This document shows, piece by piece, positions 1-64,000 of a stretch of 64,000 bases of DNA. Below the pieces are notes generated by a model that was not told the DNA's origin, did no database searches, and was given only the letters and a program-made list of their open reading frames with translations. This stretch comes from Heteronotia binoei (taxonomy: Eukaryota), in the NCBI RefSeq assembly GCF_032191835.1, contig NC_083228.1, forward strand, positions 71,610,001-71,674,000, given 5' to 3'. The position numbers and the translations under genes were made by a program. Each line of letters starts with the position of its first letter. Positions within the stretch are counted from its first letter, which is position 1.

Positions 1-2175
1 CTGAGAACCACAGAGCTCAGGTGCGCTTCACCAAAACTACACATTCTGACCACTACTACTGCTGTGCATCAATCACCACGTCTTATTATGTAATCAGCGG
101 CTCCCACTCAGAGACCTCTGGGTTGTACCAGTTTCAGCTGCTTATTGAATATCACATTATCTATTTTTTGCTGGTAAGCACCAATACAGAAATAATGTGT
201 TCTGTTGCCAGATTCTTATCATTTGTGGGTTTCTTTATTCTGTTACAGAGATGAGTTTTAATTTGCCATGCTGTATATTATTGTTTACTGCTTTATATTT
301 TATCTGGTATCTGTATTGACTTTGCTGTCAGAGGACCATAATAATAAAGAAAAAAGAACATTTCAGAAACCTTTACTCCCCCCCCTTTTTTTTCTTACTT
401 CTCAAAAGCAGAAAGCAAATCTCTGATAACACTATGGGTTGTACATGTCATCATCTGCAAATTAAAAAGGCACATTACCTAATACCTACTTTCCTGAGGG
501 AGTGCAAATGAAGGAATGGAGATGTAAAAGTTTAATACATTTTTCCTGTGTTGAAACATGACATTGGTTAGCAAGAGTCATTGATCCCTTTCATTCCCTG
601 GCTTTGTTACCCAGTTATTTGTCTCTCCTGATAAGTTATAATATCTTTTACAATGTTTCTATCTTGCTGGGAAGAAAAAGGCTAAAACTCAGTGAAGTAG
701 TTCCTTAGACATCTGATTGTCTATCATTCCACCATTATTAAGATTTACCTGACTGTGATTCCTGTCAAAAAGTTAAAACAGGAACATTTCTTACATTTGC
801 ATCTTCCATCCCAGAAACTGCCCGGTATATGAATACCAAGAGGCATCTTCAAAAAGTCTAGCAAGAGCCCTGGATTTGGGGGAGTGATTCCCAAATGGAG
901 TAGCACCTGCAAAAAAATTTTAGGAGCACACCCATTGTCTCCTCCTGAATTAGACCCAATATCTGAGACTGAATTATATTTTGTATAGATTTCAATGGCA
1001 TCTTTATCATTGATAGAATGAATATATATAGATTAATTTTAAAGCATAAAAAGCTTATTATCTACTATGGGTCAATACAGAAATTAATAATTTTCACATT
1101 TTGAGCCTAATACTTATCCAAGTTTCCTGGTGTGGGGGATGTTAACAAAAAAGAATCTCTTTCACGTGGATTAGATATTCTTGGGGAAAAACTGCTAATG
1201 GATGCTGGAGATAAATGTACTCACAATCAATGCTTTAACTACATTGGGGACAAATTTTAAAGAATAGTTTAAGCCACATGTTAAAAAATAAGTAACTCTT
1301 AAGTGCTCAATTATGTGACTATTTCTTCTTCTTCTTCTTCTTATTTATTTATTTATATCCTGCCCATTCTGTGAAGACTCAAGGTGGCTAACAACATAAA
1401 ATAAACAGAGGCAACATTAGTAAACAGTATTTAAACCATAACAATAAAAACATAACAATTTAAACCATAACAATAAAATCACAGTGGTGCTACTACATCT
1501 ACTATAGGCAGGACTTTTATTAACTTAAGGGGGAGTAAGTGAGCCTAACATCAGACTATATCTAAAGTAGCATTTTTGTGCATGAAAGGTATAGTGAGGT
1601 GGGCAGAGTTTCTTCCTTAAGCGACATTTTCCCCCTTCACATTCACACACAAACATCCACTGTTGTCCCTGAAGATCCACCCATGCTTGGAAGTCATACC
1701 TTTGAAGTCAAGGGACTTAATTCTCAATATCTTGGGGATCAGAATGTAACTTAATCCATGTCCTAGCTAGAGGGTTTTGAATGTAAGTTAACATAGGCTA
1801 GGGAAGGCAATGGAGACACAGCTGGGTTATGTCCTGAGGCTGTGGACAGGCTTTGAGCTTTATAACCTCCCAAAACTATTTAGCTTTTGAAGCTTGTAAT
1901 GTTTAAATGTTGATGGCTTTACGGTTTTGATCCTTTTAAATTTGTAATATAAGTGGTCTAATATATCGGCCCTGTTGCCTGGGCTTCCTCTTACTGTGCT
2001 TAGTGACTTATTGTGATATTGTTTTGCCAATGCCTTGTTTATGTATTTTTAATTAATTGTGTAATTGATTGTGTAATTTCAAAAAACAGTATGATGGGGA
2101 TTTTTTAGGAAAGTGGAATATAAAATTTTAAAAACAGAGAAAGGACTGTTTAACATAACTGTTGTGGATAATGGG

Positions 2176-2687
2176 TAGGGTTGCCAAGTCTAATTCAAGA
2201 AATATCTGGGGACTTCGGGGATGGAGCCAGGAGACTTTGGGGGTGGAGCCAGGAGACATTGGGGCAGAGCCAGGAGCAAGAGTGTGACAAGCATAAATGA
2301 ACTCCAAGGGAGTTCTGGCCATCACATTGAAAGGGACAACACACCTTTTTAGATGCCTTCCTTCCATAGGAAATAATGAAGGATAGGGGCACCTTCTTTG
2401 GGGGCTCATAGAATTGGACCCCTTGGTCCAATCGTTTTGAAACTTGGGGGGTATTTTGAGAAGAGGCACTAGATGCTATACTGAAAATTTGGTGCCTCTA
2501 CCTCAAAACACAGCCTCCTTAGAGCCCCTGATATCCGCGGATCAATTCCCCATTATTCCCTAAAACTGCTGGAGATCTAGAGCTGTGGGGGGTGGGGCTT
2601 CCCCCCGCCGGCTAGCTGGTTGGGGGGCGGAAGGAAACTTGTAAAACCAGGAGATCCTCCGCTGGGACCTGGGGATTGGGAAGCCTA
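2176..2687 (+). mobile_element. Non-autonomous hAT-type MITE (TAGGGTTGCCA family)
   Basis: Starts tagggttgcca and ends tgggaagccta (imperfect TIRs). 8-bp TSD ataatggg at 2168-2175 and 2688-2695. Many related copies in the window. Confidence 0.85.
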
Positions 2688-3080
2688 ATAATGGGGGTTA
2701 AAAATGTATACACAAGGTAAAATTTGTCCTAGTATTATCTATGAGTCTGCAGAGACCAATTCTGATTTCTCATTAGCTTCACAGTGTATCAGCTCCTGCT
2801 TCATTCTTAGTAAGGTGAAAGCAAACTGAGGCCTAGACATTAATGAAACTCCTATACCATTAATACAAGAGGTGGAACTGAATAGGGCCAAATACAGCTT
2901 AATCAGCATTTTGGACCATAACTGAATAAACAACATGCCCATGGAAAGCTAAGCAGATGAACTATAAGAAATAATATTATAATAAAATTAATTAAATTTA
3001 ACGTCTAATATTTGTTTTAAATATTAGGATTTCTTCATTATTCTCAGCATATTATCTTGCATAGATTCTAGAAGGTAAAG

Positions 3081-3152
3081 ATGGAGGAGGAGGAGAAAAA
3101 GAAAGTTAAGATGGAAGTGGAGAATACATTGTTTGAGTGTGATGTTCCTGGG
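3081..3152 (+). CDS. Candidate first coding exon of an unidentified host gene (MEEEEKKKVKMEVENTLFECDVPG)
   Basis: Strong Kozak context (aagATGg), 24 open codons, consensus donor GGG|gtaagt. No homology recognised. Confidence 0.25.
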
Positions 3153-3484
3153 GTAAGTCCTTCTTAAAACTTTGCTTCACCACATGCCATCTTCAGATTT
3201 TCACCATCCTAGTTCCCCACTTCATTGGGGAAGGCATCAAGAATATCCTGGGACAGAATTCTTGCTTACATATAAAATTCATTGAATTTTGGGATTGATA
3301 ACTGAGTTATAAGGTAAATTTGATAGAGGCAAGACTTCTAAAGGGAGTGATGTTTATATGTTACAACACATACTGAGCTATATATTAAAAGGCAACATGA
3401 CAATACAGGATTTCAGTTAGAAAATTCTACATGCCAAGAAATTCCCATTTCAGACAAACTTTATTATTATTATTATGCTTTAAT

Positions 3485-4102
3485 AAGGAAATTGAAAACA
3501 AATCAGCCAGTATCATAATACCCCTGTATAAATCGATGGTGTGGTCTCATTTGGAATACTGTATACAATTCTGGTCACCGCACCTCAAAAAGGATATTAT
3601 AGCATTGGAAAAAGTGCAGAAAAGGGCAACTAGAATGATTAAAGGTTTGGAACACTTTCCCTATGAAGAAAAGTTAAAACGCTTGGGGCACTTTAGCTTG
3701 GAGAAATGTCGACTGCAGGGTGACATGATAGAGGTTTACAAGATTATGCATGGGTTGGAGAAAGTAGAGAAATAAGTACTTTTCTCCCTTTCTCACAATA
3801 CAAGAACTCGTGGGCATTCAATGAAATTGCTGAGCAGTCAGGTTAAAATGGATAGAAGGAAGTACTTCTTCACTCAAGGGGTGATTAACATGTGGATTTC
3901 ACTGCCACAGGAGGTGGTGGCGGCTATAAGCATAGCCAGCTTCAAGAGGGGGTTAGATAAAAATATGGAGCAGAGGTCCATCAGTGGCTATTAGCCACAG
4001 TGTTTGTGTGTTTGTGTGTGTGTGTATTTGGCCACTGTGTGACACAGAGTGTTGGACTGGATGGGCCATTGGCCTGATCCAACATGGCTTCTCTTATGTT
4101 CT
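3485..4102 (+). mobile_element. 5'-truncated CR1 LINE (ORF2 C-terminus and 3' UTR)
   Basis: ORF 3431-3775 contains the CR1 motifs LYKSMVWSHLEYCIQFWSP and LEKVQKRATRMI. Ends in the tail ggcttctcttatgttct. Confidence 0.92.
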
Positions 4103-4588
4103 AACTTTGTTATACATAAACCCAGCACCCTGCTGCAACGTAGTAACATCTTTAATATTCAGTAACCTGAGAAGGGTGCTACCCAAAATAGGCAGTCTCC
4201 ACCTAATTTGGGGGAATTAGCTTGGAGATAGAGCAAGAAGCAGGTAATTGGAATTCCCGCCCATGTATATATGGATTTGTCCCTATGAGAACTCTCTGAG
4301 ATAACCAGGTATTAAAAGTAAAATAGAAAGCAGAATAAAACAAGGATACACACAGAAAACACTTAAAAGAACTAAGAAAGTCAGGGAGAAAAGGGAAAGG
4401 TGATAATTATTGATCCTGAAGTGGTCTGTGGAAGCAGCAAGTTGAAGAAGGAAATGGCCAACTTTGGTTTTGGGGTGATATTTAGAGAGATGTTTCTAAC
4501 TCTTTAAGTTATAAACTGACCCTAGCAGGAGGGGTCTGATTGCTAACATAAGGGGACTTCATATAAAATCTGATCCCTTTACAGTTCC

Positions 4589-4698
4589 TTATCCCTCTCT
4601 TTTATAAAGCTACTTCCTCCAACTAATAGCTGTCTGAGTTCCCTTATCCCTCTCTTTTATAAAGCTACTTCCTCCAACTAATAGCTGTCTGAGTTCCC
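4589..4698. repeat. 55-bp tandem duplication
   Basis: ttatccctctcttttataaagctacttcctccaactaatagctgtctgagttccc occurs twice head to tail. Confidence 0.9.
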
Positions 4699-5399
4699 TC
4701 CCATTGGCTTCTGTATTCCTAAGTGGTTTTTTAAAATAACTTTTAAAAGCTACCTCACTAGTGTGCAAGGTTTCCTCTTCTGTCCATGTATTTTGTGAGC
4801 TAATGCTGGGATGGTTAGTTGTGACTTCTTCCCAAGTAAACATAGATCAAGCTGTTAGTCACTTATTCAACACAAGGAAGCTATATTCACCATAACTGTT
4901 GATTACTGCTCTAGTGATTACAGCATAGGACTACAAGTGCTATGTCTGTATACATGGTGCATGTATGGAGGAAAAAGCAGGATAATACTTGCTTTCCCTG
5001 CTTCTTTTGGTATGCGCACTCAGAATAACTTGTTCTAGGTGACCAGGCTTTATTGTACCTACAAATGTATGCATGTATAATTATTTAGGAATATTCAGAG
5101 GTCATTTTGGAGAAAAATAGGTGGTGGAGCTCATTCAGGGATTGTTATGCAGCTGCACATATTCTTCAATGGACAAGGACATGGAACTCTCAAAAGGAGG
5201 AGGTGGAACTCTCAGAAAGGTTCAGGAGCTGTGCTCCTGTGAGCTCCCACTGAATCTCAGGCCTGGGAATATAGCTGACTGTGCATAGAGAGGTGAGGGA
5301 CTAGATAAATTGGTGTTATCTCCTCTCCATGAGATTTTACTGTATACAAATTGACATCAACGTAGTCTTTGTATGTTGCTTTATTGAGAGGAAGGAAGG

Positions 5400-5515
5400 C
5401 AGTCTGGTATAGTCTGAACCTACCAGATCTCTGAAACTAAGCAGGGTCAGCACTTGGAGGGGAGACTGCCAAAGAAGGCTCTGCAGAGGAAGGCAATAGC
5501 AAGCCACTTCTATTT
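5400..5515 (+). mobile_element. Degenerate 5S-rRNA-derived SINE fragment (5S-Sauria-like)
   Basis: gatctctgaaactaagcagggtc resembles 5S box A. It is followed by a Sauria-type segment, gaggaaggcaatagcaagccac. Confidence 0.6.
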
Positions 5516-6379
5516 TTTATTTGTCTTAAAAAGCACCATGCTGGGGTTTCTGTGAGTTGGTTGATACTTGATGGCACTTACATATATAAGTTATTGAGAG
5601 GCTCATGCATTCTGTATTTATGTATATTGTGTCTTGCATACAAGATACCTCCTTCTGTCTACATTTCACTTGCATTTTATTTCCCACAGCTCATTCAAAT
5701 ACATTAAAATGCTGCGAATGAGAGACTCCACTCAACCATCTCTATTTGTTCCTTTCCATTTAAGTAATTTCTGTGGAAGTTTCTTGATCTTCTTTTACTT
5801 CTGCCTCAGCTCATTCTAAGTAGTAGTTCATCGTTCTAATTATGTTCAATTACTCCATTGGTTTATCCTTTACTTAAAGTACTTTTCATTGCCATGGGAT
5901 AAAAACCACCTTATCTGTATTTATGGGGGGAATTAATGAGTCACTTTATTATAGGCAGTGATAAAATGAAAGGTGAAAAAGAAATGTGATCCAGCTATGG
6001 AAAAAGGGACAAAAGCAAATGGATTGGGCATGATCTAGAAATGCTTCTTAATCTACCTGAGTAGTTTAATTAAATGAATTGGTTTGCTGTAATTTTAGAG
6101 AATATTTTTCCTTATGGCAAGTCAGATTTTCAAATGCACAGTTCTTTGATTTTTTTGTGAGCCTAATCAACTGTCCTGTGGTCAGAGTTTTTAAATGATC
6201 CACTTAAAACATGCTATCTTTTGAAAATTTAGTGCTGATGCAGAATGAGAAATTTTAACTAAAAAGAGAAATTAATGACTAAAAAAAAAAAGAAATTTTG
6301 ACTAAAATGAGAAATTAATGACTAAAAAAAAGACAGTGACCATGGGGAGAATGCCAGCTTGGAAGTTTGCATTGAATAG

Positions 6380-6555
6380 AAAGAAGCCTCCTGAAGCCCG
6401 CTGCATCGCAGCCTGGCGGAAGGGGAAGTTTTGCCCCCCCTTGGAGGGAGAGCGGAATCTTCAGCGCGCTTTTGAGCGCGTCCTGAGGGGGCGGGGCTTC
6501 AACGCTGTTGCTGAAGCCCCGCTCGGCGCCGCGGCAGTCTTCCCGGCGTTTTCGG
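6380..6555 (+). repeat. Ngaro repeat A1
   Basis: 176 bp, identical by eye to A2 at 11438-11613. Confidence 0.95.
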
Positions 6556-6851
6556 AGGGCTCGCAGCATGTTTGCAAGCTCTTGACGCGTCGGGGCTGTC
6601 TGGGCCGTGGAGCCTGTGGAGCGTCTTGTGGATCGGCTGAGAGGAGCGGAACGCGTCGCGGGAGCATTTTTCTTGAACAGTTTGATTGCCGGGGCTTGCT
6701 GTGTGCCCTGGAGCATTTTTGTCTTGGGGGCTGTTATAGGGTGTTCTTTTGGGCTGGTCTTTTGCAGGGGCTCTAGGAACGTCGCCTTTTGGGGTAAAGA
6801 GTAGTCCATTTGGATCCCCCCTCTTTCCTTGCTTGCTACTGGACTGCCCAG

Positions 6852-6897
6852 TCTTGGAAGCTAAGCAGGGACGGCCCTGTTTAGCTCTTGGATGGGA
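6852..6897 (+). promoter_or_regulatory. 5S rRNA internal-control-region-like segment (box A to box C) inside the Ngaro leader
   Basis: tcttggaagctaagcagggacggccctgtttagctcttggatggga matches vertebrate 5S rRNA nt ~43-88 at 40/46 (compared from memory of the 5S sequence). The flanks are not 5S. Confidence 0.7.
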
Positions 6898-7590
6898 AGA
6901 AAGGAGAGGTCCCCTGTGCAAGCACCAGTCGTTTCTGACTCTGCGGGGACGTTGCTTTCACATTTTCATGGCAGAGTTTTTATGGGGTGGTTTCCCCTTG
7001 CCTTCCCCAGTCATCTGCACTTTCCCCTTAGCAAGCTGGGGACTAGGTTGGCCGACCTCAAAAGGATGGAGGGTTGAGTCGACCTTGAGCCGGCTGCCTG
7101 GGCCCAGCTTCCGCGGAGATTGGGTCGTGGGCGGAGGGCTCAGACTGCAGTGCTGCGGCTCTGCCGCTCTGTGCCACGGGACTGCTGCTTTAGCATAGGA
7201 AAGGAAAGGTCCCCTGTGCAAGCACCAGTCGTTTCTGACTCTGCGGGGACGTTGCTTTCACATTTTCATGGCAGAGTTTTTGTGGGGTGGTTTCCCATTG
7301 CCTTCCCCAGTCAACTGCACTTTCCCCTTAGCAAGCTGGGGACTAGTTTGGCCGACCTCGAAAGGATGGAGGGTTGAGTCGACCTTGGGCCGGCTGCCTG
7401 GGCCCAGCTTCCGCCGGGATCGGGTCGTGGGCGGAGGGCTCAGACTGCAGTGCTGCGGCTCTGCCGCTCTGTGCCACGGGGCTGCTGCTTTAGCATAGGA
7501 AAGGAAAGGTCCCCTGTGCAAGCACCAGTCGTTTCCGCCTCTGGGGTGACGTTGCTGTCACAGCGTTTTCATAGCAGACTTTTTTAGGTG
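6898..7590 (-). mobile_element. Tandem Sauria SINE copies (two full ~300-bp units plus one partial) inside the Ngaro leader, antisense
   Basis: 300-bp period (units near 6900, 7200, 7500). The minus strand reads a tRNA-like head gccccgtggcacagag, then gactggggaaggcaatgggaaaccacc, then the tail caggggacctttcctttcc. Confidence 0.8.
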
Positions 7591-7624
7591 CCTTATTCAG
7601 GACTGTGGTGCTGTCAGGGGATTG

Positions 7625-7930
7625 GGTAGCCATTTGACCAGGACTGTGGGGAACGGCAGGGCTGGGCGGCCGTTTTGAGAGGCTGAAATTCGGGGGTGCT
7701 GGTAAGAGTACTTCTCCCTGAGGCTGGGTGGCCATTTTTAGCCTTTCTTCTTCTCCCTCATACCTTGTGCTTGGGGCGGCCATTTTGAGGTGCTGTACTT
7801 CTCCCTGGTGCTTGGCGGCCATTTTGGCCTTGCTTCTTCTTCATCACACCCTTGCTCTTGGGGCGGCCATTTTACGAGGTGTTTAGGCAGCGGCCATTTT
7901 AGAGTCACTGGGGTGGTGGCCATTTTGTGG
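7625..7930. promoter_or_regulatory. Cluster of about 8 GGCCATTTT / GCGGCCATTTT (YY1-like) motifs upstream of gag
   Basis: Motif repeated near 7629, 7666 (variant), 7731, 7777, 7815, 7863, 7890 and 7918. Confidence 0.45.
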
Positions 7931-8020
7931 GCTGTTTTCCTCCTTTTATTCCTTTGCTGGCCTCAGGCTTGGCTAAGCTAGTTAAAGAAAGTCTGCTGTT
8001 TGCTGTGCTCTTTGGCAAAC

Positions 8021-9095
8021 ATGTCGGGTCGCAAAGGCAGTGGAAAATCAAAAGGGAAACAGCCTGCCCCTAAGGCTCCTAAGCCTCCTTTTAAGCCCCC
8101 CCCCCCTTCGTCTTCGGACACTGAAGGGGACGATGAAGTTAATGCAGCCATTTTTCAGAGGCTGCGGGCACTTGAGCAGGCATCGGGGTTTCCACCTTCT
8201 CAGTTGCCCAAGATGGGTCGGTTGTCCAAGCGTGCTTTGCAGGCAGATGTATTGACCCGCTTATCTCTTTTGGAGGGCAGATCTGCTGTAGTTGCTGCTG
8301 GAGGAGCTGTGGGGCCTGCTTGCTCTGATGTTGGTGCGGGCACGTCGTCCGGTGCGGGAGGTACTGGATCAGCTTTGGTGCCTGCTTTATCAGCTGGTAA
8401 GTCGGGGGAAGGCTCTTTGCCTCATCCTGGGCCTGTGTGGCCTTGGGGGGCTTGGGGGTCTGCTGGTCCTGGTGGGGTGGGTGCTCCATTGGGCAGTGCT
8501 GGGGGCTCCTTCTACTCCGGGCTTAGAGCAGCAGAGCAACCGGATGTAACCACAGGGTCAGTTGGTCCTTTGGGTAATTGGCCCGTGGTTGGTCAGCAGG
8601 GATCGGCAGCGACTTGGCCTGGAGGTTGGGGTTTCCCATCTCCATACGGGGCGGTCCCCTTTAGTGCTATGCCTTTTGGGGAGGTGGCTCTGCCGCTGGG
8701 TGATCACCTGCTGCCTGCCACAAGACAGAAAAGCTTATAATGGGAATATGTGGTCGTATTCCCCCTTTTAATTAGGGAAGTGGAGAAGGGGGACAAGGAG
8801 GAGTTGGACGATAAAGAGAAGAAGCAGCTCTGGAAGAGGAAGGTTTATCTGACCTTGGCCAATTGGCTCCCGGGGTTTTTCATATATGCGGGAGTGATAG
8901 CTCGTGCGCAGCCCTGGCGGGCCGCCGCGTTGATTCAATATATGGACATCATATACAAGGGGTATACGATGTTCAGCGGCCTGGCCTGGATCCAATATGA
9001 CCAGGAGTTCAGGATGAGGGCCGCTTTGTACCCTTCACTCCCTTGGGATCGGATTCACCAACAGTGTGGCTGCAGGTGATGTCACCTCAGCTGGC
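8021..9095 (+). pseudogene. Ngaro gag-like ORF1, in-frame stop at 8738-8740, 3'-truncated
   Basis: MSGRKGSGKSKGKQP..., then PLGDHLLPATRQK and WLPGFFIYAGVIARAQP, homologous to ORF 45493-47034. The zinc-finger C-terminus is absent. Confidence 0.88.
8394..8402 (+). promoter_or_regulatory. Predicted 5' splice donor in gag (CTG|gtaagt, phase 1, intron starts 8397)
   Basis: Consensus GTAAGT after the first base of the codon at 8396. A same-phase donor exists in the second element. Confidence 0.65.
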
Positions 9096-9137
9096 CACAG
9101 ACGCTGATCTGGAAGCGGCGCCAATGCCCCAGGAGCT

Positions 9138-10038
9138 ATGGCTGATTGGAGAGCCGAGGCCTGCAGAGTGTATAGGCTTAGCCATTGTACCTAGCACCAG
9201 GAAGTCTTATGAGCGTGCTGTGTGGCAGTTTGAGGACTTTAGGGCTGAGGTAGGGTATCGCATTGTTGGCCCCTCCCAGTGGAGCAGTTGCTCCATTATT
9301 GTCTTTCCTTGAGAGGTAAGGGATTGGCCATGCGATCAATTCGGGGACGCATGTCTGCGCTGGCCTTCGCTAGCAAGGCCTTGGGGTTTAAGAGGAATCA
9401 GCAGATTTTCGTATTCGAAAGATGCTGGAAGGGTGGTCCTAGGGAGGCTAGGCCTATGCCTGATACTAGGGTCCCTTTGTCTCCTGATATTCTTCGGGGT
9501 TTGAAAGGGGGTTTGGAGCGCAGTGCGTGCGTCTCATTTCGAGGCAGTTTTGTTCCATGCAGCCTCTTTGGTACCCCTTTGGGGCTCTGAGGGTTAGTGA
9601 ACTGGTGGCAAGCTCCAAGAATGATGTTTCGGGTAGGGCGTTGTTATTGAAGGATATTACGTTGCCCAAGAGGGCACGGGGACTGTGCTAGAGTTAGGTC
9701 CGTGTTCGGAGGCGGAGCTTTGCCCAGTTTCCGCATTAGCTGACTATTTGGCTTTGCGGGAGGGCTGCGAAGGATCGCTGTATTGTCACGCTGGGGGCAG
9801 TCCGTTGGCAAAGCATCAATTTTGGACTGTGATATCAAAGGCTTTAGCCCTGTTGGGTTTGTCTGGATTGAGGTTTGGTACCCATTCCTTCAGAATCGGT
9901 GCAGCCTCGACGGCTGCTGCCCTGGGTTATCCTACTTCGTCCGTTCACGCCCTGGGTTATCCTACTTCGTCCATTCAACGCCTGGGCCGTTGGCGTTCTC
10001 CAGCTTACAAAGGTTATATTCGCCCTTTGCTCCGCTAA
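9138..10038 (+). pseudogene. Ngaro tyrosine recombinase, frameshifted
   Basis: Fragments STRKSYERA, ALRVSEL (shifted frame), GTHSFRIGAASTAA and LGRWRSPAYKGY. Includes an in-frame 30-nt duplication (ALGYPTSSVH/ALGYPTSSIQ). Confidence 0.9.
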
Positions 10039-10084
10039 TAAGTTTTGGTTAGGAGCTGGGGGTATTTTGAGGTTTGGGTTGTAT

Positions 10085-10110
10085 AACTTGTCTGTTTCTT
10101 CCTTTTAGAT
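10085..10110 (+). promoter_or_regulatory. Predicted 3' splice acceptor before the SGNH frame (ataacttgtctgtttcttccttttag|AT, phase 1)
   Basis: Branch-like TAAC, a pyrimidine tract and TAG ending at 10108. The hydrolase codon frame starts at 10111. Confidence 0.7.
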
Positions 10111-10989
10111 GCTGTTGTTCCTGGCCGGAGGAGCAGAGTTCTCATCTGCGGGCGCAGTTATGTGTTTTGGGAGGCACATCAAGCTCGGAGAACTGCTGTT
10201 GGCTCTCAGCTGGGGCTCAGCAAACATGTCACGATAGAATGGAGGGGGCGCCTGGGTCTTCAGTGGCCTGGCTTGCTTCCCCTTTTGTTTCATGGGTCTG
10301 GGGGCCCTCCTCCGCAGGTATTGATTTTTCACCTGGGAGGGAATGATCTCGGGCTGATTAAGGGCAAGGCATTGATCTTGCAGGCTCGAGACGATTTCAG
10401 GTACATAAGGAACAGATGGCCTGGTACCATTATAGTTTGGTCGGCCATGATTCCGCGCTTGGTGTGGCGCTGTGCCTGGGGGTTTATGGCACCATGCGGC
10501 CTGGGGAGGACCGGTTAGCCTCCCCCTTTTGGGGAGTTAGGGGTCTGTCAGGATCAACCTTGGGTGTGGCTCGAGGTTTGTGAATGCAGACTGTCCTGGA
10601 GACTCGATTGGATGGGAGCCTTTCGCTGAGACTCGCGTCTGGTGTTTGGGCCCTCCGGTGCGAGCCTCCCTGCTGGGCCTGCCTAACGGGAGCTGTGGCT
10701 CACAGCTCCGGCTGGGGGGCTGGGTCTCTCGCCCGCTGAAAAAGGCAGGGGAGCGGTCTGATGAGACCCCTGGCCCTGACCTGGCCGCAGTTCTGTTGCC
10801 CACCGAGCGAATAAGGAAATTTGCAAGTTTATGGAGGGTGGTTTGGGCCACTATTTGCCCCATCCGGATATTTCTAAAGACCTCTACAGAGGGGATGGTG
10901 TGCATCTCTCGGAAAAGGGTAATGTGCTTTTTCTGAGTGTTTTGCGGCAAGGGCTTTTGTTGGGTTTTGGGTCTTTTTGTGGGTGCTAA
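10109..10989 (+). pseudogene. Ngaro SGNH/GDSL-like hydrolase, interrupted by a partial B repeat (10483-10800)
   Basis: Block I VLICGRSYVFW, block III IFHLGGNDLG and block V YRGDGVHLS (after the insertion). Confidence 0.88.
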
Positions 10990-11018
10990 GCCCTAAGTAG
11001 AGACTTGGCCTTAGTTGT

Positions 11019-11440
11019 GGCAGGTTCTACGGGGTTATGGCACCATGCGGCCTGGGGAGGACCGGTTAGCCTCCCCCTTTTGGGGAGTTAGGGGTCTGTC
11101 AGGATCAACCTTGGGTGTGGCTCGAGGTTTGTGAATGCAGACTGTCCTGGAGACTCGATTGGATGGGTGCCTTTCGCTGAGACTCGCGTCTGGTGTTTGG
11201 GCCCTCCGGTGCGAGCCTCCCTGCTGGGCCTGCCTAACGGGAGCTGTGGCTCACAGCTCCGGCTGGGGGGCCGGGTCTCTCGCCCGCTGAAAAAGGCAGG
11301 GGAGCGGTCTGAGGAGACCCCTGGCCCTGACCTGGCCGCAGTTCGGTTGCCCTTGCCGTTGCTAGTTATTTTAATAAAAGTGGCCCATATTTTCACCAAT
11401 TTAATTGTGTCCGTCTCTTTATTCCGACTTGGGGGGCAAA
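11019..11440 (+). repeat. Ngaro repeat B1
   Basis: Matches B2 (11810-12224) except for a 7-nt indel. Contains AATAAA near its 3' end. Confidence 0.95.
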
Positions 11441-14400
11441 GAAGCCTCCTGAAGCCCGCTGCATCGCAGCCTGGCGGAAGGGGAAGTTTTGCCCCCCCTT
11501 GGAGGGAGAGCGGAATCTTCAGCGCGCTTTTGAGCGCGTCCTGAGGGGGCGGGGCTTCAACGCTGTTGCTGAAGCCCCGCTCGGCGCCGCGGCAGTCTTC
11601 CCGGCGTTTTCGGCCCACCCGCCCGCCCTGTTTGTTATGCAGGCAATTGCTGGTCGCTTCCGTTTGGAGGGGCCGGGTAGGAATTTTTTCACTCCCCGGC
11701 GTTTTGGCATGTGACTGGGGGGTGTTTTTTGCCTACCTTGCATAACATTTCAGTGGATTGAGGAATTGGCTTAGGGTTGGTGCCTTGGTAGAGTTTGGTC
11801 ACTTTTTAGGGCAGGTTCTACGGGGTTATGGCACCATGCGGCCTGGGGAGGACCGGTTAGCCTCCCCCTTTTGGGGAGTTAGGGGTCTGTCAGGATCAAC
11901 CTTGGGTGTGGCTCGAGGTTTGTGAATGCAGACTGTCCTGGATTGGATGGGTGCCTTTCGCTGAGACTCGCGTCTGGTGTTTGGGCCCTCCGGTGCGAGC
12001 CTCCCTGCTGGGCCTGCCTAACGGGAGCTGTGGCTCACAGCTCCGGCTGGGGGGCCGGGTCTCTCGCCCGCTGAAAAAGGCAGGGGAGCGGTCTGAGGAG
12101 ACCCCTGGCCCTGACCTGGCCGCAGTTCGGTTGCCCTTGCCGTTGCTAGTTATTTTAATAAAAGTGGCCCATATTTTCACCAATTTAATTGTGTCCGTCT
12201 CTTTATTCCGACTTGGGGGGCAAATGACTACCTTCCTAAATTTACATAGCCAATATTAGCTCCATACACATTGCCATATTAGTGCCATGCCTGTGTACTT
12301 CTTGGTTGCTGTTACTAATTGAGGGGGGGGGGGGAGCTTAATGTCTTGATGTTCATATGGAACTCTTCCATTTATTTCAACAGAGAGGCAGAGGACATCT
12401 TTTTGTATGCATCTTTTAACCTGAACAAAATTGCCCCTTCTACTGAAGTGAATAGGGTACTCCACACATATGAGAGCCCCATGTGCACAAAGAAATATAC
12501 TTACAGCAAGGATACAATGGTTCGATTTACCTTTGTTCCATGGTTCTCTTCCCCCATGGATTAAAGTTCTGCATCCAGACACACATGGGCATTATTTGGG
12601 TACTTTCTTCTCTCCCATAGTGCTATTGGGCTCAATAGAGATGTGGTCAGGCAGAGGAAGTAGCCATGTGACAATGCACTTTTAAATCTCACTGATACAA
12701 CTTGGGAAGCAAGGGGCTCTTTTTCTAGCAGGAGCTCCTCTGCATATTACACAATGCCCCTCTGATGTAGCCAATCCTCATGGAGCTTACAGTAGGCCCT
12801 GTACTAAGAGCCCACTAAGCTCTTGGAGGATTGGCTAAATCAGGGGGGCATGGCCTAATATGCAGAGGAGCTCCTGCTAGAAAAACAGCCCTGGCCCAAG
12901 CTTGGTGCAGAGAAGCAGGAACCAGGCATGTTCAAGAAAGGGAGCACAAAAAGGTCCCAGTTGAAGGATGTAGAGATGAAACAGCTGCCAGCCCATGCAC
13001 CTGTCCATCCATATATCTGTTTGTTCATCATCCTTTCTCTCTCCTTAAGATCTCTATTGTCTGAAGAGACACAAGACTTTCCTGAACCAGAAAGTGGCAT
13101 TCCTGGTCAAGGGGCAGCAAGCACCACCTGTCCCAGGTTTGGGTGGCCTTAGGTATTATCTCTATAGAAAGCTGCCTTAGGTATTATCTCTACGGAAAGG
13201 GTGTGGAAGCAGGACCTGGGGAAGGACCCAAGATGGGAAAGCAGACCTAGAACATGGGTAAAAGCAAGTGAAGATGATAAAGAGTAAACTAGTCAGGTTG
13301 ACAATCTCAGAACTGATTACTAGATCTGAGCCAATCTGTAAAAGGGGCAATCTCTGCACTTCTTGGTTATGGACTCCTCTTTGACAACACTGATCTCTAG
13401 GTGAATATGACCTTGGCCAGGGAGCTTCACAAGGAATAAGGAATATTCTTGGTACCTTCAGTGCTTGAGGGAGGGACTGGCTTCTGAACCTTTGAATATC
13501 TCATGATCAGCAGATTGGGTACTGATACATGCTATTTTGTGGAACTGAATGCCAATTATTTTGCCAAACAGGTTTCCTTGACAAGGAGATGATAATATGA
13601 AATATTATAGACTCAGTGAAGCAACATCATATTACTGAGCAGGTGCTAAACAGAAATTCAATATCCTGAATCTAGCCTGTGCCCTTGTCCAGGACCCAGG
13701 ATGCTGGAAGAGTTCCAGTTTTCATCTGCCAATACAACGATGAAACTGTGGTCTGCTGACAATTGTGTTATTTAAATTGCATCAAGTTGAAGAACAACAT
13801 TATGAGCATGCACTTCTTTCTGCAATATTGGCACTTAAAAATAATTAAAAAGATTTATTGTTTATACAGCTGAGGGTGTGTAAAGCATGAGATATTTCGT
13901 TCAATTGCATCAGATTTTGAAAGGTCACTTGAAATTTCTGTTTAATAAACAGCGCTGATTTTTTTCTCCTTACTGTTATTCATAAATGAACCATACATGC
14001 ATGAAACAAAGCTGTTTTTCTTCAATATCTTAGGCACAAGCAGAAATATACTTCTGAAAGTCTGAATACATCAATTTAATCTTATCTAAACTGAACACTA
14101 ACATTCTTTTGGAATAAAACATATAATCCACAAGAGCTACTCAAGAGGGAGACCGTCAAATTAAATATATTATCTACCCTGCATCACCCAAGTTCCCATC
14201 AAAAAGGCCAAATAAGAGTGTCCTGTAGCCATTTTAAAGAATGCACTCCTGTCAACAATGGCTGGAAGTTTCATGACTTTAATTTACATTTTTCTCAACT
14301 TCCTTCAAAGATATCAGACGAGCATTCTTGGGGTTTCCAGGGGTCCACTACCCAGGAATTGGTCTACCCACACCCGCTTAACTTCCATGTGTAAGTTGCA

Positions 14401-15559
14401 ATAGACATCTTTAAAACAATGGCTTGGATCCACCAGAACATTTCAGTGAACTGAAGGATTTCTTTCTGTGGAGAAATCTTGTCATGCCTCACTGCAGCCC
14501 AACATGGTTCCTACATGCTGTTCTTGGGGTGATCACTTGTCCCCGAAGAGCAGAATTTGAGGGAGGCAAGAAAGTCATGCTGCACAGCAAAAATCTTTCC
14601 AATATTCCAGTGGATATAAGTCATCATCCATATTTAAAACAATGCTACTTGGCTTTAAAACGTGAAGGCCATAAAAGACAAGATGCTTTGTATGAATTTG
14701 TTTTACAGGTTTGTTACGTAGTAAGTCCACTTTTTAATTTCAAGTCCCTTTCATGCATAAATCCATATGTTCCATATAAATTGTTTTTCAGAAATACAAA
14801 GGTAGTTCTAAATGTGTTTGTATATAAATTGATTGATAGCCATAAAGGAAGGCTGACTTCCAATTGCATTTTTCTTTACAATGGACATACAATTTCATCC
14901 TTACTGTTCTTGGGTCCTGTGAAGAAATGTGTTTTTTGATGGAGGTCTGAACTGAGTAAAACCTTCACAGGAGTTTTTTAAGAAATTCCTGTAAAAGCTT
15001 GCAACTTTCTAATCTAAGAAGCCTGTCTTATATTTAACAACTGATAGGGCATGTATAGAGGGAGGGTTAGAGGAACAGCGTTTTATTCTTTTATTTTGAA
15101 TCCTTTGCTCAGTTAGGTGCTCTGCTAAAAGTATATATGCGAACAATTTCTTTTTGATAAATGCTTTATAACTTTTGATATTGGTAGTGGTTCTTTGTGT
15201 CACATATACCTCCACCATCTTGGACATGCTATTTTAAAAGGAGCACTAGGAGGAAAGGAAGGGCAGTCAGTTGGCAAGTGGCTACTCTGTCATTGGTGCA
15301 CAAGGCAGTAAGCTGTCCCTGTGGTAACCAGGCACTGGACAGTGGGAGGCACAGAGGAAGGCCTCAGAACTTGGAAGGGAAGCTGGGAATCTTGACCCTC
15401 CCAGTGAGCAATTCCTGCAAAGGTCAGGTGGTTGCAGTAGCTGAACAGAGAGAGAAAGAAAAGCCACTCCTGGTGTTGGAAAAACCTTGGGGGGTGGGGT
15501 GGAACAGGGTCTGTGGGCCAGAGCAGGACCATTCCACCACCAATCCAAGTGAAATTCTC

Positions 15560-18305
15560 AGCACGCAATTAACTGTGTCCTGAGACAGTGCCTGTCTGCT
15601 GTGATCAAGTGGCTAAGGCACAACAAGCTGAAGTTTCTTCCTGACAAAACAGTAACACTCATTATAAAAGCTGGTGTCTTGGAGGGGTTGTTTTACCAAC
15701 CCTTGATGGAGTCACTTTGTCCCTGTCAGATTCAATTAAGAATTCAGAGGTCCGATTGGACCTGCAGCCCTCCTCCTGTTTGGGTGGCAAGCAGATTTAC
15801 ACTTGCCCACGGAGTCAACTGGACCCAGAGTGGCTTCGGGAGGCTCTGCAGGATCCGATGTCCCCAGATGGATTGTTGGATGAGCTAGTGGAGGACTGGT
15901 ACTCCCGGCTCTCCACAGCCATTGACGATATCGCACCTTGGCACCCTCTTTGCTGCCACACCAAAGCAGCTCCTTGGTATACCCTGGAGCTGCAGAGGAT
16001 GAAGCAGCAGCTTAGACATCTAGAGCGAGTGTGGCAGAGATCTTATGACAAGGAGTCTAGAACTTCTTATAGAATGTTTATGAAGGTCTATAAGAAGGCA
16101 ATGATTATGAAGGTCTATGAGAAGGCAATGAAGTACACTAAGAGATATTTCTATGTAGCCTCCATTGCATCTGTGAAATTGCGCCCAGCTCAATTGTTTA
16201 GAATGATTCAATCACTGACTATGGTGCCGACAGGCAATCAAAAGTTTAGGGAATTGGATATTGGCTGTGAGGCTTTTGTGACTTATTTTGCAGATAAAGT
16301 CTCAACTCTCCGCCATAATCTCCCAGCCATAATTGATACAGTACGGAAACTGGAAGTCTGCTGTCCATCGGGTCCCATGTTGGACCACTTCAGCTGTCTC
16401 TCTCAGGAGAATGTTGACAGGATCTTGCCTGCAGTGAAACCCACCACTTGCCATCTGGACCCGTATCCATCCTGGCTTGTTAAAGCAGGCAGGGATGACA
16501 TTCAGGGACCCTTGGCCAAGATTGTTAACTTATCCCTGTCATCAGGGGTATTCCTGGCCAAGCTTAAAGAGGCTGTGGTTTGCCCGCTTTTAAAGAAGCC
16601 ATCTCTGGACCCATTGGTCCTAGTCAATTATCACCCAGTCTTGAATTTACCGTTTCTGGGCAAGATAATTGAGAAAGTGGCAGAGCAGTTTCAAGCTTTC
16701 CTGGAAGATACATCTGTCCTTGATCCCTTCCATTCTGGCTTCCATCCTGGTCACGGGATGGAGACTGCTCTGGCTGCCCTCAAAGATGACCTTAGAAGGC
16801 ATCTGAATCAAGGCGGGACAGCACTGCTACTACTTCTAGATCTCTCAGCAGCATTTGACACAGTCAACTACGATCTAATGACCACCACCTTGCCAACACT
16901 GGAGTCCACAGGGTTGTCTTACAGTAGTTTTCCTTCTTCCTCCGTGGTCGGCAACAAAGGGTGGCGATTGGCAAGCAGACCTCCCTGCGTCATCTACTAG
17001 AGTGTGGTGTACCACAGGGAGCTATTCTCTCACCAGTGATGTTTAACATCTATATGCGCCCCCTTGCCCAGATTGCCAGAGGCTTTGGGCTGGGTTGTCA
17101 CCAGTATGCAGATGACACCCAGCTCTATCTGTTGATGGATGGCCACCCAGACTCTACCCCAGACCATCTAACCAGGGTGCTGTAAGCAGTGGCTGGTTAG
17201 CTGCAACTGAGCTGACTGAAGCTTAATCCAACCAAGATGGAGGTCCTGTACATGAGTCGTGGGGAGCGAAGATCAGGCATCTGGCTCCCCACTCTGGATG
17301 GTGCATCTCTTGTGCCAGCTCAGAAGGTCAGCAACTTGGGTGTGATACTGGATGCCTCCTTTTCTATGGAGGCCCAGGTCACAGCTGTTGTTCAATCTGC
17401 CTTTTATGATTTTCAGCAGGCCAAACAACTAGCTCCATATCTGCTCCCTTGGGACTGAGATACAGTGATCTATGCAACAGTCACTTCCAGGCTGGACTAC
17501 TGTAACTCACTCTATGCAGGCTTGCCCTTGAGACTGATCCAGAAGCTCCAGCTGGTGCAGAATGCGGCAGCACGACTGCTGACTGAATTGCCTCTACGGG
17601 CGAGCAGTCTGCCGATGCTGCGCAGTTTACACTGGCTACCAATCGAGTACCAGATACACTTCAAGGTTTTAGTATTGACATTTAAAGCCTTACGCAGCCT
17701 GGGACCAGCATACCTGTGGGACCGTCTCTCCCCATATGAGCCCCAGAGGTCATTACGATCGACCAGTCAATATCTCCTGACCATCCCTGGTTCAAGGGAT
17801 GTCCAGCTTGCCTCGAGCAGGGCCAGGGCTTTTTCGGCCCTGACCCCGACCTGGTGGAATCAGCTCCCTGTGGAGGTGCAGGCCCTACCAGATTTGTTGC
17901 CATTCTGGAGGGCCTATAAGACAGCTGTTCCGCCAGGCCTATGGCTGAGGCAAGTGGACGTCCTTATCCTGTTATACCATTTAAATTGGCCTCCCTGCAC
18001 TGATTGCTCAAAATCAGGCCAATACAGTTGACATTTTTGGACACCTAGGCTGAAACAACTATGCTTCAATTGATGTGGCCATACCTTCCATAACTGAATC
18101 GCCATCCATGCTGCCTTAAACTAATTATGAGCTGTGGCTTAACTATTTTACTTTTAGTCTTTTAATCTGTTTTAACTGTTTGATTGTTTTACTATTTATC
18201 TGTTAGATTGCCTATTGTTAGTTTTAATGGTTTACTATGTTGGAATCCACCCTGAGCCCACCATGGGAAAGGGCAGACTACAGATTGACAGAAATAAATA
18301 AATAA
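15560..18305 (+). mobile_element. 5'-truncated, decayed L2-clade LINE
   Basis: RT motifs LLDLSAAFDTV, GVPQGAILSP, YADDTQLY and SRLDYCNSL across broken frames. Ends in an (aaat)n tail. Confidence 0.92.
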
Positions 18306-21094
18306 ATTTTAGACTCAAATATTTAACTGGAAAGCAGGTTGAGGGATAGCAAAAAGTGCTTTCTATCAGTTACTAGTTTGGAGGCTAGTCCTCCTCTTAG
18401 ATCCAGTAAATCTGGCCATATGGGTCCATGCAACATCAAGGCCAAACTATTGTAATATACCCTATATGTGGGTGTCATTGAAAACAATTTTTAAAACTTC
18501 AACTGATAAAAGACAGTTGCCAGCTGACTAGCTGGAGCCAGCTGTTTGGGACATATTATACCCGTCTTGAAATCTCTGCACTGGTTTCCCATTTGCTTCT
18601 AAGTTCAATTCAATGTGTATGGCTGAGAGGGGAGATTTTCTAGCCTAAGACAAACAGAATATAATGATTTAGCATATTATGATACCTATAATTATTGGCA
18701 GGGCAACAGTTGATTTTTATGTTCAAATAACCTGCAAAAATAACATTTATTTTGATTTTGTACACAGGGATAAACAGCAGCATCCTAATCTTTTAAAGAT
18801 ATTTGTTGTACATTATTTTTTGATCTTTGAAATTCACTGCATAGAAACTAAATCTTATCAAGGCAGCACCCTCTTTTTTCTGAAGAAACCCATAATTAAT
18901 TTGGATCTCTAAAAGTGCACTGTATTTTAGCTACATCAGAGGAATCCCAGCTTCAGTGATCCATGATCATATTGCATCAAATTTTGCAGTAGATCTTGGA
19001 TACAACATTCACTTCAGGGCTATCACTATTGCCTTTGAAACACTCCTTAACTAATGTTTTAACATGAAATTGATGGGTTTTGTAAATAACAGCCAATATA
19101 GTTAGAATGCCAGAAAGGAGTTAGGGAGACCCAGGTTCAAAGCTCCTCAACCATGAAGCTCTAGATTCGATCTGTCTCACAAGATGATTGGGAGAATAGC
19201 AGCAGCAGGGCTGGGTAGGATCTGTATGCAATCCTGAGCTTCTTGGATGAAAAGCAGGACAAGCATTTATAGACCAGTCAGCCTTTATTAATTCTGGGTC
19301 TCCAAAGTCTGTTAGAAATCCATGGTCTTTTCATGGCTTAGGCAGACAAACTCATGGCTTACTTTACACAAGAAGAATGGCCATATGCTGATGCCCTGCA
19401 TAAAACATTTGCTGGAGGAGGAAAAAACAGAAAAATGCTATTTACCATTCAAACCTACACCAAAATGGCATTTCCTTCTACCTCTGCTTGAAAGAAAGCG
19501 GGTTCATTTTGCCAACCTCAGCCTTATGATAAGCAGGCGATCAATGTCCCTCCATCCCTTTAGCAATAGAAACACTAACCTTTTGGTGCTGTCAGTTTGT
19601 TCCTCAAAGCAAGCAGGCACCACCTCCTTCCACATCCCCTGACCTTTCCTCTGCGTCTCTTGGTTCGCAGCTTTTGTCCTTTTTAAGAAGCTCTTTATTG
19701 ATGTTTTAACGTAATGGAAGAACATAAACAAGTAATAAAGAAAGGTTAACAATACCCAATCGATACTATAGAGGGAGGGGCCCACAAGATGGAGAAGGGG
19801 CTGAGAGGGAAACCAAAAGGCCAAATTTAATCAGTACCTTATTGACAATCTAATTGCACTGCTATATATTTTTTCTTCTTAAGCAACACCTAATAAAGGT
19901 CTGTCTAGCACCCTGCTGTTTCAGCTGCTAAAATGAATCTTTATACATGAAAGGAAACTCTGCTTAAATGATGTGTTTTGTTCTCTTTTATTGGTTTGTG
20001 TTGAGAAAACTAAAACTAGATGTTCCACATTTGTCGATGGTTAGTTGAATGGTAAGGATGCATTTACTGTTAACTCAAATCAGCAATGATTTTTCTTATT
20101 ATTTTCTCATCACATCTTCAGTATAAACAAAATTTGTGCACTATTTGGAAATTTATTTTTATATTTAAGACTGGGTGAATTAGAGAGCCAAAGACCAATG
20201 ATTTCCCATGTAAAGTCTTGCTAAAATTATGCAGTTCTCTGTTTTCATTACAAAAGTGTTTAGTCCTTCAGGTTGAAGAGGTAAAATTATCAAAGCTTGC
20301 TAAGAGCATGTCTAACCCTGACTCCATTAGAGGGAGCTACAAAGTAGGACTGTTCCCAATAAGGGGGTGGGGGAGGGACAATTTCCCCTCTAGACTAGAA
20401 GGCCTGAAGCTATAGGAAGGAGCACTCCCACCACAGAAGCACTCCTTGCTGTGAATATTTATATTTTGTTCTAGAGATATCATAAGCTCTTGTGGAGAAC
20501 AGAGAGGGCATCTGAGCGAAGAGACACAGCTTGACATGGAGCATCTTCCTCAAGAAAACCTGGTTAAACAACAGTCAGAAGGACTGAGACTCCAAGTCTC
20601 TCAAATGCAACAGGCTTGAATTGTTATGATTGTTGCATATATTTAATAGCTGTTTCAGTACAATGTGTTTTTTTTCTGAACTTTTAAATAAAATTATTTG
20701 GCACTGTTTTATTAAACTTTATAGGTTACAGAATCATTTTGGTGTCAGAACAGGGACAGTGCTACCTTGTGATCATAGCAGTTATATATTTATTATTCTT
20801 AAGCAACTTGTAGTATCATTTCAACTAAAATGGAACTGTGTAAGATGTACAATTTAGATCCAGATCGCTCTGTTAGGTTGAGTAGAGTATTGCCAACTGT
20901 GTCTGATGCAGATTTGGAATGTTCCTTAAGTAACTGTCAGTAAATATAAAATAATGCCTGGTGCCAAAGTAGGAATGGTATTGTTTGAGTTTGAAGAGAA
21001 ATTCTCTGCTCAGTTATTGACAAGAGCCTGTAATACTTGTAAGTTAGAAAATCAATGGGTAGTAACACCATTAAAGCATAGTACTCCACAAAAG

Positions 21095-22205
21095 AACACC
21101 AAGTATGCTCAAGCATATCCAACAAAAGACCAGACAGCAAAAACTGTTGCCAGTATCTTATAGGAGAATTTTATCAGCCATTACAGATTCCCATGAAGAG
21201 TGCACAGTGATAGAGGAGCTAGTTTTGAGTCTGAACTTATAGAAGAGCTATGTAATATATGTGGCACTAAATCCAGGAGCACTCCTTACCATCCTAGGGG
21301 AAATCCGGTAGAACGATTCAGCAGGACATTATTGTCCATGCTTGGCACACTGGAAGATCATAAAAAAGAAGAATGGCAAAAACATGTTAAGTCATTGGTA
21401 CATGCATACAACTGCACCCACAATGACAGTATTGGGGAATGACCCTATTTTCTAATGTTTGGCAGACAACCAATTCTACCCATAGATATATGTTTTGGAC
21501 TAAAGCAAAAGTACCATCATAAAATTTCTCATCATCAATACGTACAGGATTTACGAAGAAGATTAAAACGTGCTTATGAATTAGCTACTCAAGATGCTTC
21601 TAAAATACAAGCAGTCAACAAAAGAAGATGAGATGCTCAAGTGAAGATATCACATCTTTCAGAAGGGGACTGGGTTTTGGTATGCAACCTCACTTTGAGA
21701 GGCAAGCACAAGTTATCTGATTGATGGGAAACCCAAGCACATACTGTAATAAAACAGATGCCTAATGACTTGCCTGTATATGTAGTAAAGCCTGAATTTG
21801 GAGATGGTCCTGAGAGGACTCTTCACAGAGACGTGTTGTGGTTTCCTCTCTGCATGCCTTGATGAGAGTCTGGATTGTAGCATAATGTCTAACTATGGGC
21901 TCCTCAATCAAAGTAATGATGCTGCATACCCCAGCGTGGAACACTTATCTCTCAATCCAGAAGCTGAAGAATATTTACCTAACTGGTTTGACTCATCAGA
22001 CCCAATGCATAGTGACCCTCAAAATGGAAGTGGAATAGATGATTGGGTAGAAAGTAATTTGGAGTATTCATTTGAAGGTTACCCTACGGGTCTGCATGAC
22101 AGTGCTGTTGTTGAAGACAATGGACAAATAGGAAGTGCAGATGAATGCCCATTAAGATCCTCAACACTTTTGCCTAGGAGAACTAGCAGGGTCAGAAAGT
22201 TCTAG
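21095..22205 (+). pseudogene. Gypsy/Ty3-type integrase fragment
   Basis: TKYAQAYPTKDQTAKTVA, HSDRGASFES, STPYHPRGN, VERFSRTL and PYFLMFGRQP, with several stops. No flanking LTR recognised. Confidence 0.85.
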
Positions 22206-22209
22206 GAGG

Positions 22210-23130
22210 TTCCAAGACTTTGTTACTGATGATACCCCAGCCCAAGACTCTGCACTAGCTGGGCAAGGAGATGCATATAGGTGATAAATATCATCAGGGA
22301 GAGATTGCCCCCTGAGGAACCCCACCTGATAAGGGGTGTGACGGAACCGGCCCGATTCTGCCTTCAGACCCGGTCCCGTCAGCTCCCTATTGAGTCGCCA
22401 ACTCCTGGAGGGAGCTATTTCTCCTCCTGCCCCTCGGGCTCGCTGCCACCACCTGCTCAGTCCCGGGGTTCAGATTGAGAGGAACAGGACTCCCAATCCC
22501 CCTCTCCAGCTGTGAGGCCAGGCCTCCAGGTCCTCTGCCACCCTGCACTTGGGTTTCACAGAGACCTCAGCACTTCTTTGGGGCACCCCTGGAGGATTGG
22601 CACCTTATCCAACTGCATGCCTTCCCCCTTCCCCGGGGCCCCCTTCTCAACACAGCGTGGTCTAAAGCGGTCTGGGGATCTATGTGGTACAGAGATTGAC
22701 TGCCAGTATTTAAAACAGAAAAAACATTTATTTAAACAGTAAAAATGATAGGAAAAGAAAAACAAAACAAAAGCAGTTGCATCTACAAAATTAGCACAGC
22801 ACAGCCCAGCACAGCTGAGCAGGTGGTGGCAGCGAGACTGAGCAGGTGGTGGCAGCGAGCCCAAGGGGCAGGAGGAGAAATAGCTCCCTCCAGGAGTTGG
22901 CGACTCAATAGGGAGCTGACGGGACCAGGTCTGAAGGCAGAATCGGGCCGGTTCCGCCACAAGGGGTATCTAGTTGATACCCTTTCTCCCAGTGCCACCC
23001 TCTGTCTCTGACCAAGGAGAAATGAGGAAAGCCATTTCATGGCTACCCGACAAACTCCCATGTCAGCGAGGCAGTATGTCAAAAGATCATAATGGGCTGT
23101 GTTGAATGCTGCTGTGAGTTGTATATTTTG
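22210..23130 (-). mobile_element. Old L2 RT fragment interrupted by the TIR element at 22337-22961
   Basis: The minus strand reads WLSSFLLGQRQRVALGE up to the insertion, and a GVPQG-type motif continues on the other side. Confidence 0.75.
22337..22961. mobile_element. 625-bp non-coding element with TGT...ACA ends, 126-bp inverted terminal repeats and a 5-bp TSD
   Basis: TIRs at 22337-22462 and 22836-22961 (3 mismatches). TSD agggg at 22332-22336 and 22962-22966. Confidence 0.9.
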
Positions 23131-23185
23131 AGTTATGCAAATAGAGTCTCTCATACCAGCTCTTTGTTGATGTGTGGCTCTGAAT

Positions 23186-23400
23186 AGTGATGTAGTTTGG
23201 TTTGCTTCCCCACTCCACCACATGCAGCTGCTGAAGTGGCCTTGGGTCAGTCACAACTCTCTCAGCTGTTCTGCTCAAGACAGCTGTCTCAGCCCCACCT
23301 ACCTCACAAGGTATCTGTTTTGGGGAGGGGAAGGAAAGGAGATTGTAAGCTACCCTGAGACTCCTTTGGGTAGTGAATGGCAGGGTATAAATCTTCTTCT
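23186..23400 (+). mobile_element. tRNA-derived SINE (Squam3-like), decayed
   Basis: Same body as the copies at 34288-34563, 62395-62677 and 63487-63735. Confidence 0.75.
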
Positions 23401-25164
23401 CCTCCTCCTCCTCCAAAGGTTGCTGGCTGTCATCTGCAGGAATAAATGACCAAACATATACTTCAGCTAAGCTCATTGTGTTTCTGACCCATATGGAGAA
23501 AACCCCACAGCCTAGTCACACTTTCCTCATTCTGGGAAGCTTCCGTAACATATTAGACACGATAACTTCCTGGTGGCAGAGGCAGTGAGGTGCTTCCATG
23601 GCATGTTTCCAGCCATGTGATCTGCCCAGGTGTGCCATGGAAGTGCAGGAGCAGTGTGATTGTTCCTCTCTGTACATGTGTGGGCCATCCTGACCTCATG
23701 GGACTGTGTTGCTGGCACCATCTAATCACTGTGGCATGTCTCTAACAGGATTGGCTTTTTAAAAGCCAAGAGACCACCACAGAAACCAGCTCAACTAATC
23801 CCACCCCGTTTATCACACATTTATGCGGCACTTCTTGCAAGGAGCTTAGGACAACATGCATGGTTCTCCTTTCCTTAATGTCATTCATGTGAAATAGTTT
23901 AAACTGAGACAGAGTGACTGGCTCAGATAATTTAATGGATACTTGAAATCCAGCTTCCTTGTTCTAGTGTGACACTAACCATTGCACCAAAGTAGTTAGA
24001 CCAAACATTGATGTATGCTAGATCTATAGGTTCCATAGTATGAGAAATAGCAAAAGGTTTGATACCAAAGAAGGATCTAGAGAGAGGCTGTTTATGATAG
24101 TCTGAAGAAAGATAGCTCAAAAGTTGATCTTTGAATTTTATCTCTGAAGTTGGGTGCTAAATCTTCCATTTCGTAATATGGAATATTTTGCATCAGTATT
24201 GATTTTCATTGGAAATATCATGCCTGTGCCAAATTTTAACTGAAACACTTACCTTTTTTTTCTGCTCCAGAAGTTTAGCTGTTGATGTCAAGTGGAGCAT
24301 AGTTAATCACAGTCCAGCACCATTCGCCATCAGAGCAGATCAAGGTCAATGATTGTGGTAGGAGCTTTCATCTTAACAAGATCATTTGAGAGATTATATT
24401 TGATTTCTCCATGGTGCCAAGATCTATATGAAAAGCAGGATGGAAGTGTTGCTGATGAAAAAAAAAGTCAGGCCTTTGATCATCTTTCCTCTCTGTTCAC
24501 AGTTTTGTTAACCCTCCAGCTAAACTAAAGAGCTTGTGTTTCATTTGTTTTTTGGAGAGTGGAATGGTCTGTGGACTTGAAAGCTTAGGGAATACTGCCT
24601 TGACACTTCTTACTTTTTCTACACATGGGCTTTGCTCTTCAGACTTCAGGTTATTTGTATGAATATAGATATTTGTATGAATATGTGGGAAGCAAATACT
24701 ACAAAATTCATTTGCAAAAGCTTCACAGATTCTCAAATTGTCAGCATTCACTCCACTTAGCAGCTCTGAAAAACTCTCCCACTGGTGGTAGTCATTGCAG
24801 CTTTTACAGCAATGCCATATGAAAGCATCAAGAAGATCAGCAGGGTACTTATGGAGCCCAAGCCTGTCTTCCCTTGCAATAATGCTGTTGATATTAATAT
24901 TTTATTTCACTTGCTCTCATTCTATTTAATGTGGTTATAAAAGAAAATACCCAGCCTTGACAACATTTTTTTCGGAAATGCATGTGATCTCTTGAATCAT
25001 GCTGGAGAAAAAAGGGAGGGAGTAATGTTAACCATGAGATTCACTATGGTGCTTATTGGTTTCATTGGTGCAGCAAATCTGAACTGGCAAACTTTATCAC
25101 TGTGAGCACACTTGTGCCTTGTGCAACTAAAAGATGTGGGATCTTTGGAAGCCTATTAGTTATA

Positions 25165-25250
25165 GAGCTATCCTAAGCAGAGTTACACCCTTATAAGCCA
25201 CCAGTTTCAATAGCTATAGAAGGGTATAACTGTCTTTGGAATCAGACTGT
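25165..25250. repeat. Short palindromic MITE-like repeat
   Basis: atcctaagcagagttacaccctt followed by the degenerate inverted arm aagggtataactgtctttgga. Related to 26424-26530. Confidence 0.5.
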
Positions 25251-25278
25251 TTGACTGGTATTTAGCTGTATTTTTCAA

Positions 25279-26262
25279 GCCGTGGCTGACTGGCTCAGGC
25301 TGAGCGGGCTGAAGTTGAATCCAGCGAAGACTGAGGTCCTTTGCGTGGGCCGCGGCGGACCGGGAGGGGAGATTACGCTACCGGCTTTTGACGCTACCGT
25401 CACTGATACCAGTGCGGAGAGTCAAGAGCCTGGGAGTGCTACTGGAATCCTCCTTATCAATGGAGGCCCAGATAGCTGCCACTGCTAGATCCGCCTTCTT
25501 TCATCTCAAGAGGGCGAGGCAGTTGGCTCCCTTCTTGGAGCGCAGCGACCTAGCAACTGTGATCCACGCAACGGTCACCTCGAGACTAGACTACTGCAAT
25601 GCCCTCTACATGGGGCTGCCCTTATACCGAACACGGAAACTTCAGGTAGTCCAGAACGCGGCGGCCAGGCTGCTATTGGGACTACCACGGTGGGAACATG
25701 TGCGGGCTGGGCTGCGGGATCTGCATTGGCTGCCGGTTGTGTACCGTGTTCGCTATAAAGTGCTGGTCATTACCTTTAAAGCCCTATATGGCCGAGGACC
25801 TGCCTACCTAAGGGACCGCCTCTCCCCATATGTTCCCCAGAGAGCACTGAGATCCAGCTCTCAAAATCTTTTAACAATCCCTGGGCCAAGAGAGGCTAGA
25901 TTGAAGACAACCAGGGAGCAAGCCTTCTCAGCAATGGCCCCTCGATGGTGGAATCATCTTCCAGAGATGGTACGAGCCCTGCGGGACCTGAATCAATTCC
26001 GCAGGGCTTGCAAAACATTTCTTTTTCAGCTTGCCTTTGAAACAGAACCTGGCTAAACTGATGTGTAGCCACCCAGCCATCTTGTGGATATTATGACTCA
26101 TAGTAATTTAGCACCTATTTTATCTATTTTAACTAATTTATTATGTAATTGATTATTTAAAATTGTTGTTGTACTGTGTTGTTTTATTGAACCATGGAAT
26201 TCCATGCCTGTGAGCCGCCCTGAGCCCGCCTTTGGCGGGGGAGGGCGGGATATAAGAATAAA

Positions 26263-26348
<86 letters not shown>
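25279..26348 (+). mobile_element. Young 5'-truncated L2 LINE with a long (ATT)n tail
   Basis: ORF 25388-26056 (SRLDYCNALY, LQVVQNAAARLL, LHWLPV). CpG-rich. The ATT microsatellite tail runs ~26264-26348. Confidence 0.93.
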
Positions 26349-26350
<2 letters not shown>

Positions 26351-26404
26351 CACAAAACTTCGAAATAAATCTTCTGCCACACTAAATGTACTTCTGGCAG
26401 ATGC

Positions 26405-26690
26405 TTATGGTGTCTCTAACTTCAGTTCGGTGTAGTGACTAACTGTGCATCCTAAAGAGAGTTACACCAGTCTAAGCCTGTTCATTTTAATAGGCTTAGA
26501 CTGGAGTAAGTCTCTTTAGGATTGTACTGTAAGAGCGGTAGACTCTAATTTGGAGAACTGGGTTTGATTTCCCACTCCTTCACATGCAGCCAGCTAGGTC
26601 ACATGCAGCTAGGTCCTCCACATACAGCCAGCTACCTAGGATCAGTCACTGTTCTCTCAGAGCTGTTCTCTCAAGAGCAGTTCTTTTAGC
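26405..26690 (+). mobile_element. Squam3-like SINE with its head interrupted by a ~105-bp palindromic MITE (26424-26530)
   Basis: The head cagttcggtgtagtg resumes at taagagcggtagactctaat. The insert has inverted arms ccagtctaagcc / ggcttagactgg. Confidence 0.65.
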
Positions 26691-27417
26691 CCCAGGCAAG
26701 GGTCTCCTGACAGTAAGGAGCTTGACAGAAGCTGGGGAAAACTGTGGCAGCTGGCCCCTGAGCTTCCTGTCGCTCCGATACTCCACTGCAACGATTGCCA
26801 TGATGGCAACAAGAGGTGAATGCCTGACTTCCTCTTTGTCTTAACAGCTTTCTAAGTTTCTCTTTTCTACTGCAACTGCTGAAACTCTACCATGCAAGTA
26901 AGTTAACTTAAAAATCTCACTGATTAATGGAATTCTTACCGTAAAACCAAACGGGACTGTTCAAAAGGGGGGGGGTTCATCCTCCCCCACAGGAGAGGCT
27001 TCCAAAAGAAGAGGAACAAACTGCCGAAAATTGGCATTTTTTCATTTTTTTAATTGGACTGAACATAGACATGTAAATTGATCTGGTTTATAATTAAACA
27101 AGCTACAATTGGCAATCTAGCATATCATAATACAGTCTGAATAGAAGTTGAATATGTTTATAAGAGAAACTCATTTGAAGGGGATCGGAACGGATTTGGT
27201 TTGAACTGGAATGTAAGAGAAAAGCACACAGAAAGAGGAGCGCTAGAGACAAACTGACTGGGTCTCTGAGCTATTCATTAACTTTTGTTATTGGACTGAG
27301 TAATACTGTGAGAAGATGTCTTGGCAAAATTAAGCAGATGATAAAAAAGATTTTTGTGCTGCCATATCTTCTGTACAACATGGTATCGGTCTGCTAGCGG
27401 AGCTGATAAAAAAGCAG

Positions 27418-27741
27418 GTGGAAAATTTTCTTCTGAAGTATAGCGAAATTGAACATCTACATGAGCAGAAATGCCGAGAGATCCAAGAGTTGTCTAATCA
27501 GCCAGAGAAAGTGAATAAACAACAGTCTGGAAATGTGCTGAATGAAATCAAAATGGAGACGACATACACAGTTTCAAAGGTGGAGCAGAAATTACGACTT
27601 ATCAAAGCTGTTGTAAGAGGAAGTGACTGTGTGTGGGCCTTATCCTCTCTACCAGAACAGATGAGTGCACCAAGGGGAGGAGACAGACACTACACCAAAA
27701 AGATCAAGACTTGGAAAGCCTTTAAAAAGAAGGGACTATAA
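27418..27741 (+). other. Coiled-coil-like open frame, possibly a LINE ORF1 remnant
   Basis: E/K/Q-rich 107-aa frame about 0.8 kb upstream of an L1-type ORF2 fragment on the same strand. No motif recognised. Confidence 0.25.
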
Positions 27742-28529
27742 ATTGTGTTTGCATATTTGGTCACTAACAGTACAACGTAATGGAGCTGATATGCTATTCT
27801 GAGTGGAAGCTGGAACTTTATAATTTGGAGGCTTTATATTTTATAATCTAAGTAGAGTAACCTAGCAGAGACTGTGTTGTAGTGATTGTATTATCTTCTG
27901 CTTAGATAAAAATAAATATGCATGGGGGATGAGGTTGTTATGGTGTACCAATTCTCTTTTTAAAGTAACATGATAGTTGGAAATAGAGTCTCCAAAAGCT
28001 CTTAAATAATTTTTGAACAATTAATGAATAATTAACTTAGACAAATAGTTGATTATGCTTAATCTATATTAATGTAGAGAATACAGATATTATATAGTGG
28101 CAAAGATCTGCTCTTGATCTCTAACTTTGGAACCTGTTCATATAGTAGTGTGCTTTTTTTTTAGCTCTGGTTGGAAGCAAACAAGTTATTATTATAGATA
28201 TAAAGTGTATATTCCTCTTACCCATTTATGCTTATTTTTAATATTTTCAAAAACATTCAGTCAGTTTTGTTCTCTTGTTTGTCTCTTTGTTTTTCACTTT
28301 TGGATAAATGTTTTGCATCAAAGATAAATAGTTCAGATTTATACTATAAATATTAGAATTGTATAACAGTTTAAAAAGCTATAAAAGGACTGTAGAATTT
28401 AATGGTAATATTTAGTTAAAGCCCAAAGACTTGCAGGTAGAAGAAATCTGGTATCTTGTTTTGTTTTAGAAAGGTAACTGATATATTTTTTGCTCTTCTC
28501 TTGTTTTTTCTGTTTTGCCTTCTTTTTTT

Positions 28530-29160
28530 CTTCTGTATCCCCTTTCTTATACTTAAAACCAATAAAAAGTTAAAATGCAAGAATTCTGGGAGTGAATATC
28601 TTTTTCTATTTAACTTAGGAGACACTCATCATGAAATTGTCAAAACACTTTAAAACAGCAGAAACTTAGACTGACATGGATGGAACGTATTGATCTAATT
28701 AGAGCATTTTCATTGCAAAAATATTTGTTTTTCCTTAGATCCCTACCGATTCAGTTCCTAGAAGTGCTATTAAGATTTGGAAAAATGCTTTGTTAAAATT
28801 TTTATGGGAAGCAAAAAAACCTAGAATATGTTTTAATATACTATGTAAACCAATTAATGAGGGAGGATCTGCATTATCAGACTTACTATATAATTATGAG
28901 GCAACTCAACTGTCTAATTTAGCTAAAATGCTACAACTGAAATCTTCACCAGACTGGGCAATTATTGAACAATCTTTTCAGATCATCACACTCTTCAAGA
29001 AATTCTTTGGAGTAAACCATTAGAAAAGCCAGAGACAGTAAAAGCTAATCCATTCTTGGCAAGCATTTCAAAAGTTAGGGATATAGATAGGGAAAAAAGG
29101 GCACCATTTCTACATTTTCTTTCTATGTTTACAGGACAAAGCTGGTTTCAACCTGCTTTA
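28530..29160 (+). mobile_element. L1-clade ORF2 fragment (post-RT region)
   Basis: LTWMERIDLI and FLWEAKKPRICFNILCKPINEGGSALSDL resemble L1/Tx1 ORF2. Confidence 0.7.
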
Positions 29161-29399
29161 CATGACTACTCTTTTTATTTTTTGGAGGCAGAATCATATG
29201 AATAGACTCAGGGCTTTTTTGTAGAAAAAGGCCAGCAGGAACTCATTTGCATATTAGGCCACACACCCCTGATGCCAAGCCAGCTGAAACAGTATTCCTG
29301 TGCATTCCTGGCAGTGCATATGGCAGCAGGTATGGCAGTGCCACATCACTAGTAGAAGCCAGTGGGAAGGAATGAGAACCAACAGTCACTGGGAATGGG

Positions 29400-29672
29400 A
29401 AGACCCATAGGAGGAAGGCCCAGTCCAATTCAAGAAATATCTGGGGACTTTGGGGGTGGAGCCAAGAGACTTTGGGGGTGGGGCCAGGAGACATTAGGAG
29501 TGGAGTCATGAGCAAGGTTGGAACAAGTACAATTGAACTCCATAGGGAGTTCTGGCCATCACATTGAAAGGCACTACACACCTTTTCAATGCCTTCACTC
29601 CATTAGAAATAATGAAGCATAGGGACTCATAGAATTGGTCCCTAATGTAACCCTAAGAATTGGCAACCCTAA
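29400..29672 (+). mobile_element. TAGGGTTGCCA-family MITE fragment
   Basis: Body matches 2176-2687 and the right end is tggcaacccta. Confidence 0.75.
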
Positions 29673-30057
29673 TGTAAAGTCAATAAGGAAGCAATGGATC
29701 CTGCTGTAGGATCTCAAGAGCAGGCATTCAGAGAGAGAGGAACCAAATGGTGCAATGTCCAGATTGTGGGTAGGTGGAACTAGTGCACTCATACCCACTC
29801 TTCATCTCCACACTTTCAGTCATATATAGAGGGCTTGCATAGCTATTGAATTGCCACCCTAATCTTTCAAGCACATCCATAGACATTCAGAATCTTTTCT
29901 TACAGACACAACATTACAACAATATGCCAAACAGGAGCATAGATACTGAAGAATTTTGAAAAGTGAATCCAAACTGATGATTCATGAACCATGTTTTCAC
30001 AGTTCCCTTGAAATAATTTAATTGCTATTTTGACCAGGTGCAAAGATAGACAGGTAC

Positions 30058-30165
30058 CATTTACAGCTGTGCAAAAGAGGGAATTTCAATATCTGGTCAA
30101 CTTTGTAACTGGTCATTTCAGCTAACACAGCTAGGTCTTTTCTTTGTAATATGCAAACTTTTTCT
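30058..30165 (-). CDS. Candidate symmetric 108-nt exon (EKVCILQRKDLAVLAEMTSYKVDQILKFPLLHSCK)
   Basis: Acceptor tatatttgtgcag and weak donor ATG|gtacct. Only one frame is open. Opposite strand to most other candidates. Confidence 0.2.
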
Positions 30166-31059
30166 CTGCACAAATATAGCACAAAGTTAAATCTCATTGG
30201 TTCATGCATAGAATTTAGCCAGCCAAGAATGATATTCTTCCATTTCCATGTAATATAAGATAATTTTTAGAACTGGAAAATAATCAGAAAGGACTACCTG
30301 ATTTATGATATTGGAAATATGTTGATGAAAGCTAAATGTTTACAGGTTGTGGCTTTCATGTTTCTTTTATATTCTGTGTCATTCATCTGAAACTTAGGAA
30401 TCTAAGGTACGGCATGCAGCAAACAGATTCAGTGCTGCACTGAGATCACCTAACAGATACTTTGCAAAGGTTTATGTTCTATTTGGTCTCTTTATCATTT
30501 TAACTTGCTTTTAAGCAGTCTTTTTTTTCCCCTGACACATCAATTTCTTGAAGAATGATTTATCTCCTGTCCCATTTATATAACACAAAGCAGAATACAG
30601 AAGATTCCTAGGCAAAACATAATATTTTCATATTTAAATAAATCCAAACAAGTTCATCAAAATGGCAATTTGACTGTTTTTGAGGGGTCAGAATTTGGCC
30701 TAACATATTCGATGATCAGTCAGCTTTACACGACTGACATATAGTTTCCAGATTGAAACAGAATCTAGAAAAGTTAATATTAATAGCTTATCCAGAGTCC
30801 TATAGATAGTTTAGGGCATTTGTCATTTACCTATATATCTTTGGATACTGGAAGTTTACAATCTTGGGATTATCCTAGCCAATCCCTGCACCAGGCTCCT
30901 GTGGAAGTTAGTCTGTTTTCATACATCTTATCTAGTGAAAGGGTTTTAAGTTTTTAAAAAATCTATATGCTTTTAGAATCAAGTATAGTTAATCCATATT
31001 GGGTTGACCATGAATATTTTTTACTTAGGTTACTTGCACCAAGGACAACATGACCTGAA

Positions 31060-31510
31060 GCATACATCCAGGTTAGATTACTGTAATGCACTTTAGTTGG
31101 GGCTTCCTTTGAAAATGATTTGGAAGCTTCAATTAGACCAAAAGCAGTGGCCAGAATACTTTCGGAGTTGATCACTGGGATTTTACCACCTCTGGGCTGA
31201 AAGATTTGCACTGGTAAGCCATCTGATTCTGGGCACGTTCAAAAGTACTGTTTCTTATATTGCAGGCCCTAAAAGGCTTAGGACCAGGGTACCTGAAGGA
31301 CTGTCTTTCTCCACAAGTTAACATCTGCTTCTCAAGCCCTGGTCTCTATGCCCTGCCTTCAGAGGTTAGGCAAGTGGCATCGAGAGACAGGGTGCTTTCT
31401 ATGAGGCTCCCCTGGCACCTGCTTTACTTTCTTTTAAGCACCAGGCTAAAACACACCTTTTTACACAGGTCTTGTCGTATCATCTTTTTAATGGTCCACT
31501 TTTATGGATA
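31060..31510 (+). mobile_element. Old L2 3' fragment
   Basis: Degenerate SRLDYCNAL, KLQL and GPGYLKDCLS motifs. Confidence 0.7.
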
Positions 31511-31514
31511 GTTT

Positions 31515-31712
31515 TCAGGGTTTTTTTTTTTTTTAGCAGGAATCATTTGCATATTAGGCCACACACCCCTGACACCAAGCCAGCCAGAAAACCAGCCAGC
31601 CTGCTGGTTTGGTATCGGGGGTGTGGCCTAATATGCAAATGATTCCTGCTAAAAAAAAAAACCCTGAAAACAAATGAGTTCCTGCTGAGCTCTTTCTACA
31701 AAAAAAAGCCCT
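31515..31712. mobile_element. CAGGGCTTTTT-terminus MITE (relatives near 29210, 56310, 57440 and 58687)
   Basis: Inverted ends cagggttttt / aaaaaccctg and the shared core ggtgtggcctaatatgcaaat. Confidence 0.65.
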
Positions 31713-33469
31713 ACCTGCTGCTATCTCTTCTATTGCTGGGCCAGTCCTCTGGGACCGCTTCTGAGCCCCTGCCAGCTGCAGTGAGCCCAAGGCTGCTATT
31801 CTTGTGACCCTGGTCATTTTTGTGGCCCTGGTCACCACCAGCATCAGAGGCTCCTCCTGAGGGACAGAGATTAAAGAAATAGCATGAGGAGGAGGGGGAG
31901 ATCTGTAGGGTGTGGAGAGGGGTCACCAAAAATCTCCCCCTCTACCCTTATAAGTATAATGCAAACCAATAGTTAGCTCACCAGAGCCTTTCCTCTGTTC
32001 AAAGGCTTTCTCCTGGCTTCCAGAATCTCAGGCTGAGCCTTTTTCATATATCTGTCTACCACACCCTGTTCTCTTTCCCATGTCAAGCTTTGTCTGGGCT
32101 CCCTTCAAAACCCCATTTGTTGCCACTGAGGCACCCCACCTTTTGTCTCTTTCAGTATCTAGTCTTGCAACTTGATAGTTTCTTCCAGGTGCTTTGACCT
32201 TCAGCCACACATTTTTGGAAAGAGAGTCTGGAAAGGATATGGTCAGACATTGCATCAGGCAAGCAAGCCTTTGTGAAGACAAAGGCATGGCAATGGCAGG
32301 GGCCAGAATAAGGAAAGGAGACATAGATGCCGCACCAGACCACATTCTTCAGAAATGCCACATCCCTGACCCTTGTGACTGTGTAGTCAAACCACACACT
32401 GAATAAGAAGAGAGCCCAGTCTGTATGACAAATTCTTAAACAAATATCTGTAAATCGAAAGTAAATTGTCTTTACACCCAGAAACCACAAGGCACCTACT
32501 TATGGATTAAACTTGCATATTAAACCATTTTATTGTGGGCTGTGCTGGAACAGCTAGGGTTGCCAACCTCCAGGTGGTGGCTGGCAATCTCCCACTGTTC
32601 CAAGTGATCTCCAGGCCACAGAGATCAGTTCACCTGGAGAAAATGGCTGTTTTTGAAGGTGTACTCTATGGCATTATACCCCATTGAAGTCCCTCCCCTC
32701 CCTAAACCTCCTCAGGCTCCACCTTCCAAATCTCTAGATTTTCCCAGCTTGGTGCTGGCAACTCTAGGGGCAGTCAACCCATCTCAACATTTCTGGTCAA
32801 GAATGCAGTGACATATCTTTACTGCAGTGCTAGCACACATACATATAACCTGTGATGAAACAGAAACCAACTAAGGATGTTAGTTATATAATGTTCAGTT
32901 CATGGCCTGCTCATAAATTGTAATCACCAAAGTTATACTTTCAGCGCAGTGTTTGTCTGCATCTGAATTGCTTAAATACATTTAACGAATAATAAAGATG
33001 ACTACACGTGCAGTACTAAATACTGCTTTGCTGCAGCTGCCTCTTTCCACCACTGTCTCCAAGAGTTGAAAGTATATTGTTGAAAGCAAAACATTTAAAA
33101 CTTGCATCTTCAGATGAGATTTACATGCTGATTAGGTAGTACCTAATATCACTGTCACTCAATGCCAAGTTGTCTAGTTCAAATAAATTTGCATGCACAT
33201 TCTCACACTTACCATAAGATTGTAGCTTACCTTATAGTCACACACACAAGCTTGCAAAAATCTTGGCTCTCCCCCCGCCCCCCTTATTTTCCTATGGTAT
33301 TATTGGCATGCAAGTGACAGTGAAAACTGAAATGAAAAATAACTAAATCTGGATCAATATAAATTTGCACATACACATTCCTAAAAGCAATATATCCACT
33401 ATAGATCATTTAAATGAAGTATCTGACTGTGCACAGATGGGGCTGGAGTATGTATGTGCATGAGGGATT

Positions 33470-33660
33470 CTAAGAACATAAGTAGAGCTGGATCAGACCA
33501 GTGCTCCATCTAATTCATCATACTGTTTCATACAGTGGCCAAATAAACTGGGCATAGAGATGGTGGTCTTCTCCTGCTGCTGCCTCCCTCTACTGAGGTC
33601 CAGAGGTTTGCTGCCTAAGTAGATGCAAGCTCCCTTCAGCCACCATGGCTAGTAGACCTG
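33470..33660 (-). mobile_element. Old CR1 3' UTR fragment
   Basis: taagaacataag...ggatcagacc...acagtggcc resembles the CR1 tails elsewhere in the window. Confidence 0.6.
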
Positions 33661-34235
33661 CCCCAGGGTACACATGCCATGTGTTCTCTGATGACCAAGA
33701 AGTTCCAGTTCATTGACTATACAGGTGCAAAAATAGCAGTCAACTTCAACACATAAGTTATAAATACAAAACCTGACCTGCACAAGACCTTGAAGCACAA
33801 ATGAGTACTGCACAAGCTGCTTGATACGGCATTTGAACCAAACTTCGAACAACAACTAGAAGAGCTGGTCATGGGTTTCATTTATGTGTAAACAAAGATT
33901 CAAAACACCATAGGTTTGACTGATGGTCATATTGTCAGCATCTAACCCCATCCCACATCTAACTCCACCCCACAAGTGACCTGTATTCTTTGAAGGACAA
34001 GATATAGAATTTATCTTGCACTCTTTGGGTGTTTAGTAATAAGCTTAAATGTTTCTCCTCAGGTAAGACAAAACAGCTGTGAAACTAGATGGTACTGGTT
34101 TGACTTTCTCCTGAAATCATACTATAGACTGAACTGATGTCTTTATGGTTGCTGAAACAATAAAAAAAAACGTTCTTCCTATAAGTGAAATGATGATATT
34201 GAATTTATCTCCTGCCCTTCACTCTGAATCTTAGA

Positions 34236-35056
34236 GGGTGATTTCACACAGATTTGCCCCAACATAGCCCTGCCTCCCATTCAGATTAAGAAGAAGAAGA
34301 TATTGGATTTATATCCCGCCCTCCACTCCGAAGAGTCTCAGAGCGGCTCACAATCTCCTTTACCTTCCTCCCCCACAACAAACACCCTGTGAGGTGGGTG
34401 GGGCTGGAGAGGGCTCTCACAGCAGCTGCCCTTTCAAGGACAACCTCTGTGATAACTATGGCTGACCCAAGGCCATTCCAGCAGGTGCAAGTGGAGGAGT
34501 GGGGAATCAAACCCGGTTCTCCCAGATAAGAGTCCGCACACTTAACCACTACACCAAACTGGCTTAAAAGATCATAATCACACAAGCACATCTGCCCTAT
34601 GACCCACACCCATACTCATCCCATCTCCAGATGCCTCCTATTCGTATAAAAAACTACCTGGATTTTCCTGGTACCATCCCCCTGAATCAGATGTAGATCA
34701 CATAATCAGCTGCTTTCTGAATGCCCTGGGGCCACTCATAAGTGGAAGAGTTGTGTGATCTCCCTAAGCCATTTCCGGCAAGGTCTGGTTTAATTTTCTT
34801 CCAACCCCTCTCCGAGGTGCATTTGTGTGCTTCTCCGATTGAGCGCACACACGGGGGCCTTTTTAAAAAAGACAACCCTTTCCGCAGCAGTCCATGGTTG
34901 AGCCAGACTAGCAGTGTGAATGGGTAACCACTGACCACTTCCAGGATTCTGCTGCTTCAGCAGTGGCTGTCTGATACCCCAGAAATGGTTCAAACTGAAG
35001 CCGATTTTTTCCGCAATGGGATAAAATCGTGTCAATTTCCCAGTGTGAAACCAGCC
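34236..35056. mobile_element. PIF/Harbinger-like MITE nested in a SINE and itself carrying a SINE
   Basis: Ends gggtgatttcacacag / cagtgtgaaaccagcc with an apparent 3-bp duplication (aga). It splits a SINE whose parts lie at ~34190-34235 and 35057-35267. Confidence 0.5.
34288..34563 (-). mobile_element. Full-length young tRNA-derived SINE (Squam3-like)
   Basis: The minus strand reads gccagtttggtgtagtggttaag (A box) and ggtttgattcccc (B box), ending in a (ctt)n tail. Confidence 0.9.
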
Positions 35057-37364
35057 AGAGTCTCAGAGCACCTCACAATCTTCTTTACCTTCTTTCCCCA
35101 CAATAGATACCCTATGAGATAGGTGGGGCTGAGAGAGCTCTCACAGAAGCTGCCCTTTCAAGGACAGCTCTACCAAGGCCATTCCAGCAGCTGCAAGTAG
35201 AGGAGTGAGGAATCAAACCTGGTTCTCCCAGATAAGAGTCCACACAGTTAACTACTATGCCAAACTGACAGACGTAACATTCTTAATGGAAGATCCTGAA
35301 GGTTCTGCCTAGAAGTTAACCATCCAATAGAGGGAAGAAATTTAGATTTGCCAAAAGCTTAAAGAGAGAAAAATGCCCTGCCCCCTTAAAAAAAGGTTAA
35401 CAAGATGTTATGTTAGACAGTGCTATTTACCTCCGTGCATGAAAAGTTCCACCTGTCCATTTCCACATATTAAGCTTCTATTAAAGGAACATCCCCCACC
35501 CCACCCCCAGGGTCAGCCACCGCACATGTTCTGGAGAATTCCCTAAAAATGAAAATTTGTAAAGCATCATCTGTAAAAATTGCTTCAGAGGTAAAGGGAA
35601 GTTTATTCACAACCTTCTTTGCTGATTAAGATTACTTCTTATATTAAAATAGAACAGCTTTGAAAACTTTGTGGTGAATTTATAATATTCTGTACTGATT
35701 TTGTTGTAAGCTGCTTTGAGGTACCTTTGGGCTGAAAAGCAGCTTACCTATTTAACTATCTGCAAATAAAGTGATTCATAATCAAATGACAACCATGAGT
35801 ATATGGGCCATTCTTTAGTGGTCATGGTCGACATTCCGTCAGGTGATATTTCTGTCTGTAGTATGGAAGGTCATAATATGATGAACAGGTAAATGGGAAC
35901 CAGTCCTGAGAGATTCTACAACAGACAGGTAGGTAGTTTCTTTGCATTGTGACATGATCACAGCCAGGCAGATTTCTAGGCTCCCTGCAGATAAATATCT
36001 AGATAGTGATGTGATATGCAAACGAAGATAACCTGGGAAGGCAGGCAGGACTGTCTTCTCTTTGATCCATTTCAAAAGGCAAATGTTCCTCTTTTAAGTC
36101 AGGCATCATCCTTCACCACTTTGCCTCTCAGTGACATGGCAGATTTATGCAACTCCTTGAAATATTTATCATTATAATCCACGTCATAAAGATGCATTAT
36201 TACTTTTTAACCAACATTAAAGATTAAAAACAGAATAAAAGCTTTGCTTGCTGCCAGGAAAAATTGTCCTTCAAGGGGCTGGGGGTGAAGACAAAGAAGC
36301 TGCTTTAAAGAACCTTCAATTTCAACAGGAAAAAAAAGAGGTGGAGAGAGATTAAGAGCTTTTTTTTTTTCATAATTACTTTTATTACAGAGGGAAGCCT
36401 TTTTTAATTTTCCCCTTGATGTTTCATTATTCTCCTGAAAATGTTATTGTTATCAATAAAAAAATAATAGTTATATTTGTTGTACATATTTGCAGCCCCC
36501 GTTAAATCCAGATTTAAGATCCAACCATAATGTGCTGTGGTTCTGTTCTGTCTGTATATGGGATTGCCCATAAAAACCAACGTTCAGTATCTAGGTTTCA
36601 GCAGTGACCTGGCTGTGCCTAGGGGAAGTTTAAAAGGAGAGCATGAAAGCAACAGCCTTGGTCCTTAGATCCTTAGGGTAGTCTGTCTCTGTGCAAGGAA
36701 TTTCCATTGAAGTAAGAGCTGCTGATAGACTTATTCTCCATGACTTTTTCCCCCCATTTCTTTTTATAAGGCAATTGCTTTGTATGATACAAAAAAACAG
36801 AAGCGCCAGTCCCATGTCTGCCAAAATGTTTAAAAACCATTCTCCTCATGTCTACTAGTGATTATAGGTATTCAATATACCTGTTAGACTACAGACTAAA
36901 AAATATAGGCCACTAAAACTATAGGGAGAGTGTCAGTTGGCCGACAGTAACGCCTGAACCAATAAAACTGATGCAGCCATTCTTACAACCAAAAAGGGGG
37001 GGACCCTACATCCCCCCCCTTCATTTAAAGATGATTTTTTAAAAAAAAGAAGAGCTGGGGATCTGACACTGGGAGTTCTTCCTCTTGAAATCAAACTAAA
37101 TGTTCCCTGATGAAGAATGTATAATAGAAACATATTGTTTGACATATATTACTGCTGGGGGAGGGAGGGATCCAAACAATTTTTCCAATTAAAAAGGCAG
37201 ACTAAACTTGATGTGAATAACAAATCCTGATCTGAAAACTGTACCTGTAGAAACCAATCCAGTATATCCTTTTAATTAATTGCTAGAACGACAAATGTTA
37301 GAAAGTTGCTAAACAGTGCAGGACAGAAATGTTTCTTGGCTCTCTTCAAGGAGACACTCTAGAA

Positions 37365-37707
37365 CAGGGGTCCTCAAACTACGGCCCGCGGGCCAGATGC
37401 GGCCCGCTGAGGACGTTGATGCGGCCCGCCGGGTTATGGCAAAATCAGACCGGAAGTGACGTTCGACCTAAACTCGCGTTAGCAACGCACGCTTCCGGCA
37501 CTGGGCTGAGGCGGCGGAGACAGAGTGTGAGGTGATACCGAGGTGAGGTGAGTTCCCAGGCCAGGGTGTGTGGTGTGGGGAAGGGAGAGAGATGCAGAAG
37601 ACGGAGAACTGATGGCCCGCGGCCTTGTACAGTAACGGCAGTCCGGCCCTCCAACAGTCTGAGGGACAGTGAACTGGCCCCCTATTTAAAAAGTTTGAGG
37701 ACCCTTG
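37365..37707. mobile_element. OposCharlie1 (OC1)-like non-autonomous hAT element
   Basis: TIRs caggggtcctcaaact / agtttgaggacccttg. 8-bp TSD ctctagaa at 37357-37364 and 37708-37715. CpG-rich. Confidence 0.85.
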
Positions 37708-38384
37708 CTCTAGAAGAATGATGCTGAAATTATTTTTAGAATGAATGGTTTCATACACTGCACAACTATCGCATGCTAAGGCAGCCACCAATGATGTTAG
37801 CAAAAGTCAGGGGATATGCTGTCCTACAGGATGCCTCCTTTTACTTTTCTACAATAGGCAGCAGCACTAATGAATCTCTCCATATATTGTACTAATACAC
37901 ATCTTCACCTCAAACTCCAGGGTCTGGTCAATATTGGAGGATGCTAGGTCAATAGTTAGTAAGTTAATTAGTTAAAACATTTCTATGATGCCTTTCCACC
38001 CAAGGCATTTAAAATAAAGCATATGTAATTTCATATATCATAATTCAATAAAAAACATAAACACAGAGACATATATAATATGTATCACATCCCCATATAT
38101 CTATTATATTTTATTAGGGCTGAGCTCCATGTTTCCTTTTTTATTTTAGTTTTAAAATTTTGGCTAGAAGTCATGTTTTGAGGAAGTTTAAAATATTTCC
38201 TGGATAATGTGTGAAAATGGTTTACAAAATTAGAGAATGTAGCATATTATAGTCTAATAAACAACTGTGGGCCGATCTGGAAATCAGGTTCACACTGATG
38301 GTGGGGTGGGTGGGAGCCATGGCAGGCCTAGAGGCAGAGGCCAAGTGCTGTTCTGGGCTCATGAGAAGCAAAGGTGATGGTGTG

Positions 38385-38715
38385 GGGAAAGGGTTGCCAA
38401 GTCCAATGCAAGAAATATCTGGGGACTTTGGGGGTGGAGCCATAAGAAAAGTTGTGACAAGCACAATTGAACTCCAAAGGGAGTTCTGGCCATCACATTT
38501 AAAGGAACCACACACCTTTTAAATGCCTTCCCTACATTAGAAATAATGAAATAATTAGAAATCTTTTGGAGCTCATGGAATTGGACCCTTGGGCCAATCT
38601 TTTTGAAAAATGGAGAGCATTTTGAGGAGAGTCATCAGATGCTATGCTGAAAAGTTGGTGCCTCTACCTCAAAAAACAGCCCTTCCAGAGCCCCAGATAT
38701 CCCCGGATCAATTCA
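38385..38715 (+). mobile_element. TAGGGTTGCCA-family MITE fragment
   Basis: gggttgccaagtccaatgcaagaaatatctgggg followed by the family body. Confidence 0.8.
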
Positions 38716-38734
38716 TGTAGTTAATTCACTTACA

Positions 38735-39810
38735 GATTTAAGCTTAGGCAGTTATAACTTTAGAAATAAATCATTTTTTCATACAGCACATTTCTTGGCA
38801 AAAACTTTTTTCAGATAAATATGAGGCCACTGGATACCATTGTTCAAACACCTTGTTCTCATATGTTTTTGGTGACAAGTTCAGGTTTCCGTAGGCTAGT
38901 TTAGTTAGAATAAAATATTCCCAGATTTTTTCTTTCCAGGATTGTACAACAGGTAAGTTTTTTTCCTTCCATCTAATGGCTACCATTGACGTTGCTATGG
39001 ATAAAAGTATTGAGGCCATATTTCTTTTATTTTTAGATATGTCCCCTGGGTTCCAGTTATCTAAAGTACCACATCGGGATCTAATAAGATTTGCACTTGC
39101 AATATGGAGTTTATCTCTTTGATAATTGGTGTCCAAAATTTTGGAGTAGTTGGGCACAACCACCAAACATGCAGGTAAGTGGTGAGCTGTCCACATTGTT
39201 TTGGGCATGCTGCGGAACTGGATTAATTAAAACAATACTGCGTGGCTGGAGTTAAATACCAGCGAGTTAGTAATTTTGTAGATTGCATTTTAACTTTCAT
39301 GATTTTTGATGTAAAACTAGGTGATGACCAAATATTTGCCCAATCAGGTTCAGTTAGTGGATTTGTAAAATCTAAGTGCCATTGCTTTTGATAGTGCAGG
39401 AATTCTTTCTCATCCAGTTTCTTCAGGACATTATATAACAAAGCAATTAAGTGTGGTTGTTGAGTTCTATTTTGCTGTAGAAATTGTTCAAATGGGGTCA
39501 AGGCTCATTTTCTTGTGATTTTTAACTGTTCTGATTCAAGACAATGACGGATCTGCAGATAGATGTACCTGTCTTGTGCCTTGTTGTAATGACAACCAGT
39601 TAGAGTAGGTATTATTAATTTTAAGTTTTGCTGTTGGATTCTCATATAATGCATCAATAGATTTTAAAAAAATTGTTTCCAAAGTTAATCAGCTTCAGGA
39701 CAGTTCTTAAATAATCAATGTCAATGCTGTCAAAAGCGTTGTTAACATCTAGTGAAAGGACAGCTGCTTTCTTTTTTGTTGTTTTGCAACATGTGATTAG
39801 GCTCGCACTC
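38735..39810 (-). mobile_element. L1-clade ORF2 fragments with an internal deletion
   Basis: The RT-start motif AVLSLDVNNAFD lies next to C-terminal motifs WANIW, LLTRWYLTP and IAIRWK-like/FEQWYP. Confidence 0.75.
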
Positions 39811-40330
39811 AGCCTTAAAGACACAGACACACCATCCCAAGAGGAAACCTTTCCAAGTGGAATCTGAAGACCCCAGAGGTGGAAAGGCACATGGTGGCTG
39901 TGGGGGGGGGGTTACCCCCACCGGCCATCTGACTGGGAGCAGGAAGGAGCCTAGGAAAGTGGGAGAACCCCCGCTGGGACCTGGGGATTTCAAACAATGC
40001 TAGGACCACAGAGGTTTTATAACCAGGAAATAACAGAAAAAATACTCTCCGTGTAACAAAACAATATCACAATATAATTGCAATGATTCCCAGTACAGCA
40101 GTATATTATAATATCAACAATATAAATTTCAGTGACAAAATACCATCTGAAGCACACAACCTCACCACTGTCCACAAGATGATGCCACATTAATTCATTA
40201 CAGTCCAACGATGGCGCAAAAACAGTCCGCTCTTGTTTCAGGTCCATGTGATCCTTCCTCTGGACCGTCTTATTTATTTTTAGGTGCAGTAGCCTGATTG
40301 TGCCTTATTTAATTTAAATTCACTGTTTTA

Positions 40331-40425
40331 AGAACATAAGAGAAGCTATGTTGGATCAGGCCAATGGCCCATCCAGTCCAACACTCTGTATCACACAGTG
40401 GCCAAAAATTTATATATATATATAT
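40331..40425 (-). mobile_element. Isolated extra CR1 3' tail
   Basis: agaacataagagaagctatgttggatcaggcc...acagtggcc, followed by (ta)n. Confidence 0.85.
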
Positions 40426-42402
40426 ACATTGGCCTGATCCAACATGCATATACATAGGTGGGAATTCCAATTACCTGCCTCTTGCTCTATCTCCAAACTA
40501 ATTCCCCCAAATTAGGTGGAGACTCCCTATTTTGGGTAGCACATTTCTCAGGTTACTGAATATTAAAGATGTTACTACATTGCAGCAAGGTGCTGGGTTT
40601 ATGTATAACAAAGTTAGAACATAAGAGAAGCCATGTTGGATCAGGCCAATGGCCCATCCAGTCCAACACTTTGTGTCACACAGTGGCCAAATACACACAC
40701 ACACACACACACTGTGGCTAATAGCCACTGATGGACCTCTGCTCCATATTTTTATCTAACCCCCTCTTGAAGGTGGCTATACTTGTAGCCGCCACCACCT
40801 CCTGTGGCAGTGAATTCCACATGTTAATCACCCCTTGAGTGAAGAAGTACTTCCTTCTATCCGTTTTAACCTGACTGCTCAACAATTTTATTGAATGCCC
40901 ACGAGTTCTTGTATTGTGAGAAAGGGAGAAAGGTACTTATTTCTCTACTTTCTCCATCCCATGCATAATCTTGTAAACCTCTATCATGTCACCCTGCAGT
41001 CGACGTTTCTCCAAGCTAAAGAGTCCCAAGCGTTTTAACCTTTCTTCATAGGGAAAGTGTTCCAAACCTGTAATCATTCTAGTTGCCCTTTTCTGCACTT
41101 TTTCCAATGCTATAATATCTTTTTTGATGTGCGGTGACCAGAATTGCACACAGTATTCCAAATGAGACCACACCATCGATTTATACAGGGGCATTATGAT
41201 ACTGGCTGATTTGTTTTCAATTCCCTTCCTAATAATACCCAGCATGGTGTTGGCCTTTGCACCCCCAAACGGAATAAAGAGGCAGACAACAGTTATTGGG
41301 AAATGGGCCACTTTATTTAACAGTAAACAATTAGGCAAGGAGAACAGAGAGGACGAGCCCTGGGGTTACTCATGACCCCGCCAAGTCCTATAAGGGCGAG
41401 CCACCCAACCCCCGGTCATAGCCATACCCGAATGGCTATAACCGGGCGGCAGACCAAACATGTCATCCCCTAGTGCCCACCCCGATCACCAGAAAGGAGC
41501 GCCAAAAGGGGATACATGGACCCGATCTGCATTTCCGAACATTGAGCCGTAAAGCCCATCTGCCTTCCATACGGATCGTACGCACAACCACAGGAGCAGA
41601 GGCCTGGGTGCTCGCCGGCAAGGTCAGAATCCCTTGGAAATTCCGCAAAGTGGCCGAATTAGCTGCCTAACAAACTCCACACCACTGCTAGCAGTACAAG
41701 GTAGGCGAAAAACACAACACCAACGGCCAATTCAGGTGATGCGAAAAAATTCCTACCTGGCCCCTAATAAGGCGACCGGTAAAACCTGTACTACTGCAGG
41801 GTGGGCGGGCGGGCCGACGCCTCCACGAAACTGCGTGGAGAGGTTTGGGGCAGAGGCTACTTAAAGCCTCGCCCCCGCCCCCACAAAATTCCCGGATGCC
41901 CGGGAAGCTCCTCTTTGATCCTGCCGGGGCTGCAAAAGACGGCCCCACGGCGCGCAGCCACGTTGCGGCGCGGCCAGGGTGGGGCCGAATTGCACCCCCA
42001 AATGGAATAAAGAGGCAGACAACAGTTGTTTGGAAATGGGCCACTTTATTTAACAGTAAACAACTAGGCAAGGAGAACAGAGAGGACGAGCCCTGGGGTC
42101 ACTCATGACCCCGCCAAGTCCTATAAGGGCGAGCCACCCAACCCCCGGTCATAGCCATACCCGCATGGCTATAACCAGGTGGCAGACCAAACATGTCATC
42201 CCCTAGTGCCCACCCCGATCACCAGAAAGGGGCGCCAAAAGGGGATACATGGACCCGATCCCCATTTCCGAACATTGAGCCGTAAAGCCCATCTGCCTTC
42301 CATACGGATCGTACGCACAACCACAGGAGCAGAGGCCTGGGTGCTCGCCGGCAAGGTCAGAATCCCTTGGAAATTCCGCCAACCGCAACGCCAAGCCTTT
42401 GC

Positions 42403-42984
42403 TTAGGTGTTAGCGACCCCCGGGAGGCCCAAAGCCTCCCGAAGACCTTGCCTAAGCTCTGTCAAGAAGACCCAATTCGCCATCTGGCCGATAAAGCTCG
42501 GCATTGTGCACATTAATGCCAGGGTGTGGGAGAAAGGTGCCCAGACCTCCTTCAAGAGCCAACTGCAGGGCCCGGTTTGCCTTTCTCCTGGCCCGCTCGA
42601 TCCCAGCGAGGTTCCAGGCAGACTGCCACCTCCTCCGAGGCAAAATGGCCGACCAAATGATCCAGACTCCGGGCCACCTACTCGCAATGACCCGCAAGTC
42701 CGAGATTGCCTGCAGGGACAGTGCCCTGCCCTGCAACAAACCTAGGTCATTCCCACCCAGGTGAATGACCAACAGATGAGGAGGGGAATGAGGCCGATTG
42801 TCGAACAACAGCGACAACAACTGGGCCCATCAAAGCCCCCGACGCCCCAACCATTCAACAGTGGCCCATTCGCTCAGTCCGAGCTGTGACCCAAGCGATG
42901 AACTTCTTGCAAAATGGGCTGCCCAAAAGACCATGCTGTGACCGCATACGAGGATCCTCAGCCTCCCATGTCGAGCCACAGCAC
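42403..42984 (-). pseudogene. Ngaro SGNH hydrolase with a 1-nt frameshift and a ~20-nt deletion of the DGVH segment
   Basis: RILVCGHSMVFW (block I) and VIHLGGNDLG (block III). YRPDG is followed by out-of-frame NWVFLTELRQGL. Confidence 0.88.
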
Positions 42985-43010
42985 CTGAAACAAGAAAACA
43001 AAGTCAGAAC
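42983..43010 (-). promoter_or_regulatory. Predicted 3' splice acceptor (ttctgactttgttttcttgtttcag|GT, phase 1)
   Basis: Branch-point CTGAC, a pyrimidine tract and CAG. The exon starts at 42984. Confidence 0.7.
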
Positions 43011-43039
43011 AAACAACACCCAACTTTCCCCTTATGCAC

Positions 43040-43957
43040 TCAGGGGAGCAACAATGGGCGAACGTAAGACCGATAGGCCGGGGACCTCCAACGCCCGACC
43101 CATTGAATAGCCGGTCCCGGGTATCCCATGGCTGCGGCCGTTGAAGCCGCGCCAATCCTAAAAGAGTGAGTCCCAAAGCGGAAACCCCCCAGACCGAGAT
43201 TACCCAAGGCCCGGGAGGTAACCGCCCAAAACTGATACTTCGTAAGGGGAGATCCTCCCTTGTGCCGGAAAAAGGGGCCCATTTCAGAACCACGTAATTG
43301 ACAGTACGCACGTAGCGCCTGGACCGGACAGAGCCCAGGCACAGAGCAGGGACCTAGCCTGATGGTAGTGCCTTTGCCTCGCTGGTCCGTCTTGGACCGC
43401 CGTACCTGCAACAGTACCTGCCCATGCTTAAATGACACATCACCCATCTGCAAAGCGGTGTCAGCTGTGTCCCTCCGCGAGGACTGGACTAGCTCGCTAA
43501 CACGCAGGGCTCCGAAAAAGGCGGAAAGGGCCGCAGTGTGAAACAACACAATCTCATAGTCCGAACTACAGACTTTGGGCCACTCTCCTCCCAAACCTTG
43601 CAGAATGGTGGGGGATATGGGCTCCCTAGTATCAACTCTCTGCCCTTGTTCCCTGGACCAACCCTTAAGCATCTTCTTGATCCTAAAATCCTCCCCAACG
43701 GCAGGGAAGCCTTGGGCTTTGCTGAGAAATGACAACGCCACCAAGTGGCCCTTGATGGTTTTAACTTTCATACCCTTAGACTTCTGATAAACACAAAACT
43801 GCATCAAATGGGCCACCGGGATGGGCCATACCTCACCCAGCCCGGCGGATCGGCGGAATACCTTGAACAGTGATGACACACGATCATAAGCCCTCCGCGT
43901 ACTCGAGGCCAGCGCTAAAAGGATTGCCCTACCTGCTTCGGCCAGCCAAGGTGCCAA
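43040..43957 (-). CDS. Ngaro tyrosine recombinase (305 aa, apparently intact)
   Basis: Catalytic R (GALRVSEL), K (RSKTDQ), HxxR (HSFRIG) and GRWRSPAYRSY. Overlaps the end of the RNase H frame. Confidence 0.95.
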   Translation of the reverse strand: MAPWLAEAGRAILLALASSTRRAYDRVSSLFKVFRRSAGLGEVWPIPVAHLMQFCVYQKSKGMKVKTIKGHLVALSFLSKAQGFPAVGEDFRIKKMLKGWSREQGQRVDTREPISPTILQGLGGEWPKVCSSDYEIVLFHTAALSAFFGALRVSELVQSSRRDTADTALQMGDVSFKHGQVLLQVRRSKTDQRGKGTTIRLGPCSVPGLCPVQALRAYCQLRGSEMGPFFRHKGGSPLTKYQFWAVTSRALGNLGLGGFRFGTHSFRIGAASTAAAMGYPGPAIQWVGRWRSPAYRSYVRPLLLP

Positions 43958-45791
43958 AGGTGGGGTGGCATCTGAGTCGGATGGGCATCGGCCTCCGGGG
44001 CAAGAAGGCGGAACCGCTCCATCTGTCGGCGAGACAGGGCATCCGCCACCCCGTTATTAATGCCTGGCACATGCTTGGCAACGAATACGATGTTTAACTG
44101 TAGACAGCGCAGGACAAAAACTTGCACAAACGACATAACTGGTTTGGATTTGGACGTCAAAGAGTTGACCACGTGCACTACAGCTAGGTTGTCGCACCAA
44201 AAGTGCACGACCTTATCTGCCATCTGTGCGCCCCAAATGAAAACTGCTACAACTATGGGGAAGAATTCCAACAAAGTCAAGTTTTTACAAAGGCCACTGT
44301 GGAGCCACTCCTCAGGCCACGGCTCGGCGCACCAATGACTCCTGAACAGGACACCGAAACCAAGAGAGCCTGCCGCGTCGGAGGCGATTTGGAGGTCCGC
44401 TTCGAGCATCAGCTCCTCCCTCCAAAAAGACACTCCGTTGAAAGAAGTCAAAAACTCCTCCCAAACTTCCAGGTCACCGCGGATGTTCTCTGTTATCCTG
44501 ACACTATGATGGGGTAGGCGGATGTTAGCCATGGCGTCACAAAGGCGCCGAATAAAGGCTCTACCCGGGGCGATGGCTCTACAGGCGAAGTTCAGGTACC
44601 CGACGAGTTGCTGCAGCTCGAGTAGTGACACCTTGCGCCTGCCCCTCATCGCACGGAGTCTGGTCCTAATCTGGCCAACCTTGTCATCCGGCAACCGGGA
44701 CGACTGTTGTACGGTATCTAATTCAATACCCAGGAAAATGATAGAGGTGGCAGGGACCTCCGTTTTTTCATGAGCGAGTGGCATGCCCAACTCCGCTGCT
44801 AATCTCGTAAAAAGGTCTAGTAAACAGGCGCAATTGCCAGAATCAGATGCGCCTGCGAACAAAAAATCATCCAAATAGTGCACCACCTCGCGGCAGCCCG
44901 ACCTGTTCTTGACCAGCCACTCCAAAAAGGAGCTGAAACGCTCAAAGGCGGCGCAGGACACTGAGCAACCCATGGGTAATGCCCTATCTAGGTAAAAGTT
45001 ACCTTCAAACTGGAAACCCAATAATTCGAAGTCTTCCGGGTGAACTGGCAATAGTCGAAATGCAGATTTTATATCACATTTCGCCATTTCCGCACCAGGC
45101 CCACAGCTCTGAATGACCTTAACTGCTTGGTCAAATGACGTATAACGAACAGAACACAAATGGTCAGGTATGCTGTCATTGACCGACCCGCCCGCAGGGT
45201 AAGATAAATGGTGAATAAGCCGAAACTCACCACCACCTTCTTAGGGACCACCCCCAACAGGGATACCCTCAAATTGGGAACGGGAGGGGCGGTGAATGGG
45301 CCAATGACTCGCCCTTCAGCGCATTCCTTAGCAATCTTTTCCCTGACCACGTGTTCCAAACCAATAACAGAACGCAAATTGGCAGCACCACAAGGGACCC
45401 TGGGTCCGATGTAAGGGATGCGAAAACCAAATGTGAAACCCTCCAACAAATACAACTTGTCCGCGACCCGCGGGTAATTTCGAATGAAGCGTTCAAGGAC
45501 CCTCAGCCGAATGGGGCTGGGGCCCTTTTCCCATCGACTGAGGGCCGCCACTGCCCCCGGGACATTTGGGTCCGCCTTTTGGTTTCGCCTTGCTACATGC
45601 TGAAAAGGCATGAGGACCTCCACACAGCGGGCACTCGTGTTTGAATTTGCAAGCCTTCCTCGAGCAGACGCCTTGGGAGGTGTATTCCCAACACAACAGC
45701 CGGGGTTGAACCGGCTGGCCCGCCATAGGGCGGGCCGTTGAAGTGCTTGCTTGCTTATGGACCAAGTGCCCACTATCAGCCCTATCCCCAA
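43915..45791 (-). pseudogene. Ngaro reverse transcriptase/RNase H with one frameshift near 45232
   Basis: LGVVPKK|GEFRLIHHLSYP, KCDIKSAFR, LPMGCSVS, YLDDFL, SDAAGSLGFG, WCDN and ADALSR. No methyltransferase domain seen. Confidence 0.93.
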
Positions 45792-47034
45792 AATTGGGTT
45801 TAGCCGGGGCCATCAGTTGCAACCATAACTGTTGGTTGATTTGGTCCCACGGCAGTAGGGGGTTAATTGCCGCCCTCATTCGAAACGTTTTGTCGTACTG
45901 CAACCAGGTGGGACCACCAAAATCCGTGTAAGCCCGGTATATAATATCGCAGTACTGGAATAAGGTGGCGGCCCTAGCGGGCTGCGCCCTAGCTATAACA
46001 CCGGCGTAAATAAGAAAACCCGGCAGCCAGTTGGCCCAGGTTCTGTCTACTCTCTGCCGCTTGAGTTTCTCTTTTTCTTTTTCATCAAGTTCCTCTTTGT
46101 TTTTCTTCTCCAGTTCCCTGTACAACAAGCTAAAAACGTCCACATACTCGCCCCTCAGGATCTTTTCCCTTGTGGCAGGGGTGAGGTGGTCGCCCAGCGG
46201 CATAGCAGGGTCACCGTAAGGAATAGATAGCAAAGGAACAGATCCATAAGGATTCTGTATATATCCCCACGGATTGCAAGGCACAGCCGGCCAACCAAAA
46301 GGATGCACGGAGTGCATTTGGCTACCCCACGGCAAAATTCCCACGGAAGCAGGTGCCGCTCCGGGGGTTGAGGCGGCGGACGGCGTGGGAGGTGCCAAAG
46401 GCGGCTGCCCCCATGCTGCTGTAATACCTGGGATCTGACCAAGAGTGGCACCACCCGAAGCCCAGGATGGGCCCGGGACTGCAAGGGACGGCCCTTGACC
46501 GCCCTCGCGCTGCAAGGTGTCTACCCTAGCTTCCCCAGGCTGCTGTGGTAGGTTTGGGCCCCAGGAGCCCCACGGCCAATGAGTGTGCTGTGAAGCCAAG
46601 ACCGCCCTACCTTCCTCCATAACCGGTGTCCCCACCACCACCGCCGGTTGTGCCGCTTGTTGTTGTTCCTCAGGTTCGTCCAAACCACCGCTGGCACCAC
46701 CCGACAGTGGTTCGCCGCTCGACTCACCCCCTTGAGAATGGTCTGCCCTTGACCTGGCAACCATAGTGTCCTGCAAAAAAGAAAGTCTGGAGAGCAACTC
46801 TCTCTCAAATGTAATGGTTCCTGACCTGCCACTCGCGCTATGGCGCCCCGGCCAAACCGCTTGGGACCCAGACGCACCCTGCTCCTCCTCCATAACCCTT
46901 ACCCTGTCTAATATGGCCTGGCGTATCACCGCAGTGTCCGTCTTCTCAGAAGGAGGATCAGTGTGTCTGCGCTTGGACGCTGCCTTGGCTGGCTGCTTGC
47001 CCTTAGACGGGCCCTGACCTTTTTTAGGAGCCAT
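45493..47034 (-). CDS. Ngaro gag-like ORF1 (513 aa)
   Basis: Open frame with a basic N-terminus, a conserved core (PLGDHLTPATREKILRGEYVD, WLQYDKTFR) and a Cys/His zinc-finger region (CWEYTSQGVCSRKACKFKHECPLCGGPHAFSAC). Confidence 0.93.
   Translation of the reverse strand: MAPKKGQGPSKGKQPAKAASKRRHTDPPSEKTDTAVIRQAILDRVRVMEEEQGASGSQAVWPGRHSASGRSGTITFERELLSRLSFLQDTMVARSRADHSQGGESSGEPLSGGASGGLDEPEEQQQAAQPAVVVGTPVMEEGRAVLASQHTHWPWGSWGPNLPQQPGEARVDTLQREGGQGPSLAVPGPSWASGGATLGQIPGITAAWGQPPLAPPTPSAASTPGAAPASVGILPWGSQMHSVHPFGWPAVPCNPWGYIQNPYGSVPLLSIPYGDPAMPLGDHLTPATREKILRGEYVDVFSLLYRELEKKNKEELDEKEKEKLKRQRVDRTWANWLPGFLIYAGVIARAQPARAATLFQYCDIIYRAYTDFGGPTWLQYDKTFRMRAAINPLLPWDQINQQLWLQLMAPAKPNFGDRADSGHLVHKQASTSTARPMAGQPVQPRLLCWEYTSQGVCSRKACKFKHECPLCGGPHAFSACSKAKPKGGPKCPGGSGGPQSMGKGPQPHSAEGP
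46722..46730 (-). promoter_or_regulatory. Predicted 5' splice donor in gag (GGG|gtgagt, phase 1, intron starts 46727)
   Basis: Consensus GTGAGT after the first base of gag codon 103. Confidence 0.65.
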
Positions 47035-50000
47035 GCCTCAATCCCCACAATGCAACCAAGCTGAAGAAGGGTGCAGGTGGGGGTGGGGGCAGAAGGCCAG
47101 CAAGTCACCAGGATGTGGCAAAAGAAAAAAAAAGGGGGGAGGGGGGAATTAAGGAGGGATGGTGGTGAAATATCCTAATTCAGGGGCCCCAGGCCACACA
47201 CACACACCCAAAGTCCACCCTCCTTCAGAGGCCAGGAATCCTCCTAAGCCGGCCCTAAGCTGATCCAAGCAATAGCGTTGCCCTGGGACCACCCCAAGCA
47301 CCGCTACCGCCGCCTCAAACTAGAAGGGGAGGTAGCAAAGGCCCACACGCTCCCCGCAAAGGGGCCCGCACAGCCCCACCAAACGAAGGGCCGCCCCACC
47401 CCCAGTGCACCAAACCGTGCAAGAAGCCCCGATGGGCTGAACGTCGCACCTCCGCCACCTATCCGTCAGCTGAAGCCGCCGAACAGCTGATCCGCACCGC
47501 CTCAGGAGCCGCGTTCCCAGCCCCTTCCGGGATTTGCCGAGCTGCCGACAGCTGCAGCTGCGCGCGTCAGCGTACGAACGCAGCGCGCCTCAGTCCTGTC
47601 TTCCCAGCCGATGCTGGAACAGGCGCGGACGCCGCCGACAAGGCCGCCTCCCGGCCCAACGACGCAGTGAGTAGGGAACAGTCCGCTCAAGCTCCTACTC
47701 CCCCGACGCCTCCACGAAACTGCGTGGAGAGGTTTGGGGCAGAGGCTACTTAAAGCCTCGCCCCCGCCCCCACACAATTCCCGGATGCCCGGGAAGCTCC
47801 TCTTTGATCCTGCCGGGGCTGCAAAAGACGGCCCCACGGCGCGCAGCCGTGTTGCGGCGCGGCCAGGGTGGGGCCGAATTTTTATTGCAATTGCACACTG
47901 TCTTGACATTTCCAGTGAGTTATCTACCACAACCCCAAGATCTCTCTCTTGGTCACTCTCTGCCTGTTCACACCCCATCAACTTGTATTTGCAGCTGGGA
48001 TTCTTGGCCCCAGTGTGCATTACTTTGCACTTGGCCACATTGAATCTCATCTGCCACGTTGACGCCCACTCACCCAGCCTCAACAGATCCCTTTGGAGTT
48101 CCTCACAATCCTCTCTGGTTTTTACCACCCTGAACAATTTAGTGTCATCCGCAATCTTGGCCACTTCACTGCTTACTCTCAACTCCAAATTATTTATGAA
48201 CAAGTTAAAGAGCATGGGACCCAGTACTGAGCCTTGCGGCACCCCACTGCTTACCGTCCTCCACTGCGAAGACTGCCGATTTATACTCACTCTCTGCTTC
48301 CTATTAATTAGCCAGTTTTTGATCAACAAGAGGACCTGTCCTTTTACTTCATGACTCTCAAGCTTACTAAGGAGCCTTTGATGAGGAACTTTATCAAAAG
48401 CTTTCTGGAAGTCAAGGTAAACAATATCTATCGGGTCTCCTTTGTCCACATGTTTGTTCACCCCCCCCCAAAGAAATGTAACAGGTTAGTGAGGCAAGAT
48501 CTTCCCTTGTAGAACCCATGCTGAGTCTTCCTCAATAACTCGTGTTCATCAATGTGCCTACTCATTCTGTTCTTGATAATGGTTTCTACCAACTTTCCCG
48601 GTATTGAAGTCAGACTGACTGGCCTGTAATTACCCGGATCACCTCTGGAACCCTTTTTAAAGATGGGGGTGACATTTGCTACCTTCCAGTCCTCAGGAAC
48701 GGAGGCAGATTTCAATGAAAGCTTTCCAAGTTCAATGAAAGTTTCAATGAAAGTTTTCCAAGCTTTCTCTAATTAATTTCCTTTTTTTCAGAATGCTGCT
48801 GCCATTTCTCCATCTGCACAAAGAAATGCTGATAGATAGAATCACAGCAGAGCCTTGACGTCAACAATGGTGTGGGTGTGGGAACTGCAGCAGGCCAAGC
48901 AGTGGAAGATGAGAGCCATGCCAGGAGCCGCTGGTAGCAGAGGCAATGGGGAGAGCTGTAGCCATGCCAGACTCACTGGCAGCAGAGGAGATACTAGAGG
49001 AAGGCAGGAGCCATAACAAGCTCAGTAGCAGCGACAGTGATGGTTGGTGCAGGGGCCCTGGCAGTGACAGCAATAGTGAGGGGCAGAAGCTGTAGCTGCG
49101 AACAGGAAGGAATAAAATTTTAAAAATTACAAGTTAGGAAATATACGTAATTAGAAAACAATTTATCTTAATAATACAATAAACAAGCAATGAAAATCAT
49201 CTAAAATGACAGCTCTTTCCTCATGCCCTCTATTTTATATATTCCATGGAATGAGAGCAGTATGAAGGTCTGACTCCAGAAAGTACAATTGTTTTTCCTA
49301 TATATTTCAGCATCATTTTCCTTCTGCTATTTGCATATTCTTCCCAAGGATTTCACATATGGGTGACTTAACCAATTGGGGATATCAATGTGTCCAGTGC
49401 CCAATCAAATATCTGGTATCTATTGAGATGATTAAGGACAATGTCACTAACTGAAAGTAGTGGCAATATTTCCTTAATAGGCAAATACAAGTGGGGACCC
49501 ACAAGGAACTTGATAGGGGATAGAGAATCCTGTTCTTTTATCTTGCTCCCCTACCTCCACTGGCTCTTTCCCTTCCTTTTTCACCCCCTTTGCTTTCGAA
49601 ATCCTTCCTGCTCCTTGCTGCCATTGCCACCTCTCCCTCCTGAGCTGAACTGCAATGGGACCTTTCTTGACTCTTCGCCAGTTTCTTCTTTTCCTGCTGC
49701 TTTTCTGGTGATCATATGTTGATGGCAGTGGGGGAGAGGAGAAACTATTCTGAAGCAGAATTGCAGGAGGGAAAGGAACAGATTCTATGGCTGGTTTGGA
49801 AAAAGAAAGGAATGGCCCTTGAGAGGAAAATAACTGCTGTGAAGCTTGCATCTCTCACAGCAGCTTACTGGTTGTTGTTGTTGTTTTGTATCATTGTACT
49901 TGTATATAGGGGTTGCTAAGCAACACTCAAAATGGTGCTGCTGTTGATATCATGACTGTGATGAGTCTTGTTCAGTGAAAGTTGGTTTTTTTTTTTAAAG

Positions 50001-52078
50001 TGTTCATATTTTTCTGAAAACTTCAGGGTTTCCCTGAGTTTACAGAAGAATGCCTTGTGTATATGCCTAGCCCCATTCCTTTACTCTGTCAATCTGCATG
50101 GGGGCCAGGTTCACAATTAAATAAATTATTTTTTTTAACATCATGACAGTAATCCAGGACAAATTGTTGAAAGGGCATGCTTTTAAACAGTGCTAAAAGG
50201 GTTTATGAAAAGGATGGATCAGGCCCAGTCCTTTTTGTACTTATTGAACAAGCAGTTGGGTTGTCATCCTCCAAGTGAGACCTGTAGATCTCTTGATATT
50301 ATAACTGATCTCCAGAAGACAGTTCCCCTGGAGAAAATAGCTGCTTTGGAGGGTGGAGTCCAACTTGGAGTTGGCAACCCAAACAATCAGGGACATGGTA
50401 AAGTATCATGCATGCTAGTTTAATGTGGATATGCCTGTTCTGAAGCACAGAGCCATTCATGGCTAAAAGTAAAGCACATAACAGCCAGGATATGATGAGT
50501 CAGACTCTACCTCCTGGGGATCAAAGTCCAGGGTAGGTGCTCCATCCAGCCTTCTCCCTTTTCTGGTACACCTCACATATGTCTCAGCACAGGGGAGATT
50601 TGGGGGTCACAATACCCTTGTCCTTCTTTCTCCAGCCCTCAGTCCACCTTCCAACTGCTTAGGTGTGGCTGGGCCTGTCCTCCCAGACTGCTGTGGGGTT
50701 GTGCCTAATAAAGGCCTATCTGGGGGTGGGACCATCCTGGGCTCTGCTGATGCCATCTACCCAGTTAGAGGTGGAGCCTGGCTGATCGCCCATTTCTGTG
50801 CCATTTGTGTTTTCCTTCCTTATGAGTTCTGCCTGACCTGAGGTTTCAGAACTGTTGGCCAGAGCTGCTCCCACAAAGTCACCATTGCCTGACTCTTCCT
50901 AGCTCCAGACTCCTCCTGTGGCTCCTGCCCCTAGCCTACTACAGCCCCCTTGGCCTGTGCTGGCTGTGTCAGCCTGGCCAGCTATCCTTGGGTATGACAG
51001 TGAGGCATCCTCCCTTCTTTCCCCCCTGCAAGACTGCTCTAGGCAGGTGAGCCCCTTCCCTGACTGCTTCCCTTACTTCACTGTTGCTGTAGCCCTTGAA
51101 CATCACTCTGCCAGGACATATGGATGTCAGGGGTATATCTGCTGCCTTTCCAGCATTGTTGCACCCCCTTAACCTTGTCCTGGAGCTAATGGTGAGTGTG
51201 GAGGGGGACTTCTCCAGCCCTGTTATTGCCATGGCTAGCCTGGCCAGCCCCCAGAGCTTCAGGTTAGGTTAGTGTGCAGGGAGGACTTCACCAGCCCCAG
51301 ATGTGATGCAGCGTCCATCCTCTGGCAGCTTCAGGGGAAACAATCTCTTTAGTCTGGAGATCAATTGTAATTCCTGGCAAACTTTAGGCCCCACTTGGAG
51401 GCTGGCAACCCTAAATCTTTAGTTCAAGCAAAGGCAGTGTCTGAGTCACTTTTCTCCCCACCTGCAAAGAAGAATGTGGTATGAATTCATCTGTGTGGGA
51501 GAACTTGAATAGCCCTATCAAACATGCAACACAGTTGCTGGATCAGGACATCTATGTTTTATCATTTCTAGGACTGGGGGAGAATTTCCATTTCAGTGAG
51601 GGAGAATTTCCATTTCAAAACAAAAAATGTGATTTCTCCATTGAGCCAATAGAACAAGGAAAGAACCTAGAGAGGCATAAAACAAATATACTGACTGATC
51701 CCACAGATAAGGCATTTTCCCTCTTCCCCCCTTCTCAAATAATGGAGCATACTTTGATTTTTACTATGGTATTGTTAAATTAGGAGTTTTACTGCTCTCA
51801 TCATTATTATGTGAGAGAAACATTGCTTACTTCTTTTTTTTTTTAAGATTCCAGTCCAGACTTGGTGTGATTGTATTTTAGTTTAGGATGTGCTAATGCA
51901 TGCAAGTTATGAATGTTTTATGCATTTTTGCTTTTGCATGCAGACGAAGCCTTTTAAGCTGCCATAGTTTTAATGAAGTTCTAAATTCCCTCTTTGAGAT
52001 ATGAGGGAGCAAATATGGTTCTACCTTATAAAACTGACCAGGATCTTTATGTAATTATACTGTTTATTCATTTGACAG

Positions 52079-52146
52079 GTCCTTACAGAAGAACAAAATA
52101 TAACAAATTATGAATACATAGGTGGGAGCTATAAAAATGTTATGAA
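52079..52146 (+). CDS. Candidate host exon (VLTEEQNITNYEYIGGSYKNVM)
   Basis: ttcatttgacag| acceptor and GAA|gtaaga donor. Its phase-2 end fits the next candidate exon. Confidence 0.35.
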
Positions 52147-52633
52147 GTAAGAAATCACTGGGATACATTCAAACTTTACTCACTATTTTATTGGGCCAAC
52201 TCCAATGCAGAAACTATTGAAGGCACTGTAGAAAAGGAATGTATGTGGTCTGTTTTATTCAGAAGGGCCGTTTGCTTCTACACCATGGTATTACAAGAAA
52301 AAGCTGTAGCAACTCCTTTTTTGTGAAGCCACAAAAATATTATCTCAAGATAGTGTCTTTTGGGACTATCATCCTGTAGTGCCTTAGAATCATAGAGTTG
52401 GAAGGGACCTTGAGGGGCCTTATTCGACATACATTATATGATTTGTACATTATGTTGATTTTTAGTGATATAGTTGTCCATAATAAAGGAATAATGTATC
52501 CGCACTGAACCCACAAATGTAAAATATCTGAAATCTGCTAGAATGTAGGATAACTGGTACAAAGGACTAGAAATGCATCTTTCTATTCTGCAGTAAGTCT
52601 CAGTGACATTTTTCAAGGCAAACTCTACCAAAG

Positions 52634-52781
52634 GCTGCAATCACGCATGTTAAGTAATGCAGTTTCAATCCACTTTCAATGCATGTTCTGACTGCATTTT
52701 TAGTGTGAATTGGCAAAATCCAGTTTGAAAGTGCATTGAAAGTGGATTGAAAATGCATTGTTTAGCATGTATGATTGCAGC
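52634..52781. repeat. 148-bp palindromic MITE
   Basis: ~50-bp inverted arms gctgcaatca...caatccactttcaatgca / tgcattgaaagtggattg...tgattgcagc. Confidence 0.8.
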
Positions 52782-53025
52782 ATTAAAATTCCATTCCTGT
52801 TTTCAAAACACCTGAGCAGCCGCACCATGGAAGGAAGGACCTTTCTGCCTGTCCTACTAGGGATGAAGACTAGCACATTTATAATATGGTATGAACAGTA
52901 CTCACATTGCATGTCTGTGTGTTGATTTTCCCATATACTGTAATTTTGTGTATTGCCATGCACCCACATTTTAAAATCTAATTTTCCATTTGCATATTTT
53001 GCTTATATATGTGGTATTTTGTCAG

Positions 53026-53158
53026 CGCAAATAGGTACTGTAAAGGTCATGATTATTCATCCACCCTGAGACCAAGTTCTTATTGTAAAGTGGTGAAGAG
53101 TAGCTACACTTTATATTCCATGGTGGTCACTGCTCCAAACTACTTTCACATTCCACAA
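53026..53158 (+). CDS. Candidate host exon (ANRYCKGHDYSSTLRPSSYCKVVKSSYTLYSMVVTAPNYFHIPQ)
   Basis: tattttgtcag| acceptor and CAA|gtaatt donor. Open in the phase predicted by 52079-52146. Confidence 0.35.
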
Positions 53159-53799
53159 GTAATTGCCACAGATAAAGGAAGGGTAGAGCCTAAATCCATA
53201 CTGAAGGAACTGCCTCCTTCTTGTATGTGTGATGATATGCAATAACCATGGAAGTTCAGCAGCAACACTGCTAACAAAGGTGTACTTTTATTATGATTTA
53301 ATTTGTTAGCTGCCTTGGTGGCCCTGTAAGGGCAGCAAGGGATGGTATAAATTTTGTAAAGAAATAATAATAAACTAAGAGTCATCCAATGTTGAGTAAT
53401 CAAGTAAAGGCCGTACATGGGAGTACTGGTCTGGAGGGTAGGGTTGCCAAGTCCAATTCAAGAAATATCTGGGGACTTTGGGGGTGGAGCCAGGAGACTT
53501 TGGGGATGGAGCCAGAAGACATTGGGGGTGGAGCCAGGAGCAAGGGTGTGACAAGCATCATTTTGGCCTGGAAAGAGGAAATGAATACACAATATTTCTA
53601 GAGGCATTTTAACTTGCAAAAGATTAATAAGTGCACCGTATTTCTACATTTGGATTTCTAAAATAATGTTCTGGAGCGCCTTCAATGAATCCCACATTTT
53701 TTGGTGCTATACTTTCTTATTAAATGCCCATTCCAGTCAGTTTGGCGGTGTTCTGGATTAATTTTGGCGTGGAACAGGAAAATAACGGAATGACATTTT

Positions 53800-55215
53800 T
53801 GCATTTGTTTTTCCAAAACGTTCTTCCATTGATTGTTTAAAGCCTGTTCCGAGGTGTTCTGGAGGCATTTTGACCTGGAACGGGGTAATAAGGACATGTG
53901 AGTTCCACTTTTTCTGTTCTAGAATATTGTTCTCGAGTGTCTGTGATGCATCCAAGTGTTTTTTGTAGCAGCCCAGGTTGTTTGATGCCTGTTCCGGGAT
54001 GTTCTGGAGGCATTTTGGTACAGAATGGGATAATAAGGACGTGTGAGTTCCGCTTTTTCTGTTCTAGAATATTGTTCTCAAGTGTCTGTGATGCATCCAA
54101 GTGTTTTTTGTAGCAGCCCATGTTGTTTGATGCCTGTTCCGGCCTGTTCTGGGGTGTTCCGGAGACCTTTTGGTCCAGAACAGGGTAATAAGGACATGTG
54201 AGTTCTGCTTTTTCTGTTCTAGAATATAGTTCTCAAGTGTCTGTAATGCATGCCAGTGTTTTTTGTGGCATCTCAGGTGGTTTGATGCCCATTCCGGCCT
54301 GTTCTGGGGTGTTTCGGAGGCCTTTTGGTCTGGAATGGAGTAATAAAGACATGTGAGTTCCACTTTTTTTGTTCTAGAATATTGTTCTCAAGTGTATGTG
54401 ATGTATGCCAGTGTTTTTTGTGGCAGCCCAGGTTGCTTGATGCTCTTTCCGAGGTGTTCCGGGGTGTTCTGGAGGCCTTTTGGCCCGGAATGGGGAAATA
54501 AGGACGTGTGAGTTCCACTTTTTCTGTTATAGAATATTGTTCTGAAGTGTCTGTGATGCATCCAAGTGTTTTTTGTAGCAACCAGGTGGTTTGATGCCCA
54601 TTCTGGCCTGTTCTGGGGAGTTCCAGAGGCATTTTGGCCCGGGGTAATAAGGGCGTGTGAGTTCCTCTTTTTCCATTCTAGAATATAGTTCTCAAGTGTC
54701 TGTGATGCATGCCAGTGTTTTTTGTGGCAGCCCAGGTTGTTTGATGCCCATTCCAGCCTGTTCCATGGTGTTCTGGAGGCATTTTGGCCTGGAACGGGGT
54801 AATAAGGATGTGTGAGTTCCGCTTTTTCTATTCTAGAATATAGTTCTCGAGTGCCTGTGATGCATGCCAGTATTTTTTGTGGCAGCCCAGGTTGTTTGAT
54901 GCCTGTTCCGGGTTGTTCCAGAGGCATTTTGGCCAGGAATGGGGTAATAAGGATGTGTGAGTTCCATTTTTTCTGCTCTAGAATATTGTTCTCAAATGTC
55001 TGTGATGCATGCCAGTGATTTTTGTGGCAGCCCAGGTTGTTTGATGCCTGTTCTGGGGTGTTCCGGAGGCATTTTGTCCTGAAACAGGGTAATAAGGATG
55101 TGTGAGTTCCGCTTTTTCTGTCTAGAATATAGTTCTTGAGTGTCTGTGATGCATCCCAGTGTTTTTTTGAGACAGTCTACGTTGTTTTATGCTCGTTTCA
55201 GGCTGTTCTGGCCCG
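53800..55215. repeat. Tandem array of 145-155-bp units
   Basis: The anchor ttctagaata recurs near 53917, 54062, 54217, 54372, 54527, 54676, 54831, 54976 and 55120. Confidence 0.92.
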
Positions 55216-56661
55216 TTCTGGTTTTTACCCTGTCCCATAATGAAGTGCCCAGCAGACATTCCCCCCCCCCCCTGGTTACTGGTGACTCTGAAGCGAGGGA
55301 TTGGCATCTCTACTCACAAGTTGCTGCCAACTTCTTCAAAGTAACACAGACACACCATCCCAAGAGGAAGCCTTTCCAATCGGAGACCGAAGCCTCTGGA
55401 GGTGGAAAGTCACTTGGTGGCTGTGGACGTGGGGCTTCCCCCGCCGGCCAGCTGACTGGGAGCAGGAAGGAGCCTGGGAAAGCGGGAGAACCCCCACTGG
55501 GACCTGGGGATTGGCAAGTCTACTGGAGGGTGAGGGCCAGACTCTTGCAAGGGGTGGACTGAAGTAAGTATAAGACATTGTTAACATGCTATAAGAGTTG
55601 CATGCTGCAGCATAGACACAGTAGTGGCACTATACATTTGTTACCATGATATACTCATGTGAACTAACCTACAATTTATCCTCATTTTCCATCCTAATAG
55701 TGTTTCTTTCCGGAGAGTGTGTGTGTTGAGAAACATCTCTGTTAATTTCTGCACACATTGAGGCAAGCTAAAGACAAATTAAAATAAGGTAAATGTTAGT
55801 GACATGGATTAACTACTCATGTGAGTTTTGGCCATACTGTAAAGTGAAATAATAACAATTACTTTGAACAACAAGGGGTGCCATTTTCTATTTCAATGCA
55901 CCATTAACAAAATACAGAGTGAAGGGCTGTCATTTTGTCTTTTTGCTTTGGGTGCACAAATGTCTAAGGCCAGCACTGACTCATGAACACAAAACCTAAA
56001 GGATTAATGTGGTCTTTTCCTGGACTTGATTAAATTTCAGGTTAAATAATGAATTTGAGAGCTCAAATGACTTTCACATGCTTTACTGGAGCCAGATCAA
56101 ACATTACAATGAAGGAGGGAAAGGAAAGTGATTACTTCGCACTTCTTTCCCCAGAGAGTAATCCATAACCCCCTGAAATTATCTTGGAGTGGGGTTCAAG
56201 AACCTCAATTGGGAGAAGAAAAGCAAAGAAAAAAGGAGACCACTTCTTGATAACATTTGAATGGTTTTAAAGGCCTGATTCACCATAGGTAGATGCTGAA
56301 ATGTAAGCAGGACTTTTTTTGAGCAGGAACACAGTTCCAGCTGGTTTGATGTCAGGGGTGTGTGTCTTACTATGCAAATAGGTTCCTGCTGGGCTTTTTC
56401 TACAAAAAAAGGGAATTGTTCCTGAGGACTGCTAATCCACAGGTAGAGGCAGGGGATTCCTGGTTTGGAGGTCCTCACCCCACTTCAGGGTCATCAGAAA
56501 GTGGGGGGGGGGGGGGAGAGGGAGATGTCTGCTGGGCATCTTGTTAAAAGTAATTCCCTATGGAGACTGATTCCTATAGGGTATAATGGAAAATTGATCC
56601 ACGGGTATCTGGGGCTCTCAAGTGGCTGTTTTTTTATGTAGAAGCACCAGATTTTCCGCAT

Positions 56662-56985
56662 AGCATCTGGTATTTCTCCTCAAAAACCCTCCCAAGTTTC
56701 AAAATGATTGGACTAGGGGGTCCAATTCTATGAGCCCCAGAAGGTGTCCCACCCCTATCCTTCATTATTCTAAACGGAGGGAAGGCATTAAAAGGAGCAC
56801 AGTCCCTTTAAATGTGATGGTCAGCATCTGGTATCTCTCCTCAAAAACCCTCCCAAGTTTCAAAATGATTGGACTAGGGGGTCCAATTCTATGAGCTTCA
56901 GAAGGTGTCCCACCCCTATCCTTCATTATTCTAAACGGAGGGAAGGCATTAAAAGGAGCACAGTCCCTTTAAATGTGATGGTCAG
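56662..56985. repeat. 161-bp tandem duplication within a minus-strand TAGGGTTGCCA-family MITE
   Basis: agcatctggtat...aaatgtgatggtc is repeated at 56662 and 56823. Confidence 0.85.
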
Positions 56986-57266
56986 AAATCCCTTTGGATT
57001 TCAACTGTGCTTGTCACACCCTTGCTCCTGGCTCCACCCCCAAAGTCCCCAGATAAATAATGTTACTTTGTCTGGAATGAAGTTTTAAATATGCTAATAG
57101 TTTACCTGCAGTTTAGGGAACCATTTGATCATAATTTTGTGGATTTGGTGGGTGACCTTTATCCAGATTCACCCATGTTAATTGCCCCAAATAGGTTCTC
57201 TTTTCAGCCAGTTTCCTGCCTGTCCACCCAGCCCATTCTCACATGCATTTTTTTTTTTTGCAACAG

Positions 57267-57392
57267 AGGGATTCCCTAACAATGAGATGCAGCTTCAAAG
57301 GCTTTACCCAGTACACATTGCAGAAGTCAAGTCTAGGATTTCCAAAATGATAGGCCAAATCTTACTTTCTAAGACCATCACCAATGAACTTG
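57267..57392 (+). CDS. Candidate symmetric 126-nt host exon (GFPNNEMQLQRLYPVHIAEVKSRISKMIGQILLSKTITNEL)
   Basis: Long T tract plus caacag| acceptor and TTG|gtaaat donor. Only one frame is open. Confidence 0.35.
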
Positions 57393-60049
57393 GTAAATAG
57401 CCTTTCCAACAATTACATGACAACAAACTGTAAATTTATTACTTTTAACAAGGGCCTTTTTTTTGAAGGAACACACAGAAACACAGTTCCAGCTGGCTTG
57501 GTGCCAGGGGTGTGGCCTAATATGCAAATGAATTGTTGCTGTTTTTTTCTACAAAAAAGCCCTGTGCAAAACAATGGTAATGTCAGGGGTGTGGCCTAAT
57601 ATGCAAATGAATTGTTGCTGTTTTTTTCTACAAAAAAGCCCTGTGCAAAACAATGGTAATGTCAGGGAGTGTGACCTAATATGCAAATACGTTCCTGCTG
57701 GGGTTTTACTACAATTAAGGACGCATAAATCTCCAGTTCTGACATTTATGATGTTGTTCCCTCCCTTGTGATGTTGTTCCCTCCCAGTTGAACCTTAACA
57801 GGTATAGCCATATAACTAAGCTTATTATTCTTTTAATCTGTTGAAAACATATTCATTATTTTGTAGCTAATTTACTACTCACCTTGTAAATATAAGATGG
57901 TTATTTCTGTTTCCATTCCATTCTATTGGAGAAAGTGTGCATGCACATGAAAGTTCACACTTTGAATAAAACTTTGTTGGTCTTAAAGGTTCCATTGGAC
58001 TTTGTTCTGTTGCATCAGACCAACATGGCTACCCACCTGAATCTAATATTTGCTCATTGTACATGTTAGCTGTGGGTTTTTTCCAGCCCTCAAAAATCAA
58101 TGAAGACATTTGAAAAAGGCTAGCTTAAGTAAAAAAGAAACACAACTATTTAGCATCACAGATAGCATGAGGGCACTATGACACTGCAATGTGATATTAA
58201 AAGAAAGAAAACCCTGGGAGTTTTATTCAGAACACTTTTTAAAAATGAGATTCACAAATTATTCTAATAGTTACTGCCCTCTGAGACCCTTCTACAGAAA
58301 TGGCACTGTTAGTTGCAGAGATAAGGGCTATGAAAAATGGTTTCAATAAAACATTGCAAACCTTTGAAAAATGATTAGAAATATCTTTCCCTTAAAATAT
58401 GACAACAACAAAACACACAATGGTTTGTCATAAAGATTTTTATTAGTTGGTATTACAGAAGCTAAATAACTCACATTCTCATTTTACTACACATGCAGCC
58501 ATCACTAATTTAGTATAGAGACACAGACTAGGATACCCAGAAAGAATACGTGTGTCTCTGTGTGTGTAATTAAAGAGAGGAAGAAACAATTCTTGATTTA
58601 GTAAAATAGATATTGATAGTGAAGGAATAAAGAATGAATAAAGAAGAATCTGCTGGGTCCTGTGGTGATCTCATGGGTAAAGTAACCAAGGCTTTTTTTT
58701 TTTGAGCAGGAACGCAGTTCCAGCTGGCTTGGCATAGGTGGTGTGGCCTAATAGGCAAACAAGTTCCTGCTGGGCTTTCTCTGTATAACCCCTCCCCCCC
58801 TGAAAGTAACAACCACAGGACAATGTCAACATAAATTCAATATAGCTTTGATTGGTCAGGCACCACTTAAGACTTCAAATTGGGTTACATTTATACATGT
58901 TCCACTATCAATTGAGAGGAAAATCTAAACCTGAAAAATCTTTCTCCATGGCATATTAATTTGTTATTATTATCATCATTATTAATTTGCATGGCACTTT
59001 ACAGAGTACAGGACGATGAGATCCTGCGCTGAGGTATTTGCACTTTTCAAATATGCAAAGATTTAATTGCAATCTTATTTTATATGTGCAAGGTATTTTT
59101 TTTTCTTCTTACATGGCAGCATTGATCCATGTCTGCCCTAATCTCAACTGCAGTCTGAGCTGCTTCATTCAGAAACAGATGCATCACATAAACTCTTAGT
59201 CATGCATTTCTGCGATTAAAGGTTGTAATGTAAAAAGATCTGGTCATGTTCATCAAAGTTTTGATCACATCTAGAATTGGACCACTGCAGTGTTGTCTGG
59301 ATGGGGTTGCCTTTGAGGGCTCAACTAGGGCAGAATGTAGCAGTAAGATTGCTGACTGTCATCAACTAGTTGTAACATATTTCAGTGATGATAAAATAAT
59401 AATGCGACTGCCCAGTTGATTTTAGAAACAATTCAAAGTTCTCATCATCATGGTAGATATCTCAATGAAAGTGTCAACTAAGTATGCTACAATGGTGAAA
59501 AAGCCAAAATCTATATTGGGGGATTTGGGTATGAGCACGAACCAAGGAAATGGTGGTTCATTTCATTTCATGATTTGTTTTACTTCTGAACCAGTTTGTG
59601 GTTCATTGGATTGTTTTGTTTGGGAAGTGTAAAATTCACCAGAGGTCTTCAGAAGGCTCTCCTCCACACACCTTTCAGGTTTGTTGAAGATTGGATTTGG
59701 AATGTCCATGTTATAGCCTCCCAAAGCAGGTGCCCCCAGGAAAGCTCTGCTTCATCTTTCACTCTTCTCTCTTTGTGCTGCAGGATGGGAGCTCTGTGAT
59801 TGGCTCCCAGAGCTGCCAATTAAGCTATGGACAACTGCTATAGGTGTTTCAAGGGCTCTCAGAAATCCCTCTTCACCCCCCCCCCCCCCAGCATTGCCTA
59901 GGAATTAATTGAATCAGTGCCAGGCTATTTGGGAAAACTAACCACAAAAATGAACCAAATGAATCACCAAGGTCCAAACTAGTTCAGAATGAACCACAAA
60001 TTAGCTAGATTCATACACAAATTGTGACTCATTAATTGGTCCATGCCTA

Positions 60050-60750
60050 CATCTTTTGGGGATTATTAGGAAAGGAATTTAAAATAAACTGGCCAATATT
60101 ATAATGCCCCTATATAGATCTCCGGAGCAGTCTCATTTGGAAGAGTGTGTGCAGTTCTGCTCACAGTATCTCAAAAAGGACGTCACAGAGCTGGAGAACG
60201 TACAAAAGACAGCAAATAAGATAAGGGAGTTGGAGCACCTTCCTTTTGAGGAAAGGCTAAAGAGCGGTACTTCAGACATAATAGGGACTTATAAAATTAT
60301 GCAGGTGGTGGAGAGAGTTGAGAAAGAGAACTTTTTGTCCTTCTCCCAAAATACTAAAGTTCAAGGGCTTCCAATGATGCTTATGGGCAGTAGACTCTCA
60401 ACGGACAAAACAAAATACTTCTTTACACAATGAGTGATTAAAATGTGGAATTTGCTTCCAGAGGATGTAGAGATGACCACAGGCATAGAGAACTTTAAAA
60501 AAGGAATAGATAGGTTTGTGGAAGATATTTGTATGCAGAAGATATACACAATACATGAATGAATGAAGGGAGCCTCCTCCACATTGAGAGGCAGTAAACT
60601 TTTGTGTACCAATGCTAGGAGGCAACATCAGGGGAAGGCTGCAGCCTCTATGACCTGTTGTGGGACCTCCAGAGGAACTGATTGACAACTAGTGAGAGAC
60701 AGAATTCTGGACTAGATGGACCACTGGTCTGATCCAGCAGGGCTTTTTTT
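60050..60750 (+). mobile_element. Older CR1 3' fragment
   Basis: ORF 60104-60433 (HLEECVQFCSQYLKKD, LENVQK) followed by a CR1-type 3' UTR. Confidence 0.85.
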
Positions 60751-61197
60751 ATTTCATTAAATTCCTAAATGGTCTGAAAGCAAAATACTTCAAGGAACAC
60801 TTGCTTCTATCAGACATGCCCATCTCCAGAAGCAAGATTGTTTCTATATGTAGTGTGAAAGGGTCTCACTTCCTAATTCATGTACAAATCCACACAAAGC
60901 TACCCTGTATCTTTCTTCCACCACCTCTCAGGAGCTGCTTGTTTAACCTCTACACTTTGTTTAGAGAAGACCTGAAATCTAGGCAGTGGCTCACAATAAT
61001 ACTAAAAGATCTGTGCCTAAGTAAGAAGGCATTGCTATAAACTTGAAAGAACCACTGAGATCCTGATAGACTGTAGTTAGAAATAAAGTTTATTAAAGGT
61101 GGGGGGTGTAAAATATCTGGCCTGGAGAATTAACTGATCCAGAACGTGGCAGCACAAGTCCTGACAGGAACATCATGGACATCACAGGAACATCACA

Positions 61198-61889
61198 TAG
61201 GGTTGCCAAGTCCAATTCAAGAAATATCTGGGGACTTTGGGGGTGGAGCCAGGAGACTTTGGGGGTGGACCAGGAGACATTGGGGCGGAGCCAGGAACAA
61301 GAGTGTGACAAGCATAACTGAACTCCAAGAGAGTTCTGGCCATCACATTTAAAGGGACAGCACACCTTTTTAAATGTCTTCCTTCCATAGGAAATAATGA
61401 AGGATAAGGGCACCTTCTTTTGGGGCTCATAGAATTGGACCCCCTGGTCCAATCGTTCTGAAATTTGGGGGATACTTTGGGGAGAGGCACTAGATACTAT
61501 ATTGAAAATTTGGTGCCTCTACCTCAAAAAACAGCTCCCCCAGAGCCCCCGAAACCTCCAGATCAATTCCCCATTATACCCTATGAGAAGACGTTTCCCT
61601 CTCCACCCCCTCCACCCCCCCCCCCCCCCGTTTCTGGGAAATCTGATGCAGGGGACAGAACTCACTCACCTCCGGAGGTGCAAAGGCACATGGTCCTTTG
61701 GGGGCGTGGCTGGGCTCCCCTCCCTTCACCGGCCAGCTGACTGGGGGCGGGAAGCAACCTGAGAAAACGGAAGAGCTCTGGCTGCCGTTCTCCTCCCTCC
61801 CCTCCCCCCGCTTTCCCTTTTATGGCCAGCGGGGGGAGGAGGCTCCAAATCTGGAGTCTCCAGGCCTAGCGGGGGATTTGGGAACCTTA
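61198..61889 (+). mobile_element. Full-length hAT-type MITE (TAGGGTTGCCA family)
   Basis: TIRs tagggttgcca / tgggaacctta. 8-bp TSD acatcaca at 61190-61197 and 61890-61897. Confidence 0.88.
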
Positions 61890-62394
61890 ACATCACATCA
61901 AATATTCAACATGTGCTGTGCCAACTACACTGGCTTCCAGTGGAGTACTGAGCCAGCTTCAAGGTTTTGGTACGAAGCATGGGCATGAACTCACAAAATG
62001 AACTAAATTTTTAGTCAAATTGGGCCAGTTTGTGATTTATTTTGACCCAGGTTGTTTGGTCACACTATTCCTGAACCAACGATGAAACAGAATTTTTCCA
62101 TTGAGGTTTGGGTGGTTTGTTAGAGCAGTTTATTGGTCAGACAGCCTGGCACTGATTCAGTCAGTTCTCAGGCTAGGGGTGAACTTGTGGAGAGCCCTAG
62201 AAACACCCATAGTAGTTGTCCATGGCTTTATAGGCAGTTCTGGCAGCCAGCCACGAAGCTCCCATTCTGTTCCTTGGGGGCAGATTGTATATATACACCA
62301 CATCTTGACACAGCTGTTTTCACTTTGCATACTCATCCCTAGTACTGACCTTTAACACCCTGAGTGGTCAGGAACCTATGTATTTTCACTTCCA

Positions 62395-62677
62395 GAGCCA
62401 GTTTGGTGTAGTGATTAAGTGTGCGGAATCTTATCTGGGAGAACCAGGTTTGATTCCCCACTCCTCCACTTGTAGCTGCTAGAATGGCCTTGGGTCAGCC
62501 ATAATTCTTGCAGGGCTGTCCTTGAAATGGCAGCTTCTGTGAGAACTCTCTCAGCCCCACCTACCTCATGGGGTGTCTGTTGTGTGTGTGGGGGGGGGGG
62601 TAAAGGAGATTTTGACCACTCTGAGACTCTGAGATTCAGAATATAGGGTGGGATATAAATCCAATATCTTCTTCTCT
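62395..62677 (+). mobile_element. tRNA-derived SINE (Squam3-like)
   Basis: agagccagtttggtgtagtg through gatataaatccaatatcttcttc. Confidence 0.88.
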
Positions 62678-62742
62678 GATATGTTCCCCAAATAGCATTA
62701 TCCTCTGCTGAGAACAATCTGCTGGTGATCCCTGGCCCCAAG

Positions 62743-63248
62743 TACGGGTGCCAAGTCCAATTCAAGAAATATCTGGGGACTCTGGAGTCGGGAGATTTTG
62801 TGGGTGGAGCCAGGAGACTTTGGGGGTGGTGCAAGGAGCAAGGGTGTGACAAGCATGATTGAACTCCAAGGGAGTTCTGGCCATCACATAAAGGGACCAC
62901 ACACCTTTAAAATGCCTTCCCTCCATTGGAAATAATGAAGGATAGGGGTGCCTTTTTTGGGGCTCATAGAATTGGACCCCCAATCTTTTTGAAACTTAGA
63001 AGGTACTTTGAGGAGAGACATCAGATGCTATGCTGCAAATTTGGTGCCTCTATCTCAAAACTCAGCTGCTTGGGAGCCCCAGATACCCACAGATCAATTT
63101 TCCGTTATACCCTATGGGAATCAGTCTCCATAGGGAATAATGGAGTGCTCAGCAGACATTTCCCTCCCCCCCATCTGATCACCCTGAAGCGGGGGAGGAC
63201 CTCCAAACCAGGAGATTCCCTGCCACCACCTGGGGATTGGCAGCCCTA
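62743..63248 (+). mobile_element. TAGGGTTGCCA-family hAT MITE
   Basis: tacgggtgcca at the left end and tggcagcccta at the right end. Confidence 0.8.
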
Positions 63249-63486
63249 CCCCAAAGACATTCAGCGGTCCTCAACCAGAGCCAGGGCTTTTTTTGGCCCT
63301 GGCTCCAACCTGGTGAAACTTTCTGTCAAACAATATCCGGGCCTGGGATTTAATGCAATTCCTCAAGGCCTGCAAGATAAAGATATTCCACCAGACTTAA
63401 AAAAACAAAACAAAAACAGCAACATGCTTTATCATGACTGGCACACACACACACACACACCCCTTCTTCCATCTTTTATTTATTTC

Positions 63487-63735
63487 GGCCAGTTTGGTAT
63501 AGTGGTTAAGTGTGCAGGCTCTTACCTGCAACCCGGTTTGATTCCCCACTCCTCCACTTGCACCTGCTGGAATGGCCTTGGGTCAGCCATAGCTCTGACA
63601 GAGCTGCTGTGAGAGTCCTCTCAGCCTCACCCACCTCACAAGGTGTCTGTTGTGGGGGAGGAAGATAAAGGAGATTGTGAGTTGCTCTGACACTTTGAGA
63701 TTCAGAGTGGAGGGCGGGATATAAATCCAATATTT
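63487..63735 (+). mobile_element. tRNA-derived SINE (Squam3-like)
   Basis: ggccagtttggtatagtggttaag through ggatataaatccaatattt. Confidence 0.88.
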
Positions 63736-64000
63736 ATTTTAATCGTGAGGCAGCAACACTGTTTGGAACTGGTTTTAAAAATTGGATTCATAGACACCAT
63801 CTGGAAACTGTTTTTAGATTACACTGAGTGTTTTTATTGTACTCTAATAATGTTTATATTGTATTTTATTTACTGTTGTACATTGCCAAGAGCCCAGTGA
63901 ACTCAGGGATTGGGCAATCCATAAATTTAATTTATAAAATAAATAATTTTATGCAAATGTACAGAAGAAACAGATCTCACATAGGCTTCCCAATCCCCAG

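Follow-up and report, generated by a model that had tools for sequence, protein, structure and literature searches.

The Ngaro retrotransposons of the gecko Heteronotia very probably produce three kinds of protein: full Gag from unspliced RNA and, through one splice donor within gag, a fusion of the Gag N-terminus with the tyrosine recombinase (Gag-N/YR) and a fusion of the same N-terminus with an SGNH esterase (Gag-N/SGNH), the donor being joined to at least two alternative phase-1 acceptors. The shared N-terminus is proposed to be a docking tag. Both splices took place in the germline of the Heteronotia lineage, because intron-less copies were reinserted into the genome, and both joins are in frame. 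An earlier note on this DNA had proposed an env-like splice giving a Gag-N/SGNH fusion; that the esterase comes from spliced RNA is now supported by intron-less genomic copies and RefSeq models. The splice does not serve the esterase alone: its donor is also joined to the tyrosine recombinase, so that 'env-like' understates the case.

Results

Ngaro elements in the window

Two Ngaro elements, E1 and E2, lie within the window, that is, the whole 64-kb stretch of DNA analysed (Table 1). Both carry split direct repeats in the order A1 ... B1-A2-B2. E2 is flanked on both sides by one continuous LINE, and its relative L124 is about 90% identical over 6.1 kb. Its overlapping frames follow the order gag, RT/RNase H and tyrosine recombinase (PF00078; PF00589 just under the cut-off). 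The pol frame stops at 43915, just past the RNase H motif, and no methyltransferase (MT) family was detected after RNase H in the Pfam scan. PAT-like elements also have split repeats, but with MT. Judged by split repeats, gene order and the absence of MT, E1 and E2 are classified as Ngaro-like YR retrotransposons. Neither is intact: RT/RNase H and the YR acceptor are missing from E1, which carries a 322-nt insertion in SGNH, and E2 has a frameshift in pol and a stop in SGNH. The endpoints of the internal deletion in E1 are not at splice sites. An Rfam search with the 3' hairpin region gave no significant match.

Table 1. Coordinates of Ngaro features within the 64-kb window.
Feature	Position	Strand	Basis or remark
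E2, Ngaro retrotransposon in a LINE	41257..47880	-	split direct repeats; comparison with L124
E2 repeat A1	47703..47880	-	98% identical to A2
E2 repeat A2	41814..41991	-	98% identical to A1
E2 repeat B1, contains AATAAA	41990..42382	-	97% identical to B2
E2 repeat B2	41257..41649	-	97% identical to B1
E2 two-stem hairpin, conserved, between A2 and B2	41694..41763	-	
E2 gag ORF, 513 aa, would be read from unspliced RNA	45493..47034	-	open frame, C-terminal Cys/His knuckles
E2 shared coding exon, 141 codons +1 nt	46611..47034	-	terminates at conserved donor
E2 phase-1 donor AAG/gtaggg, 46611/46610	46605..46613	-	conserved in E2 clade
E2 donor of the earlier note, GGG/gtgagt, 46728/46727	46722..46730	-	probably incidental
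E2 candidate phase-1 Pol acceptor, 45593/45592	45592..45612	-	conservation
E2 pol (RT/RNase H), +1 frame to gag, frameshifted	43915..45592	-	PF00078 E 8.5e-13
E2 YR-exon phase-1 acceptor cag/AT, 44023/44022, in RNase H ADALSxxQM motif	44022..44045	-	
E2 tyrosine recombinase exon, 326 codons	43040..44022	-	PF00589 E 8.4e-6, just under curated cut-off
E2 branch point, pyrimidine tract and phase-1 SGNH acceptor, 42985/42984	42984..43010	-	YAG conserved; homologous sites used in L101, L102, L103, L174, L175
E2 SGNH esterase exon, broken	42403..42984	-	PF13472 weak on the pieces
E1, internally deleted Ngaro	6380..12224	+	self-comparison; comparison with L107, L114
E1 repeats	A1 6380-6555, B1 11019-11440, A2 11438-11613, B2 11810-12224	+	
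E1 hairpin, conserved, between A2 and B2	11670..11743	+	
E1 shared coding exon, 125 codons +1 nt, ends at donor CTG/gtaagt	8021..8396	+	homologous junctions in L175, L101, L174, L201
E1 SGNH acceptor ttttag/AT, 10108/10109, phase 1	10085..10109	+	
E1 SGNH exon, interrupted by 3' repeat sequence copy at 10480-10801	10109..10996	+	

Shared gag exon and its donor

The exon common to the spliced products encodes, in E2, a basic N-terminus, two amphipathic helices and a low-complexity linker. The first 20 Gag residues are strongly basic, and the KGKQP stretch and both helices, which the earlier note had located in the retained part of Gag, are conserved in the alignment, where both helices keep their hydrophobic pattern. 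The helical module may include a trimer motif, R-h-x-x-h-E. In the predicted structure of a natural fused ORF, the helices, at block pLDDT 63-76, span H30-55 and H72-87, with a disordered linker. The Pfam scan named no family in Gag.

All four splice sites of the earlier note were located at the coordinates it gave, each in phase 1, with 376 nt retained from the ATG at 8021 in E1 and 307 nt from the ATG at 47034 in E2 (102 codons +1). As to their use, the E1 donor (8396/8397) agrees with the junctions of L175, L101 and L174, while 46728/46727 was rejected as the main E2 donor: GT is present there in 8/19 E2-clade copies and GTGAG in 3/19, against 18/19 for the site at 46611/46610, which is kept down to 62% nucleotide identity. 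An E2 exon ending at 46611 agrees in length and end with the Eublepharis models. The most likely donor of the E2 clade is 46611/46610, so that about 141 aa of Gag would be retained, not 102; this assignment rests on conservation, since searches for intron-less E2-clade copies by junction patterns with either donor gave 0 matches. Among the clade representatives, 18/18 have a phase-1 donor of at least 4 bits at gag nt 355-435 (codon-shuffle mean 0.98, maximum 6), in a window picked after inspection of the data and with approximate matrix values. In all clades the donor is located 30-50 codons past the second helix.

SGNH acceptor and esterase exon

The SGNH acceptor sits in a non-coding spacer, 55 nt past the YR stop in E2 and 70 nt in E1 (where the stop ends at 10038), and is preceded in both by a TRAY branch motif and a pyrimidine tract, in line with the earlier claim. 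A YAG ahead of block I, at the same place and in the same phase, was found in 70/71 elements (lost in L149); the genomic copies were taken from the top hits of searches with SGNH queries, a choice biased towards conserved copies. The SGNH frames of E1 and E2 have no Met between the upstream stop and block I, again as first noticed, and the ATG directly after the E1 acceptor was rejected as the SGNH start, being out of frame with SGNH. An in-frame ATG before block I, to which the earlier note had given weight against splicing, does occur in 17/68 copies, but at scattered offsets not common within clades; the other 51/68 have none. Phase 1 is kept at the donor and both acceptors in every sampled clade.

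By blocks I, II, III and V and by predicted fold, the product of this exon is an SGNH hydrolase, and a predicted esterase. Open SGNH frames carry GHS, GND and DGVH in 53/66 cases, with a GEND variant in 8 more, and the Gly of block II is invariant in the alignment. For an open relative an SGNH fold was predicted, with Foldseek matches to PAF-AH and to the ZfL2-1 esterase 4c1b (E 6.8e-7, 23% identity).

Recombinase exon and a candidate Pol acceptor

One gag donor feeds the tyrosine recombinase as well as the esterase, and the Gag-N/tyrosine recombinase is new here. The YR acceptor is CAG in 60/61 copies and in 16/16 representatives, compared with 74/103 for other Gln codons, the copies being related and hence not independent; it is used in one intron-less copy (L201) and in models P0171, P0287 and P0288. 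The first Met of the E2 recombinase exon is at codon 73, and a Met at codon 22 is found in only 6/16 representatives.

A -1 slippery site in the gag/pol overlap was discarded, as pol lies in the +1 frame. A candidate phase-1 Pol acceptor is present in 51/61 copies, against 8% of control windows, and is missing in one E1 subclade. One Pol-junction pattern gave 0 intron-less matches in the E1 clade, and none of the protein hits tested was a Gag-N/Pol record. Conservation does no more than suggest this third acceptor.

Intron-less genomic copies

Five Ngaro copies (L101, L102, L103, L174 and L175) lack exactly the GT..AG stretch between the gag donor and the SGNH acceptor. Both ends are visible in an unspliced relative for four of these five Gag-N/SGNH copies, while L102 fits the pattern, its parent not being among the copies compared. 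L103 is 99% identical to L195-L197, themselves internally deleted, and aligns end to end with L196 and L197 except for exactly 1323 nt missing from gt to ag; it retains A1-B1-A2-B2, has no poly(A) at its ends and shows a 3-nt overlap at the junction. L101, L174 and L175 break exactly at CTG/gtaagt of the parent and resume at tag/ATG, with only one shared base at these E1-clade junctions; L175 is 89% identical to E1 over the 5' part of gag, and it was spliced at precisely the junction proposed for E1. The missing stretch has the properties of a U2 intron: it runs from a GT donor to an AG preceded by a branch point and pyrimidine tract, and RNA-derived copies have lost it precisely.

The Gag-N/YR splice is represented by L201, in which position 2299 of L108 (CCG/gtaagt) is joined to 4749 (cag/ATG) and the SGNH acceptor is kept. 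This copy came from a protein search, and its sequence differs from the YR-junction search pattern. The sole match to that pattern was rejected, not being inside an element. Gag-N/SGNH intron-less copies occur in two or more distinct clades of the tree built on exon 2, with unspliced copies separating L102 and L103. Intron-less copies are rare (1/123, 2/119, 3/150, 2/120 and 1/91 scored hits), and amount to six distinct copies.

RefSeq protein models

Among RefSeq models, which are computed predictions, 12/52 hits combine Gag-N with SGNH, from Eublepharis, Heteronotia, Anolis, Elgaria and Hemicordylus. One of them, P0012, maps at 100% to L161 in the Heteronotia genome, where donor and acceptor are of the same kind. 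In gecko models P0171, P0287 and P0288, the N-exon of P0019 and P0289 is joined to full YR; P0287 and P0288 are isoforms of one locus, one residue apart at the join. In toad models, one N-terminus is joined either to SGNH or to the YR start; it has no match to the gecko Gag-N profile, and no toad gag ORF was tied to it.

Discussion

In the proposed model, all spliced products would share a 5' splice site that lies some 120-145 codons from the start of gag. Unspliced RNA, which would also be the genome, would give full Gag; splicing into the end of RNase H would give a Gag-N/tyrosine recombinase of about 455-470 aa, and splicing past the YR stop a Gag-N/SGNH esterase of about 325-345 aa. We infer that both enzymes come mainly from translation of these spliced RNAs.

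It might be argued that the splicing is incidental, by cryptic sites or host-favoured attenuation, and that unspliced RNA yields YR and esterase through internal initiation, reinitiation or frameshifting. The rarity of intron-less copies is in keeping with this, and because some copies have a Met upstream of block I or early in the YR exon, internal initiation could contribute. Most copies, however, offer no Met ahead of block I, the SGNH acceptor is maintained in a non-coding spacer, phase 1 is constant at all three sites, and CAG is favoured at the YR site, if among related copies, so that we consider incidental splicing improbable. Still less credible is the view that DNA deletion, or template switching at microhomology, gave rise to the intron-less copies, and that ab initio prediction from the same signals produced artefactual gene models. 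Internal deletions are indeed common in these families, as in E1 and L195-L197, and the L103 junction has its short overlap; yet the six copies represent at least three subfamilies and two acceptors, every break is exactly at GT and AG, a single base is shared at the E1-clade junctions, and the E1 deletion, by contrast, ends off splice sites.

Functional splicing leaves the role of the N-terminus to be considered. With about an even chance of being right, we propose that the basic two-helix segment is a tag which would dock recombinase and esterase in the Gag ribonucleoprotein particle, in place of the Gag-Pol polyprotein and protease of LTR elements; YR elements, to our knowledge, have no protease. 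The tagged esterase would bind or cleave membrane lipid, like the ZfL2-1 ORF1p esterase. That the N-terminus instead provides only a start codon, leader and nuclear-import signal, with no particle docking, is a serious though doubtful possibility: its basic first residues, the moderate confidence of the helices and the disordered linker would suit such a role, but the donor lies well beyond the second helix in all clades, not near the ATG, and the hydrophobic pattern is conserved in both helices. More tentatively, RT/RNase H, recombinase and esterase may all be alternative 3' exons of one Gag-N exon, the tag replacing Gag-Pol and protease, as a general arrangement in Ngaro, from those of lizards and toads to those of unicellular eukaryotes; the tagged esterase would give the particle membrane binding convergent with LINE ORF1p.

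Two published accounts leave aside how the often Met-less, overlapping downstream ORFs of YR elements are expressed and what purpose the Ngaro hydrolase has (PMC9210276, PMC6681497). The junctions described here offer a concrete answer for ORF expression in vertebrate Ngaro. They would make fusion proteins of the native recombinase and esterase, a point of importance for biochemistry on both and for repeat annotation, and they identify as transposon products a group of lizard and toad RefSeq genes labelled 'uncharacterized'. A LINE-ORF1p-like basic/helical/esterase protein would thereby be built by splicing in an unrelated retroelement class.

Among known systems, Xenopus DIRS-53_XT and DIRS-54_XT share with the lizard Ngaro the A1...B1-A2-B2 repeats and the order gag, RT/RH, YR and SGNH ORF, but are described as having separate overlapping ORFs and a hydrolase of no proven function, whereas the lizard YR and SGNH are downstream exons of gag; that description makes no mention of splicing or introns (PMC9210276). 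A search of part of the literature returned no account of spliced products from Ngaro or DIRS elements; supplements or Repbase reports may mention spliced ESTs. Retroviral env and foamy-virus pol are made from spliced subgenomic RNAs. In plant Ty1/Copia a short gag RNA is produced by splicing (PMC5580714). As in Ngaro, splicing in these systems governs the yield of several proteins from a single genomic RNA, but as far as described the product is either Gag by itself or an enzyme or envelope that has a start of its own, while in Ngaro a Gag segment of 120-145 aa is fused to alternative enzymes. DIRS-1 of Dictyostelium, also a YR retrotransposon, has an RT that acts in trans and passes spliced reporter RNA through its full cycle, as the intron-less Ngaro copies require; it differs in its inverted repeats with ICR, and the splicing described is that of an engineered marker intron (PMC7192593). 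Similar in architecture is ZfL2-1 ORF1p, in which an arginine-rich motif, coiled coil and SGNH esterase (PDB 4c1b) form one chain (PMC3905857), as do the basic stretch, helical module and esterase of Gag-N/SGNH. A common origin of the two esterases does not follow, because PAF-AH and bacterial SGNH proteins score equally, and Gag-N/SGNH, being the spliced product of a YR element, is alike in architecture only and not a member of the esterase-type LINE ORF1p. As described, ZfL2-1 encodes its protein in one unspliced ORF of a non-LTR element, while in the lizard Ngaro the same architecture is assembled by splicing from Gag.

Splicing of Gag-N to the SGNH esterase

Splicing of the 5' part of gag (Gag-N) is well supported as a real expression strategy of these Ngaro retrotransposons, larger than the earlier note had proposed and with a corrected donor in one of the two copies, E2. 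All four sites named there, E1 8396/8397 (donor) and 10108/10109 (acceptor) and E2 46728/46727 and 42985/42984, were present and in phase 1, and the SGNH esterase frame indeed lacks a Met ahead of block I, the catalytic-Ser motif, in both elements. The two copies were compared with 69 loci, the best hits to four SGNH-containing queries. In 70 of these 71 elements a phase-1 YAG precedes block I by 32 nt (38 in one clade), with L149 as the sole loss; the script count was 68, because L142, L149 and L170 were dropped as mis-parsed, the site being visible in L142 and L170. In 61 of 68 copies a TRAY motif is found 12-40 nt ahead of the acceptor. An in-frame Met before block I in relatives had been named as evidence against splicing, and 17 of 68 copies do carry one, at offsets of 7 to 140 codons, which counts against the proposal; these are mostly from one clade, not all members of which have it.

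On the donor side, gag nt 355-435 contains a phase-1 donor of at least 4 bits in 18/18 clade representatives (GTAAG in 13, GTAGG in 5), against a codon-shuffle control that averages 0.98 and peaks at 6, for related representatives, a window set after looking at the data and an approximate scoring matrix. The proposed E2 donor at 46728/46727 was not conserved: GT was found there in 8 of 19 E2-clade copies, whereas AAG/gtaggg at 46611/46610 is kept in 18 of 19, at identities down to 62%. The predicted E2 donor is corrected to the latter site.

Intron-less copies and protein models

The genome was searched with natural fused proteins, and contiguous matches were sought among the scored hits. They numbered 1 of 123, 2 of 119, 3 of 150 (one of them found before) and 2 of 120 (neither new), giving five distinct copies, which are spread over separate regions of the exon-2 tree. 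L103 and L195-L197 share 99% identity. In end-to-end alignment with L196 and L197, L103 is missing precisely the 1323 nt that begin with gtaagc and finish with ttcag, with the same junction in L195; its four terminal repeats are all kept, and its ends carry no poly(A). L101, L174 and L175 track their nearest relatives to CTG/gtaagt and pick up again at tag/ATG, and L102, compared without its parent, matches the pattern. L175 breaks at the sites proposed for E1 and has 89% identity to E1 over the 5' part of gag, so the junction proposed for E1 is one that has been used. For a copy of this kind to arise, an RNA must be spliced, reverse-transcribed and integrated in the germline. For DIRS-1, the passages covered of PMC7192593 report that reverse transcriptase (RT) acts in trans on RNA of this sort.

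Of 52 SGNH homologues, 12 are RefSeq entries, all computed gene models, in which Gag-N precedes SGNH; they come from Eublepharis, Heteronotia, Anolis, Elgaria and Hemicordylus. The model P0012 matches L161 at 100% over two exons, the first ending at donor GAG/gtaggt and the second starting at acceptor tag/ATG. Three models from Hemicordylus and Bufo (P0264, P0297, P0168) consist of the N-exon, a short piece of the tyrosine recombinase (YR) start and SGNH, and point to a possible additional donor near the start of the YR exon.

A second product, Gag-N/YR

In toad models, one N-terminus is followed either by SGNH (P0162, P0166) or by the beginning of the YR frame (P0164, P0165, P0168). The gecko YR frame starts in phase 1 at cag/AT within the RNase H motif ADALSxxQM (E2 44023/44022). 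Among 61 copies, 60 use CAG for the codon at this site, as do 16/16 representatives, against 74 of 103 for other Gln codons; only 6 of 16 representatives have a Met near the exon start. The Gag-N profile search detected P0171, a 466-aa Eublepharis model that shares its first exon with the esterase models P0019 and P0289 and has a full YR joined at the cag/AT site. P0287 and P0288, isoforms from one locus, differ by one residue at the join, consistent with a tandem acceptor. With P0171 as genome query, a single contiguous match was obtained among 91 scored; this copy, L201, represents the exact join of L108 donor 2299 to L108 acceptor 4749 and retains the SGNH acceptor. The gecko Gag-N profile did not match the toad N-terminus. 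The design may extend to amphibians, as the toad models, with their putatively Gag-derived N-terminus, suggest.

A candidate Pol acceptor

Pol is in the +1 frame and has no conserved Met. In 51 of 61 copies, compared with 8% of control windows, the conserved KGPSP start is preceded at 56-71 nt by a phase-1 YAG with a pyrimidine tract, the window being post hoc and the site overlapping constrained knuckle codons. This YAG is absent from five copies of one E1 subclade, and neither an intron-less Gag-N/Pol copy in the junction search nor a protein record among the hits tested was detected. A real spliced Pol acceptor falls, in our estimate, slightly short of an even chance. G homopolymer length changes at the gag 3' end fuse the gag and pol frames in two copies (700 and 985 aa; loci L120, L172, L161), either by mutation or as a hint of slippage.

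Elements and other features of the window

Features located in the window
Feature	Position	Strand	Remark
E1, Ngaro-type element	6380-12224	+	A1...B1-A2-B2 repeats
E2, Ngaro-type element	47880-41257	-	A1...B1-A2-B2 repeats
Conserved hairpin between A2 and B2	11670-11743	+	E1
Conserved hairpin between A2 and B2	41694-41763	-	E2
RT-like open frame	15645-16997		PF00078, E 2.7e-6, under cut-off
Degenerate tandem array, 145-155 nt	53696-55199

Both elements are defective. RT/RNase H and the YR 5' end are missing from E1, which also carries a 322-nt insertion in SGNH, and E2 has a frameshift in pol and a stop in SGNH. The families are large, with 9170 and 7007 first-look candidates, which are not copy numbers, for two SGNH queries. 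E1 is a member of a recently amplified non-autonomous subfamily. Its SGNH interruption is common to 22 of the 30 top loci (L001-L019, L021, L024, L029), so an intact esterase is dispensable in cis. L195-L197 form a second young internally deleted subfamily, in which donor, SGNH acceptor and the 1323-nt intron are kept. Deleted-but-unspliced forms amplify and fully spliced copies stay rare; a packaging signal or a cis-acting Gag inside the intron may account for this rarity.

The 5' region of E1 contains a 300-nt tandem duplication (6899-7584). E2 lies within a LINE (47881-48724 and below 41258), the two halves of which are contiguous elsewhere and which gives an RT match (PF00078) at 47505-48485. 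Element ends meet the flanks via a common short A run identical to the B/A junction (L103 3382, 6778; window 47880, 41257), with neither poly(A) nor an obvious target duplication in L103 and E2, as expected from recombinase integration. The RT-like frame is probably a LINE fragment.

The A2/B2 hairpin has 74 matches in the compared loci and none in Rfam. Its outer stem, GGTAGG/CCTACC, is invariant and its inner stem varies; the internal loops are rich in U, and there is a loop motif, TTGGC. Both-side changes were found at 7 of 16 predicted pairs in 15 sequences. It is a candidate replication, packaging or recombination signal.

Possible role of the spliced products and comparison with known systems

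The analysis establishes one donor, two acceptors, in-frame joins and their conservation. Unspliced RNA would provide Gag and the genome, and spliced RNAs would provide Gag-N/YR and Gag-N/esterase. In the predicted structure of the natural L103 ORF, two helices (30-55 and 72-87) are modelled with moderate confidence and the linker is disordered; the SGNH domain, modelled confidently, resembles PAF-AH, bacterial SGNH proteins and the ZfL2-1 ORF1p esterase. Of 66 open SGNH frames, 53 retain the catalytic motifs and a further 8 have a GEND variant.

The ZfL2-1 esterase, in the parts covered of PMC3905857, hydrolyses esters, binds acidic phospholipids and is placed after a basic motif and coiled coil. 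In an element not known to carry a protease, the common N-terminus might dock recombinase and esterase into the Gag particle, which the esterase would tether to membranes; we prefer this reading and give it about an even chance. Its main rival is that the N-terminus contributes no more than a start codon and an import signal.

A hydrolase ORF whose function is unproven has already been described in Ngaro elements (PMC9210276; PMC6681497, in the passages covered), and the covered passages of PMC9341512 make no mention of splicing as an expression strategy in YR elements. In the literature searched, exclusive of supplements and the two founding papers, spliced products of Ngaro or DIRS elements did not come up. 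Splicing is an expression strategy of retroviral env and foamy-virus pol. It is also described for plant Copia gag in the covered part of PMC5580714.
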